Part shown: positions 1-64,000 of the stretch, piece after piece | Layout: each line of letters opens with the position of its first letter | How positions within the stretch are numbered: position 1 is the first letter of the stretch | Program-made: the position numbers and the translations under genes | NCBI GenBank assembly: GCA_903944345.1 | Contig: CAJARJ010000005.1 | Location: 7,890-71,889 of the forward strand | Source of the DNA: Candidatus Omnitrophota bacterium | Lineage (GTDB): Bacteria; Omnitrophota; Gorgyraeia; Zapsychrales; Fredricksoniimonadaceae | Length of the DNA: 64,000 bases | Reading direction: 5' to 3' | Notes under the pieces: model-generated | What the model was told of the DNA's origin: nothing | Seen by the model: the letters and a program-made list of their open reading frames with translations, nothing else | Database searches by the model: none

Positions 1-900
1 ATCGGCCCCGGAAAACCCTTTGATACAGACAAATTTTTTATTATCTGTTCCAATGTCCTGGGCAGTTGTAAAGGAACTACCGGCCCGGCCTCTGTTGATC
101 CGGCGACCGGGCATCCTTACGGCCTGACATTCCCTGTCATAACCATTCACGATATGGTTGCGCTGCAAAAAATGCTTGTTGATCACCTGGGGATCGAACG
201 CTTGCTTTGTGTTGCCGGCGGGTCTATGGGAGGAATGCAGGCGCTCACCTGGGCGGCAACTTATCCCGATGCAGTTGCTTCGGCTATTGTTATCGCCGCC
301 TGTCACCGGCATACGGCCCAGCAGATTGCTTTTCATGAAGTCGGACGTCAGGCCGTAATGTCTGACCCCGACTGGCAATCCGGAAATTATTACGGGCATT
401 CCATTCCCAAACGCGGGCTCGCTGTGGCCCGTATGATCGGACATATCACCTATATGAGCTGGTCATCGATGGATAAGAAATTTGGCCGTAATCTGGTCGG
501 CAAGAACGTGAGTTACAACTTTTCCAAAGAATTTCAGGTCGAAGGTTATCTGGAGCACAGAGGCCAGACTTTTGTCGACCGGTTTGATGCCAACAGTTAT
601 CTGTATCTGACCAAGGCCATGGATTATTTTGATCTGACCGCCGAGGGTCGCAAGCTGACGGATGTTCTTCGCAATGTGGCCCAGGATTTGCTGATTATCA
701 GTTTTCAATCTGACTGGCTGTACCCTTCTGATCAGTCCAGAGAAATGGTGCGAGCACTTAAAGCCAATGATACCGATGTTTCTTATATAGAGATTAAGTC
801 GGATTATGGCCATGACGCTTTTCTTATGGAATGTCCGGACCAGGCACGCGCTATAACCAATTACCTGGCCAAGGTTTCTTTCGAAAGGAGAGAAACATGA
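1..900 (+). CDS. metX: Homoserine O-acetyltransferase MetX (5' end outside window)
   Basis: Open frame from position 1 (IGPGKPFDTDKFFIICSNVLG...) with alpha/beta-hydrolase MetX signature and GGSMGG nucleophile elbow; stop TGA at 898-900 overlaps the metW start. Confidence 0.9.
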   Translation: MGPGKPFDTDKFFIICSNVLGSCKGTTGPASVDPATGHPYGLTFPVITIHDMVALQKMLVDHLGIERLLCVAGGSMGGMQALTWAATYPDAVASAIVIAACHRHTAQQIAFHEVGRQAVMSDPDWQSGNYYGHSIPKRGLAVARMIGHITYMSWSSMDKKFGRNLVGKNVSYNFSKEFQVEGYLEHRGQTFVDRFDANSYLYLTKAMDYFDLTAEGRKLTDVLRNVAQDLLIISFQSDWLYPSDQSREMVRALKANDTDVSYIEIKSDYGHDAFLMECPDQARAITNYLAKVSFERRET

Positions 901-1481
901 TACGCCTGGATTACACTATCATTGCAGATATCATCCAACCCGGATCGCGGGTACTTGATCTGGGCTGCGGCAATGGAGAACTGCTGGCTTTGCTCAAACA
1001 ACAGAGGAATTGCCGCGGCACAGGAATAGAAATAGACGACCGTGCCGTTCTCAATGCTATGGAGCGAGGTGTTTCGGTGGCACACGGAGATCTGGATCGG
1101 GATCTGGATGTTTACGAAGATAAACGGTTTGATTATGTCATTCTCAACGAAAGCCTTCAGCAGGTTGTAAATATCGAAAAAGTTCTCGAGGATGCCCTGA
1201 GAATCGGCAGCAAAGTCATTGTGGGAATTCCTAATTTCTGCCATATCCGGGGTAGATTCCAGATATTTTTCAAAGGACAGGTTCCGGTCACTCCCAATCT
1301 GCCCTATAAATGGTACAATACCCCGAATCTGCGTTTCTTGAGCCTCAAGGATTTTCGTTTCTTCTGTCAGGAAAAGAGAATTACAATTGAGAAAGCTTGT
1401 TATATGTCTTCCGGGGAGAAAGTGCTTTGGCAATCCAATCTTTTTGCTGATTCCGGCATTTTTGTTCTTACCAAGGCCTGA
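897..1481 (+). CDS. metW: Methionine biosynthesis protein MetW
   Basis: ATG at 897 overlaps the metX stop (ATGA); RBS AAAGGAGAG upstream; MIRLDYTIIADIIQPGSRVLDLGCGNGELL methyltransferase-like MetW N-terminus; classic metXW pairing. Confidence 0.85.
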   Translation: MIRLDYTIIADIIQPGSRVLDLGCGNGELLALLKQQRNCRGTGIEIDDRAVLNAMERGVSVAHGDLDRDLDVYEDKRFDYVILNESLQQVVNIEKVLEDALRIGSKVIVGIPNFCHIRGRFQIFFKGQVPVTPNLPYKWYNTPNLRFLSLKDFRFFCQEKRITIEKACYMSSGEKVLWQSNLFADSGIFVLTKA

Positions 1482-1493
1482 TGTCCTTCTTTT

Positions 1494-2822
1494 ATGAACG
1501 AAACATTTTCAGTCAGCGAACTTAATCAGTTTCTCAAAGATATTCTTTCTGCCGGCATGCCGCGCTCTTTCTGGATCTGCGGAGAGGTGCAAGGGTATGA
1601 CCGCAATAAAGGCCGCCAGCATTTGTTCTTTGAGCTGGTTGAAAAAGATCCCCTCACTAACGAGATCAGGGCTCGGGCCAGCGCTGTCATATGGGGAGGG
1701 GTTCGTCAGAAAATCGAAACGGTGCTCAAACGTAGCGAGAATGCTTTTGAGATCAAAGATGATATCGAAATCCGTATCTTGTGCAAACTCGATTTATATG
1801 TCCCTCATGGCGCGATACGATTGATCGTTGAAAATATTGATCCAGTGCACACTTTGGGGAAAATTTCCCAGGATCGCCAGAAACTGATTGCCGAATTGAC
1901 TGCTTCCGGGATTCTGGAGAAAAACAAGGCACTTGCTTTCCCCCAGGTTCCCTTGCGCGTTGGACTGGTGACGGCCTATGATTCAGCGGCATATAATGAT
2001 TTTCTGGGTGAACTCAGAGGATCAGGTTTCAACTTTAAAGTGTTTTATGTCGGAGCCCTCATGCAAGGCAAAGGGTGCGAACCTTCGGTTTGCGCCGCAA
2101 TACAAACACTCAATCGAAAAAAGGACCTTGATGTCATAGTAGTTACAAGAGGAGGGGGATCAATAGCTGAACTCAGCTGTTTTGATTCAAAAGCTATTGC
2201 CCTTGCTGTTGCCGGATCTAGGTATCCTGTTCTTAGCGGGATCGGTCACGAAATCAATACCACTATTACCGACCTGGCTGCGCACACTTTTGTCAAAACA
2301 CCGACAGCTGCCGCCCAGTATCTTATTGCACAGGCAGCCGCCTTCGACCGGCTTGTTGATGAGCGCATGTCCAGCATCTGCCGCAGGGCAAATGAGTGTG
2401 TTAAAGATAATATGAACAGAGTCCGCAAGAATGCTTTTCGTCTTCAGCAGGCCTCTTCGCTCTTTTTTCGTGATATTCGCAGCAAGCATGTTCGCCTGGA
2501 AGAATTCTGTCGCAATCGTTCCGCATTACTGCTTCGGCAACAGGACGAGCATCTCGTACGCCTGTCCCTGCAGTTAAACAAGACAATTCATTTGCGATTG
2601 ACCAGTGCAGGAACTAAAATAGCAGCAATCGAAAAAATGATTGAACTGGCTTCTCCAATCAAGATTATGCGCAGAGGTTTTTCAATTGTACGTAACAAAA
2701 ACGGGCGGATCGTTCGGTCAATCCAGGACGCCCGCCAACAAGACATCTTGACTAACGAAGTTCCCGATGGCATTATCATCAGCCAGATTACCGGAGTCAG
2801 CAAGGAGATTGCCCGTGAATGA
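1494..2822 (+). CDS. xseA: Exodeoxyribonuclease VII large subunit
   Basis: 442 aa; N-terminal OB-fold (FWICGEVQGY) and XseA catalytic region; followed by a small-subunit gene. Confidence 0.9.
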   Translation: MNETFSVSELNQFLKDILSAGMPRSFWICGEVQGYDRNKGRQHLFFELVEKDPLTNEIRARASAVIWGGVRQKIETVLKRSENAFEIKDDIEIRILCKLDLYVPHGAIRLIVENIDPVHTLGKISQDRQKLIAELTASGILEKNKALAFPQVPLRVGLVTAYDSAAYNDFLGELRGSGFNFKVFYVGALMQGKGCEPSVCAAIQTLNRKKDLDVIVVTRGGGSIAELSCFDSKAIALAVAGSRYPVLSGIGHEINTTITDLAAHTFVKTPTAAAQYLIAQAAAFDRLVDERMSSICRRANECVKDNMNRVRKNAFRLQQASSLFFRDIRSKHVRLEEFCRNRSALLLRQQDEHLVRLSLQLNKTIHLRLTSAGTKIAAIEKMIELASPIKIMRRGFSIVRNKNGRIVRSIQDARQQDILTNEVPDGIIISQITGVSKEIARE

Positions 2823-3018
2823 CATGAAATATTCCAAGGCCATGAACCGTCTTGAAGAAATCATGAAAGATATCGAGAACGAAGATGTTGATGTCGATGA
2901 AATTTCCCTCAAGGTCAAGGAGGCCGTAGCTTTGGTCAAACTTTGCAAGGAAAAGGTCCTCAAGGCCGAGATCGAGGTTAAAGAGGTAGTTGACGGTTTT
3001 GATAAGGATAATATCTGA
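2815..3018 (+). CDS. xseB: Exodeoxyribonuclease VII small subunit (start GTG 2815 or ATG 2824)
   Basis: ~65 aa helical protein (SKAMNRLEEIMKDIEN..., acidic tail) directly after xseA; GGAG at 2804-2807 favours GTG 2815. Confidence 0.8.
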   Translation: MNDMKYSKAMNRLEEIMKDIENEDVDVDEISLKVKEAVALVKLCKEKVLKAEIEVKEVVDGFDKDNI

Positions 3019-3031
3019 GAGGAGTTGATAT

Positions 3032-3301
3032 ATGTTTTGGTTCTGCGTTTTTATTGCAGTTATACTTACTGCCATCCTGGCTGTTCAGATTTACTGGGTG
3101 TTTGTAATGCAGAAAGCCCAGAAACAGTATCTGCAGGAAGCCAAAGAGAACGGACGACCGACCATGTGGGATGTTCGGGAGGTTCTTAAAGAAGGTGATC
3201 GTGATCTGGCTGTTCAGCTCTATTGCGAAATCTTCTCAATTGAGGACATCGAGCGCGCCCGTAAAGAAGTGGATGAACTCGGACGCAGTCTGAATCTCTG
3301 A
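3032..3301 (+). CDS. Hypothetical small membrane protein (N-terminal TM helix)
   Basis: ATG 3032 preceded by GAGAGGAG; hydrophobic N-terminus then charged helical tail; no family recognised. Confidence 0.4.
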   Translation: MFWFCVFIAVILTAILAVQIYWVFVMQKAQKQYLQEAKENGRPTMWDVREVLKEGDRDLAVQLYCEIFSIEDIERARKEVDELGRSLNL

Positions 3302-3303
3302 AT

Positions 3304-3618
3304 ATGTCGAAATGGCACACAGTCGCCTCAGTTGATTCAGTGGTTGACGGCAAAGGGATATCGGTTACTGTCCCTGGACGCCGTAAGCCTCTGGCTTTGT
3401 TTAAATCAGCAGGCCATTTCTATGCTGTCAATAACGAATGTCCACATGCGTACGCACCTTTGTCCGGTAGTTCGATAACTAACGGAATCATAACCTGCTG
3501 CTGGCACGGAGCGAAGTTCGACGCCCGTACCGGAAAACCACTGGATACCGCAGCCTATTCGGATTTGGCCACTTTTCCGGTGCGACTTTCCGGAAACGAT
3601 GTTCAGATAGAATTCTAG
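3304..3618 (+). CDS. Rieske [2Fe-2S] domain protein (NirD-like small ferredoxin)
   Basis: CPH...(17 aa)...CCWH Rieske motif pair (ECPHAYAPL / ITCCWHGAKFD). Confidence 0.7.
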   Translation: MSKWHTVASVDSVVDGKGISVTVPGRRKPLALFKSAGHFYAVNNECPHAYAPLSGSSITNGIITCCWHGAKFDARTGKPLDTAAYSDLATFPVRLSGNDVQIEF

Positions 3619-3655
3619 TCTGCTTTAATTTCACACAAGCAACCGGAGCCTTTTT

Positions 3656-4006
3656 ATGTCTGATTGTGTTTTCTGCAGGAATCTGCCCAAGATAATAGAA
3701 AATGATCTGGCTTATGCCATTTATGATATCAATCCGGTCTCGGACGGACATGCTTTGATTATTCCCAAAAGACACACCAGTGACATCTTTGAAGTTACAG
3801 CAGAAGAAAACACTGCAATGCAGGAACTTCTCGCACTCATGAGAGAACGTATTATTTCAAAGTATGCCCCGGATGGTTTTAATATCTGGAGCAATTTCGG
3901 TAAAGCCGCGGGGCAAGTGGTCATGCATACCCATATACATCTAATCCCTCGTTACAGTGGCAGGGTGCTGCATATCAAGGACCATCTCAAGGGCAATATC
4001 GAATAA
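3656..4006 (+). CDS. HIT-family hydrolase
   Basis: Histidine-triad motif HTHIHLIP near the C-terminus; GGAG RBS at 3645. Confidence 0.8.
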   Translation: MSDCVFCRNLPKIIENDLAYAIYDINPVSDGHALIIPKRHTSDIFEVTAEENTAMQELLALMRERIISKYAPDGFNIWSNFGKAAGQVVMHTHIHLIPRYSGRVLHIKDHLKGNIE

Positions 4007-4929
4007 TGAGTCTTACGCATTCCGGGGGTTTTGTTTTTATGAATGCAAAACAAACTGCAGGCTCCTGGTTTCTGGCAACTCGTCCTCAAACACTCTGGGC
4101 TTCAGCGTCTCCGGTCATTATCGGAACAGCCTTGGCCTATCGGGACGGCGGCTTTCATCTGTCATCTGCTCTTGCGGCGTTATGCGGGGCTTTACTGATC
4201 CAGATTGGCACTAATTTTGCCAACGATTATTTTGACACTCAGAACAAAATTGACCAGCCCGGAAGCCATGAGCCGATAAGAATCACCCAGGGAACGCTGC
4301 TTCCTGCAGCGACAATCAGACTGGCTTTTACTCTTGTTTTTCTGGCTGTTTTGCCATTTGCTTACTTTCTGACTTTGCGTGCCGGCTTGCCGATTCTCTT
4401 TCTTGGCATTATTTCGATCTTCTTTGGTTTCTTTTACAGTGCCGGGCCGCGTCCATTCTCACATCTTGGACTCGGGGATATTCTGGTTCTTGTCTTTTTC
4501 GGTCCGGTAGCAGTTGGCGCTACTTATTATTGTCAGGCTTTGACAATAAACGGCACTGTTTTTCTGGCAGGCTTGTCCTGCGGGTTTCTTTCAACCGCGA
4601 TCATGGTCGTAAATAATCTACGTGACATTAAAACCGACCGTCTGGCAGGGAAGATCACGCTTGCGGTCCGTTATGGGGAACGTTTTACGCGCTATGAGTA
4701 TGTTTTCTGCCTCCTGGCGGCCAGTGCGGTTGTTCCGCTTCTTATGGTGCTGTCCAAAGATGGCAGTTTCCTGAAACTTATACCGGCGGCCTTTATTTTT
4801 GCATGCATACCCCTGATTCACGATTTACATATGAGCAAAACGCCTGAAGATCTTAATATGGTTTTGTCCGCAACCGGACAAGTGCTTTCTGTTTTTACAC
4901 TCCTTTTTTCAATTCTATGGATACTATAA
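4006..4929 (+). CDS. menA: 1,4-dihydroxy-2-naphthoate octaprenyltransferase (UbiA family)
   Basis: Polytopic membrane protein with NDYFD prenyltransferase motif; start overlaps the HIT stop (TAATG). Confidence 0.8.
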   Translation: MSLTHSGGFVFMNAKQTAGSWFLATRPQTLWASASPVIIGTALAYRDGGFHLSSALAALCGALLIQIGTNFANDYFDTQNKIDQPGSHEPIRITQGTLLPAATIRLAFTLVFLAVLPFAYFLTLRAGLPILFLGIISIFFGFFYSAGPRPFSHLGLGDILVLVFFGPVAVGATYYCQALTINGTVFLAGLSCGFLSTAIMVVNNLRDIKTDRLAGKITLAVRYGERFTRYEYVFCLLAASAVVPLLMVLSKDGSFLKLIPAAFIFACIPLIHDLHMSKTPEDLNMVLSATGQVLSVFTLLFSILWIL

Positions 4930-6017
4930 AAATTGTTGCTGTTAATCTCTACAATGTTTCCTGTGGCTTGCGTAAACCGTTTACGTCCCGCGGAGTGGTT
5001 ACCAGTCAGCGGCATTCCATTCTGGTTCAGTTTATAGGTGATAACGGGGAAATGGGCTTTGGTGAGGCATCACCCCTTGAGGGCTTCAGTCCAGAATCCC
5101 TGAAAAAGGCCCGCCATCAAATGAGCCTCCTAGCCAAAGAATGGAAGAATCGTAATGTCCCCTGTAAGGGCGAAGAGCTTGTTCTTTTTTTACGGTCGGC
5201 CTTTGACAGGACTGTTAACGCTTCCTCGGTCATTTTCGCCTTCGAATCTGCCGCCATAACAATGGTCGCCCGCTTCAAAAATGTTGCGCCTTGCGAAATT
5301 TTGCATGCCGGGAGCACCCGTTCCGTCCCTTCAGCCGGTCTTTTGCAAGGAAGTGTTAGTGAAGTGGTCGATGAGGCAAGACTCCTCAAGTCTCGTGGAT
5401 ATTCTGTCTTCAAACTGAAAGTCGGGTCAAGAAATATTCCTCTTGATGTCCAAAAAGTTGAAGAAACAAAGTTGGCTATCGGCCCTCAGGGACGGCTGCG
5501 ACTTGACGCGGATCGTTCCTGGCATTTTGACGAAGCTCTGCTATTTGCCCAAAACATTGGTAAGAACCAGATCGAGTTTATTGAAGATCCCTGTTTATCG
5601 CAAGATCAGTGGAACAGGTTTGTCCGTTTGTCTGATATCCCGGTTGCTGCCGATGAGTTTTTGTCCGGTACGGATAATTTGTCGCGGAAGAACATGGAAA
5701 CCATCCCGTACCTGATTATTAAACCCACTGTGTGCGGCGGAGTCATTGCTGCGTTACAGTTGATGAAAAAAGCTGCGCAGAACGGACAAAAAGTTATCAT
5801 CAGCTCTTCTTTTGAGTCGGGTGTAGGCTTAAGGATGCTGGCCAATCTGGGCTGTTTATCCGGTCAGGCGGCGGGTCTTGGCACCAGTGAATGGCTGCAA
5901 CAAGACATTCTTTCACAGCCGCTGGTTGCATCCGGGGGAATAATCACAGTCCCGGCGCTGGCTCTGAATGTTGACCTTTTTAGAACTGACATCAAGGCAT
6001 CTTTGGCTACTTTCTGA
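4917..6017 (+). CDS. menC: o-Succinylbenzoate synthase (enolase superfamily, MLE subgroup)
   Basis: KLKVG, LRLDADRSW, IEDP and IIKP catalytic motifs of OSBS/MenC; sits between menA and a menE-like gene. Confidence 0.75.
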   Translation: MDTIKIVAVNLYNVSCGLRKPFTSRGVVTSQRHSILVQFIGDNGEMGFGEASPLEGFSPESLKKARHQMSLLAKEWKNRNVPCKGEELVLFLRSAFDRTVNASSVIFAFESAAITMVARFKNVAPCEILHAGSTRSVPSAGLLQGSVSEVVDEARLLKSRGYSVFKLKVGSRNIPLDVQKVEETKLAIGPQGRLRLDADRSWHFDEALLFAQNIGKNQIEFIEDPCLSQDQWNRFVRLSDIPVAADEFLSGTDNLSRKNMETIPYLIIKPTVCGGVIAALQLMKKAAQNGQKVIISSSFESGVGLRMLANLGCLSGQAAGLGTSEWLQQDILSQPLVASGGIITVPALALNVDLFRTDIKASLATF

Positions 6018-6895
6018 TGGATTGTCCTGTTGCCTTTCATGCCCGGGAGAATCCGGATCGTATCGCCCTTTTATGGGGAAAGCGCAGCCTTTCCTGGGGG
6101 AATCTCAATGACTATGTTCATGGGACTTGCAGGGCGCTGAAAGAAATCGGCGTCAGGCCCAACAACCGCTTCGCTGTTTTGTCTACCAACACCCTTGAAA
6201 CGATTATTATACTTCTTTCTGCCTGGCGGGCAGGCGCGTCTGTTCTGGTTCTTGATCCGGCCTTATCTTTGTCTATCGGACGAAAAATTCTTGACCAGTA
6301 TAAAATTGACCTGCTTTTTTCTGATACCAAAGATTATAAGGCCTTTTCAGGACAACGCCGGACAGTCATTCTCAACAAGGTTATTTGCAAACATAACGAT
6401 TTATTCCTTTCCCATAAATTGCCCGGTATTAATCCCGATTCCAGCGGTCTGCTGCTTGTTCGTAATGCCGCCCAGGAACTGGCTGCATACAACACGGTCG
6501 ATTATGGACAACTGTTTCATTGTGCCGAAGAAGATAATCAAAAGACTGCCTATGGATCCACAAAAATCTGGTTATTACCGTTCCCTTTGCATCATATATG
6601 GGGACAACGAATTCTTTTCAGAGGGCTGGCTGGCGGGGGAGCAATTGTTTTGCCGGAATTCGAGTCGGACTTTCTTAACGATCCCGCACAATTTTCCATA
6701 ACACTCGGATTCTATAAAATTACTCATATATTCTGCCCTTTAGTGCAGTTGGGTGAACTCGTTAGGAATTCGGCTGTTTTAGCTTCTTTACGCTGTCTGG
6801 ATGCCATTCTTGTTGAACAAGGATCGCCGGATTCCACGTTATTGGATAAAGCTTCCGGCCTTTCAATACCCTTAGTGGTCAGTATTAACGGATAG
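6017..6895 (+). CDS. MenE-like AMP-binding protein, truncated and degenerate (292 aa; P-loop lost, C-terminal domain absent)
   Basis: Aligns to the MenE N-terminal domain (LSWGNLNDYVHGTCRALKEIGV..., LPFPLHHIWGQ ~ LPLFHVSGQ) but TSGSTGxPK is replaced by NPDSSGLLLV; ends ~150 aa short, with only 119 nt before the next gene. Confidence 0.5.
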   Translation: MDCPVAFHARENPDRIALLWGKRSLSWGNLNDYVHGTCRALKEIGVRPNNRFAVLSTNTLETIIILLSAWRAGASVLVLDPALSLSIGRKILDQYKIDLLFSDTKDYKAFSGQRRTVILNKVICKHNDLFLSHKLPGINPDSSGLLLVRNAAQELAAYNTVDYGQLFHCAEEDNQKTAYGSTKIWLLPFPLHHIWGQRILFRGLAGGGAIVLPEFESDFLNDPAQFSITLGFYKITHIFCPLVQLGELVRNSAVLASLRCLDAILVEQGSPDSTLLDKASGLSIPLVVSING

Positions 6896-6947
6896 TTAGG
6901 CTATTTCTTTTGAAGATTGCTTGCAACCGCAGAGACTTATAAAGTTC

Positions 6948-6976
6948 TTGTCGCTTGCCTGTAGAGGGAATAGAAT
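6948..6976 (+). promoter_or_regulatory. Putative sigma70 promoter (TTGTCG-17-TAGAAT) for the downstream thioesterase
   Basis: Hexamers read directly with 17-nt spacer, ~40 nt before ATG 7015. Confidence 0.25.
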
Positions 6977-7014
6977 GTAATAGTTATCGGCTAATCCAAA
7001 ACTGAAAGTAAGAA

Positions 7015-7422
7015 ATGTTTATTTATTACACGCAGATCAGTCTTCATCATACAGACGCTTTTGGCAGGCTTTTTTTCGCCCGACAGTTTGACCTTGTTTA
7101 CGAGGCTAAAGAGAAACTTTTCGAACAAATCGGCCTTTCTGTGCCATATATGCTGGCCCTTAAAGAACTGGACTTCCCGCTAGTCCATGCCGAGTCGGAT
7201 TATAAGGCTGTTCTTTTGCCAGGAGACAAGATCACCATAGATGTTAACATTGATAAGATCGGTGAGACATCGGTGATTTTTTCGTATCTCATCAAAAAAG
7301 CTGACGGGACCATAGCCGGCACAGCCAAAACAGTCAATGTTTGTGTCAATAAACAAACAAACCAGAAAGCCCGGGTCCCCGAACTGTGGAGAGAGAAACT
7401 TCTCTCTCAAGCCCTGTTGTAA
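7015..7422 (+). CDS. Hotdog-fold acyl-CoA thioesterase (4HBT/YbgC-like; candidate DHNA-CoA thioesterase MenI)
   Basis: 135 aa; N-terminal YYTQISLHHTDAFGRLFFARQFD hotdog signature; placed at the end of the men cluster. Confidence 0.6.
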   Translation: MFIYYTQISLHHTDAFGRLFFARQFDLVYEAKEKLFEQIGLSVPYMLALKELDFPLVHAESDYKAVLLPGDKITIDVNIDKIGETSVIFSYLIKKADGTIAGTAKTVNVCVNKQTNQKARVPELWREKLLSQALL

Positions 7423-7487
7423 GTATTCTCGTTTCCATACGACCAACAGTAAAATTCACATCACACTATCAATCGTGGAGGACGTAT

Positions 7488-8135
7488 ATGTCTTACAAAT
7501 TGCCCCAGTTAAAATATTCTTACGACGCACTCGAACCTTTCATTGATGCCAAGACTATGGAAACTCATCACTCCAAACATCATCAGACCTATGTTGACCG
7601 CTTTAATGCGGCTATTGCCGGAAAACCTGATCTTGAGAAGATTGACGGTGAAACTCTGATTGCCAATATTGACCAGGTTCCTGAAGACATTCGTACTGCA
7701 GTGCGTAACAACGGTGGCGGTGCGGTCAACCATACTTTCTATTGGGATATTATTGCCCCCAAAGCAGGAGGAGAACCCCAGGGACATATTGGCGATGCTA
7801 TTAACACATTATTCGGCTCTTTCGCCGGATTCAAAGCCAAGTTTTCTGATGCTGCGGTGACACAGTTTGGCTCCGGATGGGCCTGGCTGGTTTCAGCCAA
7901 AGACGGCAAGTTGGAAATTGTAAAGACGGCCAATCAGGACACCCCCTTATCCTCAGGGAAAAAACCGCTTCTGGCAATAGATGTATGGGAACACGCCTAT
8001 TATTTGAAATATCAAAATCGTCGCCCTGAATATGTAGAAGCATTTTTCAATGTTATTAATTGGCGACGGGTAGATGAATTGTATACTTTTGCTAAAAATA
8101 GCAGCAAGCCATCTTGCGGCTGTTCCTGTTGCTAA
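7488..8135 (+). CDS. Fe/Mn-family superoxide dismutase with cysteine-rich C-terminal tail
   Basis: HHSKHH, NHTFYW and DVWEHAYY metal-ligand motifs; GGAGGA RBS; ends ...FAKNSSKPSCGCSCC. Confidence 0.9.
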   Translation: MSYKLPQLKYSYDALEPFIDAKTMETHHSKHHQTYVDRFNAAIAGKPDLEKIDGETLIANIDQVPEDIRTAVRNNGGGAVNHTFYWDIIAPKAGGEPQGHIGDAINTLFGSFAGFKAKFSDAAVTQFGSGWAWLVSAKDGKLEIVKTANQDTPLSSGKKPLLAIDVWEHAYYLKYQNRRPEYVEAFFNVINWRRVDELYTFAKNSSKPSCGCSCC

Positions 8136-8217
8136 ATATGGAGTGTGAATGTAATATGTGTCTTTTAATAAAACTCTGTTTTGAATTCTGATAACTATAA
8201 TATCCTCAGGATTCTCA

Positions 8218-8250
8218 AGAAAAAGCGGTTTAATCCGCTTTTTCTTTTTT
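8218..8250 (+). terminator. Rho-independent terminator after sod
   Basis: AAAAAGCGG-tttaat-CCGCTTTTT hairpin followed by CTTTTTT. Confidence 0.6.
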
Positions 8251-8293
8251 CTGGTATCTTTAACAATAATATTTCGCAGGAAAGACTTTATTA

Positions 8294-9001
8294 ATGATGA
8301 AATCATGGAAAATCCCCGCACGGTATCAACCCAAGGGATTCAAAATAATTTATGAGGACGCCGATCTTATTGTAGGCGAAAAGTCGCCGGGTATACTGAC
8401 TGTCGCGGCAGCATGGGAACGAGTGAACACCGTTCATCACGCTTTGAATCTTTACGTGCGTAAAGGCAACTCCAGATCACGCAAATCGGTTTTTGTTGTT
8501 CATCGCCTGGATCAGGCGACTTCCGGGTTGCTGATCTTTGCTAAAAGTGAAGCCGTCTGCCAGAAACTTAAGAGCGAATGGAAGAATGTGCGTAAAACAT
8601 ATTTCACGGTCGTACATGGCCGGCTTAACGTCCTTTCCGGAGAGATATCAAGCTTTCTTCAGGAAGATGAGGATTACATGGTGCATGTAACCGATCAGGA
8701 TGATAAAGCTAAATTTGCTATTACAAGATACACTGTTGTCGCGTCTGCTCATTTATTCAGCCTGCTCAAGATTGATCTGGTGACGGGCAGAAAGAATCAA
8801 ATCCGGGTGCACATGGCCTCGGAAGGCCATCCTGTTGTGGGTGACGGGAAATACGGCCCGGCGCAAAAGAAACATTCGCGACTGGCCCTGCATTCGCAAG
8901 CCTTAGCGTTCAATCATCCGGTAACTGGTGAACCCATGCTTTTCGATTCCGCTGTTCCGGCATATTTTTATCAATTGGTTCCAGCGAATTTGCTCCCTTA
9001 A
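8294..9001 (+). CDS. RluA-family pseudouridine synthase
   Basis: HRLDQATSGLLIFAK catalytic-Asp motif; no S4 domain. Confidence 0.8.
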   Translation: MMKSWKIPARYQPKGFKIIYEDADLIVGEKSPGILTVAAAWERVNTVHHALNLYVRKGNSRSRKSVFVVHRLDQATSGLLIFAKSEAVCQKLKSEWKNVRKTYFTVVHGRLNVLSGEISSFLQEDEDYMVHVTDQDDKAKFAITRYTVVASAHLFSLLKIDLVTGRKNQIRVHMASEGHPVVGDGKYGPAQKKHSRLALHSQALAFNHPVTGEPMLFDSAVPAYFYQLVPANLLP

Positions 9002-9026
9002 TTGAAAAGTTTTTTAAAAAACTTTC

Positions 9027-9049
9027 TTTTTATTGTATTGTGTTATAAT
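9027..9049 (+). promoter_or_regulatory. Putative extended -10 promoter (TGtTATAAT) for the RRM protein gene
   Basis: TG-n-TATAAT at 9041-9049; poor -35; gives a ~130-nt leader. Confidence 0.3.
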
Positions 9050-9188
9050 TGTAACAAATTTTTAAAAGGCTATGTGTTGAGCTCAGGAAGGTGAGGGAAG
9101 GGATAAACAGCCACGCATACCAACAAAGTTTTTGCTAAGTTACCAGGTGCCTAATTTGGGCACAATTATACTAAACAGGAGAGACAGG

Positions 9189-9548
9189 ATGAATTTGTAC
9201 GTCGGCAACCTTTCATATGAAGCAACAGAAGAAGATTTGCGTCAGGCTTTCAGCCAATTTGGAGCAATCGACAAGGTTTCCTTAATGAAAGACAAGATCA
9301 GCGGTCAGTCGAGAGGTTTTGCTTTTGTTGAAATGCCTTCGAAAGAAGAAGCCGAGGCTGCAATCGGTTCTCTTAACGGAAAAGATCTTAAAGGTCGTCC
9401 GATTACTGTGAACGAAGCTCGTCCTAAAACTGAAGGCGGCGAAAGACGCGGCGGTTTTGGTGGCGGACGTGGCGGTTTCGGTGGCGGCGGCGGTGGTTTT
9501 GGTGGCGGAAGAGATCATGGCAGACGCTCGGATCGCGATCGTTATTGA
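9189..9548 (+). CDS. Glycine-rich RNA-binding protein (single RRM plus RGG/GGF tail)
   Basis: RNP2 LYVGNL and RNP1 RGFAFVEM; C-terminal GGFGGGRGGFGGGGGGFGGGR; AGGAGAG RBS. Confidence 0.85.
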   Translation: MNLYVGNLSYEATEEDLRQAFSQFGAIDKVSLMKDKISGQSRGFAFVEMPSKEEAEAAIGSLNGKDLKGRPITVNEARPKTEGGERRGGFGGGRGGFGGGGGGFGGGRDHGRRSDRDRY

Positions 9549-9581
9549 TCTGTTTTCCATAAATGTGCAATCTGTTCAAAA

Positions 9582-9611
9582 ATCCCGTCAGCCTAAAAAC
9601 TGACGGGATTT
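9582..9611 (+). terminator. Hairpin terminator after the RRM gene
   Basis: ATCCCGTCAG-cctaaaaa-CTGACGGGAT 10-bp stem then TTTCAT. Confidence 0.5.
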
Positions 9612-9647
9612 CATAAAACTTACTTTCAGGAAAGGAATAGGTCTAAT

Positions 9648-10130
9648 ATGTCAAAAAAGTTTTCCGGTTTTTGTCTGACTTTAATCCTTCTTTTAACGGC
9701 TTCTTCCTTGGTTTTCGCTCAAGCCGCGGCTCCTGTTGACTCTCCCGAAAACAAGACCATTTTTTCCTATAAGAAAGAATTGGGAATGACGGATGAACAG
9801 GAAAAGAATCTGAATTCTATTCTGGAAGAATTCCAGCAGTATTTTAATGCAAAAAAAGATTCGTTAATTGCTGTGGAAAAAGAAATTGCCGACTTGGTTA
9901 CTTCAAAAGGCAGCCTTGAAACTATCAAAGCAAAAATAGATGACCTTGCCAAACTTAAGGCTGAGGTTACATTCAAGGATATCGAAACTTCACGTCGCGT
10001 TGAATCTGTTTTGAAACCTGAACAGATTGAACAGTGGAAGATGATACAAACAGAAGCTATTGAGATGCTCAGAAATCAGATGGCTGCGGGGCAAGCATCC
10101 ACGCCTGCTCCCATGGAAACTGTTAAGTAA
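9648..10130 (+). CDS. Periplasmic Spy/CpxP-like (LTXXQ-type) protein with signal peptide
   Basis: Signal peptide ...SLVFAQAAAP; helical body with LKPEQIEQW (LTXXQ-like) motif. Confidence 0.45.
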   Translation: MSKKFSGFCLTLILLLTASSLVFAQAAAPVDSPENKTIFSYKKELGMTDEQEKNLNSILEEFQQYFNAKKDSLIAVEKEIADLVTSKGSLETIKAKIDDLAKLKAEVTFKDIETSRRVESVLKPEQIEQWKMIQTEAIEMLRNQMAAGQASTPAPMETVK

Positions 10131-10157
10131 GCTTCAATGTTCTGTGTGCATTCTATA

Positions 10158-10196
10158 AATCCGGGTCAGATTACTCTGGCCCGGATTTATTGTTTT
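10158..10196 (+). terminator. Rho-independent terminator
   Basis: CCGGGTCAG-attact-CTGGCCCGG stem (1 mismatch) followed by ATTTATTGTTTT. Confidence 0.55.
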
Positions 10197-10232
10197 CTAA
10201 AACGGGCAAGTACTTGAACGAAAGTTTACGCC

Positions 10233-12344
10233 ATGTCTTTCTGGCTTATTAGTGCCGCGACCAACTGTATTACAAGCCTTCTTCTGGGTGCTCTTGTTTA
10301 TTTCCGTAACAGGAAAAACCCAAGAAATATCACTTACGCACTTTTTACGCTCAGTCTTGCTTTGTGGAGCTTGTGTTACTGCTTATGGCAAACCAGCACT
10401 ACAGCCGAAGCGGCAATATTCTGGTGTCGTTGGCTTATGGCTTTTGCCGTTTTTATTCCGGCAACCCATTTGCATTACATCTGGGTTTTTCGGCAGAAGC
10501 GGAACACTTTCTACCGTTGTTCAACGCGTACCCTATACTTAATTTCTGCTCTTTCAAGTCTGTTGTGTTTTACCCCGCTTGCAATCAAAGACGTTCGTCC
10601 CCGTTTAATGTTCGACTACTGGCCGACCGCCGGAGATTTGTTCTTTGTCATTTTATTAATCTGGCTCTTGCTTGTGTTTCTTGCAGTTAAAGAGCTTATC
10701 GAGCACGTAAGAACGACTTCAGACCCAAGTCGTAAAAGGCAGGGGATTTACCTTCTGATCGGCAATATCATTGGTTGGGGCGGTGGAGTGACCAACTTTC
10801 CACTCTGGTTCGATATTCCTGTTCCTCCCGCAGGTAATATCTTTATTTCTCTCTACGTTATTCTTATTTTCTACGCCATTGTTCGCTATAATTTAATGGA
10901 TATCCGGGTTGTTTTTTCTTCCGCAGGTATCTTTCTTGCAGTTTATTCTCTGGCATTTGGCTTTCCAATATTTCTTTATTGGCAAGGGATGCACTTTCTT
11001 GCTCTTTGTTCCGTTGTTCTTTTTGCGACTCCCGCCCCTTTTATCTATAATTTTCTGATGAAACAGGCAGAAGAAGCCATATTTATTAAAGAGCGAAAGT
11101 ATCAATATCTTCTTCTTCAGTCAACACGGGTTTTAAGCCGGTTGAAAACCGTTCCGGAGATTACCCGGTTTGTTGTTGACACGATTCATCGTATTGTCCA
11201 ACCTGGAAGTGTTGCTGTTTATCTGTCAGAGGGGGCGGGTTTCTATCTGGCGAGTAAAGCTGGACATGCTGATATCTACCCGGAGCAAATCGCTGGAGCT
11301 TCGTCCATTACCAGATACTCAAAATTGTTTGGTCCTGGCTTTATTGACGACCTTTGGCAAAAAGATCTTCTAAATGACGTTGCGTTTATTGACCAGCAAA
11401 GAAATGGCAGAAATCGTGTCGAAGTCATTATTCCAATCAAGCGGGATTATCAACTCAGCGGTTTTATGTTTCTTGGAGCAAAAATTGATTCCGTGCCTTA
11501 TTCAAACAAAGATCTTACGGTCTTGACCAGCGTTCTGGATGCCATGCTTGTTACTTTGGAGAACGCAAATTTCAGAAAAGAAGAAGACGAGCGTCGCAAA
11601 AAAGAAGACGCTATGGCGCGAAGGGAATTTCTTGACCAGATTGTTTCTGCAATGTCGCATGAAATTAATAATCCCAATCAGGCTGTTATCATGGGACTAG
11701 GAACAATAATATCCTGCGCACAAATTTATCAGGAAAGTAATGACCCCGAGATTATCAATGCCATCATCAACGTCGCGGAAGAAACCGAGCGTACAGCTAC
11801 ATCCATATCTTCACTTATTGATAATATCCGTACCTTCTCACAGGAACACAAAATTGAAGTTCTACCCATCGATATCCGCGATACTCTTCCCGTTCTCGAT
11901 GCCATCGGCAAACCAATCTTCAAGAAACACCCGAATACCACCTTTATTAAGGATATTGACCCTGATCTGCCGCTGGTTCTGGCTGACAAGGTTCCTGTAG
12001 AAGAAATCCTGCTTAATTATCTTTCCAATGCGTGCTATGCTGTAAAAGGTAACCTGGAAGGGAATCGTTTGATCACTTTGAAAATAAATCGAGTCGCATC
12101 TGATCGTGTGCGCGTAGAATTTATTGATAATGGACAGGGGATAGCCGCGAACATCCTGAAGAATTTATTTCAGATCCCTACAACTACCAAGGGCAGTAAT
12201 GAAGGCACCGGACTGGGGCTGTGGCGAATCAGAAAGATTTGTGATGCTATCGGCGCCCAATACGGGGCGTCTTCGGATGGGCCTGGCAAAGGGTCTCGCT
12301 TTTGGGTCGATTTTCGTGTAGTGGGAGCAGATCAGAATGACTGA
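10233..12344 (+). CDS. Sensor histidine kinase (N-terminal 7TM region, GAF-like, HisKA, HATPase_c)
   Basis: ~280 aa multi-TM N-terminus; H-box SHEINNPNQAV; N/G1/G2 boxes DNGQGI and GTGLGL. Confidence 0.85.
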   Translation: MSFWLISAATNCITSLLLGALVYFRNRKNPRNITYALFTLSLALWSLCYCLWQTSTTAEAAIFWCRWLMAFAVFIPATHLHYIWVFRQKRNTFYRCSTRTLYLISALSSLLCFTPLAIKDVRPRLMFDYWPTAGDLFFVILLIWLLLVFLAVKELIEHVRTTSDPSRKRQGIYLLIGNIIGWGGGVTNFPLWFDIPVPPAGNIFISLYVILIFYAIVRYNLMDIRVVFSSAGIFLAVYSLAFGFPIFLYWQGMHFLALCSVVLFATPAPFIYNFLMKQAEEAIFIKERKYQYLLLQSTRVLSRLKTVPEITRFVVDTIHRIVQPGSVAVYLSEGAGFYLASKAGHADIYPEQIAGASSITRYSKLFGPGFIDDLWQKDLLNDVAFIDQQRNGRNRVEVIIPIKRDYQLSGFMFLGAKIDSVPYSNKDLTVLTSVLDAMLVTLENANFRKEEDERRKKEDAMARREFLDQIVSAMSHEINNPNQAVIMGLGTIISCAQIYQESNDPEIINAIINVAEETERTATSISSLIDNIRTFSQEHKIEVLPIDIRDTLPVLDAIGKPIFKKHPNTTFIKDIDPDLPLVLADKVPVEEILLNYLSNACYAVKGNLEGNRLITLKINRVASDRVRVEFIDNGQGIAANILKNLFQIPTTTKGSNEGTGLGLWRIRKICDAIGAQYGASSDGPGKGSRFWVDFRVVGADQND

Positions 12345-12714
12345 AAAAAAGAAAATTCTTATCGCCGAAGACGATCAACGGATTGTCAGCAGTTACAAGC
12401 TTCTTTTTCGTTTTCAAAAGAATCTTGCGGACTTTAATCTTTTCTGGGCTGAGACAGCCGCGCAAGCGCAAGCTCTCTTTCTTCAGGAGAAACCTGCTTT
12501 GACTTTGCTAGATCTCGGACTTGGCGACGGCATCCCCGGGTATGATGTTCTCAAGCAACTTCAGGGACAGGTTCCGGACTCCTGCCGAATCGTTGTTTTG
12601 TCCGGCTATTCTGAATATGAAGACATGTGTCTTGCTGCCGGAGCCGCGGCATTTCTTAAAAAACCGCTGACGAAGGATCAATTTTTAGCAACAGTTCTTG
12701 AACATACCAGATAA
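12337..12714 (+). CDS. Response regulator, receiver domain only (CheY-like)
   Basis: Start overlaps the kinase stop; ILIAEDD, LTLLDLGLGDG (phospho-Asp region), FLKKP. Confidence 0.8.
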   Translation: MTEKKKILIAEDDQRIVSSYKLLFRFQKNLADFNLFWAETAAQAQALFLQEKPALTLLDLGLGDGIPGYDVLKQLQGQVPDSCRIVVLSGYSEYEDMCLAAGAAAFLKKPLTKDQFLATVLEHTR

Positions 12715-12735
12715 TACGCATAAACTGGAGACATT

Positions 12736-13383
12736 ATGAAAACAGTTCGCAAACATTATCATGATATCGGTTCCAAGTTGCACAGCAGTCTTTTTACTGC
12801 CGGAGCAATTAAGGATGCATTGCAGTCTTTGGTTTGCCGGGAAGAGGATCAGGCTTTATTACTTGATCTGATCAATAATTGTAAAGCAGTAGAGGATAAT
12901 TTAATGGATCTGGAACGTCAGATCAGCCTCGCCAAACTGCTTACATACCGTTTTCTCGGACCGGAAGCCTCTATTGATGAGTTAAGTAATAGCATTATCA
13001 AGGAAAATACGGCTATCAAACTGCTGATTGTTGATGATGACGAGTCTATCTGCAACGTCCTGGCCTCTTCCTATGAAAGAAAAGGATTTGTGCTCGCCCA
13101 AGCTCAGGATTATTGCGAAGCATTGAAAAAAATCAATGAATTTCGCCCGGATATCGCCATCATTGATCTTTATCTCAAAAACGGAAAAGAAGGCATTGAT
13201 ATCCTTAGATATGTTAAAGATTTTCTTCCGGGAATTAAAACTATTGTTATGACTTATGAAGATCAAGAAGCAGAGCTCCGCTGTGTTCACGAGCTTTCTC
13301 CTGATGAATTATTGATCAAGCCGGTTCGCTCTCAGGCTTTGGATGCCAAAATCAACGGTTTAATAAAATCTATTAGGAATTAG
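12736..13383 (+). CDS. Response regulator with C-terminal REC and uncharacterised ~90-aa N-terminal helical domain
   Basis: REC motifs LLIVDDDESI, IAIIDLYLKNG, LIKP in the C-terminal half; N-terminal region has no recognised family. Confidence 0.7.
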   Translation: MKTVRKHYHDIGSKLHSSLFTAGAIKDALQSLVCREEDQALLLDLINNCKAVEDNLMDLERQISLAKLLTYRFLGPEASIDELSNSIIKENTAIKLLIVDDDESICNVLASSYERKGFVLAQAQDYCEALKKINEFRPDIAIIDLYLKNGKEGIDILRYVKDFLPGIKTIVMTYEDQEAELRCVHELSPDELLIKPVRSQALDAKINGLIKSIRN

Positions 13384-13385
13384 GT

Positions 13386-13829
13386 ATGGCCAAAACAACT
13401 TTAGCTACCGAAATGTTATGGCGCTCGCTGCGAGAACAACGACTTGTTCTTCCAACCGATTTCTGGTCCCTTCTCAATAAGTGTTTTTTAAGTGTTCTTT
13501 CCGATATTCAGCAGACCGTAGAATCCTGTCCGGACACCGTTCCAGCGCCTGTTTCCGGACGAATTGTTATTCAAATCGAAAAAATGATCGTTTTATTTCG
13601 TCAGATGAAAACCAGTCTCAACCCTGCGGGGTCTTCCTCCAGTGACATCGTGATACCATCTGATGTCCGTTCCCTGATGGCGCATTATCTTGGCAATGAT
13701 CTTCAAAGGATGCTCTGGGTTGCCGACGAAGGAGGGAGCGATTCTCGTGCAATTATTCTGGAGTGTGCAGGTGATATAAAGGCCTTTTTTATTCGCTTGC
13801 GAGCAGAAACAGGTGAGCCCGCCTCTTAA
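13386..13829 (+). CDS. Hypothetical protein, last gene of the signalling module
   Basis: 147 aa ORF 3 nt after the preceding stop; no motif recognised. Confidence 0.35.
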   Translation: MAKTTLATEMLWRSLREQRLVLPTDFWSLLNKCFLSVLSDIQQTVESCPDTVPAPVSGRIVIQIEKMIVLFRQMKTSLNPAGSSSSDIVIPSDVRSLMAHYLGNDLQRMLWVADEGGSDSRAIILECAGDIKAFFIRLRAETGEPAS

Positions 13830-13873
13830 GGGATCACCGCACAGAGCTATCGTTCCACACAAGCCCCCGAGAT

Positions 13874-15178
13874 ATGAATACATCTGACTTCCATATTCCG
13901 CAAAGCGTTCTTTCGCTTTGCGACACACTTAATCATTCAGGTTTCGAAGCTTTTCTGGTCGGCGGATGCGTCCGTGACCAGATAATGGGCATAACTCCTG
14001 CTGATTTCGATATTACAACAAACTGCCTTCCACATGAAACAGCCCGTATTTTTTCCTCCAAAGGTCTTTTGGTTGTGCCTACCGGAATCCGTTATGGAAC
14101 CGTTTCTGTCATGGTCGAAAATGTTGCCTACGAAATAACAACGTATCGCAGCGAACAAGGTTATTCTGATGGTCGACACCCTGACAATATTTCTTTTCTT
14201 GGCAACCTGCACGCAGATTTAGAACGCAGAGATTTCACAATCAATGCCATGGCATTTGATCCCTTGACAGCCAGGCTCGTGGACACTTTTGGCGGCCTGG
14301 ACGATATTGAACATAAAGTGCTCCGGGCGGTCGGTAATCCTCTGCAGCGTTTTAGCGAAGATTATCTGCGAATGCTCAGAGCCGTCCGGTACGCCTCTCG
14401 TTTCTCTTATGCAATAGATCCTGAAACTTTGTCGGCTATTAAACAGTCGCATAGCGGAATTCTTCAGATTTCCCAGGAACGCATTCTTAATGAACTTCTC
14501 AAGATGGCTTCTCAGCCCGGTTCAAAATTTGCAGATGCCTTGATACTACTTAAAGAAACCGGCCTTTTGACGGATATTCTCCCGGAACTTGATTGTCTCG
14601 AAAGTTATCTGTGGGATGCCACATTGTCGTCATTACGACTTAATACTGACCATGATCCGACCCTGAATCTCGTTATTCTTTTCCATAACGTTTCCGGCCA
14701 CAGTCTTTCTACAAACAAGCCTCAGTCCGATATTGCCGTAATTTCCCGAATTGCCCGCCGGATGAAAATGAGTAATCAGCTTAGAGACGCGTTATGTTTC
14801 ACAAGTATTCATCACGAGTTTTACGCGCCAACTCATCAACTTTCGAATCATCAATTCGTTCATTTAATGCAGCATCCCTGCTGGGAACTCTTGTACCGTA
14901 CAATTTTCCTTTATTATTCTGTTTATTCTAACTTTGACTTGTCCAGATGGCAGCCAATCGAAACAAAGATACGCACTTTATATCGTTACTATTTTGAAGA
15001 AGGCAATCTCGAGATAATCCGCAAGCTGATTAACGGAGATAGGGTAATGACGATAAAGAAGTGCCTTCCTGGACCGGAAATCGGAATATATATCGATGCC
15101 ACAATTAACTGGATACTTGACAACTCTGTTGATATAAACGAAACTTCTGATATTGATCTTTTTATCGGGAAGCTTTAA
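13874..15178 (+). CDS. cca: tRNA nucleotidyltransferase (CCA-adding enzyme / poly(A) polymerase family)
   Basis: GGCVRDQIMG...DFDI nucleotidyltransferase head and RDFTINAMAF motif. Confidence 0.8.
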   Translation: MNTSDFHIPQSVLSLCDTLNHSGFEAFLVGGCVRDQIMGITPADFDITTNCLPHETARIFSSKGLLVVPTGIRYGTVSVMVENVAYEITTYRSEQGYSDGRHPDNISFLGNLHADLERRDFTINAMAFDPLTARLVDTFGGLDDIEHKVLRAVGNPLQRFSEDYLRMLRAVRYASRFSYAIDPETLSAIKQSHSGILQISQERILNELLKMASQPGSKFADALILLKETGLLTDILPELDCLESYLWDATLSSLRLNTDHDPTLNLVILFHNVSGHSLSTNKPQSDIAVISRIARRMKMSNQLRDALCFTSIHHEFYAPTHQLSNHQFVHLMQHPCWELLYRTIFLYYSVYSNFDLSRWQPIETKIRTLYRYYFEEGNLEIIRKLINGDRVMTIKKCLPGPEIGIYIDATINWILDNSVDINETSDIDLFIGKL

Positions 15179-15219
15179 CAAGCCATAATCCCTTGATCTT
15201 CATATTTAGAAAGGTCTTT

Positions 15220-15795
15220 ATGCAAAACCCGGGTTCATTCTACGGTCACCATTCTCTGGAAGAAGCGTTCTTTATTAAACGTGATGCAGAACTAATCGAG
15301 CAACAGAGAAAGATTGCGAAAATGCATCGCAGTCGGACGGCCCTCAGCGATGTTTCAGGCATTACCAATCCTGACGTCCTGGACAAACTTTTGGAACTTG
15401 AAATCACGCCACAAACCTTGGCATCTCTGGCTGTGGTTCCACTGCTTGAAGTCGCCTGGGCAGATGGGCACGTAGATGCCCGCGAACATAAAGCCGTCCT
15501 TGATGCCGCAAAACTTAATGGTTTCAAAAAAGACGATCCCGATTATGCATTGCTGGATAATTGGCTCAATCACCGGCCTTCAGATAAGCTTCTTCATGCA
15601 TGGGTTCACTATATCCGGGGCCTTTGCGAAACATTGGAACCAGCAGAAATTCGTGCACTGCAACTGGAGCTTATTGGCAGAGCAAGAAAAGTTGCAGAGG
15701 CCGCTGGAGGAATTCTTGGCATGGCTTTAAAAATTTCTCCTAAGGAAAATGCCGTGCTTAAAAAGATGGAGGCCGCTTTTGTACACAGAAAATAA
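15220..15795 (+). CDS. TerB-like domain protein
   Basis: EVAWADGHVDAREHKAVLDAAKLNG resembles the TerB/DjlA-N fold; start chosen at ATG 15220 (GAAAGG RBS). Confidence 0.4.
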   Translation: MQNPGSFYGHHSLEEAFFIKRDAELIEQQRKIAKMHRSRTALSDVSGITNPDVLDKLLELEITPQTLASLAVVPLLEVAWADGHVDAREHKAVLDAAKLNGFKKDDPDYALLDNWLNHRPSDKLLHAWVHYIRGLCETLEPAEIRALQLELIGRARKVAEAAGGILGMALKISPKENAVLKKMEAAFVHRK

Positions 15796-16231
15796 TAAGT
15801 CTAAAAAAATCAAAATAGAGCCTTGATTAATTAAAAAAGCAGGTGTATATTTGAAAAGTAAGCGGACTTTGTTTCTATAAGTCCTAACACGGCCGGACAG
15901 GCCGTGAAATTAACGGGCAATGTTGTCCGAAAATATAAAGTAAAGAAGCTTTAAAACAATCCCTGGTTCAGGGTTTTATTAAGACATTGACGTCTTGATT
16001 CCATTCTTGGTTTCAAGGCGTTTTTTTATTTTAGAGCTCTGAGATTCCAATACTTCGAATAGAAGTCAATTGTTTGAACGATCTAGCAGTTACTTTAATA
16101 TTCGGGCTTAAAGAAAGGACGGTATGTGGCAAGTTTTATATATTCAGGAAGAGATTCGCCCTATGTTTCCATGTAGTATCGGTTTGTATTAAAACAAAAC
16201 TAATCATAATCATCAAAAAGGAGTGTGTTTT

Positions 16232-17458
16232 ATGAATTCAGGAGATACAGCATGGGTCCTGATCTCGACAGCATTAGTTATGCTGATGACCCCCGGACTG
16301 GCTTTCTTTTATGGAGGAATGGTCAGAAGAAAGAATATCCTTAGTGTGTTGATGCAGTGTTTCTTTATTTTGTGCTTGGTCAGTGTATTATGGGTTGTAT
16401 ATGGATATTCTCTTGCTTTTGCTCCTGGAACCGGATTCTGGGGCGGCTTTAGCTGGTCCATGCTCAATGGTGTTGGTCTTGAGCCTTATGCGGATTATTC
16501 CGGAACCATTCCGCACCAGGCTTTTATGATCTTTCAGGCCATGTTTGCCGTCATTACTCCAGCCTTGATCATTGGTGCTTTTGCTGAAAGAATGAAGTTT
16601 TCTTCTTTTGTAGTTTTTACTGTTCTTTGGCTAACTTTTGTTTATGCTCCGGTTTGTCACTGGGTATGGGGGCTTGGAGGTTTTATTCGCAATATGGGCG
16701 CGCTGGACTTCGCGGGTGGTACCGTTGTCCATATTAACGCCGGGATCGCGGCACTGGTTACAGCACTTATGATCGGAAGACGAAAGAATGCTGAAAAACA
16801 CCTGCCCTCGCCCCACAATTTACCATTTGTTGCGTTGGGCACAGCCCTTTTGTGGTTTGGCTGGTTCGGGTTTAATGCCGGATCTGCTCTCGGGGCAAAT
16901 GGTCTTGCTGCCGGTGCGTTTGTTGTGACCAACACAGCGGCTGCAGCTGCTGGTTTAAGCTGGGCTCTTATTGAATGGGTGCGTAATGGCAAACCCACGC
17001 TTTTCGGTATTGCTTCCGGAGCAGTGGCAGGGCTTGTTGCCATAACACCGGCAGCAGGGTTTGTTAACATCTCTGGTGCTATTATTATTGGTCTTTTGGT
17101 TAGTGTTTTTTGTTACCTTTCGGCGGTTATAATTAAACCGTTGGCTGGTTATGATGATGCGTTGGACGCATTTGGAGTTCATTGCGTTGGAGGAATCTGG
17201 GGAGCATTGGCCACCGGCTTGTTTGCTTCAAAAGCCATTAATCCTGCCGGCAATGATGGACTTTTTTACGGAAATCCTGCTTTATTCATGATCCAGGTCA
17301 AGGCTGTTCTTTTGACTGTAGTTTATTCCGGTATCGTTACTGCGGTGATTTTTAAGGCTGTTGATATGGTTATGGGGATGCGCGTATCTTCCAAGGAAGA
17401 AGATGTTGGTCTTGATTTAACGCAGCATCATGAGCGCGCTTATACTATAGTTGAATAA
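16232..17458 (+). CDS. amtB: Ammonium transporter
   Basis: DTAWVLISTALVMLMTPGLAFFYGGMVRRKN Amt signature; 11 TM helices; AAAAAGGAG RBS. Confidence 0.9.
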   Translation: MNSGDTAWVLISTALVMLMTPGLAFFYGGMVRRKNILSVLMQCFFILCLVSVLWVVYGYSLAFAPGTGFWGGFSWSMLNGVGLEPYADYSGTIPHQAFMIFQAMFAVITPALIIGAFAERMKFSSFVVFTVLWLTFVYAPVCHWVWGLGGFIRNMGALDFAGGTVVHINAGIAALVTALMIGRRKNAEKHLPSPHNLPFVALGTALLWFGWFGFNAGSALGANGLAAGAFVVTNTAAAAAGLSWALIEWVRNGKPTLFGIASGAVAGLVAITPAAGFVNISGAIIIGLLVSVFCYLSAVIIKPLAGYDDALDAFGVHCVGGIWGALATGLFASKAINPAGNDGLFYGNPALFMIQVKAVLLTVVYSGIVTAVIFKAVDMVMGMRVSSKEEDVGLDLTQHHERAYTIVE

Positions 17459-17494
17459 GATTCAAATCTACCAAAACTGAAAACGGAGGATGCT

Positions 17495-17836
17495 ATGAAA
17501 ATGATAATTGCTATCATCCAGCCCAGTAAGCTTGATGATGTGCGCGACGAGTTATACAAGATCGACGTCAATCTGATGACCATCAGCGAAGTTTTGGGAC
17601 ATGGACGTCAGAAAGGCGTTACAGAGGTTTATCGGGGAGCCAAAGAAATGGGCAATTTCCTGCGTAAAATTCGTATTGAGATTGCAGTTAATGATAACTT
17701 CCTTGAACCGGCTGTCAAAGCAATTGTCAAAGGAGCAAAAACGGGCGAGACTGGCGACGGGAAAATTTTTATTCTCCCGCTTGACCAGTGTGTCAGAATC
17801 CGTACCGAAGAACGTGGCGGACTTGCCATTGGTTAA
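17495..17836 (+). CDS. glnK: Nitrogen regulatory protein P-II
   Basis: 113 aa; GRQKGVTEVYRGA T-loop region; GDGKIFI; GGAGGA RBS; directly downstream of amtB. Confidence 0.9.
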   Translation: MKMIIAIIQPSKLDDVRDELYKIDVNLMTISEVLGHGRQKGVTEVYRGAKEMGNFLRKIRIEIAVNDNFLEPAVKAIVKGAKTGETGDGKIFILPLDQCVRIRTEERGGLAIG

Positions 17837-17851
17837 TGACTGATTATTCTG

Positions 17852-17908
17852 ATCCCGGACGGGGAGGAGCGGTTGTATTATTTCCTCTTCGTCCGGGATA
17901 TATTTTTG
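17852..17908 (+). terminator. Rho-independent terminator after glnK
   Basis: ATCCCGGACG...CGTCCGGGAT 10-bp inverted repeat followed by ATATATTTTTG. Confidence 0.6.
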
Positions 17909-17945
17909 ATCCAAAAAATCTTCTTGCTGATAGCCTTTCTTCCTT

Positions 17946-17974
17946 TTGACATGGTTCAGATATTTATGTATAAT
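17946..17974 (+). promoter_or_regulatory. Consensus sigma70 promoter of recA (TTGACA-17-TATAAT)
   Basis: Perfect -35 at 17946-17951 and -10 at 17969-17974 with TG immediately 5' of the -10; 44 nt before recA ATG. Confidence 0.6.
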
Positions 17975-18017
17975 CAACCTCCCCTTAAGTAGTGAATTCA
18001 ATAATTTGGGAGGTCGT

Positions 18018-19085
18018 ATGACCGAAGTCAAGAAAGTCTCTTCTGTGGAAAGTGAAAACAAGCGAAAAGCGCTGGATCTGGCTCTTGTCCAGATCGAAAA
18101 ACAGTTCGGCAAAGGTTCAATCATGAAAATGGACGGCCAGATTCGTCTGGACGTCGATTCTATTCCAACAGGATCTATTTCACTTGATCTGGCGCTGGGT
18201 GTCGGAGGAATACCTCGCGGACGGGTTATAGAGGTTTTCGGCCCCGAGTCTTCCGGCAAAACGACTTTAACACTGAGCATTATCAATCAAATCCAAAAAA
18301 AAGGCGGAGTTGCTGCTTTTATAGATGCCGAACACGCTTTTGATGCAACATATGCTGCCCGCATAGGTGTCAAACTTGATGAATTGCTTGTTTCTCAACC
18401 AGACACCGGGGAACAAGCTCTGGAAATTGCCGAAACACTGGTTCGTTCCAATGCTGTTGATCTGGTGGTTGTAGATTCTGTTGCCGCATTAACGCCCAAA
18501 GCTGAAATAGAAGGCGAGATGGGCGACAGTCATATGGGACTCCAGGCACGTTTGATGTCCCAGGCTTTACGCAAATTGACAGCTGTCACCAGTAAATCCA
18601 ATACTTGCCTGATCTTTATCAATCAGATTCGCATGAAGATTGGAGTTATGTTTGGCAATCCGGAAACCACTACCGGCGGGAATGCCCTTAAATTTTATTC
18701 TTCTGTACGAATTGACCTGAGACGTATCGAAACACTCAAAAAAGGCGATGAGCCTATAGGTAACCGGGTTCGGGCAAAAATTGTCAAAAACAAGGTGGCC
18801 GCCCCCTTCAAAGAGGCTGAGTTCGAAATCCACTTTAATGAAGGGATTTCCTATATGACCGATCTGATGGACCTGGCCATTAAACAAAACATTATTGATA
18901 AATCCGGGGCATGGTTTTCTTTCGAGGGTGAGCGGCTTGGCCAGGGACGCGATAATGTCAAAAAATTTCTGGAAGATACTCCCAAAATTGCTCACAAGAT
19001 CGAGAAACTAGTTTTAGAAAAAATCAAGGCCAAGCCTCCGGTAAACGTTAAACCGGAGCCTAAAGCCGAAAAGAAAGACGATTAG
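18018..19085 (+). CDS. recA: Recombinase RecA
   Basis: GGAGG RBS; Walker [10 protein letters not shown]; RecA L1/L2 regions. Confidence 0.95.
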
Positions 19086-19091
19086 TTTTTT

Positions 19092-19547
19092 ATGGACAGT
19101 ACAGACTTTCAGAAGGCGAAGGGATACGTCCTTCGCCTTTTGAAATTACGGCCAAGGACTCGGCTGGAATGCCTGCAAAAAATGGCAGTCAGAAAAATAC
19201 CTCCGGATGTAGCTCTCGAGGTTGTTGGCTCTTTGGAGTCTTCAGGATTAGTTGATGATTCTGCTTTTTCCCGTTTATGGCTGCAAAGTCGTTTATCAAG
19301 ATATGGTATGCGACGACTTGTGCGGGAACTGGAACAGAAAGGAATTTCCAGGGAGCAAATAGCACTTTCGGGTTATCCCGATCAGGCGGATTACGATGAA
19401 ATTGCGGTAGCCCGTCGTATTGCCCAAAAACGGAGCGGTGTTTACAAGGGCGTTGATCCGCTCAAACAGAAAAAGCGCTTGTCTGATTATTTAATACGCA
19501 GAGGTTTTTCACAACAAACAATTAACCAGGTATTAAAGGACATATGA
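19092..19547 (+). CDS. recX: RecA regulator RecX
   Basis: 151 aa three-repeat helical protein immediately after recA (conserved recA-recX-alaS synteny). Confidence 0.85.
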   Translation: MDSTDFQKAKGYVLRLLKLRPRTRLECLQKMAVRKIPPDVALEVVGSLESSGLVDDSAFSRLWLQSRLSRYGMRRLVRELEQKGISREQIALSGYPDQADYDEIAVARRIAQKRSGVYKGVDPLKQKKRLSDYLIRRGFSQQTINQVLKDI

Positions 19548-22195
19548 CCGGTAACGAAATACGCGCAAGCTATCTTGATTTTTTCAGATCCAAAGGGCAC
19601 AAGATCATCTCCAGTGATTCGCTGGTTCCCAAAGATGATCCGACCGTGCTATTCACGACGGCTGGAATGCAGCAATTCAAGCCACAATTTCTGGGACATC
19701 TAACCGGTTTTTCCCGCGCGGCTTCTTCCCAGAAATGTTTGCGCACAGACGATCTTACAGAAGTCGGAGTGACAGATTTCCATCATACGATGTTTGAAAT
19801 GCTGGGCAACTTCTCTTTTGGTGATTACTTTAAACGTGAAGCAATTCATTGGGCCTGGGAATTTCTGACAATGGTTGTAAAGATTCCTGCGCAGAAATTG
19901 TGGGTTTCCGTTCATCGCGAAGATGATGAAGCTTATAACATCTGGCTCAACGACATCCGTCTTTCTCCCGAGCGGATTGTCAAACTTGGAGACAAGTCCA
20001 ATTTCTGGCCGTCCAATGCCCGGCTGAACGGACCCAATGGCCCTTGCGGCCCTTGTTCTGAAATATTTTTTGATTGGGGAAAGAACGATTGTGCCAATCC
20101 TGACTGTAATCCTGACTGTTCCTGCGGACGATTTTGTGAAGTATGGAATCTCGTTTTTACTCAGTACAACAGAAAGGATGGCGGCATTCTTGAGCCACTA
20201 CCGGCAAAAAATATTGATACGGGCATGGGCCTGGAACGTTTGACAGCCGTCCTTCAGGGCAAACACAACAATTTTGATTCGGATCTCTTTCAACCGATCA
20301 TAGCCTGCATCATGGCTGCGGAAACAGCTAATGCTTTCAAACTAACTTTAAAAGAGAGAAGAATTATAGCTGACCATATCCGCGCGGTCACATTTGGAAT
20401 CGCTGATGGCGTTATCCCTTCCAATGAAGGCCGCGGGTATGTTTTACGCCGCTTGATTGTCGATATGACCAATATTCTGATCATGTCAGGCGTCAAGAAA
20501 CCTTTTATTCATACCTTTGTTCCAGCTGTTGTCAATATTATGAAAGACGCTTACCCTGAGTTGGTTCAGAAACAGGATGAAATTACAACTCTGGTTCTGC
20601 GTGTTGAAGAAGGTGTTTTACGTCTGAATGCCGAGATGGTTCCTGCTTTTCTTGCCGAGCTGGCGGCGCTCAGGCAAATACCTGATACCATAATGTTACC
20701 CAAACTGGCCGGGGAATTAATGTTTCGGTATCGTGATACCCACGGACTTTCTTTAGAGTTTATCCGGGTTAAAGCCGAAGAAATACTGTCGCCCGAGTTG
20801 GCCAGACAGGCGGATACAATTGTTCAGTCCTTGATGGATGAGCAAAAACAGCGATCACGTACCGGAAGCAAAATGCAAGGCGATGTTTTTCTGGCGGGTA
20901 TACTGGATGTCAAGAGTTTTCCCAAAACCGATTTTGTGGGATACTCACAGCCTTCAGTTGAGGCTTCAATAATTGGAATCTTTGCCGATGGACAAACAAT
21001 TACCTCTTTGAACGACTCCCAGCAAGCGGTTGTTGTTCTGGACAAAACTCCATTCTACGCTGAACAAGGCGGACAAACAGCCGATATTGGAATTTTACAT
21101 GGGAAGTCAGGATCATTTGAAGTTACAGATACTCGTAAGCAAGGAGATGTTTTTCTTCATTACGGCGTTTGTAAAGGTAACCTGGCTGTCAACCAACCTG
21201 TCAAGGCGGCGATTGATGGTGAACGTCGCATGGCAGTTGCCAGCAACCATACCGCAACACATCTATTACAGGCTGCTCTGCGTCAGATTCTGGGAGAGCA
21301 TGTCAAACAGCAGGGATCATTAGTTGATCAAAACCGTCTGCGGTTTGATTTTACTCATCCCAAAGCCCTAAGCCGGGAAGAACTGCTGTCAGTCGAGAAT
21401 GTGGTTAATTCTTTTGTGCGACGTTGCGATAAGGTGTCCAAACAGGAAATGCTCATGCAAGAAGCCAGTTCTTCCGGAGCGTTGGCTTTCTTTGCCGAGA
21501 AATATGGTGAAACCGTCCGGGTCGTTACTGCTGGTGAATACTCCAAAGAGTTCTGCGCCGGCACTCACCTGGATTGCACAGGACAGATTGGTCTTTTCAA
21601 AGTTTTGTCTGAAAATGCGGTCGCTCAAGGTATTCGTCGTATCGAGGCTGTTACCGGAACCGGAGCGGTTGCTTTGATGAGAGAAAAAGAGGACATTCTT
21701 GAACGTTCAGCCAGTCTTCTGAAAGTGCAGGCGCATGAACTTCCGGTCAGACTGGACGCGCATTTAAAACGCATGCGTGAACTGCAAAAGACTGTGGCTG
21801 ATCAAAATTTTCTGCTTATCAAAGAAAACCTCGATTCAGTGATTAACAAGGTTGTTGTTGCAGGAGAAGCAGCTTTTGTTTCCTGCATTTTCAAAAATAC
21901 AGATATGGAAACCCTGCGCAGGCTTTCCGATCTTGTTCGCCAGCGTTGTACCTCTTTTGTAGCTTTATTGGGATCGACAACAGATGAAGACGGGGCCTTG
22001 ATTATTTCCTGTTCAGATGATCTGGTCAAAAAGGGCTGTCATGCCGGAACCTTGATCAAGAGAATCACCGGCGTTTTCGGAGGCTCAGGCGGCGGACGTC
22101 CCAATATGGCTCAAGCCGGCTGCAAGGACCCGCAACGTCTGGCTGAAACATTTGAGCAAATGAAAAAGATCGTCAAGGAGAGCTCCGGACTATGA
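19544..22195 (+). CDS. alaS: Alanine--tRNA ligase
   Basis: 883 aa; class II core, editing domain HTATHLL, C-terminal DHHA1; start overlaps the recX stop. Confidence 0.95.
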   Translation: MTGNEIRASYLDFFRSKGHKIISSDSLVPKDDPTVLFTTAGMQQFKPQFLGHLTGFSRAASSQKCLRTDDLTEVGVTDFHHTMFEMLGNFSFGDYFKREAIHWAWEFLTMVVKIPAQKLWVSVHREDDEAYNIWLNDIRLSPERIVKLGDKSNFWPSNARLNGPNGPCGPCSEIFFDWGKNDCANPDCNPDCSCGRFCEVWNLVFTQYNRKDGGILEPLPAKNIDTGMGLERLTAVLQGKHNNFDSDLFQPIIACIMAAETANAFKLTLKERRIIADHIRAVTFGIADGVIPSNEGRGYVLRRLIVDMTNILIMSGVKKPFIHTFVPAVVNIMKDAYPELVQKQDEITTLVLRVEEGVLRLNAEMVPAFLAELAALRQIPDTIMLPKLAGELMFRYRDTHGLSLEFIRVKAEEILSPELARQADTIVQSLMDEQKQRSRTGSKMQGDVFLAGILDVKSFPKTDFVGYSQPSVEASIIGIFADGQTITSLNDSQQAVVVLDKTPFYAEQGGQTADIGILHGKSGSFEVTDTRKQGDVFLHYGVCKGNLAVNQPVKAAIDGERRMAVASNHTATHLLQAALRQILGEHVKQQGSLVDQNRLRFDFTHPKALSREELLSVENVVNSFVRRCDKVSKQEMLMQEASSSGALAFFAEKYGETVRVVTAGEYSKEFCAGTHLDCTGQIGLFKVLSENAVAQGIRRIEAVTGTGAVALMREKEDILERSASLLKVQAHELPVRLDAHLKRMRELQKTVADQNFLLIKENLDSVINKVVVAGEAAFVSCIFKNTDMETLRRLSDLVRQRCTSFVALLGSTTDEDGALIISCSDDLVKKGCHAGTLIKRITGVFGGSGGGRPNMAQAGCKDPQRLAETFEQMKKIVKESSGL

Positions 22196-23415
22196 AACTT
22201 CTACAATTACAGGCTAATACTATCCAGGAACTTTATAATCGCAATTTTTTCTATCGCCGCCAAAGCACAGTCTCAAAAGTTTCCCGTATTGTTGATGATA
22301 TCCGTTTGCACGGGGATACTGCGGTCCTGAAATATACCCGTCGTTTTGACCGCATCAAGATGACCGCAAAAGATTTAAGAGTTTCGGAAAGTGAAATCAG
22401 CAGTTCGTTTCAGGATATTTCATCGGACTTCATATCGACACTTAAATTTGCCATTAACAATGTTACGACTTTCTATAAGAAACAGATCAAGAAACCCGTC
22501 TGCATCAAAAGCGCTGACGGGATCGTGCTTAAAGAAGAATATTATCCTGTCGATTCTGTGGGCGTTTACATCCCTGCAGGAACAGCCCCTTTGGTATCGT
22601 CTGTCTATATGACAGTCATCCCTGCCCGTATTGCAGGTGTTCGACGGGTGGTTATTGCAACTCCACCAGGAAAAGATGGCCGGGTCAATCCGCACATCCT
22701 GGCTGTTGCCAATCTGCTAAATGTCAACGAAGTCTATAAGGTGGGCGGTGCCCAGGCCGTTGCCGCTCTGGCTTTTGGAACCAAAACTATTCCCCGTGTA
22801 GACAAGATAGTCGGGCCAGGGAACTCTTATGTGACTGAGGCCAAGCGCCAGTTGTTTGGATATGTTGATATCGATATGCTGGCAGGCCCCACCGAGCTTG
22901 TGGTCATTGCCAACCGTTACAGCAATCCTGAATACGTCATTGCTGATCTTGAATCGCAACTCGAACACTCTGGTGGTCTGTCCATCCTTATTTCCACTTC
23001 GAAAGGGCTGATACGACAGGTAAAAAACCGGGTTCAGGGAGGGTATGTCATATACGCGAAAAACATGGAAGAAGCTTGCGATATTGCCAACAAGATTGCC
23101 CCGGAACATCTACAAATTATGACCAATGATCCGCGGAGCGTGGCACGCATGATACGTAATGCGGGCGCAATCTTTCTGGGACCATTTAGTCCTACTCCGT
23201 TAGGAGATTATATTGCCGGCCCAAGCCACGTATTGCCAACTCTGGGGACAGCCAAGTTCTCTTCAGGATTATCATTGTCTGATTTCATGAAAACCAGTCA
23301 TATTATTTCCTATTCACGAAAAGCACTTGAAAAGGTTCGTGAACCTCTGGAAAAAGTGGCCTTGATTGAAGGTCTTGTCAAACATGCTGAATCAGTTAAT
23401 ATAAGGTTCAGATAA
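22192..23415 (+). CDS. hisD: Histidinol dehydrogenase
   Basis: ATG overlaps the alaS stop (ATGA); HisD N-terminal and NAD/Zn-binding regions. Confidence 0.9.
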   Translation: MKLLQLQANTIQELYNRNFFYRRQSTVSKVSRIVDDIRLHGDTAVLKYTRRFDRIKMTAKDLRVSESEISSSFQDISSDFISTLKFAINNVTTFYKKQIKKPVCIKSADGIVLKEEYYPVDSVGVYIPAGTAPLVSSVYMTVIPARIAGVRRVVIATPPGKDGRVNPHILAVANLLNVNEVYKVGGAQAVAALAFGTKTIPRVDKIVGPGNSYVTEAKRQLFGYVDIDMLAGPTELVVIANRYSNPEYVIADLESQLEHSGGLSILISTSKGLIRQVKNRVQGGYVIYAKNMEEACDIANKIAPEHLQIMTNDPRSVARMIRNAGAIFLGPFSPTPLGDYIAGPSHVLPTLGTAKFSSGLSLSDFMKTSHIISYSRKALEKVREPLEKVALIEGLVKHAESVNIRFR

Positions 23416-23487
23416 GACTTAATTATTCAATGCGGAGCCTTTTAAATAAAAAGGTCCGTATTAAATTCGTTTGAAAAAGGAGCGCAA

Positions 23488-24105
23488 ATGATACCAAGAC
23501 AAGCGACAATCGAAAGAAAAAGTAAAGAAACGCATATTAAGGCTTCATTGAACATTGACGGGCGCGGAGATCGTTGTGATATCCGTACCGGTATCGCCTT
23601 CCTTGATCATATGATTGAATTGTTCGCTTTCCATGGTCTTTTTGATCTCAAGCTGGAAGTCATTAAATCAGATACCGCAATTGATATCCATCATACAAAC
23701 GAAGATATCGGAATCGTTCTGGGCAAAGTTTTTAAACAGGCTTTAGCGGATAAAGCTGGGATCCGCCGCTTTGGCTGCGCAGGCGCACCCATGGAAGCAA
23801 CCGTCGCGCGTTGTGTTCTTGATATCAGTGGCCGCGGGTATTTCAAATTCAATATCGAGAACGATAAACTTGTAAATAATGGAGAAAAACAGGAATATTC
23901 CCTGAATTATCTGGAGCACTTCATGGAATCTTTCGCACACAATCTTGGCGCCACGCTGTGTATAACGTTACAAAATGGCTCTGATGATGTGCATACAAAT
24001 GTTGAGGCCGTTTTTAAGGCCCTGGGGCTGGCGCTTGATCAAGCCACGCAGGTAGATCCCAGAAGGGAAGGCATTGTGCCTTCAACAAAAGGAATTATTG
24101 ACTGA
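23488..24105 (+). CDS. hisB: Imidazoleglycerol-phosphate dehydratase
   Basis: RKSKETHIKASLNIDG ... IAFLDHMIE IGPD motifs; AAAGGAG RBS. Confidence 0.9.
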   Translation: MIPRQATIERKSKETHIKASLNIDGRGDRCDIRTGIAFLDHMIELFAFHGLFDLKLEVIKSDTAIDIHHTNEDIGIVLGKVFKQALADKAGIRRFGCAGAPMEATVARCVLDISGRGYFKFNIENDKLVNNGEKQEYSLNYLEHFMESFAHNLGATLCITLQNGSDDVHTNVEAVFKALGLALDQATQVDPRREGIVPSTKGIID

Positions 24106-24148
24106 ATCAGGCGACACTTCCTGCCGGGTTTAATCGGAGAGATTGCCA

Positions 24149-24754
24149 ATGATAGCTATCATTGATTATGGAATGGGGAATTTGCGCAGTGTTCAGAAAG
24201 CGCTTGAAGCTGCAGGCGCAAGTACCAAGATCGTTTCATCTGCCAAGGAACTGGATTCTGCCGACAAAGTTGTTTTGCCTGGTGTGGGAGCCATGAAACC
24301 GGCCATGGACAGGCTTGAGGAGCTGGGCCTAATTGAGCCTATACGGTTTTATGTAAGTTCTGGAAAACCTTTTCTCGGTATTTGTCTTGGGTTCCAATTG
24401 TTATTCGATCGCAGTTCTGAGGGCGGAGATGTTCAGGGACTGGGTATTATCTCCGGTGATGTTCGCCGTTTTCCAAATACTGTCAAGGTTCCCCAGATCG
24501 GTTGGAATAATCTCCTTTTGCCCAACGATGCTTCCTGTATGTTCCAGAAAATGCGAAATGACCTATTTGTGTACTTTTGTCATTCTTATTACGTTGTTCC
24601 TGAAGACGAAACTTTAGTGTCCGCATGGGCTCAATATGGCTTGCGCTATACCGCAGCTATCCAGCATAAAAACCTGTGGGGAGTGCAGTTCCATCCAGAG
24701 AAAAGCCAGGGGGCAGGGGCACTGCTTCTAAAAAATTTCGTTGAGACAATATGA
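24149..24754 (+). CDS. hisH: Imidazole glycerol phosphate synthase, glutamine amidotransferase subunit
   Basis: MIAIIDYGMGNLRSV; catalytic GICLG; C-terminal VQFHPEKS. Confidence 0.9.
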   Translation: MIAIIDYGMGNLRSVQKALEAAGASTKIVSSAKELDSADKVVLPGVGAMKPAMDRLEELGLIEPIRFYVSSGKPFLGICLGFQLLFDRSSEGGDVQGLGIISGDVRRFPNTVKVPQIGWNNLLLPNDASCMFQKMRNDLFVYFCHSYYVVPEDETLVSAWAQYGLRYTAAIQHKNLWGVQFHPEKSQGAGALLLKNFVETI

Positions 24755-25473
24755 TTATCCTTCCGGCTATTGATATTAAACAGGGTCGCGTCATTCGTCT
24801 TTTCAAAGGACAATTTGACAAGGTTACCGATTATGGTGCTGATCCTTTGTCTATGGCCAAACACTGGGAAGATATGGGCGCACCTTATTTGCATGTTGTC
24901 GATCTGGACGGAGCAGAATCAGGAAACCGGATCAACCAATCCATCATTTGCCGCATAGCCCAAGACCTCAAAATTCCTGTCGAAACCGGCGGAGGCATTC
25001 GTTCGCACGAAACGATCAGGGAATATATGCAGGCAGGTATTTCCCGGGTTATTCTGGGAACCAGAGTCGTCAGCGACCGGGACTTTCTTAAACGCGCACT
25101 GGCTGATTGGGGCGAACGTATTGCGGTCAGTATTGACTGTTCCAACGGTTTTGTCGCACAACGAGGATGGCAGGAAACCTCCTCGGTTAAAGGCATTGAT
25201 CTGGCTCGCGAATTTTCCGCCATGGGACTTCAGTACATTATTTACACGGATATAGCCAGAGACGGCACTCTTGAAGGGCCAAACATTACAGGGCTGCTCG
25301 AAATTCTTGATAATGTTTCTGTCAACGTTATTGCTTCGGGGGGAATTAAAGATGAGTCCGACATCAAAACTCTGTCCGCCCTCAAACGTTCCAATTTGTA
25401 CGGAGTCATAACCGGCAAAGCCATTTACGAAGGCAAGCTTGATCTTAAACACGCTTTAGGGCTTTGCCAATGA
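24751..25473 (+). CDS. hisA: ProFAR isomerase
   Basis: MIILPAIDIKQGRVIRL...; overlaps the hisH stop. Confidence 0.9.
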   Translation: MIILPAIDIKQGRVIRLFKGQFDKVTDYGADPLSMAKHWEDMGAPYLHVVDLDGAESGNRINQSIICRIAQDLKIPVETGGGIRSHETIREYMQAGISRVILGTRVVSDRDFLKRALADWGERIAVSIDCSNGFVAQRGWQETSSVKGIDLAREFSAMGLQYIIYTDIARDGTLEGPNITGLLEILDNVSVNVIASGGIKDESDIKTLSALKRSNLYGVITGKAIYEGKLDLKHALGLCQ

Positions 25474-27401
25474 GCCAACCCGGTTTGCGGACGACTTTTG
25501 TTGAGTATTGTCGTCGTGTTTTCTTTCTGTGTTCGAACCCGTTTTTTCCTTTCGTATTAGGCTTGATTTCTTTCTGCCTTATTATCGGACTGTTCTTCCC
25601 TCTTTTGAATGCAGAATATTTGTTCCATTATGATGATGGAACGAATTTCTTGCATAATTCCTGGGTAATAAACACTGAATTAACACAAATATGGAAGATC
25701 TTCTTTGCTGCAAATACAGCAAATCAAACCTATGTTCCCTTAAGCGTGCTGACTTTCTTTCTGGAGAACTATTTATGGGGACTACACGCACCTGTATCTC
25801 ATCTGATTAATCTTTTCTTACATCTCGCTGTTGTTGTTTTCTTGTACCAGTTTGCCAGATTGATAGGATCAACGAGGATCACCGCATTTACCGCTGCGTT
25901 AATATTTGCTCTACACCCATTACATGTGGAGCCAGTCGTCTGGGTATCTGCCCGCAAGGATCTTTTGTTCTCTCTTTTTTATCTCTTGTCCCTGATAGAA
26001 TATTGTCGGTACATTAAAGAACGTAAAGCCCAGGATTATTGCTTGTCTTTATTGGCCGGTTTACTGAGCATTCTCTCTAAACCTATGGCTATCTCATTGC
26101 CATTGGCACTTTTTCTGGTTGATTATTTAATGCAAAGACGGTTTGGAAAAAGATCCCTGTTTGATAAACTGCCTTTTATTTTCACCATTCTGCCCATTGG
26201 ATGGATAACCTACGCGATGAACGCCCGGTCATCCTTTTTTATCTGGCCAGATTCTTTACTTTTCTGGTCTGATTGCGGCTGGTTTTACATATCAAAATTT
26301 TTCTGGCCTGCTGCGTTAACCCCCTTAACTTTACCCGATTTATCTGCTAATTGGCTTTCAGACAGATTTATTTTTTCATTTCTTCCGTTAACTGCTTCTT
26401 TACTTGTGGCTCTTTTTGTAAAAAGCAGGTTAATGTTCTTTTCTTTAATGTTTTATGTGTGTGGCACCTTCTTTCTCTGGCGCTTTGATCTGGGTGTCGA
26501 TCTGAATTATGTTGCCGGAAGATTTATGTATCTGCCCAGCATCGGGTTTTGCCTACTGGTCGGCTTCTGTTTCGAGCAACTCCTTCGGCGTTTCAAGCCG
26601 GGATACTTTGCATGGGTTCTTCTTTCTGTTTTGATCATTTCTTTTCTTGTTTTGTCAGCCCGACAAGTTAGAATATGGCATAATTCGTGCGTTTTCTGGA
26701 AAGAGATCACTGCCCGCAATCCCGAATTTCCAGAAGGTTGGCGCTGGTTAGCTGCCGCCTATAACAATGGGGGAGAAGGTTGCTCCAGGCAAATTGCGCG
26801 GATGATTGCTGAAGATAAAAAAATATCCTGGATTAAATTTAGAAAAAAATATTCCGATTCTTATTATCTTAAAATTGATATCGTTCGACGAATACTGTCT
26901 TTACGCTATAGTCGAAAAGCATTGGAACTTAATCCTGAAGGCACCCAGGAATTGAATTATATCGGACGGGCTTTATTATTTCTTGGAAGCCCGCTAAAAG
27001 CACTTTACAACTTTGACCGGGCCATAGACCTGGATCCAAAGGAACCTTTACATTATTTGTTCCGAGCCAGGACTCATGCGGCATTAGCTCGATATGAAAA
27101 GGCAGTAACTGATTATGCTCAAACAATCGCTTTAGGTCATATTTCCGCTGAAACTTTCAGCGAGCGCGCAGATCTTTTGATACTGGCCAATCGGCCAAAG
27201 GAAGCTCTGGAAGACCTTAAGCGGGTTCTTGTTCATAGACCATTGAACAGGGACATTTATTCAAGATCATTTCTGGCTGCTATAAGAAGTTCGCAGCTGG
27301 AATTTGCCAATGATATTCTTACTCTGGAAAACAAGCTGTTTCCAAACGATATTTTATTGGACCAACACAAGCGATTACTTGAGCAGGCCCAAAGTCGTTG
27401 A
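25470..27401 (+). CDS. TMTC/PMT-like polytopic membrane protein with C-terminal TPR repeats (putative protein O-glycosyl/mannosyltransferase family)
   Basis: ATG overlaps the hisA stop; ~11 TM N-domain with LHPLHVEPVVWVSARKDLLFS motif; C-terminal TPR repeats; visibly AT-richer than flanking his genes. Confidence 0.65.
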   Translation: MSQPGLRTTFVEYCRRVFFLCSNPFFPFVLGLISFCLIIGLFFPLLNAEYLFHYDDGTNFLHNSWVINTELTQIWKIFFAANTANQTYVPLSVLTFFLENYLWGLHAPVSHLINLFLHLAVVVFLYQFARLIGSTRITAFTAALIFALHPLHVEPVVWVSARKDLLFSLFYLLSLIEYCRYIKERKAQDYCLSLLAGLLSILSKPMAISLPLALFLVDYLMQRRFGKRSLFDKLPFIFTILPIGWITYAMNARSSFFIWPDSLLFWSDCGWFYISKFFWPAALTPLTLPDLSANWLSDRFIFSFLPLTASLLVALFVKSRLMFFSLMFYVCGTFFLWRFDLGVDLNYVAGRFMYLPSIGFCLLVGFCFEQLLRRFKPGYFAWVLLSVLIISFLVLSARQVRIWHNSCVFWKEITARNPEFPEGWRWLAAAYNNGGEGCSRQIARMIAEDKKISWIKFRKKYSDSYYLKIDIVRRILSLRYSRKALELNPEGTQELNYIGRALLFLGSPLKALYNFDRAIDLDPKEPLHYLFRARTHAALARYEKAVTDYAQTIALGHISAETFSERADLLILANRPKEALEDLKRVLVHRPLNRDIYSRSFLAAIRSSQLEFANDILTLENKLFPNDILLDQHKRLLEQAQSR

Positions 27402-27458
27402 CAAATTTCTTTCGATGAACTTTATTTTACACTTTTGTTTAAACAATAACGGAGTATT

Positions 27459-28214
27459 ATGCTGACGAAACGCATTATTCCCTGCCTGGATGTTAAAGAC
27501 GGGCGAGTGGTTAAAGGCATTAATTTTGTCCAGTTACGTGATGCCGGAGACCCGGTCGAAATAGCCCGGGCTTATGATCTGGCCCGAGCGGACGAACTGG
27601 TTTTTCTGGATATTACAGCCAGCCATGAAGGCAGAAAGATATTTCTCGATGTGGTCAAGCGCACAGCCGAACAGATTTTTATGCCTTTGACGGTTGGTGG
27701 AGGGATTAACTCGGTCGAGGATATCCGGAGCTTACTTAATGCAGGGGCAGATAAAATTTCACTCAATACAGCTGCGGTGGCCAATCCGGCACTGATCAAG
27801 GAAGCTTCGGACAAATTTGGCTCGCAGTGTATTGTTGTGGCCATTGATGTCCGAAAAATTAACGGCGACTGGATCGTTTTCACGCATGGAGGCCGTCAAC
27901 AAACCAACCTCCAGGCTGTGCCCTGGGCGAAAGAAGTCGAAAGGCTTGGGGCTGGTGAAATCCTTTTGACCAGCATGGATACTGACGGGACAAAAGACGG
28001 GTTTGATATCCCGCTGACACGTGCTGTCAGTGCGTCGGTAGGGATTCCTGTCATAGCCTCGGGAGGGGCAGGTGCGCTTGCTCATTTCTATGATGTTTTC
28101 AGCCAGACGGGGGCGCAAGCCGCACTGGCCGCTTCCATTTTTCACTTTGGAGAAATTGCCATACCACAGGTTAAAGGTTATTTAATGGAACGTTCCGTTT
28201 GTGTTCGTGTCTAA
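27459..28214 (+). CDS. hisF: Imidazole glycerol phosphate synthase, cyclase subunit
   Basis: [20 protein letters not shown]; GGAG RBS. Confidence 0.9.
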
Positions 28215-28266
28215 TATTTTTTCAAGTTAAACGTATAAGCACCTGTGTTATCATCGAGGAATATCT

Positions 28267-30105
28267 ATGCGGCGCCAGTCGAAACGTCCTGGTTTTTACT
28301 GGGTCTATATCGTTCGCTGCCGATTGGGGACTTATTATGTTGGTTGCACTAATGATCTTGAAAAACGGATTAAACGGCATAATACGGGTCAAGGTGCAAA
28401 ATATTTAAGAGGCCGAGGCCCGGTTGAGCTTGTCTACAGAACAAAATGCCCAACCTTTGCTGCAGCCCTTCGTCTGGAATGGAAAATCAAACAGCTCTCA
28501 CATTCAGATAAAGAAAGATTGTTGTCGCAATATTCTGCTCAAGCAGCTTTAACTGCCAGACAAGATCCAAAATCGACGAATGCTGATAAAAGGAAAAATA
28601 TGAATGAAATTAACGAAAAAGAATTTCTCAGGCTTGCTTCCAAAGGTGGGCTTATTCCGGTATTTCGGGAGATCCCGGGCGACCTTGAGACGCCAGTTTC
28701 AGCCTATTTTAAAATCAGCAAGGCCAACAAATATTCGTTTCTGCTTGAATCTGTTGAAGGCGGAGAGAAACTGGCACGTTATTCTTTTCTGGCAGCAGCG
28801 CCAGAATGTGTTCTGGAGTCTAAAGGACGTGTGGCTAAAATTATTCGTTTTACAAAAAAAGGCCCTGTAGCCCATGCGGCTCCTTTTCGTGATTCACCAT
28901 TGGAAATCGTTCGGGAGTTGATTAGTAAGTATAATTATGTTAATATCTCAGGTCTTCCGGGTTTTAGTGGAGGATTTGTAGGCTATCTTGGCTATGATAT
29001 GGTTCGGTTCTTTGAGAATTTGCCAGAAAAAACTGAAGATGATCTTGGTTTACCTGATATGGTTCTGATGCTTGCCAAGGATTTACTGATCTTTGATCAT
29101 TTGCATCATACGATCAAAGTCATTAGCTGTACGGAGATAGACAGCCATGATGACCGATTAACAAAAATCCGTAAATTCAGGCAGGCCCATAAAAGAATCG
29201 CTAAAATGGTTGGTTTATTGTCTGCACCTTTACCAAAATTGAAACGTGCCAGACAAAAATCGTCCTCCGCAGAAGCCAAAGCTACTGCCGATTTGTCAAA
29301 AACGAAGTACGAGTCTATGGTCAGCCGGGCAAAAGAAGAAATTCGCTCGGGTGAAATTATACAAGTTGTTCTCTCTCAGCGTTTTAAGGTTGATTGTCCG
29401 ATTGATTCCATAGAACTTTATAGAACCCTTCGTAATCTTAATCCGTCACCGTATATGTATTTATTAAACCTTGACGGTCTCAATATTGTCGGTTCTTCTC
29501 CGGAATTACTTATGCGTTGCGAGAATGGCATTGTCGAAACTCGACCGATCGCAGGAACCAGACCTCGAGGGCATTCTCTGGAGGATGATCTAAGGCTCGA
29601 ACAAGAGCTTCTGAATGATCCTAAAGAACGGGCAGAACATGTCATGCTCGTTGATCTGGGACGCAATGATCTCGGGCGAGTCTGCCGGGAAGGCAGCGTC
29701 AGGGTCACTGATCTCATGTCTGTTGAACGTTTTTCACACGTTATGCATATTGTCTCCAACGTCCGTGGAGAATTGGCTGAAGGACAAGATGCCTTAAGCG
29801 CGCTTCAATCTGTTTTTCCGGCCGGGACTTTATCCGGAGCACCCAAAGTCCGCGCCATGCAGATTATCGAGGAATTGGAAACAAAACGCCGTGGCCCCTA
29901 TGGGGGGTGTGTTGGATATTTCAGCTTCTCCGGAAATATCGATACCTGTATAACGATTCGTACGATTGTTTTAAGCAAGGGGTCTGCTTATATTCAGGCT
30001 GGCGCGGGAATCGTGGCAGATTCAGATCCTTTTACCGAATACAACGAAACACTAAACAAGGCTAAAGCGCAAATAAAAGCGCTGCAATTGGCGCAACGGC
30101 GCTGA
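28267..30105 (+). CDS. trpE: In-frame fusion: N-terminal GIY-YIG (YhbQ/UPF0213-like) domain + anthranilate synthase component I (TrpE); internal ATG with own RBS at 28600
   Basis: Residues 8-90 YWVYIVRC..GTYYVGCTNDLEKRIKRHNTGQGAKYLRGRGPVELVY match YhbQ; from MNEINEKEFL: LLESVEGGEKLARYSF, PIAGTRPRG, GAGIVADSDP TrpE motifs; no stop between the domains. Confidence 0.75.
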   Translation: MRRQSKRPGFYWVYIVRCRLGTYYVGCTNDLEKRIKRHNTGQGAKYLRGRGPVELVYRTKCPTFAAALRLEWKIKQLSHSDKERLLSQYSAQAALTARQDPKSTNADKRKNMNEINEKEFLRLASKGGLIPVFREIPGDLETPVSAYFKISKANKYSFLLESVEGGEKLARYSFLAAAPECVLESKGRVAKIIRFTKKGPVAHAAPFRDSPLEIVRELISKYNYVNISGLPGFSGGFVGYLGYDMVRFFENLPEKTEDDLGLPDMVLMLAKDLLIFDHLHHTIKVISCTEIDSHDDRLTKIRKFRQAHKRIAKMVGLLSAPLPKLKRARQKSSSAEAKATADLSKTKYESMVSRAKEEIRSGEIIQVVLSQRFKVDCPIDSIELYRTLRNLNPSPYMYLLNLDGLNIVGSSPELLMRCENGIVETRPIAGTRPRGHSLEDDLRLEQELLNDPKERAEHVMLVDLGRNDLGRVCREGSVRVTDLMSVERFSHVMHIVSNVRGELAEGQDALSALQSVFPAGTLSGAPKVRAMQIIEELETKRRGPYGGCVGYFSFSGNIDTCITIRTIVLSKGSAYIQAGAGIVADSDPFTEYNETLNKAKAQIKALQLAQRR

Positions 30106-30136
30106 AGGTTTAAACAGAAAGAAAGGAAAGAGTTTC

Positions 30137-30388
30137 ATGGAAGTCAAAATCAGAATGCAGAAATTTGGAAATGCTGCACAAAAGAATTATAATTGGAGGA
30201 TTGTGGCTATTCCAAAAGAATCTCCTCGCGATGGCCGCGTACTTGAAATCCTGGGACATTATGATCCAGCCAAAAAGCCGGCAACATACAAGATTGATCT
30301 GGCAAAAACAGAGAAGTGGCTGAAAACCGGAGCCATTATGTCCGATACTGTAAAGTCACTTTATTTGAAATCCAAAAAAGCTAAGTAA
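30137..30388 (+). CDS. rpsP: 30S ribosomal protein S16
   Basis: 83 aa; MEVKIRMQKFGNAAQKNYNWRIVAIPKESPRDGRVLEILGHYDP. Confidence 0.85.
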   Translation: MEVKIRMQKFGNAAQKNYNWRIVAIPKESPRDGRVLEILGHYDPAKKPATYKIDLAKTEKWLKTGAIMSDTVKSLYLKSKKAK

Positions 30389-30404
30389 ACCGGAAAGGTT
30401 TTTC

Positions 30405-30689
30405 ATGCAGACACCTGCCCAGCCGAATATCATCGCGCAGTTGCTTCCGATGGTGATTATTTTCGGGATTTTCTATTTTCTTGTTATTCGTCCCGAGCGC
30501 AAGAAGCAAAAAGACCACCAGCTACTGCTGGCCGGAATTAAGAAAAACGATGAAGTTGTTACTGCGTCCGGCATCCACGGTACTGTTGTTATCGTCAAGG
30601 ACAAAACAGTAGTGCTTCGTCTTGATGAAAATTGCCGGGTTGAATTCGATAAAGAGGCAGTCCTGACAATTGTCAAGAAAGCCGAATAA
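30405..30689 (+). CDS. yajC: Preprotein translocase subunit YajC
   Basis: 94 aa; single TM plus ...FLVIRPERKKQK YajC signature. Confidence 0.85.
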   Translation: MQTPAQPNIIAQLLPMVIIFGIFYFLVIRPERKKQKDHQLLLAGIKKNDEVVTASGIHGTVVIVKDKTVVLRLDENCRVEFDKEAVLTIVKKAE

Positions 30690-30759
30690 CCGCCGGTCTC
30701 CCTTTTTTCAGGGCAGATCCTGCTTGCGGAGATTCGTTACAACAAATTAAGGAAGACTT

Positions 30760-32970
30760 ATGAGCAAGTCGCTTCGTAGCCGTTTTCTGATTATTTTTGG
30801 TGTTCTGGCCGGTTGCATTCTCTTCGCATGGCCACTGGAAAAACGCATAAACCTCGGACTGGATCTTAAAGGGGGGATGCATCTTATCCTCAAAGTCGAG
30901 ACGGATTCCCTCCCGGCTAAAGATCGTCCAGATGCTGTTTTGCGTGCCATGGAAATTCTGCGCAATCGTATTGACAGCCTGGGTGTTGGCGAAACAGTTG
31001 TTCAGCGCCAGGGAGAAAACAATATTCTTGTTCAGTTGCCTGGTGTTACAGACCGGGAAACGGCTGTCGACATGGTTAAACGTGTGGCGCACCTTGAATT
31101 CCATCTGGTGGATGATGATTCTGCCAGAATGCAGGAGGCTCTTAAAGGCTCTGTTCCTGAAGGTGTTCTGCTCAAAACCATCAAAGATGACAATGATCAG
31201 ATTCTCATAAGCGCGAAAGCGGCTTTACAGGGTTCGGCCATTACTGATGCCAAGGTTGATTTTGACCAAACCGGAATTTCTCCACAAATTTCCCTTTCCT
31301 TTAACGCCCAGGGAACCAAAGATTTTGCCGCGCTGACCCAGGATAATGTTGGTAAACGGCTGGCTATTGTTCTTGATGGGGAAGTGCTTTCGGCCCCTAA
31401 CATTCGCGAACCAATTCTGACTGGCAGCGCCCAAATCAGTGGTCAATTTACTTTTGATGAAGCCTCACTCCTCGCGCTGGCGCTGCGTTCCGGTTCATTA
31501 CCTGTCCCGATTCATATTGAAGAAGAACGTACAGTTGGCCCTCTTTTAGGACAGGACTCTATTAACGCGGGATTTAAAGCTGTCCTTATTGGTGCGCTTT
31601 TGGTGTTCTTTTTTATGATCGTCTATTATATGATTGGCGGTCTTGTGGCCACTCTGGCGCTTATGCTGAATTTGATCATGACTGTCGGGATCATGGGATT
31701 TCTTAATGTCATGCTGCCCAACTCACAAGTAACACTGACTCTGCCCGGCATTGCCGGTCTGGCGTTGACGCTGGGTATGGCTGTCGATGCCAATATCCTT
31801 ATTAATGAACGTATGCGTGAAGAAATCGATAACGGCCGCCCTCTCGCCGCTGCTGTAAACGCAGGCTATGACAAGGCCCTGACCGCGATTATTGATTCAA
31901 ACGTAACCACGATTATTGCTGCCTTCATGTTATTCCAGTTCGGGTCCGGTCCGATCAAGGGCTTTGCCGTTACTCTGACCATCGGCTTGTTAGCAAGTTT
32001 GTTCTCTGCTGTGTATGTAACACGTACTGTTTTTATGCTCCTTCTGGAGAAGAACTGGATCAAGTCCTTACCCATGTTGCGTCTTATCAAGGAAACCAAA
32101 ATTGACTTTATCGGGAAAGCTCCAATCTTCATAATTGCGGCAATTTTGCTTATGACTCTGGGACTTTATAATCTTTACCAGAAAAAAGATACAGCTTATG
32201 GTATAGATTTTGCCGGCGGGCAGGTTCAGGAGTATCGCTTTACAAATCCGCTGTCTGCAGAAGACCTGCGTAAAGCTTTTAAAAACGCCGGGGTAAAGGA
32301 TGCTGTTATTCAACAATTTGCACAAAATCCGCAGAATGTCATCATTCGAACACCTGAAGACACCTATGAGTTGGTTCAGCAAACACTCAAACAGTCTTTC
32401 CCAGGCAATGCCTTTGAAACTTTACGTATCGAGAAAGTCGGTCCGGTAGTAGGACAACATTTGCGCACACGTGCGTTCTGGGCATTGTTACTTGCCTTGT
32501 TGGGAATCATCATTTATGTATGGTTTCGTTTCAAGCATATCGATTTTGCCGTGGCGGGAGTTATTGCGCTTTTACACGACGTCTTTATTGCGATGGGGAT
32601 CACGGTTCTTTTAGGACGACAGATTGACCTTCTGATTGTCACGGCTTTTTTGACAATCGCAGGGTATTCTATCAATGACACCATTGTTATTTATGATCGT
32701 GTTCGTGAGAATATCGCCAAGTCCGGACACAAAAAGTTTGTTCTCAAGGATGTTATCAATTTAAGTCTGAATCAGACCTTGGGCCGGACACTACTAACTT
32801 CTTTGGCGACTTTACTTGTGGTTATTGCTTTTTATTTCTTTGGCGGTGAAGTTCTTAACACCTTCGCTTTAACATTAGTTATTGGATTTATTGCTGGTAT
32901 TTTCTCAACCATGTACATTGTTTCACCTCTGGTTATCTGGTGGAATCTGCTCAGAAAAACATCCTGGTGA
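30760..32970 (+). CDS. secDF: Fused protein-export membrane protein SecDF
   Basis: 736 aa; SecD N-term (LGLDLKGGMHL) and SecF core (GIDFAGGQVQEY) in one frame. Confidence 0.85.
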   Translation: MSKSLRSRFLIIFGVLAGCILFAWPLEKRINLGLDLKGGMHLILKVETDSLPAKDRPDAVLRAMEILRNRIDSLGVGETVVQRQGENNILVQLPGVTDRETAVDMVKRVAHLEFHLVDDDSARMQEALKGSVPEGVLLKTIKDDNDQILISAKAALQGSAITDAKVDFDQTGISPQISLSFNAQGTKDFAALTQDNVGKRLAIVLDGEVLSAPNIREPILTGSAQISGQFTFDEASLLALALRSGSLPVPIHIEEERTVGPLLGQDSINAGFKAVLIGALLVFFFMIVYYMIGGLVATLALMLNLIMTVGIMGFLNVMLPNSQVTLTLPGIAGLALTLGMAVDANILINERMREEIDNGRPLAAAVNAGYDKALTAIIDSNVTTIIAAFMLFQFGSGPIKGFAVTLTIGLLASLFSAVYVTRTVFMLLLEKNWIKSLPMLRLIKETKIDFIGKAPIFIIAAILLMTLGLYNLYQKKDTAYGIDFAGGQVQEYRFTNPLSAEDLRKAFKNAGVKDAVIQQFAQNPQNVIIRTPEDTYELVQQTLKQSFPGNAFETLRIEKVGPVVGQHLRTRAFWALLLALLGIIIYVWFRFKHIDFAVAGVIALLHDVFIAMGITVLLGRQIDLLIVTAFLTIAGYSINDTIVIYDRVRENIAKSGHKKFVLKDVINLSLNQTLGRTLLTSLATLLVVIAFYFFGGEVLNTFALTLVIGFIAGIFSTMYIVSPLVIWWNLLRKTSW

Positions 32971-33020
32971 ACCTATAATGGGGAGTTTATTTGCTCCCTG
33001 AGCGGGGAAAGTTTGATGAA

Positions 33021-33054
33021 AAAGCCTTTACGCCTATGGCGCAAAGGCTTTTTC
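33021..33054 (+). terminator. Rho-independent terminator after secDF
   Basis: AAAGCCTTTACGCC-tatg-GGCGCAAAGGCTTT stem (1 mismatch) followed by TTCC. Confidence 0.55.
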
Positions 33055-33070
33055 CTTAACCGGAGTCAGT

Positions 33071-34963
33071 ATGTTCCGTTCAATAAAATATTTTGTCTCC
33101 CAGCATATTGCCTTCGATGAATTCTCTACCGGGCTCATTCGTTTCGGATACGCACGTGTCAAAACTGTTGCCCAGGAGGGGGAATACGCCATCCGCGGAG
33201 AAATCATTGACATCTTTCCTTCCGGATTCGATTCGCCGGTACGCATTGACAGTGAAGATGGTATTATCCGAAAAATCTTTTCCTTCCAGATAATCTCGGG
33301 GAAAAATGTCTGGGAACATGAAGCTGTCATAATTTTCCCGGTTAAAGGGCTTGCCCCGGATGAAGTTTTCCAGGAAGACATGCCGTTAACGCCTTTTGTG
33401 GATATCCGCAAGGGGGACTATGTTGTTCATAACCAGCATGGGATCGGTCGGTTTATCGGCCTCAAAGAGTTTGCGGTCGATCTAAAGCAAGTCGAGCATT
33501 TTGTAATTGAGTACCAAGGTGGAGATAAACTTTTTGTACCCCAGAAGGATCTTCATCTCGTCCAGAAATACATTGGCTTCACAAAAAAGCCCCCCCGTCT
33601 TTTCCGCCTTGGCTCCCGCGAATGGGAAAAGATCCGCAAGACAATAGAAAAACGACTCCAACGCCTTGCCTCAGAACTCCTTCACGTGCAGGCGTTGCGT
33701 AACAGCATGGTAGGGTTTGCCTGTACCAAAGACAATGAATGGCAGTCCGAATTCGAACAAACGTTTCCTTTTATTGAAACTCCGGATCAGAGTAAAGCTG
33801 CACTTGAAGTTAAGGCAGACATGGAATCCCCCCGACCAATGGATCGTTTGTTATGTGGCGATGTGGGATACGGAAAAACAGAAGTTGCCATGCGTGCAGC
33901 CTTCAAGGCTGTCATGAACGCAAAACAAGTCGCAATTCTGGTGCCGACAACAGTTCTGGCGGAACAGCATTATCTTAATTTTTCAAGGCGGATGAAGGAC
34001 TTTCCTGTGCGTATCGGCATGGTTTCCCGTTTCAGAAGCAAAAATGAACAAATTCATACCATTAAAGAAGCCGCTGCCGGAAAAGTGGATATTATTATCG
34101 GAACGCATCGCCTGCTTTCCAAAGATGTACACTTCAGGGATCTTGGGCTGATCATTATTGATGAAGAACAACGCTTTGGAGTAACAGCAAAAGAACGACT
34201 AAAACATATGAAGCTGTTATGCGATGTGTTAACAATGACCGCGACACCGATACCGCGCACGCTTTATATGGCTATGGTCAGTTGCCGTGACATGTCCGTC
34301 ATTTCCACCCCTCCGTCCAACCGGATTCCGGTTGCAACCGAAATCATCTGCTTTGATGAAGACACTATTCGTCTGGCCATTAAACGTGAACTGGCCCGCG
34401 GGGGACAGGTCTTCTTTCTTCATAATCATGTTGAAGACATTATTACTGTCGCAGGAAAGATCGCAAAACTTGTTCCTAAAGCTCGTCTTGGCATAGGTCA
34501 TGGGCAAATGCCGGGGAAAGACCTGGAAAATATCATGCTTGATTTTCTCAAAGGCGAGATTGATGTTTTAGTCTGTACGACTATAATAGAATCAGGTATA
34601 GATATTCCTAATGCCAATACGCTGATTGTTAATAAAGCTGACCGTTTCGGGTTATCCGATCTGCATCAACTGCGTGGACGTGTAGGACGTACAAATATAA
34701 AAGCCTATGCCTATTTCATAGTCCCGGACAGATCAATTTTATCCGGTGTCGCGCGCAAACGGATGGAAGTTTTACAGAAATTCAGCGATCTGGGTGCCGG
34801 ATTTCATATTGCATTCGAAGATCTTCAGATAAGAGGCGCTGGCAACCTCCTCGGGGAACAGCAGCACGGCTATATTTCCAATGTAGGCTTTGACCTTTAT
34901 TGCCGAATGTTAAAAGGATCAGTCGAAAATCTTAAAAAAGAAATGGCTCGCACCAATGCTTAA
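33071..34963 (+). CDS. mfd: Transcription-repair coupling factor Mfd, short form (D3-D4(RID)-D5-D6 only; lacks UvrB-homology D1a/D2/D1b and C-terminal D7)
   Basis: 630 aa; RNAP-interaction domain [17 protein letters not shown]...[15 protein letters not shown]; helicase motifs [24 protein letters not shown]; ends right after [13 protein letters not shown]; terminator upstream, so no N-terminal extension. Confidence 0.75.
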
Positions 34964-35888
34964 TAAATACTTTCTTTCCTGTTTTCTCCTGTTCTGTTTT
35001 TTTTATCCCCGTCCTTCTTTAGCCATCGAAGACGGCATTCTGGCCATCGTTAATGACCAGGTTATTACCATCAAAGACTTGCGCGATGCCATGAAAGGCG
35101 TTTTTTCCCAACTTAGAATTGAAGGACGTTCGCCGGCAGAAATTGAAGAAATAATGACTCAATATGAAACCAAGGGCATTCAGCAGCTTATAGAAGATCG
35201 ACTTGTCCTTACGGCGGCCGAACAATCGGGAATTATTATTAAACCGGTCGCCATCGAAACCAAAATTCGCGAAATAGAAAGCAATTACCCTTCCTCCCAG
35301 GCCTTTCGTGATGCTCTTTTGAAAGAAGGACTTACGATTACTGATTTGCGCAAAAAGATTTCTGATCAGTTCAAAGGCCAGGTTGTAGTCGAAAACGAGG
35401 TGCGTGCAAAGATCAAGATCAACCCCCAGGAAGTAACCGCATATTTCAATTCCCATATTCAGGAGTTTAAGAACCGTCCGCGATTATACCTGAATTCTAT
35501 CTTTGTCCAGAAAGGACTGGCGTCTGAGTCAGCCAAAGAGAAGATTGAACAAGCTATGGACCAGGTCAAGCTGGGCCGTGATTTCAAGGAAGTCCTCCAG
35601 GAATTCTCCGAGCTGCCTTCGGTTGGAGAGATCAGTTCGGACTCCCTGCGTCCCGAATTGAAAGATAAAGTAAGTTTCCTCAACATAGGACAGGTTTCGG
35701 AAATTATTGAAATGGACAACGGTTACTATATTTTCAAACTGGAAGGCCGTACTCCTGGTATTGAGGCAAGCCTGTCAGCTGAAAAAGATCGTATTTACCA
35801 AAAAATTTATCAGGACAAGTTTCGTCAACGGTTTAGGGAATGGATTGATGGTCTACGCAAAAAAACCTATATTGAAATCAAAGAATAA
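34956..35888 (+). CDS. SurA-like periplasmic chaperone / PPIase-domain protein
   Basis: Signal peptide; SurA N-domain-like (ILAIVNDQVITIKDL); parvulin-like C-terminus (GQVSEIIEMDNGYYIFKLEG). Confidence 0.6.
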   Translation: MLNKYFLSCFLLFCFFYPRPSLAIEDGILAIVNDQVITIKDLRDAMKGVFSQLRIEGRSPAEIEEIMTQYETKGIQQLIEDRLVLTAAEQSGIIIKPVAIETKIREIESNYPSSQAFRDALLKEGLTITDLRKKISDQFKGQVVVENEVRAKIKINPQEVTAYFNSHIQEFKNRPRLYLNSIFVQKGLASESAKEKIEQAMDQVKLGRDFKEVLQEFSELPSVGEISSDSLRPELKDKVSFLNIGQVSEIIEMDNGYYIFKLEGRTPGIEASLSAEKDRIYQKIYQDKFRQRFREWIDGLRKKTYIEIKE

Positions 35889-36834
35889 ATTACCTCCAGG
35901 TAAGAAGCTGGTCGGGATTACCATGGGTGACCCTGCCGGTATTGGCCCCGAGGTAATTGCGGGAACCTTGAACTCTCCCGGATTCTCTTTACCCCGGGAC
36001 ACGGAATGTGTTGTTATCGGCAACGCATCTGTTTTTCGACTTGCCGGAGGCAAACCAGGCGAGGGACATATTTTTATTGATATTACTGCACAAAAACTGG
36101 CCCATCAACCAGGAAAGCCTTCGTCTGCTTCTGCCCGCGATTCTCTGTATTATCTCGAGCATGCGATCCAGATGTTAAAAGACGGACGTCTCTCGGCTTT
36201 AGTGACCGGACCTGTATGTAAAGAATCCATCGGACAATTCCTCCCGGGCTTTCGAGGTCATACAACATTCCTTGCCACGGAATTTTCCTGTAAAGATGTC
36301 GAGATGCTTTTTATTGCTCCTGGTACAAAAATGCTGTTGGTGACCAGACACATCCCCCTTAAAGATGTGGCCCGTGCTTTATCCGCCAGGAAAATTACAG
36401 CTGTTATTAATACTGCGGCCTTATGTCTACGGCATCAATTTGGAATCGTTGCGCCCAGGATAGCAGTTTGCGGACTGAATCCGCATGCGGGGGAGAACGG
36501 CCATATCGGCAAAGAAGAACAGGAACATATTATTCCGGCTATCCGCAATCTTTCAGCTTCTGGCTGGGATGTCCAGGGACCATTTCCGGCAGACACTCTT
36601 TTTGAGCCCCGTATCAGTAAAGATTTCGACCTGCTGGTAACCATGTACCATGACCAGGGCCTTCCGGTTTTAAAAGCAATGCATTTCGATAGTCTGGTTA
36701 ATGTGACTGCCGGGCTTCCTTTTGTACGAACATCTCCGGCCCATGGAACAGCCTTTAATATTGCGGGAAAACGAATTGCCTCAATCGGTTCTATGCGGGC
36801 GGCAGTACAACTAGCCCTCAAGATGAGCTCATGA
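35848..36834 (+). CDS. pdxA: 4-hydroxythreonine-4-phosphate dehydrogenase (start ATG 35848, alternative 35923)
   Basis: ITMGDPAGIGPEV N-terminal signature; HTTFLATEF, NPHAGENGH metal-site motifs. Confidence 0.8.
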   Translation: MVYAKKPILKSKNKLPPGKKLVGITMGDPAGIGPEVIAGTLNSPGFSLPRDTECVVIGNASVFRLAGGKPGEGHIFIDITAQKLAHQPGKPSSASARDSLYYLEHAIQMLKDGRLSALVTGPVCKESIGQFLPGFRGHTTFLATEFSCKDVEMLFIAPGTKMLLVTRHIPLKDVARALSARKITAVINTAALCLRHQFGIVAPRIAVCGLNPHAGENGHIGKEEQEHIIPAIRNLSASGWDVQGPFPADTLFEPRISKDFDLLVTMYHDQGLPVLKAMHFDSLVNVTAGLPFVRTSPAHGTAFNIAGKRIASIGSMRAAVQLALKMSS

Positions 36835-37703
36835 GCGACACTTTGTCCTTTTCACAGTCGATAAAATCTTCTGCATTCGTCCCCCGGAAGTCTCTCGGGC
36901 AGAACTTCCTGGTGGATCAAAGGATGATTGCCCGTATGGTCAGAGCCTGTGAATTTTCTCGTTCTGACACTGTGCTGGAGATTGGGCCAGGACAGGGAGC
37001 ATTAACTTTCATTATTCTTCCCCAGGTGCAGCAGATTATTGCGGTCGAAACCGATGCCCGTCTTGCCGAGCAACTGATTTTGACCCAGCCGCCTGATAAA
37101 CTTAAAGTCATTCACAAGGATTTCCTTAAATATGACTTTTCTGATCTTACCCCGCCGCTTAAACTGGTTGGGAACCTGCCTTATTATATTTCGACACCCA
37201 TCATGCTTAGATTTCTTGAGCAGAGAAAGATTTTTACAGATTTCCATTTTACTGTCCAACTGGAGTTCGGCAAAAGACTGGTCGCGAGCCCGGGAACCAA
37301 AGACTATTCTTCTCTGACCTGTTTCGTGAACTATTTCACAGAACCCACACTGCTTTTTCATATTCCTAATTCGGCATTTCGTCCTGCCCCAAAAATAAAA
37401 TCATGTTTTATGCGTTTGAAAGTACGCCCGCAGCCGTTGGTCAGGGTTAATGATGAGCCATTCTTTCTGAATCTTGTCCGTCTGTCATTTCTGCAGCGCC
37501 GCAAGATGCTGATCAATACGCTTTCGTCTCTCAACACCAGAACGCAATTAACGACGGCTTTCGAAAAGGCCTCAATTCCGCTAAACGCCCGCGCTGAAGA
37601 GCTGACCGTGGAACAATTCGGCTCGCTGGCTAATCAACTTACTAAACTTCATTCCGCTGGCAATAAATCTGAATCTGATACCTGTTTACTAATGGACGGA
37701 TAG
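36831..37703 (+). CDS. rsmA: 16S rRNA (adenine1518/1519-N6)-dimethyltransferase
   Basis: KSLGQNFLVD, VLEIGPGQGALT; surA-pdxA-ksgA order as in E. coli. Confidence 0.9.
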   Translation: MSDTLSFSQSIKSSAFVPRKSLGQNFLVDQRMIARMVRACEFSRSDTVLEIGPGQGALTFIILPQVQQIIAVETDARLAEQLILTQPPDKLKVIHKDFLKYDFSDLTPPLKLVGNLPYYISTPIMLRFLEQRKIFTDFHFTVQLEFGKRLVASPGTKDYSSLTCFVNYFTEPTLLFHIPNSAFRPAPKIKSCFMRLKVRPQPLVRVNDEPFFLNLVRLSFLQRRKMLINTLSSLNTRTQLTTAFEKASIPLNARAEELTVEQFGSLANQLTKLHSAGNKSESDTCLLMDG

Positions 37704-37705
37704 AC

Positions 37706-38086
37706 ATGGAAAAAAAGATCTATTACCATGATACAGATTGCGGGGGAGTCGTCTATTACGGACGATACCTTAACTATCTGGAAGAAGCTCGTACTGAATA
37801 TCTGGAAAACCGGGGAATCTCGGTAAAAGCAATCGCCATACAGGGATTCTTTTTCGCTGTCCGCTCCTGCAATATTGTTTATAAGAGTCCGGCTCGTTAT
37901 GGAGACGTGCTCGTTTGCGATGCAGTTCTCCGGGATCAGACTCCTGCACAGATTATTTTCATTCAGGAAATAAAACAAAAAAACTCCGGCAAACTGGTGG
38001 CAAAGGCTGAAGTCGCCCTTGTCTGCCTGGATAATGCCTTTCACCCCGTTGCTATCCCAAACCAGATCAAGGAAAACTTGCGATGA
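37706..38086 (+). CDS. Hotdog-fold acyl-CoA thioesterase (YbgC-like)
   Basis: YYHDTDCGGVVYYGRYLNYLEEAR 4HBT signature. Confidence 0.7.
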   Translation: MEKKIYYHDTDCGGVVYYGRYLNYLEEARTEYLENRGISVKAIAIQGFFFAVRSCNIVYKSPARYGDVLVCDAVLRDQTPAQIIFIQEIKQKNSGKLVAKAEVALVCLDNAFHPVAIPNQIKENLR

Positions 38087-39717
38087 AGATTTCTGTCAAA
38101 ATTGTCATGCTGACCGCAATTCTTCTGGGTATTCTTGCGATAGACGGCATTATCAGTCATGGCCTGCTCAAACGAATGGGGAATGAACTCCAGATTGTCG
38201 TTAACAAGGATCTTGTCCTGATTCACTCCGCAACGGCCATAACGCGGTTTCAGCTGCAGAAAGCTGTTGTTTTCGAGCGTGTCCGCCGCATCATTGAAGA
38301 ACTTAATTATCAGACAACAACTGCCGCCCGGATGGATCATTTGCTTTTTCATCTGAACCTGGCCAAAACCAATCTCGATAATCTGGCGCGGGAGGGTGCT
38401 CAGCATATTGTTAATGCCAAAATGTTGATTGATGAAGGATTAAAAGTTCCTGCCGGAGAGGAGTCCAGCAAAAAACTTCTTCTGGTCTCGGGGGTACTCA
38501 GGGAAATTGAAACCGCGCATATCCATTACGACGCTCTTTTGGGCAATCTTTTTTCATCTGTTCTGGCTGGAAATTATGATATCCCGCTTGATGATCTGGA
38601 TCAGATTCACCGGGATGAAAAAAAACTCGGAGTTGAATTGCAGAATCTGATTGACGCCGTTTCACGTTTTACCCATGAATCTCTGGGCAAGTCAGAAACC
38701 TACCAGAAAACAGCCGAACGTATCCTCTGGATCACTTTTCTTATCAGCTTTCTGGCTTCAAGCTTTTTGTGTTTCTCGATTATCTACAGTATTTTTGATC
38801 CTTTAAAAAGCCTTGTTGCCGCTGCAAAACAGATCGGGCGGGGGGATCTTGATGTCAACCTTGCTAGAACATCCAAAGACGAATTCGGTGAACTTTCCAG
38901 AACCTTTAATGAAATGTCCCGTCAACTCAAGGAGTCCCGTAAAGAACTGGAAGCCCAGAGCGATATTCTGCGGCGCAATCTGGAAATTACGGATCAGCAA
39001 AAAGCTGATCTTGAACTGGTTAACCGCGAGCTGGATCGTTTTGTACATACCGTCAGTCATGATATTCGTTCCCCCTTGATGGGGATAGCCTGGTATGCAG
39101 ATTTTCTTAAAAAGCAGTATTTCGAAAGTTTTGATCAGAAAGGCAAGGACAGTCTGCTCGGCGTTTGCAAAGGAGTGGATCGTTGCAACATCCTGATCAA
39201 GGATTTGCTTGCCCTGACAAGAATTACCCGTGTACGAAATCCTTACCAGGAGTCTTCTGCCGCAAGAATTCTGGACGAAGTTATTGCAACTCTTGATTAC
39301 AAAATAAAGGAAAACAGAGTCGATCTGAAAATTAGCCCCAACATGCCGTTATTGGTCTGCGATCCTATCAAGCTTAAAGAAGTTTTTCTTAATCTTCTGA
39401 CCAATGCCATCAAGTTTTCTTCCGGATCAGATGTTCAACCGGTTGTCGAATTCGGTTTTCTGGAACATATCGACGAATATGAGTTTTTTGTCAAAGATAA
39501 TGGTATCGGCATACCGGAGAAATATCATGACGAGATTTTCACCATATTCCATCGTCTTGATACCTCTGAAAAGTATGAAGGAACAGGGGCCGGACTAAGT
39601 ATCGTTAAGAATATCGTAGAAGACCATAAAGGGCGAGTCTGGGTGGTTTCTTCTACCGGTAAGGGAGCGGTGTTTCATTTTACCATTTCCCGGCATCTCC
39701 AGGTCAAAACAGCATAA
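38083..39717 (+). CDS. Sensor histidine kinase (periplasmic helical sensor, HAMP, HisKA, HATPase_c); no adjacent regulator
   Basis: Two TM segments flanking ~190-aa periplasmic domain; HAMP; H-box HTVSHDIRSPL; DNGIGI, GTGAGLSIV. Confidence 0.85.
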   Translation: MKISVKIVMLTAILLGILAIDGIISHGLLKRMGNELQIVVNKDLVLIHSATAITRFQLQKAVVFERVRRIIEELNYQTTTAARMDHLLFHLNLAKTNLDNLAREGAQHIVNAKMLIDEGLKVPAGEESSKKLLLVSGVLREIETAHIHYDALLGNLFSSVLAGNYDIPLDDLDQIHRDEKKLGVELQNLIDAVSRFTHESLGKSETYQKTAERILWITFLISFLASSFLCFSIIYSIFDPLKSLVAAAKQIGRGDLDVNLARTSKDEFGELSRTFNEMSRQLKESRKELEAQSDILRRNLEITDQQKADLELVNRELDRFVHTVSHDIRSPLMGIAWYADFLKKQYFESFDQKGKDSLLGVCKGVDRCNILIKDLLALTRITRVRNPYQESSAARILDEVIATLDYKIKENRVDLKISPNMPLLVCDPIKLKEVFLNLLTNAIKFSSGSDVQPVVEFGFLEHIDEYEFFVKDNGIGIPEKYHDEIFTIFHRLDTSEKYEGTGAGLSIVKNIVEDHKGRVWVVSSTGKGAVFHFTISRHLQVKTA

Positions 39718-39799
39718 CCCCAATCGTTTGAACCAGATTTTTCTTGCGGCTTCTACGCGGTAGTGCTACGCTGAACGTTCAATCTTGAGGCACTTAATT

Positions 39800-40084
39800 A
39801 TGATCGATAATCAAACCGTTCAATATATAGCAGGGCTCTCGCGTTTAAGAGTTCAGGATCAGGACTCCAGTCGTTTTGCCAGGGATCTTGAAGTTATTCT
39901 GCATTATGTCCGGCAACTGGAAGAACTGGATGTGAAGGATGTTCCTGCCACCAGTCATGTTCTGAATATACAAAACGTTTTTCGTAAAGACGAAATTGCG
40001 CCGTCTCTAACCCAGGAGCAGGCTCTTTCCTTTGCGATAGAAAAGAATTCCGGGCATTACATTGTTCCCAAGGTTATTGAATGA
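39800..40084 (+). CDS. gatC: Glu/Asp-tRNA amidotransferase subunit C
   Basis: 95 aa GatC upstream of gatA with overlapping stop/start. Confidence 0.8.
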   Translation: MIDNQTVQYIAGLSRLRVQDQDSSRFARDLEVILHYVRQLEELDVKDVPATSHVLNIQNVFRKDEIAPSLTQEQALSFAIEKNSGHYIVPKVIE

Positions 40085-41508
40085 AACTTTACGACCAGAC
40101 CGCTCAGAAATTAAAAGAGCTCATCGCTTCCGGAGACATTTCACCGCAGGCTATTCAGCAAGCAGTAGAAGAGCGTGCCCGAGCTATTAATCCGCGCACC
40201 AATGCTTTCTTGCGTTTTTACGATCTGCCTTGCACGCAACATGGATCTTTCAGATTGCCTATTGGCTTGAAAGATAATCTTTCTGTCAAGAACCAGCTGG
40301 TTGGCTGTGCCTCACGTATCCTGGAAGGGTATCGAGCTCCTTATGACGCTCATGTTGTCGAGCGTTTACTTGAATCCGGAGCCATTCTGCAAGGCGCTTT
40401 AAATATGGACGAATTTGCTTTTGGGTCTTCAACCGAAACCTCCGCGTTTGGCTCCGCCCGCAACCCCTGGGACACCGAGCGCGTTCCCGGAGGATCCTCC
40501 GGTGGGTCAGCAGCGGCTGTTGCAGCCGGTCAGACGATCTGGGCGTTGGGCAGTGATACCGGAGGCTCAATCCGGCAACCCGCTTCTTTTTGCGGAATTG
40601 TGGGCCTGAAGCCAACTTACGGACGCATTTCACGTTACGGCCTGGTGGCTTTTGGTTCGTCTCTTGACCAGATCGGGCCACTTACCAAAGATGTCACTGA
40701 CTCGGCTTTACTTCTAAACATCATCTCTGGCTTTGACCCCAAAGATTCCACATCAGCAAACTGTCCGGTTCCGGATTATACCCAAGCCTTAACCAGGGAA
40801 ATTAAAGGGCTTCGCATAGGCATTCCCAGGGAATATTTTATTGACGGTATTCAACCCGAAGTTCTAAATGCAGTCCAATCAGCTGTCAAACTTCTGGAAA
40901 AAGCAGGTGCGCAGGTCAAAGACATATCCCTGGCGCATACAAAGTATGCCGTAGCCACTTATTATATTCTGGCCACTGCCGAAGCCAGCTCAAATCTAGC
41001 ACGTTTCGATGGCGTCAAATACGGACGCAGAGCCCAGTCCCGCTCATCCGGGCGTCCGGCCATCATCGATTTGTACGAGACGACCAGAGAACAAGGATTC
41101 GGCGACGAAGCCAAGCGCAGAATCATGTTAGGCACATACGTACTTTCATCCGGCTATTACGACGCTTTTTATTTGCGCGCTCAAAAAGTCAGAACCCTTA
41201 TCAAAAAAGATTTTGAACAAGCTTTTAATGAAGTGGATGTTATCGTTTCTCCGACGGCTCCAACAACAGCTTTTCGTCTGGGGGAAAAGATTAACGATCC
41301 TCTTTCCATGTATCTTTCAGATATTTTCACCATCCCGGCAAACCTCGCGGGCATTCCGGCCATATCTTTGCCCTGCGGTTTTGACTCGAATCAAATGCCG
41401 GTCGGTTTACAAATGATGGCGTCGCCTTTTGCTGAAGAAACACTTTTGAGAACAGCTTTTGCGTATGAACAGGCAACTCCCTGGCATACAGAAAGAGCCA
41501 GGTTATAA
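40081..41508 (+). CDS. gatA: Glu/Asp-tRNA amidotransferase subunit A
   Basis: Amidase signature GGSSGGSAAAVAAG; 475 aa. Confidence 0.95.
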   Translation: MKLYDQTAQKLKELIASGDISPQAIQQAVEERARAINPRTNAFLRFYDLPCTQHGSFRLPIGLKDNLSVKNQLVGCASRILEGYRAPYDAHVVERLLESGAILQGALNMDEFAFGSSTETSAFGSARNPWDTERVPGGSSGGSAAAVAAGQTIWALGSDTGGSIRQPASFCGIVGLKPTYGRISRYGLVAFGSSLDQIGPLTKDVTDSALLLNIISGFDPKDSTSANCPVPDYTQALTREIKGLRIGIPREYFIDGIQPEVLNAVQSAVKLLEKAGAQVKDISLAHTKYAVATYYILATAEASSNLARFDGVKYGRRAQSRSSGRPAIIDLYETTREQGFGDEAKRRIMLGTYVLSSGYYDAFYLRAQKVRTLIKKDFEQAFNEVDVIVSPTAPTTAFRLGEKINDPLSMYLSDIFTIPANLAGIPAISLPCGFDSNQMPVGLQMMASPFAEETLLRTAFAYEQATPWHTERARL

Positions 41509-41510
41509 AT

Positions 41511-42944
41511 ATGGAATTCGAAACTGTTATCGGACTTGAAGTTCACTTGCAGCTCAATACCTGTACGAAAATTTTCTGCAGCTGCCGCAATCTCTTTGGT
41601 GATCAGCCTAATACAAACGTTTGCCCTGTCTGTCTGGGGCTTCCCGGATCGCTTCCTGTGCTCAACCGTAAAGTTCTTGATTTCGGAATCAGAGTCGGAC
41701 TGGCACTGGATTGCGAAATCAGTCCTCTGGTCAAATTTGACCGCAAAAATTATTTCTATCCTGACCTGCCCAAAGGATACCAGATTTCACAATTTGACTT
41801 TCCGATAGCCCGTAAAGGACATATTTCCATAAAAAGCTCTGCTGGTGATAAACGCATAGGGATCACCCGGGCCCACCTGGAAGAGGATGCAGGAAAACTT
41901 ATTCATAATGATCAGAATCGTTCAACCCTGGTCGATTACAATAGAACCGGAACCCCGCTGGTTGAGATTGTTTCAGACCCCGATCTACGTACAGCCCAGG
42001 AAGCTTATGATTATCTAACGGCCCTTAAACTTGTCCTTTCCTATCTTTCAGTCTCTGAATGTGATATGGAGAAGGGCTCTCTGCGCTGTGATGCCAATGT
42101 TTCTATTCGGCCAAAAGGTGACTCCAAACTGGGCACAAAAACAGAATTAAAGAACATGAATTCGTTTAGCGCTGTGAGGCGCGCTATCGATTATGAAGCC
42201 AAACGACAGGAGGGCATTCTTTTATCCGGCGGAGAAATTGTGCAACAAACTCTCCTGTGGGACGATGCCCGTGCTGTAACGCTTCCGATGCGAAGCAAAG
42301 AAAATTCGCACGATTACCGCTATTTCCCTGATCCGGATCTTGTCCCTTTTGTTCTCGATCCTGCCTGGGTTATTGCAGCCCGAGAAGCTCTGCCTGAACT
42401 GCCAACACAAAAACTATCTCGTCTGGTCGAGCATTACAAACTAAATATTTATGATGCAACGATAATCATTCAGGACAGGGAATTGGCCGATTTTTTTGAA
42501 GCCTGTTATCTCATTTATCCGGATGCAAAAAAAATTGCCAACTGGCTGAACGGACCACTGCTAAAGGAATTAAATGAGCGCAAGTGTTCTTTACATGACC
42601 TTGATTTGCTACCTGCGGTTTTAGCAGCCCTGATTGAAAAGGTCGAAACAGCCCAGATCAGCAATCTGGCTGGCAAAGAAGCTCTTTCTCTGTATCTGAA
42701 CAAGAACGGTTCTCTCGAAGAGATTATCCGTAACAAAGGTTTTCTTCAGGTTTCTGATGACCAGCAACTCCTGACTGTAATTGATGAGGTCCTGCGAGAC
42801 AACCCGGCAGCCGTCGCCGAAATCAAGAGCGGTAAAACGAATGTGACCGGATTTCTGGTTGGTCAGGCCATGAAAAAAATGCAGGGTAAGGCCAACCCCA
42901 AAAAACTGAATGAACTAATTACCGGGAGACTCCAGAATGAATAA
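41511..42944 (+). CDS. gatB: Glu/Asp-tRNA amidotransferase subunit B
   Basis: 477 aa; GatB/YqeY; N-terminal cysteine cluster. Confidence 0.95.
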   Translation: MEFETVIGLEVHLQLNTCTKIFCSCRNLFGDQPNTNVCPVCLGLPGSLPVLNRKVLDFGIRVGLALDCEISPLVKFDRKNYFYPDLPKGYQISQFDFPIARKGHISIKSSAGDKRIGITRAHLEEDAGKLIHNDQNRSTLVDYNRTGTPLVEIVSDPDLRTAQEAYDYLTALKLVLSYLSVSECDMEKGSLRCDANVSIRPKGDSKLGTKTELKNMNSFSAVRRAIDYEAKRQEGILLSGGEIVQQTLLWDDARAVTLPMRSKENSHDYRYFPDPDLVPFVLDPAWVIAAREALPELPTQKLSRLVEHYKLNIYDATIIIQDRELADFFEACYLIYPDAKKIANWLNGPLLKELNERKCSLHDLDLLPAVLAALIEKVETAQISNLAGKEALSLYLNKNGSLEEIIRNKGFLQVSDDQQLLTVIDEVLRDNPAAVAEIKSGKTNVTGFLVGQAMKKMQGKANPKKLNELITGRLQNE

Positions 42945-44436
42945 GAAAATATTCGCTCTGCTTTTTATTGCCGCCGGGATACTAACTTTTGCGGGTTATG
43001 CCGTATCACAAAGTGAAAAACATCCTGTCCAGGCGGACGAAACAGTCCTGCAAGCCCAAAACGACCAGAGTGCGCCAATTCCGTTACTGGCACAAAAGTC
43101 TGACACCGATATTGTCACACCTCCTGAAGAAAAAAGCTATCTTAAGGACGATCCCAAAGCAGGAGATCTTTATACCCAGGCCGAACTTTTCAGCTATGCT
43201 CTGACAACAGTCCAGTCAGAATACGTTGACGAAAAACTGCCCAAGGAACTTATTTACGGCGCCTTGGGAGGAATGCTGGGGGCACTTGATCCCCACAGTC
43301 AGTTTCTGACTCCTGATGACTTCGAAGAACTCAGAACAGAAACCAAGGGTCAATTCGGAGGGCTGGGAATAGAAATAACGACCCGGGACGGTCTTTTGAC
43401 CATAGTGACACCTATCGAGGACACTCCGGCATGGAACGCCGGACTCAAGGCAGGTGACAGAATTGTCAAAATTGAAAAAGACCTGACCAGGGACATGAAT
43501 ATAAGCGATGCGGTCAAAAAACTTCGCGGGGTCCCCGGAACGGCTGTCCATATCATGGTGCTTCGGGAATCCGAAGGTAAACTGCTTGATTTTGATATTG
43601 TCCGCCAGATTATTCATGTCCAGGATGTCAAAGATGCGCACATTATTGAAGACGGTATCGGCTATCTGCGTTTTGCCGAATTTCGCGAAAACTCTTATGA
43701 ACAGATAGTCAAAAATCTCCGTCAACTTAAGGAGCAGGGGGCCAATGCGCTTATTCTTGATCTGCGCAACAATCCCGGCGGACTGCTGAATATTGCGATT
43801 GATATAAGCGAAATTTTCTTATCCAAAGGGCAGACTATTGTTTCTACCAAAGGCCGTCATCCTTCCCAGGACAGCATCAGTATTTCGCGCAACAAGAATA
43901 ATGAATTCAAGGAATGGCCGGTTGTTATTTTGATCAATGAAGGCAGTGCTTCAGGCAGCGAAATTGTGGCGGGAGCGCTCAAGGACAATCGTCGTGCTGT
44001 AATTCTCGGCGTGAAATCATTTGGCAAAGGATCGGTACAGTCTGTTATTCCTATGCCTGACGGTTCCGGTCTTCGTCTGACCACAGCAAAATATTTCACC
44101 CCTTCGGGCATCTGCATCCATGACATTGGCATCAAGCCCGATATTATAGTCGAGCGCATTTATCCTGAACTTAAAGAGAACGAATCTGAAGATGCAGAGC
44201 CTTCAGTTCTCAAGAATGGCCTTAAAGATGCCGGTAAGGTTTTTGACTCGGTGGCAGAAATGGACGCGGGGCTAAATCCCCAAGAACAGGAAAAAAAGAA
44301 AAAAGAAGCCGCTCTCAAAAAACGTATAAGCGAAGACAATCAGATCCAAAGTGCGATCAGCGTAATCAAGGGCATTCGCGTTTACAAGACCTTATCATCG
44401 GAACCCGCAGATGGTTCGCCAGAAACAATCCGGTAA
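42937..44436 (+). CDS. ctpA: Carboxyl-terminal processing protease (S41)
   Basis: PDZ domain (GLGIEITTRDG...KAGDRIVKIE), RNNPGGLL, Ser/Lys dyad region GSASGSEI. Confidence 0.85.
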   Translation: MNKKIFALLFIAAGILTFAGYAVSQSEKHPVQADETVLQAQNDQSAPIPLLAQKSDTDIVTPPEEKSYLKDDPKAGDLYTQAELFSYALTTVQSEYVDEKLPKELIYGALGGMLGALDPHSQFLTPDDFEELRTETKGQFGGLGIEITTRDGLLTIVTPIEDTPAWNAGLKAGDRIVKIEKDLTRDMNISDAVKKLRGVPGTAVHIMVLRESEGKLLDFDIVRQIIHVQDVKDAHIIEDGIGYLRFAEFRENSYEQIVKNLRQLKEQGANALILDLRNNPGGLLNIAIDISEIFLSKGQTIVSTKGRHPSQDSISISRNKNNEFKEWPVVILINEGSASGSEIVAGALKDNRRAVILGVKSFGKGSVQSVIPMPDGSGLRLTTAKYFTPSGICIHDIGIKPDIIVERIYPELKENESEDAEPSVLKNGLKDAGKVFDSVAEMDAGLNPQEQEKKKKEAALKKRISEDNQIQSAISVIKGIRVYKTLSSEPADGSPETIR

Positions 44437-45319
44437 GTTCCCGGGATTTATTGCTGTTTTATTTTTGCTGATAGTGGCACTTGGTGTTTTCGGCATTATT
44501 ACAATGCACAAAACGCGCCTTTCACCCGGCGTCACCTTGCCTAAACCCAAAAGTGTGCCGCCTGGAAAAACAGTCAAGAAGATCGCAGCCCCTGTTGTAC
44601 CTAAGAAAATCAGGAAAGCCGGGGCAGTTCCTCAGACCGGAGTAATTGCAGTGGTTCTGGATGACTGGGGATACAATCGTTCCCATTGCCGCTCCCTGGC
44701 CAAAATCAAAGCCCCTATAGGAGTGGCCATTCTTCCTGGTCTTACATATTCCAAAGATGTAATTGCCTGCGCACTGGCCAGCGGTCATGAACCCATGCTG
44801 CATTTGCCTTTTGAGCCGCACCGCAGCAAGGAAATGTATACCGAAGATTACCTCTTAACCAGCGATGAATCAAATGAACAGACAAAAAAACGACTGGATA
44901 TGATTCTTTCCGAGATGAAAGGAGTCGTCGGGGTCAACAATCATACTGGTTCGAAAGGCACAGAAAACCCTGAACTGGTAAAACTTGTTTTGACAGAACT
45001 CAAACGGCGTAAACTGTTTTTTGTAGATAGTGTAACAACCCCTAACAGTGTCTGCGGCACAGTCGCCGCAAACCTCAAGATGCGTATTGGACGAAGAGAT
45101 GTTTTTCTGGACAACAAGAACGAACGCTCTGAAATTGAACGACAATTTTCCCGGGCCGCCAACATTGCCGAAGATACTGGCAGGGTTCTGGTCATAGGCC
45201 ACGACAGAGTTCTGACTCTACAAATTCTTCTGGAGCAAATTTCTAAACTTGAAGCCAGGGGGCTTCGCTTTATTCCCGTTTCGGAATATATAAGAAAATA
45301 TGAATATACTCGGAATTGA
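44411..45319 (+). CDS. Divergent polysaccharide deacetylase family protein (YibQ-like)
   Basis: N-terminal TM; VLDDWGYN and GVNNHTGS motifs typical of YibQ; downstream of ctpA as commonly seen. Confidence 0.7.
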   Translation: MVRQKQSGKFPGFIAVLFLLIVALGVFGIITMHKTRLSPGVTLPKPKSVPPGKTVKKIAAPVVPKKIRKAGAVPQTGVIAVVLDDWGYNRSHCRSLAKIKAPIGVAILPGLTYSKDVIACALASGHEPMLHLPFEPHRSKEMYTEDYLLTSDESNEQTKKRLDMILSEMKGVVGVNNHTGSKGTENPELVKLVLTELKRRKLFFVDSVTTPNSVCGTVAANLKMRIGRRDVFLDNKNERSEIERQFSRAANIAEDTGRVLVIGHDRVLTLQILLEQISKLEARGLRFIPVSEYIRKYEYTRN

Positions 45320-46259
45320 AACCTCCTGCGATGAAACCTCGGCAGCTGTTGTAACTGACGGCTCTGTTCTGCGTTCCAATATTGTTGCTTCCAGCCTTCC
45401 GGATCACCAGCGTTTTGGCGGAGTGATTCCGGAGATCGCTTCCAGGCGTCAACTGGAGTATATTTCCATTGTTGTCAATGAGGCCCTGAGCCATGCTGGC
45501 CTGCGCAAAGAAGACCTGGACGCAATAGCAGTTACTCTTAAACCGGGATTAATCGGATCCCTTCTGGTCGGTATATCCTTTGCCAAAGCCTTCAGTAAGG
45601 CTTTGGCAAAACCTTTTATCGGCGTCAATCATGTCCATGCACATATTTATGCCAACTGTTTGCGAAAAGCAGAAGCCTCTCGTGAGGCCGAACCTGTTTT
45701 ACCAGCTATCGGCCTGGCTGTTTCCGGCGGCCATTCCAGTCTTTATTTTATTCGTGATTTCCGCTCTTTCAAACTTATTGGTGAAACACGCGATGACGCA
45801 GCCGGGGAAGCATACGATAAAGTTGCCCGAATCCTTGGACTCGGTTATCCGGGTGGCCCGGTTATAGACAAGATCGCCCGTTCTGTAAAAAACAACACCT
45901 TGCGTTTCAAATGTGCCCAGCTTGAAGGAAGTTATGATTTCAGTTTCAGCGGCATCAAGACTGCCGTGCTTTACCATGTCCGCGAACATCATGTCCAGCC
46001 TGGGCCGGAAACGGATTGTGTTGTCGCAGCCTTCCAGGAAAGCGTCGTTGCTTCTCTTGTAGAAAAAAGCCTTCTGGCTTGCCGAAAGAAAAAAGTTGGA
46101 ACTCTGCTTGTGGGGGGAGGAGTTTCTGCCAATTCGGCACTCCGGTCGCTTTTATCCAGCCGCGCCCAACAAGAAGGAATCCGGGTTTTCTTTCCCCCGT
46201 TTGAACTTTGTACCGACAACGCTGCCATGATTGCCGGACTGGCATTTCATTATTATTGA
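45300..46259 (+). CDS. tsaD: tRNA N6-adenosine threonylcarbamoyltransferase
   Basis: MNILGIETSCDETSAAVV; Kae1/TsaD HxxH-less bacterial form; 319 aa. Confidence 0.9.
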   Translation: MNILGIETSCDETSAAVVTDGSVLRSNIVASSLPDHQRFGGVIPEIASRRQLEYISIVVNEALSHAGLRKEDLDAIAVTLKPGLIGSLLVGISFAKAFSKALAKPFIGVNHVHAHIYANCLRKAEASREAEPVLPAIGLAVSGGHSSLYFIRDFRSFKLIGETRDDAAGEAYDKVARILGLGYPGGPVIDKIARSVKNNTLRFKCAQLEGSYDFSFSGIKTAVLYHVREHHVQPGPETDCVVAAFQESVVASLVEKSLLACRKKKVGTLLVGGGVSANSALRSLLSSRAQQEGIRVFFPPFELCTDNAAMIAGLAFHYY

Positions 46260-46346
46260 CGGCAATTTGGGATTCTGTTATTCTGCCTGCATCGTTCAAG
46301 GCAAATCTTCCGTCATTATCACTATATATTCTTGCGGAGCTGTATT

Positions 46347-46889
46347 ATGGTTTTTGGCGAAAAAAGACCCGTCCCGACACAGACTCCCTTATCCGCGTCT
46401 CCTAAGACGGTGGAAATCAACGCCGAGATGCACGGTAGTCTTACCTTTAAAGAGAGTGTCGATCTTAAGATCAACGGTATTTTCAGCGGCTCTCTTGATA
46501 TTAAAGGCACTCTGACCGTAGGTGTTAACGCCCAGATCGAAGGAGATATCAACGGCGATAATGTTATTATTGCCGGACGCATCAAAGGAAATGTCAGTGT
46601 CACCCGAATGCTGACATTAATGCCTACCGCTGTACTGATCGGGGATATTTCTTCCCCTAAACTCAATATTGTTGAAGGTGCTGTTTTTCAAGGAACAAGC
46701 CGAATGCCGTCCGAAAGCTCCAACGAGTCAATGAACATAAGGGAACTGGCTTCTTATCTTGAACTGGATGAATCTGTTATTATTGAACTGGTGCGTGCAG
46801 GAAAAATTCCTGTTATCAAGGACGGTGACTCGCTTAAATTCGAGCGCCGGGAAATTGATAACTGGGCTGTATCAGGAATTGTCAAATGA
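46347..46889 (+). CDS. Bactofilin-domain protein fused to a C-terminal excisionase-family (HTH_17) DNA-binding domain (TTG 46332 alternative start)
   Basis: Beta-helical bactofilin repeats INGIFSGSLDIKGTLTVGVNAQIEGDINGDNVIIAGRIKGNVSV...; C-terminal MNIRELASYLELDESVIIELVRAGKIPVIKDGDSLKFERREIDNW. Confidence 0.7.
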   Translation: MVFGEKRPVPTQTPLSASPKTVEINAEMHGSLTFKESVDLKINGIFSGSLDIKGTLTVGVNAQIEGDINGDNVIIAGRIKGNVSVTRMLTLMPTAVLIGDISSPKLNIVEGAVFQGTSRMPSESSNESMNIRELASYLELDESVIIELVRAGKIPVIKDGDSLKFERREIDNWAVSGIVK

Positions 46890-47191
46890 CATTAAGCCCG
46901 TATGTTTCTGTTCGTGAGTCTGCTCAAATCCTCGGAGTAACCGATGGCCGTATCATGCAGTTAATTGAACAACGCAAATTGCAGGCCTACAGAATTGCCG
47001 GACAATATTTGCGTCTGAAACGCTCGGATGTCATGCAATTGAAAAATAGCGGGGACGTGGTGGCGGAAACAGTCAAGTTTCCTTATACTGCCCGGGAGCG
47101 TTTTCTGGACTTCCTGCTGTACAATGACTTTTATATTGCGGCCTTCCTGATCATCGGCGTTCTGATTCTTGTTGTTATGTTCTGGCGGTAG
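46886..47191 (+). CDS. Excisionase-family HTH DNA-binding protein with C-terminal transmembrane anchor
   Basis: ATG overlaps upstream stop (ATGA); VSVRESAQILGVTDGRIMQLIEQRKLQAYRIAGQYLRLKRSDV HTH; C-terminal FYIAAFLIIGVLILVVMFW helix. Confidence 0.6.
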   Translation: MTLSPYVSVRESAQILGVTDGRIMQLIEQRKLQAYRIAGQYLRLKRSDVMQLKNSGDVVAETVKFPYTARERFLDFLLYNDFYIAAFLIIGVLILVVMFWR

Positions 47192-47258
47192 TCAGGATTT
47201 CTCTTGAAAAACACCATTTTTTATCTTATTATAATCGCTCAAAAAGATAGCTATTGAT

Positions 47259-47331
47259 GCCGAGGTAGCTCAGTTGGTAGAGCAAGCGGTTCATACCCGC
47301 TATGTCGTGGGTTCGACTCCCCCCCTCGGTA
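47259..47331 (+). tRNA. tRNA with CAU anticodon (elongator Met-type or tRNA-Ile2 lysidine substrate); no encoded CCA
   Basis: Cloverleaf read by hand: acceptor GCCGAGG/CCTCGGT (G1-U72 wobble), D-arm GCTC-AGTTGGTA-GAGC, anticodon arm AGCGG-TTCATAC-CCGCT, T-arm GTGGG-TTCGACT-CCCCC (one mismatch), discriminator A; followed by T7. Confidence 0.8.
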
Positions 47332-47350
47332 TTTTTTTACTCCTGAAAAT

Positions 47351-48361
47351 ATGGCCTTGCCCTGCCTGCATCCATTAGCCCTTAAAACACTGTCATTTAT
47401 CAGAAACAAGAAACTTTTTATCAAGGGCGCAAGAGTCCTGATTGGCGTTTCCGGCGGGCCTGACTCTGTTGTGCTGTTTCATATTCTTAACTCACTCAAA
47501 CACGAACTCGGGATTCTTCTTAAAATTGCCCATTTTGACCACAAACTGCGTCAGAATTCTGCGGTTGACCTTCTTTTTGTCAAAACGCTGGCCAAACGCC
47601 TTGCTGTTCCATTTATTCATGGTCGAAGTAAAACTCCGTATGCCAGGACCGGATCAATCGAGGAGGCTGCTCGTGAACGTCGATACCGTTTCTTTCTGGA
47701 TGCGGCAGCTTCCTGGAAGGCAGATGCCGTAGCGTTGGGACACAACCGTGACGATCAGGCCGAAACAGTCCTGATGCGAATATTGCGCGGCACCGGAACC
47801 AGTGGTTTAAGAGCCATCCTGCCCGCACGATTGATAAACGGAAAACTTTTTGTGCGGCCCCTGCTTGAAGTGCCCAGATCCGAGATCGAAACTTACCTCT
47901 CAGAGAACAAACTTGAGTTCCTGACTGATCCAACTAACTGTTCGATGGATTTCTTTCGCAACCGCATCCGGCATCGAATCATCCCTTTTCTGGATAAGGA
48001 AAGCGGTCAGGATATCCGCTCCCATCTTGCCGCATTGGCTTTTTCTGCCGCTGATGAACAAGACCTCATTGACGAGAACCTTAAACCCGTCATCCGTTCT
48101 TATGCCAGATTCGAAAACAAAGCTGCAAAGATTAACCTGGCTGACTGGGGCAGCCTGCATCCGGCTCTTGGCCGGGCCTTACTCAGATATTGTATCGGTG
48201 AGGTGAAGGGAAATCTAAATTCCCTGACATTGAGCCATGTTCAGTCAATTGAAAATCTTATCAGAAATGGAGCCACAGGGAGCCAGACCCATCTTTGCGA
48301 TGGAGTGATAGTCAGGAAAAAGGCCAAATTCCTTCTTGTTATAACAGTCAAAAGACTATAA
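47351..48361 (+). CDS. tilS: tRNA(Ile)-lysidine synthetase
   Basis: PP-loop VLIGVSGGPDSVVL; 336 aa. Confidence 0.85.
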   Translation: MALPCLHPLALKTLSFIRNKKLFIKGARVLIGVSGGPDSVVLFHILNSLKHELGILLKIAHFDHKLRQNSAVDLLFVKTLAKRLAVPFIHGRSKTPYARTGSIEEAARERRYRFFLDAAASWKADAVALGHNRDDQAETVLMRILRGTGTSGLRAILPARLINGKLFVRPLLEVPRSEIETYLSENKLEFLTDPTNCSMDFFRNRIRHRIIPFLDKESGQDIRSHLAALAFSAADEQDLIDENLKPVIRSYARFENKAAKINLADWGSLHPALGRALLRYCIGEVKGNLNSLTLSHVQSIENLIRNGATGSQTHLCDGVIVRKKAKFLLVITVKRL

Positions 48362-48446
48362 AATTCATTACCTGTTCTAAGTGGCTGAGAAATTCTGCAC
48401 CCGTAATAAATGCAGACGCCTTTTCTAAAATCAGATCGGAGCAAAC

Positions 48447-50342
48447 ATGTCTGAAGTACCTAAAAAAGTTGCCCCAAAAAGTCCTTCCCGCAAGAATCCG
48501 AAACAGGATCCGGGGCAAGGTAGCGGAGTCTGGATAGTATGGGCTATTATCATCGTTGTCTTTCTCATATTCGCCAATTCGCCCAACGTCAACAAAGGAA
48601 CCTCAGGATCCTTAAAGATGTCCTACAGCGAATTTTACGCTCTGGTAAAAGAAAACCAGGATGCAGGCCAGATTCGGAAACTGGTTCTGACCGAAGGAGC
48701 GGAAAACACCCTGGAGGGAACCCTCAAAGACGGCGGGAAGTTTCGCGTCAATATTCCGCGTGACGACAAGGATCTTTTAGGAGTCATCCGGCAGAACGTC
48801 AAAGACTTTACCGTACAGCCACTTGAAACTTTCTGGTCCCAGGCCTTTTTCTCGTTTGTTCCTGTTTTTCTGATTATATTTTTTATCTGGTTTCTTGGTC
48901 GTCGTGGAGCCGAGATGGGAAACAAAATCTGGTCGTTCGGCAAGTCGCGTGCAAAAATCTCAGACAAAGGGCAGAACAGTATTACTTTCAAAGATGTTGC
49001 CGGAGTGGATGAGGCCAAAGAAGAGCTTCAGGAAGTCATCGAATTCCTGAAAGAGCCAAAGAAATTTGAACGACTCGGAGGAAAAATTCCAAAAGGCGTG
49101 CTGTTAGTAGGCCCTCCGGGAACCGGAAAAACCCTCCTGGCCAAAGCCGTTGCGGGCGAAGCCGGTGTCCCGTTCTTTTCTTTGAGCGGTTCGGACTTCG
49201 TTGAAATGTTCGTTGGTGTGGGGGCTTCACGGGTTCGTGATCTTTTTGAACAGGCCCGCAAAGCCAGCAAAACATCAGGAAAGGGATGTATTATATTTAT
49301 TGACGAAATTGATGCCGTGGGCCGTCAGCGTTTTGCCGGCATTGGCGGGGGTAACGATGAGCGCGAACAAACTCTTAACGCCCTGCTGGTGGAAATGGAC
49401 GGATTCAGCTCTCCAAGCGGGCTGATTGTTATGGCCGCTACCAACCGTCCTGACACCCTGGATCCTGCGTTGCTGCGTCCCGGCCGTTTCGACCGCCGTG
49501 TTGTGGTCGGGCTTCCTGATATCAACGGACGAGAGGGCATATTAAAAGTTCACTGCCGGGGTATCAAGATCGGTCCTGACGTGGATCTTAAAAAAATTTC
49601 CCAGCAAACCGTTTATTTCTCCGGTGCCGATCTGGCCAATGTCTGCAATGAAGCCGCACTGCTGGCTGCGCGTCGTAATAAAGACATTGTTGCACAGGAA
49701 GATTTCCATGCCGCGGTAGAAAGAGTCACACTCGGACCTGAGAAAAAGTCGCATACCACTTCTCGCCGGGAAAAAGAAATGACCGCCTATCATGAAGCAG
49801 GGCATGCTCTCTTAAGTCTGTTGATTGATGAAGTGGATACATTCAGTAAAGTTTCGATTATTCCGCGTGGCATGGCCGGAGGCTATACCCTTACACCACC
49901 GACAGAAGACAAGCATTATTACACCCGCAAGGAACTCTTCGGACAAATGACCGTTTTACTGGGTGGTCTGGTGGGCGAGGAAACTTTCATGAATGACTCA
50001 ACAACCGGAGTGTCCAATGATCTGGAAAAAGTTGCCCAGCTGGCTCGCGGAATGATATGTTCTTTCGGAATGACCGACGATCTGGGCAAACGGGCCTTCG
50101 GACGCAGCGGCCATCCTTCTTTTCTCGGGAGAGATATCTTCGAGGAAAAAGAATACAGCGAAGATACCGCCAAAAGCATTGATCGTGAGATAAAGTCCCT
50201 GGTGGATAAAGCGTATGCACGGGCCCAGGATCTTATCCGGAAGAATCGTGAGAAACTCGATCTTCTGGCGCAATATCTTATTGAAAAGGAAGTGATTGAT
50301 ATCGACACAGCCAGAGTAATGCTCGGTATTACCGTCGCATGA
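48447..50342 (+). CDS. ftsH: ATP-dependent zinc metalloprotease FtsH
   Basis: Two TM; Walker A GPPGTGKT; SRH; HEAGHAL zinc site. Confidence 0.95.
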
Positions 50343-51211
50343 TTACCAATAACAGGCCTGTTTATTCTTTCCATGCCCGCGGCTTTAAGCTTGAGCTTGG
50401 ACACAGAACCCGCCTGATGGGAATACTCAATATCACTCCGGATTCTTTCAGCGGAGATGGTTTGTTGTCTTGCGATGCTGTATCAACAGAAACTTCTTTA
50501 AGAAAAGCCCGTCAATGGATTAAAGCCGGAGTCGATATCATTGATGTCGGAGGAGAATCAACCCGGCCCGGAGCTTCCCGCGTTTCGGTTAAAGAAGAGG
50601 TTGCCCGAATCTGTCCGGTCATCTGTGCAATCTCGCGTATTCCGGGCGCTTGTATCTCGGTTGACACATACAAGCCGGAAGTTGCCCGCGAAGCGTTTGA
50701 AGCCGGAGCGTCTATTGTTAATGTCGTCCAAGGCACTCCGATCTCTTCCAAAATGCTTGATGTGGTACGAAAATATGATGCCGGGCTTGTTCTCATGCAT
50801 ATGCGCGGAACACCGCGTACTATGCAACAGCAGACCAATTATTCCCAACTTGTTCAGGACATTATTAGCGCCCTGAAGAATTCAGTTGAAAAATGCCTGT
50901 TATCCGGTATAAATAAGCAGTCTATAATTGTTGATCCTGGAATCGGTTTTGCGAAGACACCTGCACAGAATCTGAGCTTGCTTAGAAGTCTGGATGCTTT
51001 TCATGTTTTACAACAACCGCTTCTGGTGGGAACATCACGCAAATCTTTTATCGGGCAAATCATTAATGCTTCGCCGGAGAAAAGGCTTATGGGGACGGCA
51101 GCTACTGTAGTTTGTGCCATTACTCAGGGAGTTCATATTGTCCGGGTTCATGACCTGCCGGCGATCAGGCAGCTAACGCTTATGACCGATGCTATTGTAA
51201 ACGCCCTATGA
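50339..51211 (+). CDS. folP: Dihydropteroate synthase
   Basis: GILNITPDSFSGDG; DIGGESTRPG; overlaps the ftsH stop. Confidence 0.9.
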   Translation: MITNNRPVYSFHARGFKLELGHRTRLMGILNITPDSFSGDGLLSCDAVSTETSLRKARQWIKAGVDIIDVGGESTRPGASRVSVKEEVARICPVICAISRIPGACISVDTYKPEVAREAFEAGASIVNVVQGTPISSKMLDVVRKYDAGLVLMHMRGTPRTMQQQTNYSQLVQDIISALKNSVEKCLLSGINKQSIIVDPGIGFAKTPAQNLSLLRSLDAFHVLQQPLLVGTSRKSFIGQIINASPEKRLMGTAATVVCAITQGVHIVRVHDLPAIRQLTLMTDAIVNAL

Positions 51212-51981
51212 AATTCATGCTCTGGTCCATCATTAATCCTGTTCTCGAAATTCTTTTGTTGTCTTTTGTTTTCTACCGCATCCTGCTTTTCTTCCAGGGA
51301 ACAAGAGCTTTTCAGGTATTAAGAGGCATGACTTACCTCCTGATAGCTTTTCTGCTTTCCCAACTCCTGGGATTTGACACCCTTAACTGGCTTCTGGAAA
51401 AGTTCTTTGCCATCTCTATCTTGGCATTTGTCATAATTTTTCAGCAAGAGATCCGTCAAGGCCTGGCCCGTTTGGGGCAAGGGCAGCTTTTTTCTATCTT
51501 TCTCGAAGAATCGGAAGTTATCGCGGTTATTGACGAAGCCATTGATGCCTGCTTTTCACTCTCCGCAAAGCGAACCGGATGCCTGATGGCTATCGAAAGA
51601 GAAGCCAAGCTTAAAACAATATCGGAAAACGGCATCCAGATGGATGCTATTGTCAGCTCCCAGCTTATCCAGACTATATTCCACCATGAAGCTCCTATTC
51701 ATGACGGGGGGATCATCCTCCGGGGACAACGAATCGTTGCCGCAGCCTGCCTTTTTCCTTTATCCGAGAACCAGAATCTCAGCAAAATTATCGGCACCCG
51801 TCATCGTGCTGCGCTGGGACTGACAGAACAGACTGACGCCGTTGCGGTGATGGTTTCCGAGGAAACAGGCGAAATATCTGTAGCATGTAACGGCAGATTT
51901 ATTCCTGTTACAGGAAAAGAAAACATGAAGACAGTTCTTATGGATCTGGTGATCACCAGGCACAAGGAGCACAAAGGATGA
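51208..51981 (+). CDS. cdaA: Diadenylate cyclase CdaA (membrane-anchored DAC domain)
   Basis: Three N-terminal TM helices; DAC motifs HDGGIIL and GTRHRAALG. Confidence 0.85.
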   Translation: MKFMLWSIINPVLEILLLSFVFYRILLFFQGTRAFQVLRGMTYLLIAFLLSQLLGFDTLNWLLEKFFAISILAFVIIFQQEIRQGLARLGQGQLFSIFLEESEVIAVIDEAIDACFSLSAKRTGCLMAIEREAKLKTISENGIQMDAIVSSQLIQTIFHHEAPIHDGGIILRGQRIVAAACLFPLSENQNLSKIIGTRHRAALGLTEQTDAVAVMVSEETGEISVACNGRFIPVTGKENMKTVLMDLVITRHKEHKG

Positions 51982-52079
51982 AGAACTTCTTTTTACACAA
52001 TATTTCAATGAAAGTTATTGCTCTCGGCCTTGCCATCATTGTCTGGGTTTACGTTAATGGACAGATTATCCGACAGTAA
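51978..52079 (+). pseudogene. 33-codon remnant of cdaR (YbbR) N-terminal TM anchor
   Basis: ATG overlaps the cdaA stop; MKNFFLHNISMKVIALGLAIIVWVYVNGQIIRQ* resembles the CdaR/YbbR N-terminus; pdxJ starts 12 nt later, so no YbbR domains remain. Confidence 0.5.
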
Positions 52080-52090
52080 GGGGGTAACCT

Positions 52091-52819
52091 ATGCCGTTGC
52101 TTGGAGTAAACATTGATCATGTAGCCACTTTACGTCAGCAAAGACGTGAGGAAGATCCCGACCCGGTTAAAGCCGCACTGATCTGCCAAGAGGCGGGCGC
52201 AGACTCAATCGTCGCCCATTTGCGTGAAGACCGTCGTCATATTTCAGATAAAGATGTGCGCAGCATTAAAAAGGCCCTGCGCATCCGTTTCAATATGGAA
52301 ATCTCCCTGAATCCCGAAATTCTTGATATAGCCCTTGCACTAAAACCCCACCAGGTCACTCTGGTTCCGGAACGGCGCAAAGAACTGACAACCGAGGGTG
52401 GCCTGGATATTATAAAAAACCGCTCGCTCCTTAAAAAAGCTTGCGAACGTTTCTATACAGCAGGCATTCCGGTCAGCCTTTTTATTGATCCTGTTATTGA
52501 ACAGATTGACGCTGCCAGAAGACTTGATGTGCCCATGATTGAACTGCACACCGGCAAATATGCCGTGCAAAAATCTGCATTCTCCCGCAATGCGCAGCTT
52601 AAAATCCTGACCCGAGTTTCTGCACACGCCCGCAAGTTGGGCCTTATTGTTAATGCCGGACATGGACTTAAATATCACAATACGACACCGGTTGCGGCTA
52701 TCCCCGGAATGAATGAGCTCAATATCGGGCATTCGATTGTTTCCCGTGCGGTTTTTGTCGGATTGGCCCAGGCCGTGCGTGAAATGTCTGCGCTGACAGC
52801 CAGGGGGCCGCATGATTGA
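52091..52819 (+). CDS. pdxJ: Pyridoxine 5'-phosphate synthase
   Basis: LGVNIDHVATLRQ...IVAHLREDRRHI. Confidence 0.9.
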   Translation: MPLLGVNIDHVATLRQQRREEDPDPVKAALICQEAGADSIVAHLREDRRHISDKDVRSIKKALRIRFNMEISLNPEILDIALALKPHQVTLVPERRKELTTEGGLDIIKNRSLLKKACERFYTAGIPVSLFIDPVIEQIDAARRLDVPMIELHTGKYAVQKSAFSRNAQLKILTRVSAHARKLGLIVNAGHGLKYHNTTPVAAIPGMNELNIGHSIVSRAVFVGLAQAVREMSALTARGPHD

Positions 52820-53207
52820 TGGCGTCGGCGTTGATATTGTCGAGATCGCCAGAATACGCAAAGCAGTTGAAACCTGGGGGGGACGCTTCCTTAACCGTGT
52901 TTTTAACCCCCAGGAAATACTCTATGCTCATTCCCATCAGTTTCCTTATCCGCATTTTGCCGGACGTTTCGCGGCAAAGGAAGCTGTCTACAAGGCCATC
53001 GGGATGAGAACTCTTTCCTGGAAAGATATTACAATTATTAACGCCCCTGACGGAAAACCCGTCTGTCACCTTAAATTCTCTATTGCCGGACATATTCATT
53101 TATCTATTTCCCACTCCAGGCATTATGCTGTCGCCAATGCCATCTTTGTTCGAGAGGCCGTATTATCCCATGAACCTTCAGTCTCTTTTGCGTCGCGAAA
53201 ACACTGA
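52812..53207 (+). CDS. acpS: Holo-[acyl-carrier-protein] synthase
   Basis: MIDGVGVDIVEIARI; 131 aa; overlaps the pdxJ end. Confidence 0.85.
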   Translation: MIDGVGVDIVEIARIRKAVETWGGRFLNRVFNPQEILYAHSHQFPYPHFAGRFAAKEAVYKAIGMRTLSWKDITIINAPDGKPVCHLKFSIAGHIHLSISHSRHYAVANAIFVREAVLSHEPSVSFASRKH

Positions 53208-54006
53208 TTCCAGCAAACACGATTACGGTCACCTGCTCGTGGCCGGAGGATCTTCCTCCATGCTGGGAGCTGTCTGTCTTTGTGCACTCGCCGCCATGCG
53301 TGCCGGTGCAGGACTGACAACAGTGGCTATACCCAAAGGCCTTAACCTGGTTCTTCAGAAAAAACTGGCACATGTTGTTATGACTTGTCCGGTTCAGCAA
53401 ACCAGAGCAATGACCTTTTCTTCTGCCGCTTTTGATCAATTGATGTTAAAGAGAGCCCGGTTCAATGCCGTTGTACTCGGCCCGGGAATTGGTTTGTCTG
53501 CGGGTACAAAAATCTTTATCCAACGAATGATCGAACTTTATCCTTTGCCCATGGTGGTTGATGCGGATGCCCTTAATGCGCTGAGTGAATCGCTGCCGAT
53601 CCTGCTTAAAGCCCCGGCTCCAAGAATACTGACACCTCACGCCGGGGAAATGGCCCGGCTTCTTCAGCTTGACAAAAAAGTTCTTCTCACCAGAAACCGG
53701 AATACCATTGCTCGGGAATTCTCCCGTAAGTATAACTGCATTGTTCTTTTAAAAGGCCCGGGAACCATTATTGCCGCTCCCGATGGAACTTGCGTAATAA
53801 ATAAGACGGGAAACTGTGGACTGGCTACCGCCGGAACCGGAGACGTTCTCTCCGGTATGATCGGAGCCTTCCTGGCGCAGGGGCTTGACCCTTTTCAGGC
53901 AACGGTTTTGGGGGCACGGGAACACGGCAAAGCGGGGGACAAAGCAGCACGATTGCGTTCCAGGCGTTCCATGACCGCACTTGATCTTATTGACCAGCTC
54001 CGTTAA
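53170..54006 (+). CDS. nnrD: ADP-dependent NAD(P)H-hydrate dehydratase (YjeF C-terminal domain only)
   Basis: KHDYGHLLVAGGS...GAGL, GPGTIIAAPDG, GTGDVLSGMIGAF; start ATG 53170 overlaps acpS by 38 nt (TTG 53083 also possible). Confidence 0.75.
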   Translation: MNLQSLLRRENTDSSKHDYGHLLVAGGSSSMLGAVCLCALAAMRAGAGLTTVAIPKGLNLVLQKKLAHVVMTCPVQQTRAMTFSSAAFDQLMLKRARFNAVVLGPGIGLSAGTKIFIQRMIELYPLPMVVDADALNALSESLPILLKAPAPRILTPHAGEMARLLQLDKKVLLTRNRNTIAREFSRKYNCIVLLKGPGTIIAAPDGTCVINKTGNCGLATAGTGDVLSGMIGAFLAQGLDPFQATVLGAREHGKAGDKAARLRSRRSMTALDLIDQLR

Positions 54007-54043
54007 TCTGAGAACTCCGAAAAATAAATAAAAAATCAGCTGT

Positions 54044-54071
54044 TTGACAAAAACCAATATTCTGTTACAGT
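54044..54071 (+). promoter_or_regulatory. Putative sigma70 promoter of the atp operon (TTGACA-16-TACAGT)
   Basis: Consensus -35 at 54044-54049; -10-like TACAGT at 54066-54071; ~65 nt upstream of atpB. Confidence 0.3.
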
Positions 54072-54137
54072 TAAATAAACCAACATTTCGCCAATGTCTT
54101 CTTGTTTATATATTTACGCAGGAAGACTTTTTTTCTT

Positions 54138-54899
54138 ATGCAAGAGCATTCTACAAGTGTTCTAAAAAGTCCGGAATTCCCCAACATCATTGGCTTGATC
54201 GCCGAATTAAACGAACATTCGGCATTCGGGCAGTTTTTGCATCTCTGGGAAAGCATCATTTACGCCCTTATTGTCATTGCCCTTTTGACCTTCTTCGCTT
54301 TTCATGCTTCCAGAAACAGAAAACTGCTTCCTTCCGGACTCCAGAACGCAGCAGAATTTCTGGTTTCTTTCGTTGATGATTTTGTCTGCAGCGTGCTCGG
54401 CCCCAAAGGCCGTAAATACACGCCTTTTATCGGAACACTCTTTCTATATATCCTGGCACTCAACAGCATCGGCCTTATTCCGTTCTTCAAGTCTCCGACC
54501 ATAGAACTTTCGGCAACATTTGCCCTCGCTCTGGTTGTCTTCTTTTATACTATTTTCATAGCCCTGACTGAACTGGGACCATTAGGTTTTCTGGATCACC
54601 TGATGGGCCAGCCACGAGGCATTATGGCCATGACACTAATCATGCCCATCTTTATGTTCGTTGTAGAGGTCATAAGTTTCTTAGTCCGCCCGATCAGTCT
54701 CTCTTTGCGTTTACGCAGCAATATATTCGGTGACGACACTATTCTTGCTCTTTTTGCCAGCCAGGGAATCAATGGTTTCCTTTGGCTTCTTCCTAATTTC
54801 TTGCTTGTTGTCATAACCTCCGTTATCCAGGCAGCAGTCTTTAGCATTCTAACCCTGGTTTATTTTTCTTTAGCTATGAAACACGAAGATGGGCACTAA
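54138..54899 (+). CDS. atpB: ATP synthase F0 subunit a
   Basis: Five TM helices; essential Arg in ISLSLRLRSNIFGD. Confidence 0.85.
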   Translation: MQEHSTSVLKSPEFPNIIGLIAELNEHSAFGQFLHLWESIIYALIVIALLTFFAFHASRNRKLLPSGLQNAAEFLVSFVDDFVCSVLGPKGRKYTPFIGTLFLYILALNSIGLIPFFKSPTIELSATFALALVVFFYTIFIALTELGPLGFLDHLMGQPRGIMAMTLIMPIFMFVVEVISFLVRPISLSLRLRSNIFGDDTILALFASQGINGFLWLLPNFLLVVITSVIQAAVFSILTLVYFSLAMKHEDGH

Positions 54900-54964
54900 A
54901 TTACCGGTCTACCGGGTATTGATTCTCTGATTTAAACACATTGTTCAAACAACAGGAGGGCAGT

Positions 54965-55198
54965 ATGGATTCTCATGTCGCGTTAGCTTTTGGTTTGCCA
55001 ATCGGCCTTGGTCTCGCCGCTTTAGGGGTGGGCGTAGGCCTGGGAAACGCGGTTGGGTCCGCACTTCAGTCTTTAGGCCGGCAGCCTGAAGCCTTTGGCA
55101 AAATTATGACACTTATGTTATTGGGCTGCGCATTGATTGAGACGATCATTTTTTACGTCCTGGCCTTTATTGTTTTTCCTCTCGTAGGGAAAATTTAA
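54965..55198 (+). CDS. atpE: ATP synthase F0 subunit c
   Basis: AGGAGGG RBS; hairpin c subunit with GRQPE loop and ion-binding Glu (ALIETI). Confidence 0.85.
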   Translation: MDSHVALAFGLPIGLGLAALGVGVGLGNAVGSALQSLGRQPEAFGKIMTLMLLGCALIETIIFYVLAFIVFPLVGKI

Positions 55199-55235
55199 TA
55201 TTTAACATTTCGACAAGTGAGAATAAAAGGCATAT

Positions 55236-55733
55236 ATGGAACTCTTCAAACTGATCGATATTAAACTTGTTATTTCTCATATTGTCTGTTTTCTGTTTGT
55301 CCTTTGGCTGCTCAAGAAATTCCTCTGGAAACCCCTACTGGGTACTCTGGAAGCAAGACGCGTACATATTCAGTCCCAGCTGCAAAATATCGAAGATGCC
55401 AAATCTGATGTCCTTCGTCTGAAATCTGATTACGAGTTGCTTTTATCTAAAGTCGAAGAAAAAGCCCGCGAACGAATCAAGGAAGCTGAAGCTCAGGGTT
55501 CTTTTACTGCCCAGGAAACACGCGAAAAAGCGCGTCAGGAAGCCGTTCGGATTGTTGAGGAGGCGCGTAAAGACATTGATCTTCAGCTTACAAAAACCCG
55601 GCATGCTTTAAAAGCTGAAGTCGTTGAACTTGTGATCAATATTACCGAAAAGCTGCTTTCCGAAAAACTTTCTTTTGATAACGATCGCAAAATTGTTGAA
55701 ACCATGATGGCGGATCTGGAAAAGCCTGAATGA
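55236..55733 (+). CDS. atpF: ATP synthase F0 subunit b
   Basis: Single N-terminal TM then long charged helix. Confidence 0.8.
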   Translation: MELFKLIDIKLVISHIVCFLFVLWLLKKFLWKPLLGTLEARRVHIQSQLQNIEDAKSDVLRLKSDYELLLSKVEEKARERIKEAEAQGSFTAQETREKARQEAVRIVEEARKDIDLQLTKTRHALKAEVVELVINITEKLLSEKLSFDNDRKIVETMMADLEKPE

Positions 55734-56278
55734 AAGACGAAATCATCATCAAGCGTTACGCTGAGGCCTACATTGCATTTGCCGAACCGGTTATCGGAAT
55801 GCCGCAAATCGTTTCTGACATGAAGAAACTGCGCGGCTACATGCGGGAATGTCCAGATTTGATAACTGTTTTACATGCGCCGGAAATCCCTCCGTCAGAA
55901 AAAGGGAAATTTCTGCAAAAAGTCCTTTCCGGGTCTTTGCAAAATGAAACCATCCTGTTTATCACTTATCTTGTTTCCAGGCATCGTGAAGAATGCCTGG
56001 TTGGCATTACAGATTATGTCCGGGTGGTCTATTCTCACGGGCAAGTGGTAGATGTCGTTCTGCGCAGCACCTATCCGCTGGAGCTGGAAGATATCGAACG
56101 AATCAAAAAGAGTCTCTCTAAACGGATGGGGAAAAACGTTAATGTTTACTTCCAGCTGGATCCGGATCTGCTGGGAGGGATGCAGATTGTTATAGGCAAC
56201 CGGATTATTGACGGCTCCGTCCGCAATAAACTCAACGAGCTAAAAAGGAAACTGCTGAAAGTACAGGTGTCAAAATGA
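55730..56278 (+). CDS. atpH: ATP synthase F1 subunit delta (OSCP)
   Basis: 182 aa; start overlaps the atpF stop. Confidence 0.8.
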
Positions 56279-57798
56279 ACAGTCTCAAGCCCGAAGAAAT
56301 CACTTCAATCATCAAGACCGAACTTGAAAATTTTCGTGGTCACCTGAAGACCGAATCGGTTGGTTCTGTTATCCAGGTCGGGGACGCGATCGCGCGGGTT
56401 TACGGACTGGATGATGTCATGGTAGGGGAAATCATCGAATTTCCCAACAATGTCTGGGGCATGGCCGTCAACCTGGAAGAAGATTCGGTGGGTGTCATTA
56501 TTTTCGGTCGCGACAATCCTGACAAGAGTATTCGTGAAGGGGATGTGGTCAAACGAACAGGGAAGATTGTAGAAATGCCCGTCGGTGACTGCATGATCGG
56601 CCGTGTGGTCAATGCTCTAGGACACCCTATTGACGGCAAAGGGGAACTTAACGCAACCAAATTCAGGCCGGTTGAAGGTTCATCACCGGATGTCATATCA
56701 CGTCAACCGATCAATGCCCCCTTACAAACAGGGATCAAGGCTGTCGACACAATGATTCCGATTGGACGAGGCCAGCGCGAACTGATCATTGGGGACCGCC
56801 AGACAGGGAAAACCGCTATTGCCATTGATGCCATCATTAACCAGAAAGGCAAAGGGGTTAATTGCGTTTACGTGGCCATCGGCCAAAAAATTTCAAGTAT
56901 TGTTTCGGTCGTTGAAGTTCTCAAGAAGCACGGGGCAATGGAATATACAACTGTTGTCAGCGCTTCTTCCCGGTCTTCTGCCTCTTCTCAATATCTCGCT
57001 CCCTATGCCGGTTGTGCTATAGCCGAAGAATGGATGCATAACGGCAAAGACGTTCTGGTTGTTTACGATGACCTTTCCAAACACGCCCAGGCCTATCGCC
57101 AGCTGGCTCTTTTGCTGCGCAGACCCCCGGGACGCGAAGCTTATCCAGGAGACATTTTTTATCTGCATGCCCGCTTGCTCGAACGTGCCGCCAAACTTTC
57201 CGAGAGGCTCGGGGGAGGTTCCCTGACCGCGCTGCCCATTATTGAAACCCAGGGCGGGGACATTACCAGCTACATCCCGACAAATGTCATCTCGATCACA
57301 GACGGGCAAATTTATCTTGAAAGCGAACTTTTCTTCTCCGGTATACGCCCGGCCATTAATGTCGGTCTTTCCGTGTCCCGAGTTGGTGGAAAAGCCCAGG
57401 CTAAAGCGATGCGTAAGGTTGCCGGTAAACTCCGTCTGGAACTGGCTCAATACAGGGAATTGGTAACTTTTCTGCAATTTGGTTCGGATCTCGATAAAAC
57501 AACCCAGAACCAGATTGCCCGGGGCGAACGAATTGTCGAATTGCTTAAACAGGTTCAATACGAACCGTTATCCCTCGGCCGCCAGATTCTTGTTATTTTC
57601 ACGGGTATCAACGGGTATCTTGACGATATTCCTACAGACGCTGTCCGGAGGTTTGAGGCCGAATTTATCGATTTTATGTCGCGCAAATATCCCGATCTTG
57701 AAAAGAACATTGAGAAAGACGGGGATCTTCTGCCTGATGAAACAGAGCGGCTCAAACAGGCTATTCTCGAATTCAAAAAAACTTTTACTGTTAAGTAA
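56275..57798 (+). CDS. atpA: ATP synthase F1 subunit alpha
   Basis: [12 protein letters not shown]-loop; 507 aa. Confidence 0.95.
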
Positions 57799-57803
57799 AA
57801 CTT

Positions 57804-60366
<2,563 letters not shown>

Positions 60367-60371
60367 AAGCT

Positions 60372-61745
60372 ATGAACCTGCGTTTATATCTTTCGCGCCA
60401 TTTGTTCAGCTCTCCGACCAGGATGGCCGTCATTGGCTTTCTTTCGCTGCTGACTACGGGAACATTCCTATTATCCTTGCCTGCGGCAACTGTCTCGGGG
60501 GATATAAGGCTGATCGACGCATTTTTTACAACCGTCTCGGCGGCCAGTGTGACGGGGTTGGCTACGATTGACATCGGAACATCTTTTACTCTTTTTGGGC
60601 AGATTATTATCCTTCTCACCGTACAAATCGGGGGAGTAGGGATCATGGCATTTTCAACGTTCTTTATTCTGATGGCTGGGCGAAAACCTGGTCTTCTTGA
60701 CGGAACAACCCTGAAAGACAGCTACACCCAGTCAGGAGAACATCATCCGGTTGATATATTAAAAAATATCATTTTTTTTACTTTTGCCATTGAAGGCATC
60801 GGGACACTTCTGCTCTTTTTACGTTTCATTCAGCAATATTCACCGCTGAAAGCATTTTATTTTGCAATTTTTCATTCAGTAGCCGCCTTTTGTAATGCTG
60901 GTTTTGCTCTTTTTCCTGACAATCTTATGTCTTATCGCGCTGACTGGTATGTCAATCTGGTCCTGGCCTTTCTTATCATTCTTGGCGGGATCGGTTTTCT
61001 TGTCTTTTTCGACCTGAGACGTTCTTTTTTATCGAAACGCTCTACGTGGGTTGAGATGAGCCTGCACTCCCGCTTAATCATTGTCACGACTGCATCCCTG
61101 CTTGTCGTAAGCACTTTGGCCATTCTTTGGCTGGAACGTAACAACACCATGCTGAACTTACCCTTGAACGAAAAAGTCCTGGCATCTTTCTTTGAAGCTG
61201 TCACTGCCCGGACTGCCGGTTTTAATACCATAGATCATTCCCTGATGGCCAGTGAGACCCTCTTTTTTATCATAATCCTTATGTTTATTGGCGGGGGAGC
61301 CGGCTCTTGCGCTGGCGGTGTCAAGATTTCTTCTGTCGGAGTTCTTTTACTAACGGGCATATCGCATTTACGCGGTTATGAACGTCCTCAAATCTTTCGT
61401 CGTTCCATCAGCCGCTCTTCCATTGAAAAAGCCTTCAGTGCGGTTTTATTAAGCTCGATTGCCGTTGTATTTCTTAGTCTGCTGGTCGCGGTTGTCGAGG
61501 AATTTAACCCCGCAATGCCTGCAGGCCGCGAAAAATTTCTTGAACTTATGTTTGAATCGGTGAGTGCTTTTGGCACAGTCGGACTTTCGACAGGAGTAAC
61601 ACCAAAATTCACGGATACAGGAAAATTCTTGTTGTGTATTCTTATGGCCATTGGCAAACTTGGCCCGTTAACACTGGCTCTGGCGGTCAGCCGACGCCGA
61701 ACCAAGAAGTTTTATTATTCAGAAGAAAATATCATGGTGGGATAA
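60372..61745 (+). CDS. trkH: Trk/Ktr-type potassium uptake membrane subunit
   Basis: 457 aa polytopic membrane protein with repeated pore-loop GxG motifs (TVQIGGVG, GGGAGSCAGG). Confidence 0.85.
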   Translation: MNLRLYLSRHLFSSPTRMAVIGFLSLLTTGTFLLSLPAATVSGDIRLIDAFFTTVSAASVTGLATIDIGTSFTLFGQIIILLTVQIGGVGIMAFSTFFILMAGRKPGLLDGTTLKDSYTQSGEHHPVDILKNIIFFTFAIEGIGTLLLFLRFIQQYSPLKAFYFAIFHSVAAFCNAGFALFPDNLMSYRADWYVNLVLAFLIILGGIGFLVFFDLRRSFLSKRSTWVEMSLHSRLIIVTTASLLVVSTLAILWLERNNTMLNLPLNEKVLASFFEAVTARTAGFNTIDHSLMASETLFFIIILMFIGGGAGSCAGGVKISSVGVLLLTGISHLRGYERPQIFRRSISRSSIEKAFSAVLLSSIAVVFLSLLVAVVEEFNPAMPAGREKFLELMFESVSAFGTVGLSTGVTPKFTDTGKFLLCILMAIGKLGPLTLALAVSRRRTKKFYYSEENIMVG

Positions 61746-61766
61746 CCCGCCGACAAGGAGAAAGCA

Positions 61767-62420
61767 ATGAAACAAGTCGTGATTATCGGTCTGGGCAACT
61801 TCGGCCACTTTCTCGCGAGGGAACTCTTCAGCAAAGGCTATGATGTCATGGCGATTGACAAGAATTCCGCCCGCGTCCAGGAGATCCAGGACAATGTCAC
61901 CCAGGCGATTGTGGCAGACGCAACTGATATATCCACGCTCCAGGATATAGGAGTAGACCGTGCCGACCTGGTTGTCATCTGCATCGGCACGCATCTTAGC
62001 GAGTCCATCCTGACAACCCTAAACGTCAAGGATCTTGGTGTCAAAAAGGTTTACGCCAAAGCCATGACCGAAGCCCACGGACGTATCCTTGAAAAAGTCG
62101 GAGCCACTGAAATATTCTATCCGGAGAAAGATCTGGCTATTGCCGTTGCCAGAAAGATCACTGACCCCAACATGATCGACTATATTCCGTTTATCGAAGG
62201 CTATACCATCGTTGAACTGGCTCCACCGCCGGCTTTTATCGGCTCAAAACTCAAGGATGTTAATCTGATTAATAAATACGGGGTTCAGGTTATGGCGATC
62301 AAGGACGTGATCAACGATAACCTGAATATTATTCCGACAGGGGATTATATTATTAAAGACAGCGACTTGTTGATTATGCTCGGGAAAAAAGAGAACATTG
62401 AACGCTTGCGGGCCAAATAA
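61767..62420 (+). CDS. trkA: Trk/Ktr NAD-binding regulatory subunit (RCK_N + RCK_C)
   Basis: IIGLGNFGHFLAREL Rossmann motif; AAGGAG RBS. Confidence 0.8.
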   Translation: MKQVVIIGLGNFGHFLARELFSKGYDVMAIDKNSARVQEIQDNVTQAIVADATDISTLQDIGVDRADLVVICIGTHLSESILTTLNVKDLGVKKVYAKAMTEAHGRILEKVGATEIFYPEKDLAIAVARKITDPNMIDYIPFIEGYTIVELAPPPAFIGSKLKDVNLINKYGVQVMAIKDVINDNLNIIPTGDYIIKDSDLLIMLGKKENIERLRAK

Positions 62421-62424
62421 TGAA

Positions 62425-63798
62425 TCAGAGGCCCTTGAACTCTACCGCAATTTTCTGAACCACATCTTTTGCGTCGCCAAAAATCATACGGGTATTATCG
62501 TAATAGAAAAGCTCGTTCTCCACTCCGGCAAAGCCGGTATTCATCGAACGCTTTATAACAAAAACCGTTTTAGCCTTGAACGTTTCAATAATGGGCATTC
62601 CGTATATCGGGGAGGCTTTGTCGGTCATTGCTGCCGGATTAACCGTGTCATTGGCACCAACCACAATACAGACATCCACCGAGTCCATAGTCGGATTGAT
62701 ATTATCCATTTCCACCAACTGCTCATAGGGAACATTAGCTTCAGCCAGAAGAACATTCATATGACCCGGCATGCGGCCGGCAACCGGATGAATGGCATAC
62801 TTGACATCGGCTCCGTTTTTCTGTAACAATTCTCCCAACTCACGGACAACATGCTGGGCTTGAGCGACCGCAAGTCCGTATCCAGGCACAATAACCACCG
62901 AGCGGGCGGCTTCTAGCACCAGAAACGCATCCTGGGCAGAAACAGATTTTATCTCGCCTTTAACCGTACCCGAAATCTTCTTCTTTGCTGTACTAAACCC
63001 GCTAAAAAGAACATTGGACAGGGAACGGTTCATGGCCTTGCACATGATTTGGGTAAGAATAATCCCGCTTGCTCCAACCAGAGTTCCCGTGACAATCAGA
63101 ATGCTGTTCATGATTACAAAACCGGAAGCGCAGGCAGCAAGACCGGAATAACTGTTGAGAAGCGAGATGACCACAGGCATATCGGCTCCGCCAATAGGAA
63201 TGACAGAAGTCACGCCCAAGAGGAGAGATAAAACAAGAATGCCAAGAAAGACAGGATAAGACTGCGCAGGATGCCAGCAGTATATCACTCCTGCCAGCAT
63301 TAAAAGGACAAGAAGACCAGTGTTAAACCACTTCTGACCATTAAAAAGAATAGGCTTGGCGGAAAAAACACCATTTAATTTCCCCCAGGCAATCAGCGAC
63401 CCGGTAAACGTTACGCCGCCAATAAGAACAGTCAAGAAAGTTGAAACAGAAGTAAACAAATCACTGCGTGGGGTGAAATGATATGTGCTCCAGGCAACAA
63501 GCAGGGAAGCCAGGCCGCCAAAACCGTTAAGAATAGCCACCATTTCCGGCATTTGCGTCATTGCAACTGCATACGCCCAGAAAACACCAATAATTGTTCC
63601 AATCACAGCCCCGATAAGAATCCACTCAAATTCAAGCCCCTGGTTAAAAAGGGTTGCTGTAACGGCAAGCAGCATCGCCACGGCGGAAAGCAAATTTCCA
63701 TTTCGCGCGCTGTCCGGATGCGACATCATTTTGAGTCCCCAAATAAAAGCCGCAGCGGATAAAATATAAATAATATTGATCCAGAAATACGAATTCAT
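62425..63798 (-). CDS. pntB: NAD(P) transhydrogenase subunit beta
   Basis: 457 aa on the - strand; multi-TM N-half and C-terminal NADP(H) domain GYGLAVAQAQH...AGRMPGHMNVLLAEA. Confidence 0.9.
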   Translation of the reverse strand: MNSYFWINIIYILSAAAFIWGLKMMSHPDSARNGNLLSAVAMLLAVTATLFNQGLEFEWILIGAVIGTIIGVFWAYAVAMTQMPEMVAILNGFGGLASLLVAWSTYHFTPRSDLFTSVSTFLTVLIGGVTFTGSLIAWGKLNGVFSAKPILFNGQKWFNTGLLVLLMLAGVIYCWHPAQSYPVFLGILVLSLLLGVTSVIPIGGADMPVVISLLNSYSGLAACASGFVIMNSILIVTGTLVGASGIILTQIMCKAMNRSLSNVLFSGFSTAKKKISGTVKGEIKSVSAQDAFLVLEAARSVVIVPGYGLAVAQAQHVVRELGELLQKNGADVKYAIHPVAGRMPGHMNVLLAEANVPYEQLVEMDNINPTMDSVDVCIVVGANDTVNPAAMTDKASPIYGMPIIETFKAKTVFVIKRSMNTGFAGVENELFYYDNTRMIFGDAKDVVQKIAVEFKGL

Positions 63799-64000
63799 GT
63801 CTTTTTACCTTTGCCTTGTTCCCTGGATTTAAACATTTTTAACATGCGGTCAGTGACCAGATAGCCTCCAACCACATTGATCATTGCGGCCGCAACCGCC
63901 AACGTCCCCAGAAGAGAACAGAACCAGCTGCCCGGAGTAGCCCCGGCGGCAAGAATTGCGCCCACAATAGTAATACCGGAGATAGCGTTTGAACCGGACA
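63795..64000 (-). CDS. pntA: NAD(P) transhydrogenase alpha subunit, C-terminal membrane part (5' end outside window)
   Basis: Reverse-complement translation ...AMINVVGGYLVTDRMLKMFKSREQGKGKKT*; stop overlaps the pntB ATG (ATGA). Confidence 0.75.
   Translation of the reverse strand, partial: SGSNAISGITIVGAILAAGATPGSWFCSLLGTLAVAAAMINVVGGYLVTDRMLKMFKSREQGKGKKT

Follow-up and report, generated by a model that had tools for sequence, protein, structure and literature searches.

The his genes of an Omnitrophota genome are interrupted by a gene, hereafter X, and we consider it on balance probable that X is a native Omnitrophota gene for a GT-C/TPR protein, which was relocated locally and is now carried as a passenger in the his array; this is the best explanation of our findings. 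X is an ORF of 643 aa that lies between hisA and hisF in the window, by which we mean the whole 64,000-nucleotide stretch of DNA analyzed here. The ORF coordinates and the Pfam identification of the neighboring his genes bear out the order hisD-hisB-hisH-hisA-X-hisF that was reported in a first-pass annotation of this DNA (Table 1). The ATGA overlap with hisA described there is likewise present in the sequence, as the ATG of X (25470) overlaps the TGA of hisA (25471-25473) in caATGAgcc. The hisD start and the alaS stop likewise share 4 bp, and an overlap of exactly 4 bp was counted at 10/57 gene junctions in the window, so that the ATGA overlap is nothing special here. Downstream of X, the spacer contains the hisF ribosome-binding site, GGAG, 7 nt 5' of the hisF ATG. 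Since no terminator-like hairpin and no strong promoter were found in this 57-bp gap, hisF must be transcribed through X, and we infer that X is co-transcribed with hisA and hisF. The proposal that X is under his-operon control is doubtful, as the his genes belong to an extended co-directional recX-alaS-his-trpE array and neither a his leader nor a T-box was detected at Rfam gathering scores; we also found no his-specific regulator. A protein identical to X (P0121) is encoded on 7 public contigs. No paralog of X was found elsewhere in the window.

Table 1. Coordinates of X, its predicted domains and motifs, and the adjoining his genes in the window
Feature	Position	Strand	Description	Evidence
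hisD	22192..23415	+	histidinol dehydrogenase	Pfam PF00815, E 1e-144
hisB	23488..24105	+	imidazoleglycerol-phosphate dehydratase	Pfam PF00475, E 4e-47
hisH	24143..24754	+	glutamine amidotransferase subunit	Pfam PF00117, E 1e-23
hisA	24751..25473	+		Pfam PF00977, E 9e-76
X	25470..27401	+	predicted GT-C-fold membrane glycosyltransferase with C-terminal TPR domain	
11-TM GT-C domain	25470..26684	+	aa 1-405, predicted	AlphaFold2 model of aa 1-441, pLDDT 90
D55-D56	25632..25637	+	loop 1 acidic motif, putative catalytic site	conserved in 58/59 and 56/59
LHPLHVEPVVWVSARKDLLFS block	25911..25973	+	aa 148-168, end of TM3 and loop 2	
K204	26079..26081	+	loop 3 lysine, putative donor phosphate or sugar contact	conserved in 59/59
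Y273-x6-P280...P285...P289	26286..26336	+	proline-rich, loop 4 (TM7-TM8)	
(TG)4 tract	26456..26463	+	dinucleotide tract in X	
R351-F-M-Y354	26520..26531	+	loop 5 (TM9-TM10)	family consensus DRFMY
TPR domain	26685..27398	+	aa 406-643, predicted periplasmic	Pfam, PDB matches, AlphaFold2
X-hisF spacer	27402..27458	+	57 bp	kept in L001 and L004
hisF	27459..28214	+	cyclase subunit of IGP synthase	Pfam PF00977, E 3e-87

The top homologs of X all belong to Omnitrophota. The X clade was recovered in 100/100 bootstraps, and it was sister to P0004, P0005, P0006, P0007, P0008, P0011, and P0014 in 80/100. In this sister group, the cluster around P0004 and P0008 reads pseudopilin-rsmE-[membrane proteins]-recA-recX-alaS-hisD; P0006 and P0007 have the same upstream cluster. 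The sister-group genes are found just upstream of recA, ~6 kb further up the same recA-recX-alaS-his neighborhood, and 2-4 genes downstream of pseudopilin genes, with rsmE in between; their loci also hold several large membrane proteins, an acyltransferase_3, and a PMT_2 protein. Synteny read from gene tables revealed that hisA directly adjoins hisF in the P0004 genome. The same adjacency was seen in nearly all of 80 metagenomic his loci, including the closest alaS-hisDBHAF-trpE loci, and none of the 80 contained an X homolog. Conversely, no his genes were located within 6 kb of X homologs at the best 80 GTDB loci. Three lineages share the hisA-X-hisF arrangement with identical sequences at both junctions, and the hisA-X junction GCCAATGA is kept in the orthologous loci L001 and L004. 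The view that X was inserted rather than ancestral is thus upheld by its absence from the next relatives, with the qualification that the event is old and lineage-specific, being common to all three lineages.

We propose that X moved ~6 kb in the ancestor of a single narrow clade. Its ancestral site would have been in a secretin-T2SS-pseudopilin-rsmE-membrane-protein cluster upstream of recA, and its new one between hisA and hisF, where purifying selection would since have maintained it as an "alien" passenger. Its expression would presumably occur by read-through and translational coupling in the recX-alaS-his-trpE array, and X would have no role in histidine synthesis.

The first-pass annotation had also described X as markedly AT-rich and, for that reason, possibly foreign. 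The AT-richness of X is real, yet modest, with a GC of 0.411 vs 0.459 for the window mean and 0.44-0.50 for the flanks. When amino-acid composition and window codon usage were taken into account, the expected GC was 0.449, leaving a residual of -0.038, the lowest among 42 genes (z = -2.5) but close to those of amtB (-0.035) and trpE (-0.029). For the GC3 residual, X ranked only 3rd of 42, with amtB ahead of it and trpE at the same level. Synonymous codon choice makes up most of the GC drop of X in the window, with GC3 in the native range; in two X orthologs, GC3 (0.418 and 0.420) equals that of the flanks and the drop sits at codon position 1, where it reflects amino-acid composition. Much of the low GC of X is due to its amino-acid composition and to codon usage of the kind expected when expression is low. 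Horizontal gain from a donor that lies outside the lineage and is richer in AT, followed by insertion into the his operon, would agree with the low GC and the lowest GC residual, with X evolving faster than any other gene of the block (aa identity of 76% vs 88-98% for its neighbors), and with the insertion being missing from the next relatives. We nevertheless judge such an origin improbable, since the close homologs are all Omnitrophota, the sister group occupies the same chromosomal neighborhood, the GC3 residual is only the 3rd of 42, the orthologs have flank-like GC3 with a drop in GC1, and the dS of X matches that of its neighbors. The conserved X junctions carry no repeats, no integrase or tRNA, and no other marks of mobile elements. 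Nor does X have the features of an island, as its GC3 is in range, its sister group is native and syntenic, and its junctions are clean and conserved. Together, these findings argue against the foreign origin that had been suggested for X.

X was described as having an ~11-TM domain followed by C-terminal TPR repeats, and both parts were corroborated. AlphaFold2 helices, hydropathy, and the positive-inside rule agree on 11 TM with a cytoplasmic N terminus, with K+R making up 21% of the cytoplasmic loops vs 5% of the periplasmic loops, and the full-length AlphaFold2 model has a pLDDT of 92. In the tail, AlphaFold2 places helical hairpins at aa 406-642, and Pfam TPR_1, TPR_2, and TPR_17 match at aa 495-546, with TPR matches spanning aa ~495-590 overall; these Pfam matches are weak. 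The tail also matches consensus-TPR proteins in PDB by phmmer. A Foldseek search with the full-length model returned mostly TPR proteins, with 1 GT-C in the top 50, and the TM domain was modeled separately (aa 1-441) to remove these TPR matches. The top 31 matches of the TM-domain model were all GT-C enzymes or a related GPI-transamidase subunit. They included STT3 (8age_A; E 2e-5, TMq 0.51), ArnT (5f15), PglB, AglB, Pmt4 (9i5k), ALG3, Emb, ALG6, and DPY19, although the TM-scores of X against solved GT-Cs were only ~0.5. The fold of the TM-domain model supports the prediction that X is a GT-C-fold membrane glycosyltransferase.

Profile and sequence searches recovered the TPR tail and left the TM domain unmatched. 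In Pfam and NCBIfam, X and its N-terminal 460 aa gave TPR matches only and no glycosyltransferase model, and aa 1-460 had no PMT_2, PMT (PF02366), or DUF1736 (PF08409) match in Pfam even at E<=10. The HMM search that the first-pass annotation suggested as a check of the TMTC-like domain was therefore negative for X itself. A phmmer search of X against PDB sequences returned TPR proteins only, as did a profile HMM built from 16 TM domains, which still included the first TPR and found no solved GT-C among PDB sequences. When 62 aligned members of the family were scanned with Pfam, TPR-type families took all of the top 25 places. The PMT_2 (PF13231) threshold was passed by only four relatives (P0014, P0057, P0074, and P0100) at 27-30 bits, with a cut-off of 26.1, and the match covers the region equivalent to TM2-TM6. 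Since it was found in these relatives and X itself lacks it, the link between X and PMT_2 is only transitive.

Residue conservation was counted over 59 family members. The acidic pair D55-D56 directly follows TM1 in loop 1, which is predicted to be periplasmic. Conservation within the family is highest in the LHPLHVEPVVWVSARKDLLFS block, which contains H149, P150, E154, W158, R162, K163, and D164; H149 and W158 are invariant, P150, E154, R162, and K163 are at least 90% conserved, and R162-K163-D164 fits an RxD motif. In loop 4, Y273 and P280 are found in 58/59 and 59/59 members, respectively. X keeps 35/44 conserved positions, including DD, H149, E154, RKD, K204, and R351/Y354, and the conserved DD, RKD, K204, and RxxY fall in predicted periplasmic loops 1, 2, 3, and 5. 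Two positions that are near-invariant in the family are altered: D350 is G in X and G/A/A across the X clade, and Y287 is T in X and T/I/M across the X clade.

The eukaryotic protein O-mannosyltransferases TMTC1-4 belong to CAZy family GT105, and X resembles them in having 11 TM and then a TPR domain on the non-cytoplasmic side, as well as in a GT-C fold for which ArnT and STT3 are the nearest solved structures. Prokaryotic full-length TMTC-like homologs have been reported from BLAST with human TMTC3 (PMC7801869). Our comparison of X with the TMTC motifs (PMC7801869) was based on their positions and loops rather than on a sequence alignment with TMTC. M1 (DD, EL1) is present as D55, D56 and M3 (RxD, EL2) as R162-K-D164. 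M2 (SHKSYRP, EL1) is partial, with NQTYVPL in X vs SHKSYRPL in TMTC and an [ST]Y-x-PL block in both, and M7 (ERxxY, EL5) is partial as G350-R351-F-M-Y354, with the acidic residue lost. For M4 (KE[TQ]xxT, EL3), X has only the K, in K204-P-M, at the position of ArnT K203. In place of the M5 DW motif, which TMTCs carry in the DUF1736 loop between TM7 and TM8, loop 4 of X has Y273-x6-P280, and DUF1736 (PF08409) is absent from X and from the precomputed Pfam domains of 120 relatives. The proteins would also differ in their donor, which would be a bacterial polyprenyl-phosphate sugar for X and is dolichyl-P-mannose for TMTC. In all, X has exact or partial counterparts of five of the seven TMTC motifs, in the equivalent loops.

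TfpW of Pseudomonas aeruginosa, a GT-C and TPR protein, glycosylates pilin with D-arabinofuranose (bioRxiv 10.1101/2020.04.19.049825). It is 646 aa long vs 643 aa for X, and both have a cytoplasmic N terminus, 11 predicted TM, and a periplasmic TPR domain. When compared by published description, the DDx motif in loop 1 of TfpW corresponds to D55-D56-G in X, and YX6PFX7P in loop 4 corresponds to Y273-ISKFFW-P280-A-ALTPLTL-P289; the best structural template of TfpW is ArnT (bioRxiv 10.1101/2020.04.19.049825). Unlike tfpW, which is immediately downstream of pilA, X has no N_methyl or pilin gene near it in the window, and the window contains no D-Araf biosynthesis genes. X shares the GT-C fold and the acidic loop-1 motif with ArnT (GT83) and with PMT/PMT_2 (GT39). 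However, ArnT has 13 TM rather than 11, and the TPR domain of X is absent from ArnT and the PMTs. PMT possesses a MIR domain, whereas X has no Pfam match to it and its AlphaFold2 model has no beta-trefoil insert.

We propose that X would act at the periplasmic face, where it would draw its sugar from a polyprenyl-phosphate-linked donor, a donor type suggested by the fold and by the conserved K204 and R351/Y354. The putative pocket would be formed by D55/D56 in loop 1, H149/E154/R162/K163/D164 in loop 2, K204 in loop 3, and R351/Y354 in loop 5. From X, the sugar would pass to an acceptor in the envelope, which is most likely a protein that the TPR domain recruits. Our best guess is pilins or pseudopilins, because the sister-group genes adjoin T2SS/T4P-like pseudopilin genes, a link by neighborhood that is confined to the sister lineages. 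Alternatively, X may be a GT-C enzyme with a lipid or polysaccharide acceptor, which could modify lipid A as ArnT does or polymerize glycan in the manner of Emb, while its TPR domain could scaffold a complex for export or assembly. The fold matches include ArnT and Emb/AftA, the YX6P proline motif has been tied to glycan chain-length control in EmbC/TfpW (bioRxiv 10.1101/2020.04.19.049825), and the large membrane proteins, acyltransferase_3, and PMT_2 protein of the sister loci would suit such a system. On the other hand, the characterized enzymes that combine GT-C and TPR, TMTC and TfpW, modify proteins (PMC7801869; bioRxiv 10.1101/2020.04.19.049825), and the best fold matches of X are protein oligosaccharyltransferases. 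Neither point is decisive, and we regard this alternative as unlikely.

The dN/dS of X is 0.12-0.14, far below 1 in both domains, and its dS of 0.88-1.95 is like that of its neighbors (saturated). X evolves 2-10 times faster than its neighbors, with a dN/dS 2-10 times theirs. In one public 318-kb contig, from the same or a nearly identical genome, 2 extra bases at the (TG)4 tract split X into ORFs of 345 and 291 aa. We considered phase variation at this tract and rejected it, since the tract is not conserved in the orthologs of L001 and L004 and the +2 variant occurs on a single contig. This frameshifted allele, the loss of Y287 and D350 across the whole X clade, the elevated dN/dS relative to the neighbors, and the weak TPR matches could indicate that X is a decaying or non-catalytic remnant, which lost its original role once relocated and persists only because its disruption would be polar on hisF. 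This, too, appears quite unlikely to us: the low dN/dS extends over both domains, three lineages and 7 contigs carry an intact ORF, most of the conserved positions (35/44) are kept, and the AlphaFold2 model is confident.

The favored reading, in which X is a relocated native passenger, has precedents in other his operons, where the "alien" gene is a general concept (PMC10138114). In Corynebacterium glutamicum, alien genes are found in hisHA-impA-hisFI and hisDCB-cg2302-cg2301, cg2301 being an MFS permease gene, and deletion of the alien gene between hisA and hisF leaves histidine prototrophy intact (PMC3896937). Like X, these genes are unrelated to the pathway and lie inside the his array, and one encodes a membrane protein. 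They belong to other gene families and another phylum, and X differs in its 4-bp hisA overlap and its length of 1.9 kb. It is conceivable that the position of X is functional, with its expression or activity tied to histidine biosynthesis or amino-acid status. The arrangement and junctions have been kept in three lineages at saturated dS, the start of X is coupled to hisA, and hisF transcription must run through X, all of which would be expected if this were so. We find it very improbable, as his genes were within 6 kb at 0/80 of the best GTDB homolog loci and an X homolog was at 0/80 his loci, no his leader or T-box is present, recX, alaS, and trpE share the array and 4-bp overlaps are common in it, and alien genes in other his operons have no effect on the pathway (PMC3896937). 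The location of X, though unusual, is probably neutral.

With little likelihood in our estimation, the Omnitrophota GT-C/TPR paralogs that cluster next to T2SS/T4P-like pseudopilin genes may be bacterial counterparts of TMTC and TfpW and O-glycosylate pilins or other envelope proteins, with the copy of the X clade rewired into the alaS-his array by selection. If this is true, glycosylation of envelope proteins would share its expression and translational coupling with the making of amino acids, and the relocation of X, with Y287 and D350 altered, would represent neofunctionalization rather than a neutral move.

X is an ordinary member of a huge bacterial family of predicted inner-membrane glycosyltransferases, which comprises 55,097 cluster representatives at E<=1e-3 (25,522 at E<=1e-10). 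A family-pattern scan of GTDB species genomes gave at least 590 loci from many phyla; the window's own species is not among the GTDB matches listed, and the best identity to X among them is 37%. Since X appears to be a native gene that moved a few kb in a narrow lineage, we see it as a modest curiosity and not as a foreign gene or a new system, and the case does not overturn current understanding. It adds to the known alien genes that are stably carried in his operons, and it offers a worked example in which an AT-rich-looking membrane gene in a biosynthetic operon would be a native gene moved locally. The family with the TMTC/TfpW architecture is very large, with tens of thousands of 50%-identity clusters, and experimentally untouched. 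Its Omnitrophota members tend to adjoin T2SS/T4P pseudopilin genes, which provides a testable lead on their acceptors.

The gene designated X, which lies between hisA and hisF, is a real open reading frame whose start codon overlaps the hisA stop in an ATGA (caATGAgcc), as the first-pass annotation had noted. The gene order hisD-hisB-hisH-hisA-X-hisF is likewise correct, because Pfam identifies hisD, hisB, hisH, and hisA upstream and hisF downstream (E-values 1e-23 to 1e-144). The array extends beyond the his operon, with 4-bp overlaps also at recX/alaS, alaS/hisD, and hisH/hisA, and a GIY-YIG::trpE fusion 52 bp downstream of hisF. Almost all genes of the 64-kb window are on the + strand, and 18 of its 57 junctions overlap, exactly 4 bp being the extent at 10 of the 57, which makes the ATGA coupling typical of this region.

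Two other open reading frames deserve mention. The 612-aa fusion combines, in one frame, a GIY-YIG nuclease domain with an entire anthranilate synthase component I (TrpE); it also occurs in comparison loci L001-L003 and partly in L004, while the more distant his-trpE loci retrieved lack the GIY-YIG part, and the fusion is found only in the clade that has X inserted. An AMP-binding (MenE-like) frame adjoining UbiA/MenA-like and MenC-like genes may be truncated or mis-framed.

Features of the window, of protein X (residue numbering), and of three comparison loci
Feature	Position	Strand	Description
X	25470-27401	+	643 aa
(TG)4 tract	26456-26463		inside X
GIY-YIG::trpE fusion	28267-30105	+	GIY-YIG domain at aa 11-80 (PF01541, E 3.5e-18)
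AMP-binding ORF	6017-6895	+	292 aa; matches only the first ~100 of 384 Pfam model positions
tRNA	47259-47331		sole Rfam match over 1-64000
X, loop 1	D55, D56, N63, P90		family-conserved
X, end of TM3 and loop 2	H149, P150, E154, W158, R162, K163, D164		motif at aa 148-168, family-conserved
X, loop 3	K204		family-conserved
X, loop 4	Y273-x6-P280		family-conserved
X, loop 5	R351, Y354		family-conserved
Pseudopilin cluster, L166	1-19845		
Pseudopilin cluster, L167	1-12120		
Pseudopilin cluster, L005	1-17848		

Among the HMMs that the first-pass annotation had named, those for TPR repeats matched X (aa ~495-590) and were the only Pfam or NCBIfam hits; the first 460 residues drew no match at a cut-off as loose as E ≤ 10. 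PMT_2 and DUF1736 did not match X itself; four relatives passed the PMT_2 threshold (27-30 bits), and neither DUF1736 nor the DW motif was found in X or the relatives checked. A TM-domain profile compared by sequence with solved structures also found no GT-C enzyme, and HMM-based membership of X is weak. AlphaFold2, given an alignment of 62 homologues, returned confident models, with a pLDDT of 92.4 for the full-length protein and 90.2 for residues 1-441. When the TM domain was searched with Foldseek, all significant matches were GT-C glycosyltransferases, namely STT3 (8age_A, E 2e-5, TMq 0.51), ArnT (5f15), PglB, AglB, Pmt4, ALG3, EmbA/B, ALG6, and DPY19. Helices, hydropathy, and the K+R content of the loops (21% cytoplasmic, 5% periplasmic) predict an N-in, 11-TM protein with a periplasmic TPR domain, in keeping with the ~11-TM domain and C-terminal TPR first proposed.

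The family-conserved residues of X fall within periplasmic loops, and they include the motif picked out from the sequence at first reading. TMTC proteins carry motifs M1 (DD), M3 (RxD), M4 (K...), M5, and M7 (ERxxY) in the same loops (PMC7801869), and the architecture also matches that of the Pseudomonas aeruginosa pilin glycosyltransferase TfpW, which has 646 aa, 11 TM helices, a periplasmic TPR, and DDx and YX6PFX7P motifs (bioRxiv 10.1101/2020.04.19.049825). At two positions near-invariant elsewhere, the X clade (the narrow Omnitrophota group with X inside the his genes) is substituted: Y287 to T/I/M and D350 to G/A/A. Together, predicted fold, topology, and motifs support the GT-C/TMTC-like reading, though Pfam HMMs do not. 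In their TMTC motif analysis, Eisenhaber et al. also noted that full-length TM+TPR homologues exist in many uncharacterised prokaryotes (PMC7801869). Searched by itself, the TM domain of X gives 55,097 cluster representatives with E ≤ 1e-3, of which 25,522 reach E ≤ 1e-10; at least 590 family loci turned up in GTDB, spread over Omnitrophota, Bacteroidota, Planctomycetota, Verrucomicrobiota, and further phyla. The family is therefore ordinary and widespread, and X belongs to a known, very large, uncharacterised bacterial family.

What sets X apart is its location. In nearly all of 80 metagenomic his loci, including the closest alaS-hisDBHAF-trpE ones, hisA and hisF are adjacent, and none of the 80 holds an X homologue; among the top 80 homologue loci from GTDB, not one lies within 6 kb of his genes. 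The arrangement is shared by two further lineages, whose X homologues P0001 and P0003 are 76% and 68% identical to X, whose his proteins are 88-98% identical to those of the window, and whose loci repeat the GCCAATGA junction and, ahead of hisF, the ~55-bp spacer containing the GGAG site. X was thus already in place before the three lineages split. It evolves faster than every other gene of the block (76% amino-acid identity in L001 and 65-68% in L004, versus 88-98% for most flanking proteins), has a dS (0.88-1.95) comparable to its neighbours and a dN/dS of 0.12-0.14 versus 0.006-0.10 for the his genes, and is under purifying selection. Inserts between hisA and hisF also occur in the metagenomic his loci of a few unrelated lineages (L148, 1480 bp; L155, 901 bp; L161, 590 bp; L140, 358 bp).

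Marked AT-richness relative to the flanking his genes had suggested a foreign origin. X is indeed AT-rich (GC 0.411 versus 0.459 for the window, and 0.449 predicted from its protein sequence if codons are used as in the other 41 genes), and its residual of -0.038 is the window's lowest (z = -2.5). However, amtB (-0.035) and trpE (-0.029) come near, its GC3 residual ranks third of 42 genes, and at two orthologous loci X (GC3 0.418 and 0.420) does not differ in GC3 from the his genes beside it, so the AT-richness is mild and in the native range. The GC deficit of these orthologues lies at codon position 1 (0.45-0.50 versus 0.53-0.62) and is an effect of amino-acid composition.

Phylogeny does not support a foreign origin either. 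In an NJ tree, the X clade (100/100) is sister (80/100) to P0004/5/6/7/8/11/14, in whose genomes the gene sits in a conserved cluster with a secretin, T2SS E and F, pseudopilins, rsmE, and 2-4 large membrane proteins including tandem paralogues. In two sister genomes, this cluster continues directly into recA-recX-alaS-hisD, and hisA and hisF overlap one another in the genome that carries P0004. The window clade instead has amtB-glnB in front of recA. The simplest reading is a native gene that underwent short-range relocation, not foreign acquisition. As read in L166, L167, L005, and the P0004 gene table, the cluster comprises a secretin, a T2SS ATPase and platform protein, 2-5 pseudopilins, rsmE, and several 450-660-aa membrane proteins lacking a Pfam match, including tandem X paralogues.

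The intact X protein occurs on 7 contigs, while in one public 318-kb contig, from this genome or one almost identical to it, 2 additional bases at the (TG)4 tract split X into 345-aa and 291-aa frames (P0002, P0123). Since the tract is not conserved in orthologues, we rejected phase variation.

The sister-lineage neighbourhood and the TfpW analogy suggest that the acceptor may be a pilin. We infer that X is co-transcribed with hisA and hisF. Rfam gave no his leader, no T-box, and no further element besides the tRNA, and the X-hisF gap holds no terminator. In Corynebacterium glutamicum, his operons carry alien genes, among them one for an MFS permease and, lying between hisA and hisF, impA; their deletion leaves histidine prototrophy unaffected (PMC3896937; PMC10138114). 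On these grounds, we take X to be a passenger whose position, though unusual, is probably neutral.

Follow-up and report, generated by a model that had tools for sequence, protein, structure and literature searches.

The GIY-YIG nucleases of the UPF0213 family, also called prokaryotic Slx1-like nucleases (E. coli YhbQ, B. subtilis YazA, B. halodurans BH0048 and E. faecalis EF2693), typically stand alone as proteins of about 90-110 aa. Dunin-Horkawicz et al. described the Slx1-like clade in 2006 as the minimal form of the GIY-YIG domain (PMC1564403). They reported sporadic fusions of Slx1-like GIY-YIG domains to a COG4123 methyltransferase and to a SPOUT/TrmH methyltransferase, as well as an insertion in HsdR of Methylococcus capsulatus, and they warned that isolated fusions may stem from domain mobility and not from functional linkage (PMC1564403). 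The papers that we found on the GIY-YIG domain give no settled bacterial role for the minimal Slx1/YhbQ-type form, and none is known to us.

We analysed a 64-kb stretch of DNA (the window) in which one plus-strand frame joins such a domain to anthranilate synthase component I (TrpE). Over the whole domain alignment the N-terminal module resembles the UPF0213 nucleases. It carries the invariant Tyr-Tyr-Gly-Arg-His-Gly-Glu-Lys-Lys set of that family (PMC1564403, PMC7017083) and, like the Slx1 lineage, is without the C-terminal Asn of the UvrC/homing-endonuclease lineage (PMC1564403). Unlike the free-standing members, however, it has no stop codon and continues into a 501-aa metabolic enzyme. As with the fusions compiled by Dunin-Horkawicz et al., its occurrence is isolated and lineage-restricted, its partner is unrelated, and a very close homologue without the domain exists (PMC1564403). 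It differs from them in that the partner works in amino-acid biosynthesis and has no link to nucleic acids, in that the fusion is N-terminal and keeps the partner's start codon and Shine-Dalgarno (SD) sequence, and in that it has been conserved under purifying selection across three lineages. The nuclease::TrpE fusion is thus a further instance of an already known phenomenon, the promiscuous fusion of GIY-YIG domains. The free-standing GIY-YIG homing endonucleases (I-TevI, phage T4 Seg) have the same catalytic fold, and the window gene resembles theirs in turning up at a chromosomal position that is new to it, flanked by two conserved genes. But the module is of the Slx1 and not the UvrC/homing-endonuclease lineage, it has no NUMOD-type DNA-binding domain, the group I intron endonuclease model TIGR01453 scores only 18.6 bits on the window protein against a cut-off of 56.05, and the locus has no intron, intein, phage context or flanking repeats.

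Residues 112-612 correspond over their full length to canonical TrpE (M. tuberculosis 5cwa, S. solfataricus 1qdl, S. marcescens 1i7q), with the LLES, PIAGTRPRG and GAGIVADSDP motifs. Unlike canonical TrpE, the window protein has a 111-residue N-terminal GIY-YIG extension, and its gene ends a his operon with no trp genes nearby, a placement common to the stand-alone Omnitrophota relatives. The TrpE fusions known to us are to TrpG (TIGR01815 type), and we know of none to a nuclease. Searches of the literature on GIY-YIG together with anthranilate synthase found nothing related, as judged by title and abstract, and searches on YhbQ or UPF0213 with GIY-YIG and on Omnitrophota tryptophan biosynthesis found nothing.

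Reading frame and distribution of the fusion

The frame comprises 612 codons from an ATG start, with zero internal stops in the ORF list, just as an earlier reading made from the letters and their open reading frames (the sequence-only reading) had described it. Two strong domain matches that share one frame, recovered again in independent assemblies, are far beyond chance. The features of the locus are as follows.

27459..28214, + strand: hisF (imidazole glycerol phosphate synthase cyclase subunit), the upstream gene; ORF with Pfam His_biosynth
28215..28266, + strand: spacer of 52 nt from the hisF stop to the fusion ORF, the 5' edge of the lineage-specific insert
28267..28599, + strand: complete UPF0213/YhbQ/prokaryotic-Slx1-type GIY-YIG module, aa 1-111, its stop codon missing
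28537..28599, + strand: variable C-terminal tail of the GIY-YIG module, aa 91-111, which forms the inter-domain linker
Within 28537-28650, + strand: junction-spanning stretch of the fusion protein, which reads ...QDPKSTNADKRKNMNEINEK...
Junction-spanning stretch of the fusion protein: STNADKRKNMNEINEK
28590..28602, + strand: internal translation-start signal, AAGGA at 28590-28594, a 5-nt spacer and ATG 28600 (M112)
28600..30105, + strand: full-length, canonical TrpE, aa 112-612 plus stop
30137..30388, + strand: rpsP (ribosomal protein S16), the conserved downstream neighbour and 3' limit of the syntenic block

The reading that a missed stop or indel at 28540-28600 falsely joins two genes has only the a priori rarity of the architecture in its favour. 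No stop codon or frameshift, which the sequence-only reading had named as the sign of two separate genes, occurs in that interval. The ORF is nucleotide-identical in four assemblies from different samples and assemblers (the ENA samples SAMEA6872936, SAMEA6872937 and SAMEA6872938, and Logan ERR4221775), and the exact fusion protein is present on at least 12 contigs, with agreement among NCBI, JGI, ENA and Logan data. The orthologues that the sequence-only reading had proposed to look for also exist: in two diverged lineages from other samples, P0002 (L001) and P0278 (L044-46, 22 contigs), the same 612-codon frame lies in the same synteny with no indel or stop, at a dS of 0.6-0.75 (Nei-Gojobori) between the window fusion and the L001 and L044 lineages. 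Because independent assemblies are identical and the frame is maintained in diverged lineages, we rejected an assembly or sequencing artefact, whose probability we regard as negligible. Of the two options offered earlier, the genuine fusion is therefore upheld at the gene level, whereas a "very recent" joining is not, as the fusion predates the split of the three lineages.

Beyond the group formed by P0001, P0002 and P0278, no GIY-YIG::TrpE protein was found among the best 120 of 8000 full-length protein matches, among the best 120 matches (mostly fragments) to a junction query of aa 1-200, or in the top 150 of 9759 HMMER matches to the N-terminal 111 aa. Narrow pattern scans of genome_contigs and metagenome_contigs also found none outside this group, and these scans did not recover the window's own species.

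The two halves and their junction

PF01541 (GIY-YIG) covers aa 11-80 (28297-28506) with an E-value of 3.5e-18 and 66.1 bits against a cut-off of 22.6, and Pfam shows no additional domain between aa 80 and 139 of the fusion protein. The best solved match of the N-terminal 111 aa is BH0048 (1zg2, E 4.7e-20, query 8-88), and others are EF2693 (1ywl, E 9.5e-12) and SLX1 (6seh, E 0.0037). Since 1zg2 and 1ywl are UPF0213 proteins, the "YhbQ/UPF0213-type" assignment of the sequence-only reading is correct. All nine residues that are invariant in the family (Y14, Y24, G26, R34, H38, G43, E71, K75 and K82) are kept, as seen in an alignment of 28 sequences whose E. coli YhbQ row was entered by hand. An invariant Asn after E71 is absent from this alignment, and the window protein has no Asn between aa 72 and 104. 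The length of the module (111 aa) is that of a whole stand-alone family member (87-113 aa, with variable tails of similar length), and the closest homologues are about 50-57% identical among the matches listed. Its architecture is atypical for the family, which is single-domain and free-standing, in that the ORF goes on for 501 codons past the module.

The AF2 model folds the domain at aa 11-96 with pLDDT of about 71-81. Its codons show an omega of 0.10-0.13 versus L001 and L044 (Nei-Gojobori; synonymous excess, Fisher p 1.7e-10), an estimate that, like the others given here, rests on few comparisons among three closely related lineages. These omega values, together with the conserved residues, argue for a putative nuclease activity. 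The 64-kb window contains no second GIY-YIG copy by tblastn. No PADLOC defence-system model matched, and the neighbours are his genes, rpsP, yajC and secDF, without the context of a defence island.

In the second half, Pfam places Anth_synt_I_N at aa 139-283 (E 8.9e-37) and Chorismate_bind at aa 345-598 (E 9.6e-96). The AF2 pLDDT is about 90 across this part, and omega is 0.07-0.09 versus L001 and L044 (Nei-Gojobori). The motifs picked out by the sequence-only reading are in place, with LLESVEGGEKLARYSF at aa 159-174, PIAGTRPRG at 427-435 and GAGIVADSDP at 579-588. Most motif positions are invariant among 46 TrpE homologues, among them LLES (L159, L160, E161 and S162), which we take to be the tryptophan feedback site. 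The statement of the sequence-only reading that a full TrpE starts at MNEINEKEFL agrees with a TIGR00564 score above the cut-off and with the alignment of this start to stand-alone relatives. PIAGT is present in some PabB enzymes too, and so the further argument that Ala in place of Lys in PIAGTRPRG speaks against PabB is not decisive, although the motif itself is there.

If the TrpE half were really PabB or an isochorismate synthase, this would account for its solitary position and for the men and fol genes in the window (menA-menC-menE at 4006-6895 and folP at 50339-51211). The trpE gene is indeed solitary, as had been remarked before, with no trpG, trpD, trpC, trpF, trpB or trpA found within the 64-kb window, and the PIAGT motif would fit PabB as well. 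But the TIGR00564 trpE_most model reaches 566.5 bits against a cut-off of 517.7, whereas PabB-clade2 (359.8 vs 408.55), pabB (290.6 vs 328.4) and isochorismate synthase (195.6 vs 224.75) all stay below theirs, as does the salicylate synthase model. The best PDB matches are full-length mycobacterial TrpE proteins, from M. tuberculosis (5cwa, E 3.5e-129, residues 6-499 of 501) and M. smegmatis (E about 1e-129), and the LLES motif of the tryptophan site is invariant. The IIQVVLS motif has Gln at a position where isochorismate and salicylate synthases presumably carry Lys. The solitary placement is also seen in the stand-alone relatives. We therefore consider a PabB or isochorismate synthase very unlikely, and the TrpE half would probably carry out chorismate amination with a TrpG encoded elsewhere.

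In the linker, roughly 20 residues (aa 91-110, AF2 pLDDT < 50) come out as disordered in the prediction. The linker sequence is poorly conserved, but its length and frame are kept with no indel in the three lineages. Tail codons 89-111 have an omega of 0.27-0.52 (Nei-Gojobori, three lineages), and the chance that no stop would arise in the tail under neutrality is about 0.03-0.12 at a dS of about 0.6-0.75. An out-of-frame TGA-TAA at 28584-28589, of which the TAA is conserved, was considered as a former GIY-YIG stop; tails in the family are not conserved.

The last linker codons, AAA AGG AAA AAT, contain the SD of the internal start, and the AGGA that had been pointed out before ATG 28600 is found at 28591-28594, five nt upstream. 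This purine-rich SD is conserved as AAGGAAG in L001 and AGGGAAG in L044. M112 aligns with the start of the stand-alone relatives (MNEINEKEF vs MIHEMTEKEF and MMKQMTEKEF), and the DNA alignment puts ATG 28600 on their start codon; by these alignments, ATG 28600 is the ancestral trpE start codon. A separate TrpE from this ATG is plausible because the start is ancestral and its SD is conserved.

As the GIY-YIG codons are under selection, they are presumably translated, and with no stop before 30103 their translation would yield a fusion polypeptide. From the sequence, the locus product is most likely a 612-aa fusion protein (~69 kDa, our estimate from its length) that carries a nuclease domain at its N-terminus, tethered to TrpE. 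Given the conserved SD at the ancestral start, the normal 501-aa TrpE is probably made too, by internal initiation at ATG 28600. We suggest the label GIY-YIG/TrpE fusion with a likely internal start, against the "anthranilate synthase component 1" given in one source.

Proposed origin between hisF and trpE

The nearest stand-alone TrpE relatives are 65-68% identical among the matches listed. In three related contigs (L006, L008 and P0011) the gene order is alaS-hisD-hisB-hisH-hisA-hisF-trpE-rpsP-yajC-secDF, with only 3-9 nt from the hisF stop to the trpE ATG and with the GIY-YIG gene absent. Because hisF abuts trpE in these relatives, the nuclease module is, by this comparison, a lineage-specific insertion of about 385 nt. 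As one of two options the sequence-only reading had named a stop-codon loss that joined two genes; with hisF next to trpE in the relatives, these were not long-standing neighbours, and the GIY-YIG gene, which lacks a stop, was inserted there. Only short, chance-level matches were found when direct and inverted repeats around the insert were searched for as signatures of a mobile element. Neither target duplications nor ends like those of a transposon were found, nor was a sequence that could have been the donor of the insert.

The 52-nt spacer between hisF and the fusion ORF is hypervariable between L001 and L044. Six nt ahead of ATG 28267 it has a GAGGA (28256-28260) that resembles an SD and is kept as GAGG or GAAGG in L001 and L044. 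Since the sequence scan detected no promoters or terminators in this spacer, the fusion ORF presumably shares a transcript with the his genes. Rfam returned nothing relevant over 27000-31000.

We propose that, in an ancestor shared by at least three closely related Omnitrophota lineages, a free-standing, minimal GIY-YIG gene of the UPF0213/YhbQ/YazA (prokaryotic Slx1-like) type entered the gap of a few nt between hisF and trpE, where the his operon ends. This gene would have come without a stop codon, so that its variable C-terminal tail ran in frame into the ancestral trpE ATG and gave the 612-codon ORF. Each domain would keep its usual job, namely that of a DNA-structure or repair nuclease and that of chorismate amination. 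This account as a whole (GIY-YIG insertion, 612-codon fusion and a linkage that is most likely incidental) is in our judgement probable and the best explanation of the locus. It makes the locus a clean, datable case of multidomain gene birth in bacteria, in which a small whole gene enters a near-zero intergenic gap. The ancestral internal start and SD survive this birth, so that the old TrpE product can still be made.

Incidental or selected linkage

The physical linkage is most likely incidental, the opportunistic fusion of a small domain that relocates promiscuously, and a coupling of the nuclease to tryptophan is less likely. A selected bifunctional protein would be an adaptive tether, for example one in which binding of chorismate or tryptophan by TrpE regulates or localises the nuclease, or one in which the nuclease domain modulates the assembly of anthranilate synthase. 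Both domains are intact and constrained, and three lineages have preserved the linker in frame and in length. Moreover, a tail that stays open across a dS of about 0.6-0.75, when its chance survival without a stop is that low, and that has an omega below 1, gives a weak hint of selection on the fusion as such, or at any rate on the tail, contrary to a purely incidental linkage. However, the fusion is seen only in a tiny clade, and the other TrpE matches listed (best 120 per search) are without the domain. A disordered linker is predicted, and the cell can still make unfused TrpE, since the ancestral start and SD of TrpE have been retained. This GIY-YIG subfamily joins unrelated partners and adjoins unrelated genes. 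No biochemical connection of Slx1-like nucleases to the synthesis of tryptophan is known to us. Either form of selected bifunctional protein is thus unlikely in our view.

We also considered the GIY-YIG part as an untranslated or decaying remnant, with TrpE alone made from ATG 28600 and the long ORF an artefact of gene calling. The internal SD and ancestral ATG would suit such a remnant, as would the GC3 of 0.34 in this part, slightly below that of trpE (0.39) and hisF (0.48). It is highly improbable, however, given the strong purifying selection on the GIY-YIG codons, the full set of family-invariant residues, the folded domain in the AF2 model and the separate SD before ATG 28267. A bolder proposal is that the activity or stability of the nuclease is coupled to chorismate or tryptophan through TrpE, or that a small, selfish GIY-YIG gene has made sure of being expressed and kept through translational fusion to a biosynthetic gene that is essential, with the host escaping through internal initiation. 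We hold this to be quite unlikely. If the selfish case were true, UPF0213 genes would be a class of mobile "hitch-hiking" ORFs.

Incidental linkage also fits what is seen elsewhere in the subfamily. The top 150 of 9759 GIY-YIG homologues include fusions to ProC (P0146, P0163), HD (P0179), GNAT (P0197, P0203, and also in L016) and TetR (P0199), and such close homologues with different partners suggest opportunistic fusion rather than functional coupling. Together with the TrpE fusion of the window, they add evidence for the relocation and promiscuous fusion of the minimal Slx1/YhbQ-type GIY-YIG domain. The nuclease-TrpE fusion also calls for caution in "Rosetta-stone" inference of function, and it should not be read as a sign that the two functions are linked. 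Stand-alone GIY-YIG homologues frequently overlap or directly adjoin an unrelated gene on their downstream side (gaps from -17 to +15 nt), and in the ProC fusion and one GNAT fusion the partner's own Met is retained exactly at the junction.

The fusion frame and its two domains

Window positions 28267-30105 (+) form a single ORF of 612 codons with an ATG start and zero internal stops, in which a GIY-YIG module (aa 1-111) runs into TrpE (aa 112-612, M112 being the ATG at 28600).

Features of the fusion protein (window 28267-30105, +) with Pfam matches and Nei-Gojobori omega
aa 11-80: GIY-YIG (Pfam, E 3.5e-18)
aa 139-283: Anth_synt_I_N (Pfam)
aa 345-598: Chorismate_bind (Pfam)
GIY-YIG domain: omega 0.10-0.13, synonymous excess p 1.7e-10
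Codons 89-111, tail/linker: omega 0.27-0.52
TrpE: omega 0.07-0.09

The GIY-YIG::TrpE observation is confirmed. The identical 612-aa protein occurs in NCBI, JGI, ENA and Logan (at least 12 contigs), four contigs of differing sample and assembler origin match the window at every nucleotide across the ORF and 200 nt upstream, and the same 612-codon frame with the same neighbours is found in two diverged lineages, P0002 (L001; 89% amino acid identity) and P0278 (L044-46; 22 contigs), at dS of 0.6-0.75 from the window with zero indels and zero stops. The sequence-only reading had offered either a genuine fusion or a very recent stop loss or error; the identical independent assemblies and the frame kept in diverged lineages support the former and lead us to reject the latter. 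An assembly artefact was ruled out by the four nucleotide-identical contigs and the two further variants with the same frame.

Two UPF0213 proteins of solved structure, BH0048 (1zg2, E 4.7e-20) and EF2693 (1ywl), match the N-terminal 111 residues, which bears out the earlier labelling of these residues as YhbQ/UPF0213-type; eukaryotic SLX1 is a weak match. All nine columns invariant across a 28-member family alignment are kept in the window protein (Y14, Y24, G26, R34, H38, G43, E71, K75 and K82), a conclusion that stands without the E. coli YhbQ row of that alignment. Together with the omega values, these residues argue that the GIY-YIG domain is translated and constrained, and, with no stop after the domain, the fusion polypeptide would have to be made in full. 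As had been noted, an ATG lies internally at 28600, with AGGA at 28591-28594. The final linker codons of the window protein, AAA AGG AAA AAT, form the Shine-Dalgarno sequence for M112, and a purine-rich one is kept in all three lineages while the remaining tail diverges, which makes internal initiation at M112, yielding a normal TrpE, plausible. In an AlphaFold2 model built from 46 sequences, aa 11-96 form a folded beta-beta-alpha-beta-alpha-alpha domain (pLDDT about 71-81, with just two sequences covering the N-terminal part), aa 91-110 have pLDDT below 50 and the TrpE part is confident (about 90); the predicted product looks like two independent domains joined by a flexible tether.

Identity and solitary placement of TrpE

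The fusion protein scores 566.5 bits against TIGR00564, the NCBIfam TrpE equivalog (cut-off 517.7), whereas the NCBIfam models for PabB, isochorismate synthase and salicylate synthase each stay under their own cut-off, and M. tuberculosis TrpE (5cwa) aligns end to end with the TrpE half (E 3.5e-129). The TrpE motifs quoted previously are all in place. Some PabB enzymes carry PIAGT, and the earlier argument that Ala rather than Lys excludes PabB is therefore not decisive alone; model scores and PDB matches nonetheless favour TrpE over PabB. The fused enzyme, a probable TrpE by its model scores, is the sole chorismate-utilising enzyme within the 64 kb. The description of trpE as solitary is correct within the 64-kb window, and this placement is a clade feature common to the stand-alone relatives, not caused by the fusion. 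A menA-menC-menE-thioesterase cluster (window 4006-7422) has menF, menD and menB all missing nearby, and folP (window 50339-51211) lies apart from it.

Origin and meaning of the fusion

The mechanism of the fusion gene's birth is unusually clear. The nearest TrpE relatives among the best 120 of 8000 matches are stand-alone proteins ~500 aa long, encoded in Omnitrophota MAGs and 65-68% identical. Three stand-alone-TrpE relatives share the order alaS-hisD-hisB-hisH-hisA-hisF-trpE-rpsP-yajC-secDF, with 3-9 nt from the hisF end to the trpE ATG and no GIY-YIG gene between. Since ATG 28600 falls exactly on the relatives' start codon in the DNA alignment (MNEINEKEF versus MIHEMTEKEF and MMKQMTEKEF) and the hisF-trpE gap is so short, the ~385 nt at 28215-28599 are a lineage-specific insertion. 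Free-standing homologues of the GIY-YIG part have 87-113 aa, with variable tails past the last conserved helix, so that the 111-aa part corresponds to one entire family gene without its stop codon. The best homologues are merely 50-57% identical and spread over several phyla (top 150 of 9759, and contig scans). At the insert, a repeat search found neither target duplications nor inverted repeats, and a scan for promoters and terminators found neither. An out-of-frame TGA-TAA lies at window 28584-28589, just upstream of the internal Shine-Dalgarno sequence, and its TAA recurs at that position in both L001 and L044; the pair may be left over from the GIY-YIG gene's original stop, now out of frame, in which case the fusion would have arisen through a 1-nt indel, or may be due to chance. 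A 160-aa fragment on a 662-nt ENA contig (P0301) carries PRA-CH (HisI, PF01502) followed by Anth_synt_I_N and may show that in a relative, too, trpE has fused with a his gene lying upstream, as would fit a trpE made fusion-prone by the very short gap before it.

We consider it likely, as one joint account, that the ORF is real and insertion-born and that both domains are functional, their linkage being incidental. An adaptive tether coupling the two functions appears improbable, even though the tail omega is under 1 and the tail frame survived a divergence over which the neutral probability of a stop would be about 0.88-0.97. Against such coupling, the top 150 of 9759 GIY-YIG-part homologues are mostly free-standing, and several are fused to unrelated partners in other organisms: ProC (twice), an HD hydrolase, GNAT acetyltransferases and a TetR regulator (P0146, P0163, P0179, P0197, P0199, P0203, and L016 3950-4846). 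As in the TrpE fusion, the ProC fusions and one of the GNAT fusions keep the partner's own Met directly at the junction. Free-standing homologues also frequently overlap or adjoin unrelated downstream genes (an rsmI-like methylase, glpP, a Na/Ca exchanger and grpB; gaps of -17 to +15 nt), an arrangement in which a single point mutation or indel suffices to make a fusion. Outside the small fusion clade, no GIY-YIG::TrpE was found among the matches listed (best 120 of 8000 protein matches, top 150 of 9759, a junction query and contig pattern scans). Dunin-Horkawicz et al. 2006 (PMC1564403) described the GIY-YIG clade to which the domain belongs as the minimal form and reported isolated fusions to methyltransferases and HsdR; their warning that such fusions may mirror domain mobility, not function, likewise counts against functional coupling. 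The incidental linkage we favour adds one more case to a known phenomenon, the opportunistic fusion of a minimal Slx1/YhbQ-type GIY-YIG domain, with TrpE as a partner apparently unreported in the literature searched. The GNAT fusion occurs three times and in both orientations, L016 included, and this repeated pairing may be noteworthy.

Other features of the locus

A 645-aa ORF between hisA and hisF (window 25464-27401, +), with a multi-pass membrane N-terminal part and C-terminal TPR repeats, is confined to the lineages that bear the fusion (the window, L001 and L044-46) and is lacking from the stand-alone-TrpE relatives L006, L008 and the P0011 contig; it is a second lineage-specific insertion into the same his operon. 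Over the fusion ORF, L001 and L044 share about 95.6% identity. Their differences concentrate in the 3' end of hisF, the spacer and roughly the first 30 codons of the GIY-YIG part (window 28134-28350; 35-37 nt per 150 nt, versus 0-16 elsewhere), where L044 is nearer the window than L001 is, pointing to a recombination tract or a mutation hotspot localised at the insert's 5' edge.

An Mfd-like protein (window 33071-34963, +) has UvrB_inter, CarD_TRCF_RID, DEAD and Helicase_C domains without the C-terminal TRCF domain and, at just 630 aa, is much shorter than a typical Mfd (>1000 aa); this short form seems clade-wide, as the proteins that relatives encode at this position are 566-642 aa long. Nearly all genes of at least 120 aa in window 1-64000 lie on the + strand, which suggests one long co-oriented stretch, with pntB (window 62425-63798, -) as the one clear exception.

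Follow-up and report, generated by a model that had tools for sequence, protein, structure and literature searches.

The usual description of Mfd is that of a strongly conserved protein of eight domains, whose function depends on large rearrangements that open the D2-D7 clamp and unmask the UvrA-binding surface. In structure 4DFC, an isolated D2 is bound to a UvrA fragment without the D1a/D1b scaffold. [quoted passage not shown] D7 is the only other known partner of R165 and R181 (PMC3025350). The R165A substitution alone abolishes UvrA binding and L499R abolishes binding of RNA polymerase (PMC6320318), and the hook-relay interface, in which W550 is involved, is a separate control node (PMC3488230). 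The Mfd of Thermus is naturally not autoinhibited and translocates without RNA polymerase (PMC13453472, 2026), and repair-independent roles of Mfd are also known (PMC13453472, introduction). No paper naming Mfd together with Omnitrophota was found in the literature. The protein described here is a half-size Mfd without four of the eight domains, the self-inhibiting tail included, and it is real and lineage-wide.

The short mfd locus and its family

The gene lies in a window of 64 kb, which is the whole stretch of DNA that was analysed. Its features and neighbours are as follows.

30760-32970, + strand: secDF fusion gene, 736 aa, upstream neighbour (ORF list)
33018-33054, + strand: hairpin of 16 bp with one mismatch and a U-run at its end (RNA folding)
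33062-33065, + strand: ribosome-binding site GGAG, 5 nt 5' of the ATG (sequence reading)
33071-34963, + strand: short mfd gene, 630 aa, ATG start, D2-RID-TD1-TD2 (ORF list, profiles, alignment)
33095-33346, + strand: D2, from the UvrB-homology module, aa 9-92; R42 = E. coli R165, R58 = E. coli R181, E62 = E. coli F185
33347-33388, + strand: D2-RID linker, aa 93-106, variable and probably flexible, about 15-20 aa
33389-33613, + strand: RNA-polymerase interaction domain (RID, D4), aa 107-181; F134 = E. coli L499
33614-33778, + strand: relay helix and linker to the motor, aa 182-236; W185 = E. coli W550, invariant
33779-34300, + strand: TD1 (D5), aa 237-410; Walker A GDVGYGKT at 263-270, motif II DEEQ at 364-367
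34301-34915, + strand: TD2 (D6) with TRG motif and hook helices, aa 411-615; R588 = E. coli R953, V605 = E. coli I970
34916-34963, + strand: C-terminal tail and stop codon, aa 616-630, short, family-variable, without D7
34956-35888, + strand: gene for a SurA-like peptidyl-prolyl isomerase, downstream neighbour, overlapping the mfd stop by 8 nt

The secDF gene ends 100 nt before the mfd start, and the surA-like gene is followed by pdxA and then by ksgA/rsmA. Because of the 100 nt upstream and the overlap downstream, the locus has no space for the missing domains. The intergenic region 32971-33075 folds at -38.5 kcal/mol (z -3.87), and 0 of 200 shuffles were equally stable. The hairpin detected by this folding looks like an intrinsic terminator for secDF, but it was not listed by a scan for consensus terminators.

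The short form is native, and so is its N-terminus. More than 120 protein clusters of 614-655 aa, 63-95% identical and with the same layout, make up the family; 120 of them have the same Pfam set, and nearly all of the named ones are labelled Omnitrophota. In the alignment of 121 members from which the conservation counts were taken, M1 is present in 118 of 120 members and F2 in all 119 sequences having that position. D7 is absent from all 120 relatives and is carried by the long relatives, and the architecture recurs in two remoter short forms, P0121 (57% identity) and P0124 (51%). Eleven contigs from four sources, up to 318 kb long, encode the identical 630-aa protein, which is annotated as a transcription-repair coupling factor. 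Every retained domain is under purifying selection. All 12 related Omnitrophota loci have secDF upstream or surA-pdxA-ksgA downstream, with conserved short intergenic regions; secDF precedes the short mfd in 11 of them, and the remaining one (L005) begins at mfd. At one locus (L003) a 1.9-kb insertion separates secDF and mfd; it was considered as a seat of the lost domains and rejected, since it encodes an unrelated 566-aa membrane protein. The D7-containing long mfd of the nearest long-form relatives is also followed by surA, and the orthology of the long and short genes is therefore supported; amino acid identity to many long Mfds is about 50%. A protein of 1112 aa labelled 'Omnitrophica' (P0134) was considered as a second, full-length copy. 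It may be a member of a different lineage rather than a paralogue; its relatives include a Ratteibacteria-labelled protein, and only about ten close clusters were found.

These data agree with much of the first-pass annotation, which was made from the sequence of the window. Its 630-aa open reading frame with an ATG start, the ribosome-binding site, the strong terminator-like hairpin directly upstream (about 33018-33054; z = -3.9) and the native N-terminus all stand, and the same short form that it proposed to look for in related genomes is found throughout the family and at the 12 loci. The sequencing error that it named as a possible cover for some 400 upstream codons is contradicted by the 100 nt to secDF and by the start conserved in the family.

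Identity and domain order

Judged from its profile matches, the 630-aa protein is an Mfd orthologue and not RecG, as had been proposed, because the RID is present and the TIGR00580 (Mfd) profile gives 865.7 bits against a cutoff of 800. The proteobacterial model NF007966 stays below its cutoff (672 against 1329). RecG models match aa 212-602 only (E 1e-120), and the best of them reaches 402 bits against a cutoff of 718. The SF2 motor of RecG, its TRG motif included, is homologous, but RecG carries a wedge domain and has neither an RID nor a UvrB-type domain 2. The top structural matches of the full-length model were Mfd structures (Foldseek E 1e-57 to 1e-59), and 1GM5 (RecG) was also matched; the pTM of this model is 0.61 and its interdomain packing is uncertain.

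The alignment to E. coli Mfd, which the first-pass annotation had suggested, mapped the domain boundaries: aa 107-623 correspond without gaps to E. coli 472-988, from D4 to the hook helices of D6, and the N-terminus corresponds to E. coli 133-221. Since aa 9-92 are D2 and not D3, as described below, the domain order is D2-linker-RID(D4)-relay helix-TD1(D5)-TD2(D6), and D1a, D1b, D3 and D7 are absent. The complete UvrB-homology module, with D1a and D1b around D2, is not present, and D2 begins at about aa 9. At the other end the protein stops seven residues past aa 623, and PF03461 (TRCF/D7) has no match in it at E <= 0.01, in line with the earlier view of a protein of about half the canonical length without the autoinhibitory C-terminal domain. 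Compared with canonical Mfd (E. coli, 1148 aa, 2EYQ; TIGR00580), the order of D2, RID, relay helix, TD1, TD2, TRG motif and hook helices is collinear and the equivalents of R165, R181, W550 and R953 are conserved, whereas four domains are missing, the F185 equivalent is acidic and D2 sits at the N-terminus, with a short linker leading to the RID.

This linker occupies the place of D1b and D3 (about 260 aa in E. coli). It has the highest entropy and the lowest identity among the segments, with F100 and P105 (near-)invariant, and pLDDT is below 50 for aa 94-115. The RID and the full translocase are kept, as the first reading had it. Pfam CarD_TRCF_RID (PF02559) matches aa 113-168 (E 1.4e-16), and aa 107-181 align to E. 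coli 472-546 with a hydrophobic Phe, F134, at the L499 position. The AF2 model shows a helix at aa 183-211 in the relay region. Pfam DEAD matches aa 238-398 (E 1.9e-23) and Helicase_C aa 440-541 (E 6.5e-20), and the motor region aligns without gaps to E. coli 575-988. The Walker A motif, R588 and W185 are invariant in the short family. The DEEQ motif, which is DEEH in E. coli, was considered as a peculiarity of the short form; it occurs in 123 of 150 representatives of the long Mfds, more often than any other motif II, and is therefore not a short-form feature.

The UvrA-interaction domain D2

The first-pass annotation had placed the start of the protein in the D3 region (RGEIIDIFP), and this assignment does not hold. 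Pfam UvrB_inter (PF17757) matches aa 9-92 with an E value of 8.2e-16, and phmmer aligns the same residues to E. coli Mfd 133-221, which is D2, and also to 4dfc_A. In blastp against the isolated E. coli domains, D2 was matched at 36% identity (Mfd 134-213; E 3.5e-16), whereas D3 reached only E = 6. The best PDB matches of the model of aa 1-106 (pLDDT 86) were Mfd D2 in 2B2N, 3HJH and 2EYQ with an rmsd of 1.1-1.4 A over 87 columns (Foldseek), 4DFC_A ('Core UvrA/TRCF complex') with a TM of 0.90 and an rmsd of about 1.3 A, and UvrB domain 2 in 3FPN_B with a TM of 0.89. A global MAFFT alignment with E. coli Mfd had given D3 at the N-terminus; it was rejected as a gap-penalty artefact, as local and profile methods and the structure say D2. 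Thus the claim that the UvrA-recruiting N-terminal module is absent is right for D1a and D1b and wrong for D2. UvrB domain 2 (3FPN, 3UWX) has the same fold and the same Pfam domain as aa 9-92, but in UvrB it is inserted into a functional helicase domain 1, while in the short Mfd it stands alone at the N-terminus and is combined with another motor.

The UvrA-contact residues considered were R165, R181 and F185. The R165 equivalent, R42, is kept in 120 of 121 members and the R181 equivalent, R58, in 121 of 121, and the earlier statement that UvrA could not be recruited through D2 falls with the misassignment on which it rested. The F185 equivalent is Asp or Glu in about 95% of the short family, which leaves some doubt over the coupling to UvrA; most long Mfds and UvrB have an aromatic residue at this position, and the nearest long relatives have Ile or Ser. 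D2 is under purifying selection, with dN/dS of 0.02-0.13 (for example, dS 0.32 and dN 0.01 between loci L007 and L008). It is the least conserved of the folded domains, with a mean identity of 47% against 70-78% in the others, and its rate of evolution is about double that of the motor domains. Because D2 canonically sits between D1a and D1b, its retention needed two separate deletions, one of D1a and one of D1b together with D3. The E. coli Mfd-deltaBHM variant (without D1a-D2-D1b) also misses D1a and D1b, and its motor is expected to be derepressed, but it has no D2 and is unable to couple repair, and it is this variant, rather than the D2-containing Omnitrophota protein, that the first interpretation would fit.

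Proposed mode of action, alternatives and implications

The explanation that we regard as rather probable is that the short gene is the positional mfd orthologue, cut by three deletions (D1a; D1b with D3; D7), and that it encodes a derepressed, UvrA-docking coupling factor. As far as its sequence tells, the short Mfd is most likely a transcription-repair coupling factor that lacks the D2-D7 clamp and exposes its UvrA-docking domain permanently. The RID would bind the beta subunit of a stalled RNA polymerase, and the RecG-like motor with its TRG motif would translocate on the upstream DNA and push the polymerase off, like canonical Mfd; ATP-dependent displacement of the stalled polymerase is a function predicted by analogy. 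The autoinhibitory D2-D7 clamp is impossible, because D7 and the D1/D3 scaffold are absent. The enzyme should resemble E. coli Mfd-deltaD7 or Thermus Mfd, with its ATPase and translocase derepressed. D2, on its short flexible linker beside the RID, would keep its UvrA-binding face always unmasked, and the site could therefore pass to UvrA(B) with no prior unmasking. The putative activities of the protein, to bind UvrA and to stimulate repair of the template strand, have indirect support from the conserved contact arginines and from the presence of uvrABC in two Omnitrophota genomes. The second regulatory node, in which the hook helices surround the relay helix (W185/V605), is kept, and some RNAP-dependent control probably remains. 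Mfd-deltaD7, the D7-AAA mutants and Thermus thermophilus Mfd likewise miss a functional D2-D7 clamp, and all of them, the short Mfd included, are predicted to have their ATPase/translocase derepressed and their UvrA surface accessible. D1a, D1b and D3 are still present in those other proteins, as is D7 in Thermus Mfd, whereas the loss in the short Mfd is natural, lineage-fixed and goes further.

An unlikely but serious competitor is a repair-uncoupled factor for RNAP release or anti-backtracking, in which D2 is kept for folding, for intramolecular regulation of the motor or for another partner. The acidic residue at the F185 position, the twofold faster evolution of D2, the loss of the D1a/D1b scaffold that positions the canonical D2 and the known repair-independent roles of Mfd (PMC13453472) speak for it. 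Yet the R165 and R181 equivalents are invariant even though their only other known partner, D7, is absent (PMC3025350), the modelled D2 fold lies within about 1.3 A of the UvrA-bound D2, and two flanking deletions were taken to keep D2 selectively. Two Omnitrophota genomes in the tables of Seymour et al. 2023 each list one mfd KO and also uvrA, uvrB and uvrC, which further weakens this reading. The repair-uncoupled release factor of the first-pass annotation is thus not supported, as D2 is retained with its contact arginines. In the window and the 12 loci, tblastn with UvrA, UvrB and the missing domains gave D2 cross-matches only, and the NCBIfam scan of the ten large window ORFs found no uvr genes.

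A split Mfd, also raised in that annotation, in which D1a/D1b/D3 and/or D7 come from a separate gene and reassemble with the short polypeptide, is very improbable. A few other truncated Mfd-like proteins do exist in the databases, such as the 690-aa P0375 (RID-motor-D7), but tblastn with each E. coli Mfd domain found no D1a, D1b, D3 or D7 in the 64-kb window or the 12 loci, the 10 kb past the 3' end of the window hold rnf, pnt and ATP-synthase genes and nothing relevant, and the mfd KO count is one in each of the two tabulated genomes. Moreover, a simple gene split cannot yield a D2-RID fusion, because the canonical D2 is an insertion inside D1. That the short form is an artefact of gene calling (truncation), of a frameshift or of misassembly, or else a pseudogene in decay, can practically be dismissed: this reading is already refuted by the identical copies on 11 contigs from four sources, the family of more than 120 clusters with the same length and start, the conservation, the synteny with flanking genes that confine the gene on both sides, and the purifying selection on every domain.

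It is doubtful, though conceivable, that D2 is no longer, or not only, the dock for UvrA and serves as an intramolecular regulator of the motor or as a recruiter of another partner, or else that D2, RID and motor make up a minimal factor. The basis of the changed-D2 reading is the lack of D7 and of the D1 scaffold together with the acidic residue replacing Phe185. If D2 were repurposed, the protein would fall outside the classical coupling factors and form a class of its own among translocases that remodel RNA polymerase; under the milder reading, D2, RID and motor would be a sufficient minimal coupling factor without an unmasking step.

The Omnitrophota family amounts to a natural deletion experiment, in which a whole lineage dropped D1a, D1b, D3 and D7 and kept D2 under selection. 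This suggests that D2, the RID and the motor are the indispensable core of a coupling factor, and that autoinhibition through the clamp and the D1/D3 scaffold are accessories that it can do without. A dispensable clamp agrees with the dispensability of D7 in vitro (PMC3025350) and with the non-universal autoinhibition of Mfd (PMC13453472). Its size of only 630 aa would make the short Mfd a compact system for structural and single-molecule studies of the transfer from RNA polymerase to UvrA, and it would also serve to examine how a translocase that is unmasked, and possibly unregulated, is tolerated by the cell.

Identity and domain architecture of the short Mfd

Databases already list the 630-aa product of the mfd ORF (short Mfd) as Mfd, and it scored 865.7 bits against NCBIfam TIGR00580 (mfd), for which the cutoff is 800. 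RecG was ruled out by the presence of the RNAP-interaction domain (RID) and by the NCBIfam RecG models, which scored far under their cutoffs. The Pfam matches were UvrB_inter (aa 9-92, E = 8e-16), CarD_TRCF_RID (113-168), DEAD (238-398) and Helicase_C (440-541), and no Pfam match to the TRCF domain (D7) was found in the protein. In a search against PDB sequences, aa 107-623 aligned without gaps to E. coli Mfd 472-988, from D4 to the hook helices of D6, and aa 10-98 aligned to E. coli Mfd 133-221, i.e., D2, a UvrB-type domain in contact with UvrA.

The first-pass annotation had assigned the N-terminus to D3, but the evidence identifies it as D2. By blastp against the isolated E. coli domains, aa 1-106 matched D2 with 36% identity (E = 3.5e-16) and D3 with E = 6. 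On superposition, the AlphaFold model of aa 1-106 (pLDDT 86) was 1.1-1.4 A from E. coli Mfd D2, with TM scores of 0.90 to the D2 chain of the UvrA/TRCF core complex 4DFC and 0.89 to UvrB domain 2 of the UvrA-UvrB interface 3FPN. A global MAFFT alignment set the N-terminus against D3, which was a gap-penalty artefact. The full-length model (pLDDT 74) had Mfd structures as its best matches, and the D2-RID linker (aa 94-115) was predicted to be disordered. In order, the protein comprises D2, a short linker, the RID, the relay helix, TD1 and TD2, and it lacks D1a, D1b, D3 and D7.

Walker A (GDVGYGKT) and motif II (DEEQ, also prevalent in long Mfds) are intact, and the TRG-motif R953 is R588, which is invariant. 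F134 is the equivalent of L499, an RNAP contact (PMC6320318). In place of the relay-helix/hook pair W550/I970, reported to be a second node of autoinhibition that does not depend on the D2-D7 clamp (PMC3488230), the short Mfd has W185, which is invariant, and V605.

A native form in a conserved neighbourhood

Features of the mfd locus (window coordinates)
ends 32970, + strand: SecDF fusion gene, preceding mfd
about 33018-33054: 16-bp hairpin followed by a U-run, from RNA folding, inside the 100-nt secDF-mfd spacer
5 nt 5' of the mfd ATG, + strand: GGAG, from sequence
33071-34963, + strand: short mfd ORF, 630 aa, ATG start
starts 34956, + strand: SurA-like PPIase ORF, 8-nt overlap with the mfd stop

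The short Mfd is native. The spacer region has a folding energy of -38.5 kcal/mol (z = -3.9; 0 of 200 shuffles were equally stable), the surA-like ORF is followed by pdxA, ksgA/rsmA and a thioesterase gene, and neither flank of mfd leaves room for lost coding sequence. Eleven public contigs, of up to 318 kb, encode the identical protein under the annotation transcription-repair coupling factor. From 5.8 billion proteins searched, at least 120 clusters of 614-655 aa and 63-95% identity were recovered, all sharing the Pfam set of the short Mfd; those with a name are nearly all labelled Candidatus Omnitrophica/Omnitrophota, and the start M-F-x-S-L is conserved in the family. The neighbourhood is common to 12 genome loci (trpE-rpsP-yajC-secDF-mfd-surA-pdxA-ksgA in the complete ones), with short spacers flanking mfd in most. 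Ten of these are labelled Omnitrophota/Omnitrophica, and two carry other labels yet are syntenic. The latter, L001 ('uncultured Planctomycetales bacterium') and L006 ('Candidatus Elulimicrobium sp.', a Patescibacteria group in NCBI taxonomy), are fully syntenic with short Mfds 71-73% identical, and their labels are probably taxonomic mislabels of bins.

When a library with each 50%-identity cluster represented by a single sequence was searched, just two of the best 150 matches were short, P0121 (57% identity) and P0124 (51%), both with UvrB_inter, RID and motor and without TRCF; the remaining 148 were canonical Mfds of 929-1332 aa, 46-54% identical across D4-D6. This makes the short Mfd a compact derivative of ordinary Mfd that is specific to its lineage. 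P0134, a long Mfd carrying an 'Omnitrophica' label, falls with Ratteibacteria-like proteins, and in this group a surA-like gene also directly follows the long mfd, which supports the short and long genes as positional orthologues. This adjacency (surA-like gene at window 34956-35888, and at 11270-12286 and 11424-12374 in the long-mfd loci L016 and L018) is common to the short Omnitrophota form and the D7-containing Mfds of its nearest long-form relatives, and its functional rationale is not obvious. P0375, an Mfd-like protein of 690 aa as called from a metagenome contig of 12.6 kb, combines RID, motor and TRCF(D7) without UvrB_inter, a truncation opposite to that of the short Mfd and resembling the engineered Mfd-deltaBHM.

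Several other features of the region were observed. In one Omnitrophota genome (L003, 8233-9933) a gene for a 566-aa polytopic membrane protein, unrelated to Mfd domains, breaks the otherwise tight secDF-mfd spacing. The listed pdxA ORF (35707-36834, + strand) has a TTG start 182 nt within surA, and Pfam PdxA does not match until aa 129 (position 47 of the profile); the true start is probably a downstream Met, e.g., around aa 49. The TrpE (anthranilate synthase component I) ORF (28267-30105, + strand) is in frame with an upstream GIY-YIG nuclease domain (Pfam aa 11-80, E = 1.7e-19) with no intervening stop, and an internal Met at about aa 112 marks where TrpE homology begins. Because the TrpE match starts only at about aa 110-115 in nine related loci, and at aa 48 in L001, the GIY-YIG part may be a fusion specific to the window or a small homing-type gene that was inserted. 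Almost all long ORFs (>=120 aa, non-overlapping) in window 1-62400, about 62 kb, are on the + strand, a very strong co-orientation, and the first clear minus-strand gene is pntB (62425-63798).

Retention of D2 and alternative readings

D2 is the most variable folded domain of the family, with 47% mean identity to the query versus 70-78% for RID, TD1 and TD2. Codon comparisons of D2 between related loci (L007/L008: dS 0.32, dN 0.01, dN/dS 0.02; L001/L002: dN/dS 0.13, with dS near saturation) show that it is under purifying selection. Y27, G43, P50, P56, R58 and H83 are invariant, and R42 is conserved in 120 of 121 members. The E. coli counterparts of R42 and R58 are R165 and R181, which were highlighted together with F185 as the UvrA surface and are buried against D7 in apo-Mfd (PMC3025350); R165A alone abolished UvrA binding (PMC6320318). 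Since these arginines are invariant although D7 is absent, they are most simply explained by continued UvrA binding. Canonical Mfd carries D2 between D1a and D1b, so that a deletion on each side was needed to preserve it, an argument for its selective retention. The D2-RID linker, predicted to be disordered, is hypervariable except for F100 (33368-33370; 120/121) and P105 (33383-33385; 121/121), which are essentially invariant and could be a docking or hinge point.

A caveat on D2 as a UvrA-binding domain is the F185 equivalent: about 95% of the short family have Asp/Glu at this position, where most long Mfds and E. coli UvrB have an aromatic residue and the nearest long relatives already have Ile or Ser. 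This substitution, together with the lost D1 scaffold, favors a release factor uncoupled from repair in which D2 serves some other purpose, a reading that we consider possible but rather unlikely. A split Mfd is very improbable: no D1, D3 or D7 was found nearby (window and 12 loci), a simple split is hard to reconcile with the domain topology, and two Omnitrophota genomes have one mfd KO each. The cluster counts, synteny, identical protein on 11 contigs and purifying selection refute an artefact or pseudogene, to which we give practically no credence.

A predicted clamp-less coupling factor

We infer the mechanism of the short Mfd as follows. The RID and motor would displace or reactivate stalled RNA polymerase like canonical Mfd. 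Deletion of D7 or D1-D3 derepresses E. coli Mfd, and Mfd-deltaD7 retains transcription-coupled repair in vitro and in vivo, which is abolished without the UvrB-homology module (PMC3025350); Thermus Mfd is naturally without autoinhibition (PMC13453472). Because of these precedents, the Omnitrophota short Mfd is predicted to be a clamp-less coupling factor, in which D2, tethered beside the RID, would be accessible to UvrA at all times and residual control would act via the hook-relay node. UvrA is present in the phylum: of the Omnitrophota genomes tabulated by KO in Seymour et al. 2023, the two that were covered (94% and 93% complete) each have uvrA, uvrB, uvrC and one mfd. No uvr genes were found in the window, the 12 loci or the 10 kb past the window 3' end. 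No paper in the literature searched mentions both Mfd and Omnitrophota, and the only domain-architecture variants of Mfd found there were engineered truncations. The short Mfd is of moderate interest as a natural minimal coupling factor.

Follow-up and report, generated by a model that had tools for sequence, protein, structure and literature searches.

What might a bacterial cytoskeletal polymer do with a protein fold of the DNA-binding type attached to its subunits, and what would be the part of a second copy of this fold, carried on a membrane anchor by the product of the next gene? The question is raised by a pair of genes from the Omnitrophota, a phylum whose bacteria are uncultured and mostly ultra-small. 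Bactofilins are widespread scaffolds of which few clients are known, and the links between bactofilins and DNA made earlier are either indirect (through PadC and ParB in Myxococcus) or regulatory (through BacR in Bacillus). The pair considered here, found in a stretch of 64,000 nucleotides (hereafter the window), adds to these a DNA-binding-type fold fused in cis together with an obligatory tail-anchored paralogue, and is core to Omnitrophota. An earlier note on this DNA had suggested a dedicated system tethering a DNA site to a cytoskeletal filament and/or the membrane. Below we set out the architecture of the pair, which is directly observed; for what lies beyond it, namely DNA, membrane, polymer and the contact between the two proteins, we state what we infer.

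Organization of the Locus

The first gene, ORF1, encodes a bactofilin fused to a C-terminal winged-helix domain (wHTH), and the second one, ORF2, a paralogous wHTH with a C-terminal membrane anchor (Table 1). They stand within a housekeeping block (gatAB-ctpA-tsaD ... tilS-ftsH-folP), between tsaD and the tRNA-CAU/tilS locus, exactly as the earlier note had placed them. The pair has its own promoter of the sigma-70 type, matching the consensus at 9 of 12 positions plus the TG of an extended -10 element in a consensus scan, and the stop codon of tsaD falls within its -35 box. When the window was aligned with its 18 closest relatives, TTGAC...TGTTATAAA was the sole conserved block upstream of ORF1, with no operator-like conserved element beyond the -35 and extended -10 boxes. 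The only structured RNA matched in Rfam was the tRNA. Dispersed or inverted repeats that could serve as binding sites gave just short, chance-like matches across the 64-kb window, and the inverted-repeat pair that spans the ORF1-ORF2 locus is only 70% complementary.

Both ORFs are present within the extent originally given for the pair, but the TTG at 46332, with which that extent began, was dropped in favor of the ATG at 46347 on the basis of homologue N-termini and the ribosome binding site (RBS). This ATG (MVFGEKRP...) is almost certainly the true start of ORF1, since homologues all begin there with M-A-[FL]-x-x-[KR]-[KR] and a GGAG motif lies 7 nt upstream. The fusion is encoded by one ORF with no frameshift, and the translational coupling proposed from the ATGA overlap of the two genes is borne out by the positions of the stop and start codons.

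Table 1. Coordinates of the ORF1-ORF2 pair, its parts and its neighbors in the window.
Feature	Position	Strand	Remarks
tsaD	45300-46259		neighbor of the pair
Promoter, sigma-70-type	46256..46284	+	own to the pair; TTGACG - 17 nt - (TG)TATTCT
RBS GGAG of ORF1	46336..46339	+	7 nt 5' of ATG; read from the sequence
ORF1, bactofilin-wHTH fusion	46347..46889	+	180 aa; stop codon included
N-terminal MVFGEKRP	46347..46370	+	residues 1-8; resembles a membrane-targeting sequence (MTS); disordered spacer follows to residue 19
Bactofilin beta-helix core	46404..46700	+	residues 20-118; includes Phe114 (46686-46688)
wHTH of ORF1	46713..46871	+	residues 123-175; C-terminal; Xis/BldC/MerR-type fold, acidic
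RBS AGGAA of ORF2	46874..46878	+	within the 3' end of ORF1; read from the sequence
ATGA start/stop overlap	46886-46889	+	ORF1 stop 46887-46889, ORF2 start 46886-46888
ORF2, tail-anchored wHTH protein	46886..47191	+	101 aa; stop codon included
wHTH of ORF2	46901..47050	+	residues 6-55; paralogous to ORF1 wHTH, mildly basic
Juxtamembrane segment	47084..47134	+	residues 67-83; YTARERFLDFLLYNDFY; phylum-wide motif DF[FL]Y[FY]NDFY
Transmembrane tail anchor	47135..47185	+	residues 84-100; IAAFLIIGVLILVVMFW; C-terminal, one residue after it
tRNA(CAU)	47258-47332		neighbor of the pair
tilS	47351-48361		neighbor of the pair

Distribution and Conservation of the Pair

Co-occurrence across genomes, which the earlier note had suggested looking at, turned out to be complete: in each of the 86 related loci covered (87 when the window is counted), ORF2 comes directly 3' of ORF1, and nearly everywhere the pair follows ctpA-tsaD. 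The lengths of the homologues are equally constant (168-184 aa for ORF1 and 97-132 aa for ORF2, bar one truncated copy). Pairing of the two genes is thus not due to chance, as the two genes stand side by side, with nearly unchanged lengths, in every one of these loci. A 4-nt overlap of the ATGA type is found in 42 of 81 loci, and every gap between the two genes is at most 120 nt. ORF1 has 281 close homologues and 1088 protein clusters were retrieved by profile search, essentially all with both domains, and all matches that bear a name are from Omnitrophota. Median identity is 55% for ORF1 and 52% for ORF2, as compared to 61% for tsaD and 40% for tilS, so that the conservation of the pair is about equal to that of tsaD. 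The pair is a vertically inherited, phylum-wide two-gene operon of Omnitrophota with its own promoter, and its fixation throughout the phylum at a housekeeping locus, with conservation similar to that of tsaD, suggests an important, possibly essential role in cell biology. In the metagenome-assembled genome nDJH2bin18 an apparent second copy of the pair was observed; the flanking genes are duplicated too, which makes a mixed bin more likely than true paralogy.

The same distribution bears on the idea that the two HTH_17 genes are what is left of a mobile element, i.e., excisionases stemming from a prophage or an integrative element that inserted beside a tRNA gene, or else MAD1-like components of a defence system. 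The tRNA gene is indeed immediately 3' of the pair, and both excisionase PHROGs and MADS MAD1 are weakly matched. These scores are, however, far under the family cut-offs (39.2 and 13.3 bits for MAD1, NF047737, which has a cut-off of 80; 18-22 bits in PADLOC), no defence genes are nearby, the surrounding housekeeping block contains no integrase or other mobile-element gene, and 86 related loci across the phylum share the same position. Synteny thus effectively refutes this explanation, to which we give next to no credence. A match to the magnetosome protein MamR (NF040990; 18.5 bits, cut-off 100) was likewise rejected.

In databases, the pair carries automatic labels only, "polymer-forming cytoskeletal protein" or "excisionase family DNA binding protein." No published description of a bactofilin-HTH fusion or of the pair was found in the literature searched, in line with the impression of the earlier note, whose author did not know of such an architecture.

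The Bactofilin Part of ORF1

HMM searches assign residues 24-118 of ORF1 to the Pfam Bactofilin family (PF04519; E 7.9e-22, 77.8 bits with a cut-off of 27.9), the match covering profile positions 5-97 of 98. In the AF2 model of ORF1 (mean pLDDT 83), beta-strands extend across residues 20-115 with pLDDT values of 88-96, while the relative orientation of the two domains is uncertain (pTM 0.58, linker pLDDT 64). This predicted core matches the bactofilin structures 6rib, 6ria and 2n3d (the latter being Caulobacter BacA) with a Foldseek probability of 1.0 and target TM scores of 0.73-0.79, the best one (0.79) being obtained with the Thermus thermophilus bactofilin 6rib. Phe114 aligns with F105 of the T. 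thermophilus protein (TtBac) and with F130 of Caulobacter BacA (CcBacA), at the polymerization interface, and this position is occupied by F in 205 of 260 family members and by L, I, V or M in the remaining 55. The substitution F130R is known to abolish polymerization of BacA (PMC12448750). Since the hydrophobic interface residue is retained, ORF1 is predicted to form filaments.

The N-terminus of ORF1 is modeled with low pLDDT (~50) and has 2-4 K/R among its first eight residues in 257 of 260 family members; some distant homologues start with MFKRKPK. The consensus of the bactofilin membrane-targeting sequence is MFSKKKK, and the BacA protein of Caulobacter begins with MFSKQAKS (PMC12448750). 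The family motif of ORF1 is similar to this consensus in character but not identical, and the N-terminal peptide may bind the membrane. ORF1 shares with canonical bactofilins (Caulobacter BacA and T. thermophilus Bac; PF04519/DUF583) the beta-helix and the interface Phe, its short basic-hydrophobic N-terminal peptide resembles their MTS, and like them it has a membrane-protein gene as neighbor. Differently from canonical bactofilins, in which a short disordered C-terminal tail is usual, ORF1 carries a folded wHTH at this place, connected to the beta-helix by a linker of 4-24 residues (median 11), and its partner ORF2 carries a paralogue of this domain.

Two Winged Helices Evolving in Opposite Directions

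The assignment of both HTH domains to HTH_17 (PF12728), made in the earlier note on the basis of two peptide strings that proved exact, is supported by HMM searches: ORF2 scores 31.1 bits with a cut-off of 27, and ORF1 barely passes (27.6 bits, residues 129-173). With the excisionase family TIGR01764 ("excise"), ORF2 reaches 37.4 bits (cut-off 28.8), and ORF1, with 28.1 bits, stays just under the cut-off. The two domains are homologous to each other (hhalign probability 94%, E 1e-7, 22% identity). AF2 models of both proteins (pLDDT 77.5 for ORF2) show the winged-helix topology alpha1-alpha2-beta1-beta2-alpha3, with elements H131-138, H142-151, E157-159, E162-166 and H167-175 in ORF1. Foldseek matches the wHTH of ORF1 to the excisionase RdfS, BldC, Pukovnik Xis, RacA and CbpM; Pukovnik Xis (30% identity, TM 0.84), BldC and RacA are the nearest structures to that of ORF2. 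The probability is 1.0 for the wHTHs against RdfS, BldC, Pukovnik Xis and RacA, and TM is ~0.6 for RacA (5i44). Proteins of the BldC/Xis/RdfS group (HTH_17, TIGR01764) have the same fold and topology as both wHTHs and are their best structural matches; they are, however, free and strongly basic (+4 to +6) proteins tied to recombination or transcription, whereas in our pair one copy is acidic and fused to a polymer, the other one is tail-anchored, and no integrase accompanies them.

In the simplest version of the tether suggested in the earlier note, both wHTHs would bind DNA directly, and the bactofilin polymer would itself be a cytoskeleton that associates with the nucleoid or binds a centromere, ORF2 adding a second membrane tether. 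The polymer would then array DNA-binding domains, paired at every tail-to-tail subunit interface, and the short linker (median 11 residues) would indeed pair two domains at such C-C interfaces. Both domains are over the HTH_17 threshold (ORF1 narrowly), and their nearest structural relatives, Xis, RdfS, BldC and RacA, are DNA binders acting as oligomers. In addition, ~90% of ORF1 homologues have K/R at the two wing positions that correspond to BldC R41 and R48. However, the surface of the ORF1 wHTH is not that of a typical DNA binder. Its median net charge is -3 to -4 (-3, range -12 to +2, n = 260) and negative in ~90% of the homologues, whereas DNA-binding reference relatives have net charges of +4 to +8. 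The charge is reversed at the sites of three arginines of BldC, namely R22 (E in 248/260), R30 (E/D in 214/260) and R50 (E/D in 246/260). The second of these corresponds to E147 of ORF1 and to Arg19 of RacA (R18 in RicO), loss of which abolishes DNA binding by RacA. Recognition-helix positions 142-146 are variable, and a basic DNA-contact surface, consisting of recognition-helix Arg/Lys and a basic wing, was not found in the ORF1 wHTH (n = 260). Because of this acidity, the E/D at the Arg30 site and the variable recognition helix, together with the score under the TIGR01764 cut-off, a filament that itself binds DNA is disfavored, and we regard it as improbable.

The wHTH of ORF2 is more basic and more conserved than that of ORF1. 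The median net charge of this domain is +2. Its invariant residues are R10, E11, Y35, I37, A38 and R43, and K22, M24 and K45 hardly vary; the recognition helix is conserved, and so is a basic wing formed by R36, R43, K45 and R46. The Arg30-equivalent is K/R in five of six distant lineages; in the window it is Q25, and in the clade to which the window belongs it is D in 59 of 81 members. The sequence of this domain makes it a credible DNA binder, although the D/Q at the Arg30 position of the window's clade and a charge of +2, compared with +4 to +8 in proven binders, speak against a DNA tether. As judged from their sequences, the two wHTHs have diverged in opposite directions, the one of ORF1 being acidic and the one of ORF2 mildly basic. 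In 80 species, no charge covariation between the two was detected (rho 0.18, p = 0.11). Mirror-tree partial correlations between ORF1 and ORF2 domains (0.06-0.50) were not above those of the ctpA/tsaD controls (0.03-0.52), which renders this test uninformative.

The Membrane Anchor and Juxtamembrane Segment of ORF2

The membrane helix attributed to ORF2 from the start is well supported, its best 19-residue Kyte-Doolittle window having a mean of 2.81 (2.8 when rounded) and ending one residue before the C-terminus. In 81 homologues the median hydropathy of this tail anchor is 2.47, and in those inspected the window ends 0-2 residues from the C-terminus, the exception being one truncated copy. 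AF2 places the tail helix at residues 81-99. The best-conserved stretch of ORF2 is the juxtamembrane segment, even in lineages whose ORF1 shares no more than 36-46% identity with that of the window and in which linker length varies; it is modeled as a helix (residues 69-79, pLDDT 85-95) and may function as an interfacial helix or as a peptide that docks on the bactofilin.

In the main rival of a DNA tether, neither wHTH binds nucleic acid, and the sole task of the wHTHs and/or the juxtamembrane motif is to connect the bactofilin polymer with a partner integral to the membrane. The roles to be expected would be in envelope growth, cell shape or division, as with other modules of a bactofilin and a bitopic membrane protein (BacA-PbpC, BacA-LmdC and CcmA-Csd5/7). 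The acidic wHTH of ORF1, devoid of contact residues, would fit such a protein adaptor, as would the D/Q that the window-clade ORF2 likewise has at the key Arg position. The combination of a bactofilin with a membrane-protein partner is recurrent (PMC13649987; PbpC in PMC12448750), the MerR-like fold binds protein in CbpM (match 3ucs), and envelope genes are found nearby, namely ctpA (an S41 protease), a divergent polysaccharide deacetylase and ftsH. On the other hand, the basic wing of ORF2 (R36, R43, K45, R46) is kept and the R30 position is K/R in distant lineages. Among the 86 related loci, no envelope enzyme is consistently co-encoded downstream of the pair. Furthermore, the periplasmic part of ORF2 consists of just 0-2 residues, and ORF2 therefore cannot itself reach the cell wall. 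All in all, we consider a protein-only adaptor somewhat unlikely, while taking it seriously.

An architectural analogue of ORF2 under the adaptor reading is RodZ, an HTH protein with a single TM segment. As van den Ent et al. are said to have reported in 2010, its cytoplasmic HTH contacts the MreB filament and not DNA. RodZ is non-homologous to ORF2: its HTH is of the XRE type, it is an N-in bitopic protein with a large periplasmic domain, and its partner is actin-like.

A Possible Bactofilin-Based Link Between DNA and the Membrane

The tether envisaged in the earlier note has to be divided into two parts. The ORF1 wHTH as a DNA reader is made unlikely by its acidity and by the E/D at the Arg30 position, whereas a link between DNA, membrane and filament remains plausible because the ORF2 wHTH, with its basic wing, is still a credible DNA binder; such a link would run through ORF2. 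We tentatively lean, with somewhat less than even confidence, toward a bactofilin polymer that clusters tail-anchored ORF2 via the paralogous wHTHs and so forms a multivalent DNA-membrane tether similar to those of RacA, RocS and RicO. ORF1 would assemble into non-polar bactofilin filaments at the cytoplasmic face of the membrane, and its wHTH, acidic and having lost the DNA-reading residues, would serve as docking module for the co-translated, more basic wHTH of ORF2, the juxtamembrane motif of which perhaps docks on the beta-helix of ORF1 as well. The filament would gather many membrane-anchored ORF2 wHTHs, creating a multivalent platform capable of keeping DNA at the membrane, be it the nucleoid or one particular region of the chromosome. 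As precedents for such uses of the fold, BldC forms head-to-tail oligomers on DNA through it (PMC5859096), and in CbpM it binds protein. Against this tether, no candidate conserved DNA site was seen upstream of the operon or as a repeat in the window, and co-evolution of the two proteins did not rise above the controls.

In the RacA, RocS and RicO proteins, which hold origins at the membrane, a MerR-type wHTH occurs together with an element for self-association and one for membrane anchoring (bioRxiv 10.64898/2026.03.06.710092). The pair has the same three modules as these Firmicutes proteins, and their function is the one proposed here, but in ORF1-ORF2 the modules are split over two proteins. 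The coiled coil of RacA/RocS/RicO is absent from both AF2 models of the pair, where self-association would come from the bactofilin, and their amphipathic helix or DivIVA attachment is replaced by a true hydrophobic tail anchor in an analogous role. Compared with RacA-DivIVA, RocS and RicO, the mechanism would thus use a bactofilin for the coiled coil and a tail anchor for the amphipathic helix. The essential Arg (RacA R19, RicO R18) corresponds to E147, mostly E/D, in ORF1 and to Q25 in ORF2 of the window, D/Q in its clade; the likeness lies in fold and modules.

Bactofilins are known to organize ParABS in Myxococcus (PMC5703909). In the BacNOP-PadC-ParB/ParA system of Myxococcus xanthus, a bactofilin scaffold is coupled to the organization of the chromosome via an adaptor with the fold of a DNA-binding protein (PMC5703909). 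PadC is, however, a separate soluble ParB-like adaptor working with a cytoplasmic subpolar scaffold, whereas the pair has its wHTH in cis, a membrane-anchored paralogue and no ParB-like domain. A second precedent is BacR (YhbD, DUF4004) of Bacillus subtilis, an HTH protein in the bactofilin operon of BacE and BacF that is bound and held at the membrane by these bactofilins (PMC13649987). BacR itself acts as a transcription factor, soluble and dimeric, with DUF4004 as its C-terminal part; it has no fusion, TM anchor or paralogous pair, and its likeness to the Omnitrophota proteins lies in the operon and in a putative partnership. By analogy, the fusion could possibly be a "Rosetta-stone" echo of the bactofilin-HTH partnership seen with BacR, in which case it would lend independent support to such a partnership being general.

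BacR also inspires a different reading, in which ORF2 is a membrane-tethered transcription factor with its access to DNA gated by the bactofilin, either because the acidic wHTH of ORF1 acts as decoy or competitor or because the filament sequesters ORF2; gene expression would thereby follow the condition of the membrane or of the cytoskeleton. BacE/F bind BacR near its HTH, lower its DNA binding and keep it at the membrane (PMC13649987). A DNA-binding domain could plausibly meet competition from an acidic paralogue, and operon organization and stoichiometric co-expression fit. However, the operon promoter has nothing operator-like beyond its -35 and -10 boxes, and ORF2 is permanently tail-anchored with no evident mechanism of release. 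We therefore assign a low probability to a switch of this kind.

The multivalent tether preferred above has a more specific form, a minimal "membrane kinetochore" of Omnitrophota in which a wHTH-bearing bactofilin polymer and its tail-anchored paralogue would fasten the chromosome, at its origin or as bulk nucleoid, to the membrane. We consider this form somewhat unlikely. If true, it would represent cytoskeleton-based DNA anchoring from parts not seen together before, and the first bactofilin wired directly to a nucleic-acid-binding fold without a separate adaptor. The pair is a testable candidate for chromosome or envelope organization in Omnitrophota and a natural experiment in wHTH divergence, with one basic and one acidic copy, the latter having probably turned into a protein adaptor. 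Note also that the small size of the two proteins (180 and 101 aa) makes them well suited to heterologous expression, reconstitution and structural work.

Domain composition and gene context

The two genes considered here, one joining a bactofilin to a C-terminal winged helix (ORF1) and one encoding a tail-anchored winged helix paralogue (ORF2), are together called the pair. In the domain search ORF1 matched Bactofilin over residues 24-118 (77.8 bits, cut-off 27.9; E 7.9e-22) and HTH_17, barely over threshold, over residues 129-173 (27.6 against 27), and ORF2 matched HTH_17 (31.1 against 27) and TIGR01764 'excise' (37.4 against 28.8). The two HTH regions are paralogous, since a profile-profile comparison aligned them with 94% probability (E 1e-7, 22% identity). 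The final 19 residues of ORF2 before a single last residue are strongly hydrophobic (mean Kyte-Doolittle 2.8). A GGAG lies 7 nt 5' of the ORF1 ATG and an AGGAA 7 nt 5' of that of ORF2. The TTG at 46332, listed as the start of ORF1, was dropped, as homologues all begin M-A-[FL]-x-x-[KR]-[KR] at ATG 46347; ORF1 is placed as in the table because both these N-termini and the GGAG fit that ATG. The earlier note had described a bactofilin-HTH_17 gene overlapping, as ATGA, a paralogous gene with a membrane anchor, and all of this stands except the start codon.

The window annotation also bears out the neighbours named there, tsaD before the pair and a tRNA-CAU/tilS locus after it. The pair's neighbours in the window are without exception housekeeping genes, in the order gatA, gatB, ctpA (S41 protease), a divergent polysaccharide deacetylase, tsaD, the pair, tRNA(CAU), tilS, ftsH, folP, cdaA and pdxJ.

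Coordinates of the gene pair and adjoining features in the window
Feature	Position	Strand	Details
Promoter of the pair	46256-46284	+	TTGACG-17-TG-TATTCT
ORF1	46347-46889	+	180 aa; ATG start 46347, MVFGEKRP
ORF2	46886-47191	+	101 aa; ATG overlapping ORF1 stop as ATGA
tRNA(CAU)	47258-47332	+	just downstream of ORF2

The tRNA(CAU) lacks an encoded CCA, may be an elongator Met tRNA or a lysidine-modified tRNA-Ile2, and has its own promoter-like site (TTGAAA-17-TATTAT, 47204-47232). In 60 of 81 loci (the window and 80 related ones) a tRNA with this anticodon comes just after the ORF2 homologue, even in loci with tilS kilobases off, which makes it syntenic with the pair and not with tilS.

Distribution and inheritance of the pair

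Among the 281 homologues of ORF1 returned by a single-sequence search, the best 120 measure 170-193 aa; both Pfam domains are present in nearly all of these, and every named one is from Omnitrophica or Omnitrophota. Across 1.84 billion representatives, searched exhaustively by HMM, full-length ORF1-type members form only ~25 clusters at 50% identity, apart from ~24,000 ordinary bactofilins. With a profile of these divergent members 1088 clusters (90% identity) were retrieved; both domains are present in every one of the top 120, and all names given are Omnitrophota. A GTDB scan with one genome per species found a relative encoded in 149 genomes; the 80 loci kept are from Omnitrophota MAGs, some with generic labels. 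An ORF2 homologue follows ORF1 directly in all 80, and tsaD precedes the pair in 78. The ATGA overlap is found in 42 of the 81 loci, inter-gene gaps are all at most 120 nt, and lengths are nearly constant (ORF1 168-184 aa, ORF2 99-102 aa, one truncated copy excepted). In six distant loci, whose ORF1 shares 36-46% identity with that of the window, the order is still ctpA-(deacetylase)-tsaD-MgtC-ORF1-ORF2. Cross-locus identity to the window's proteins (ORF1 55%, ORF2 52%) lies between that of tsaD and ctpA (61-62%) and that of tilS and folP (40-49%), and the sole conserved block in the upstream alignment is a strong promoter, TTGAC-N17-TGTTATAAA. From this distribution, synteny and conserved promoter it follows that in the phylum Omnitrophota the pair is a core operon passed on vertically, not a mobile element. 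No integrase was found near the pair; lacking this and any mobile context, the pair is not an excisionase system. A remnant of a mobile element is extremely improbable. Identities as MADS/MAD1, MamR or phage excisionase were dropped, all scores being far under thresholds.

The tsaD stop TGA (46257-46259) lies inside the -35 hexamer TTGACG (46256-46261), an arrangement kept in the closest relatives. In most other Omnitrophota a gene for an MgtC-family membrane protein (PF02308), missing from the window's clade, stands between tsaD and ORF1 (in L081-L086, the six distant loci, and in the subset of related loci L019-L080 with a ~500-nt gap after tsaD), and AIRC/Ni_insertion genes often come after ORF2. 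The MAG nDJH2bin18 holds two full copies of the syntenic block, tsaD included, with ORF1 68% (L005) and 55% (L021) identical to the window's, most simply explained as two Omnitrophota genomes in one bin. The sole exception among the 81 loci to a full-length ORF2 is a 63-aa homologue without tail anchor on a 1.29-Mb contig (L047, 6516-6707), probably an assembly frameshift.

Predicted structures and putative membrane-facing parts

The AF2 model of ORF1, built from a 92-sequence alignment (mean pLDDT 83), has disordered residues 1-19, a beta-helix over residues 20-118 (pLDDT 88-96) and, after a short linker, an alpha-alpha-beta-beta-alpha winged helix over residues 123-175. Foldseek matched the core to PDB entries of Thermus thermophilus bactofilin (6rib) and Caulobacter BacA (2n3d), and the C-terminal domain to RdfS excisionase, BldC, Pukovnik Xis, RacA and CbpM. 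F114 of ORF1, hydrophobic in all 260 family members (F in 205, L/I/V/M in 55), aligns to the interface phenylalanine TtBac F105 and CcBacA F130, mutation of which abolishes polymerisation (PMC12448750). ORF1 is a true bactofilin on the strength of its HMM match, its predicted fold and this interface residue. ORF2 is modelled (pLDDT 77.5) as a winged helix (6-55) followed, after a linker, by two helices, one at 69-79 and a terminal one at 81-99, with Pukovnik Xis (30% identity), BldC and RacA as nearest structures; HMM and predicted fold agree that both small domains are HTH_17-type winged helices.

The N-terminal motif of ORF1, with two to four K/R in the first eight residues, resembles in sequence the bactofilin membrane-targeting consensus MFSKKKK, of which the BacA version is MFSKQAKS with key residues M1, K4 and K7 (PMC12448750); one distant family member begins MFKRKPK. 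The best-conserved part of ORF2 phylum-wide is the juxtamembrane DF[FL]Y[FY]NDFY directly ahead of the tail anchor, a candidate docking peptide or interfacial helix.

DNA-contact residues of the two winged helices

Residues were mapped on what we take to be the BldC sequence, with which all residue numbers checked from the published BldC-DNA report agree. The reference contacts were K26, T27, T29, R30, W31, K33, H46, R47 and R48 (PMC5859096), and Arg30 is equivalent to RacA R19, whose change to alanine abolishes DNA binding (bioRxiv 10.64898/2026.03.06.710092). Of 260 ORF1 members, 214 carry an acidic residue (E/D) at the Arg30 position and 7 a lysine; the equivalents of R22 and R50 are acidic in ~95%, those of K26, T27 and T29 are variable, and ORF1 stays basic only at wing positions R41 and R48. 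The net charge of this domain is -3 to -4 (range -12 to +2), compared with +6 for BldC, +4 to +5 for Pukovnik Xis and +7 to +8 for a standalone Omnitrophota HTH_17. By these residues and this charge the fused winged helix of ORF1 looks unfit for canonical DNA binding. The ORF2 domain has a median net charge of +2, a basic wing (R36, R43, K45, R46), invariant R10, E11, Y35, I37, A38 and R43 and almost invariant K22, M24 and K45; its Arg30 position is D or Q in the window's clade and K or R in five of six distant lineages. A filament with both winged helices binding DNA directly, the simplest version of the earlier note's tether of a DNA site to filament and/or membrane, is improbable.

Among related HTH_17 proteins, a representative search gave database proteins with about eight (P0199, 479 aa) and three (P0181, 231 aa) tandem domains. 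A basic standalone 60-aa HTH_17 of an Omnitrophota genome (L082, 9798-9980), scoring 51 bits to the ORF1-HTH profile, may be related to the ancestral free domain.

Known systems and a proposed mechanism

The same logic as proposed for the pair is found in RacA, RocS and RicO, whose MerR-type winged helix, coiled coil for self-association and membrane anchor together hold origins at the membrane (bioRxiv 10.64898/2026.03.06.710092), in Myxococcus bactofilins, which place ParABS via an adaptor (PMC5703909), and in Bacillus bactofilins, which bind BacR, an HTH protein of their operon, and retain it at the membrane (PMC13649987). The pair may work like the RacA/RocS/RicO family by analogy but is not a member, because it lacks both coiled coil and amphipathic helix and, in the window's clade, does not conserve the key Arg. 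A regulatory switch of the BacR kind is improbable.

The function that we infer, and favour tentatively, is a multivalent DNA-membrane tether. ORF1 would polymerise at the membrane, the co-translated ORF2 would dock on the acidic, degenerate winged helix of ORF1, on its beta-helix or on both, and the clustered ORF2 winged helices would bind DNA; the BldC fold oligomerises head-to-tail (PMC5859096). No candidate DNA site for the pair was found in the upstream alignment or among repeats within the 64-kb window, co-evolution tests between ORF1 and ORF2 were uninformative, and CbpM, among the structural matches, exemplifies the fold as a pure protein-binding module. A protein-only membrane adaptor with an envelope or shape function is possible though somewhat less likely than the tether.

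Full-text literature searches turned up neither an account of a fused bactofilin and HTH nor one of Omnitrophota bactofilins. Public databases already hold more than 1,000 auto-annotated members and an identical ORF2 (P0121). The architecture is real and strongly conserved, and apparently undescribed.

Other features of the window

The window has a GC content of ~0.43-0.49 with no skew switch and an extreme strand bias: over 1-62420 annotated ORFs of at least 150 aa are all on the + strand, the first sizeable - strand gene with a Pfam match being pntB (62425-63798), and other listed - strand ORFs overlap + strand genes. A TrpE-like ORF (28267-30105, +; Anth_synt_I_N and Chorismate_bind) with an N-terminal GIY-YIG nuclease domain (residues 11-80) represents an unusual fusion or two genes merged by a mis-set start. 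An Mfd-like protein (33071-34963, +; UvrB_inter, CarD_TRCF_RID, DEAD, Helicase_C) is, at only 630 aa, roughly half as long as Mfd usually is. A MenE-like AMP-binding ORF (6017-6895, +), which comes after UbiA and MenC-like genes, has only 292 aa and may carry a truncation or frameshift. An RRM-type RNA-binding protein (9132-9548, +) has a C-terminal glycine-rich RGG/GGF tail encoded by three 21-nt tandem repeats (9448-9509).
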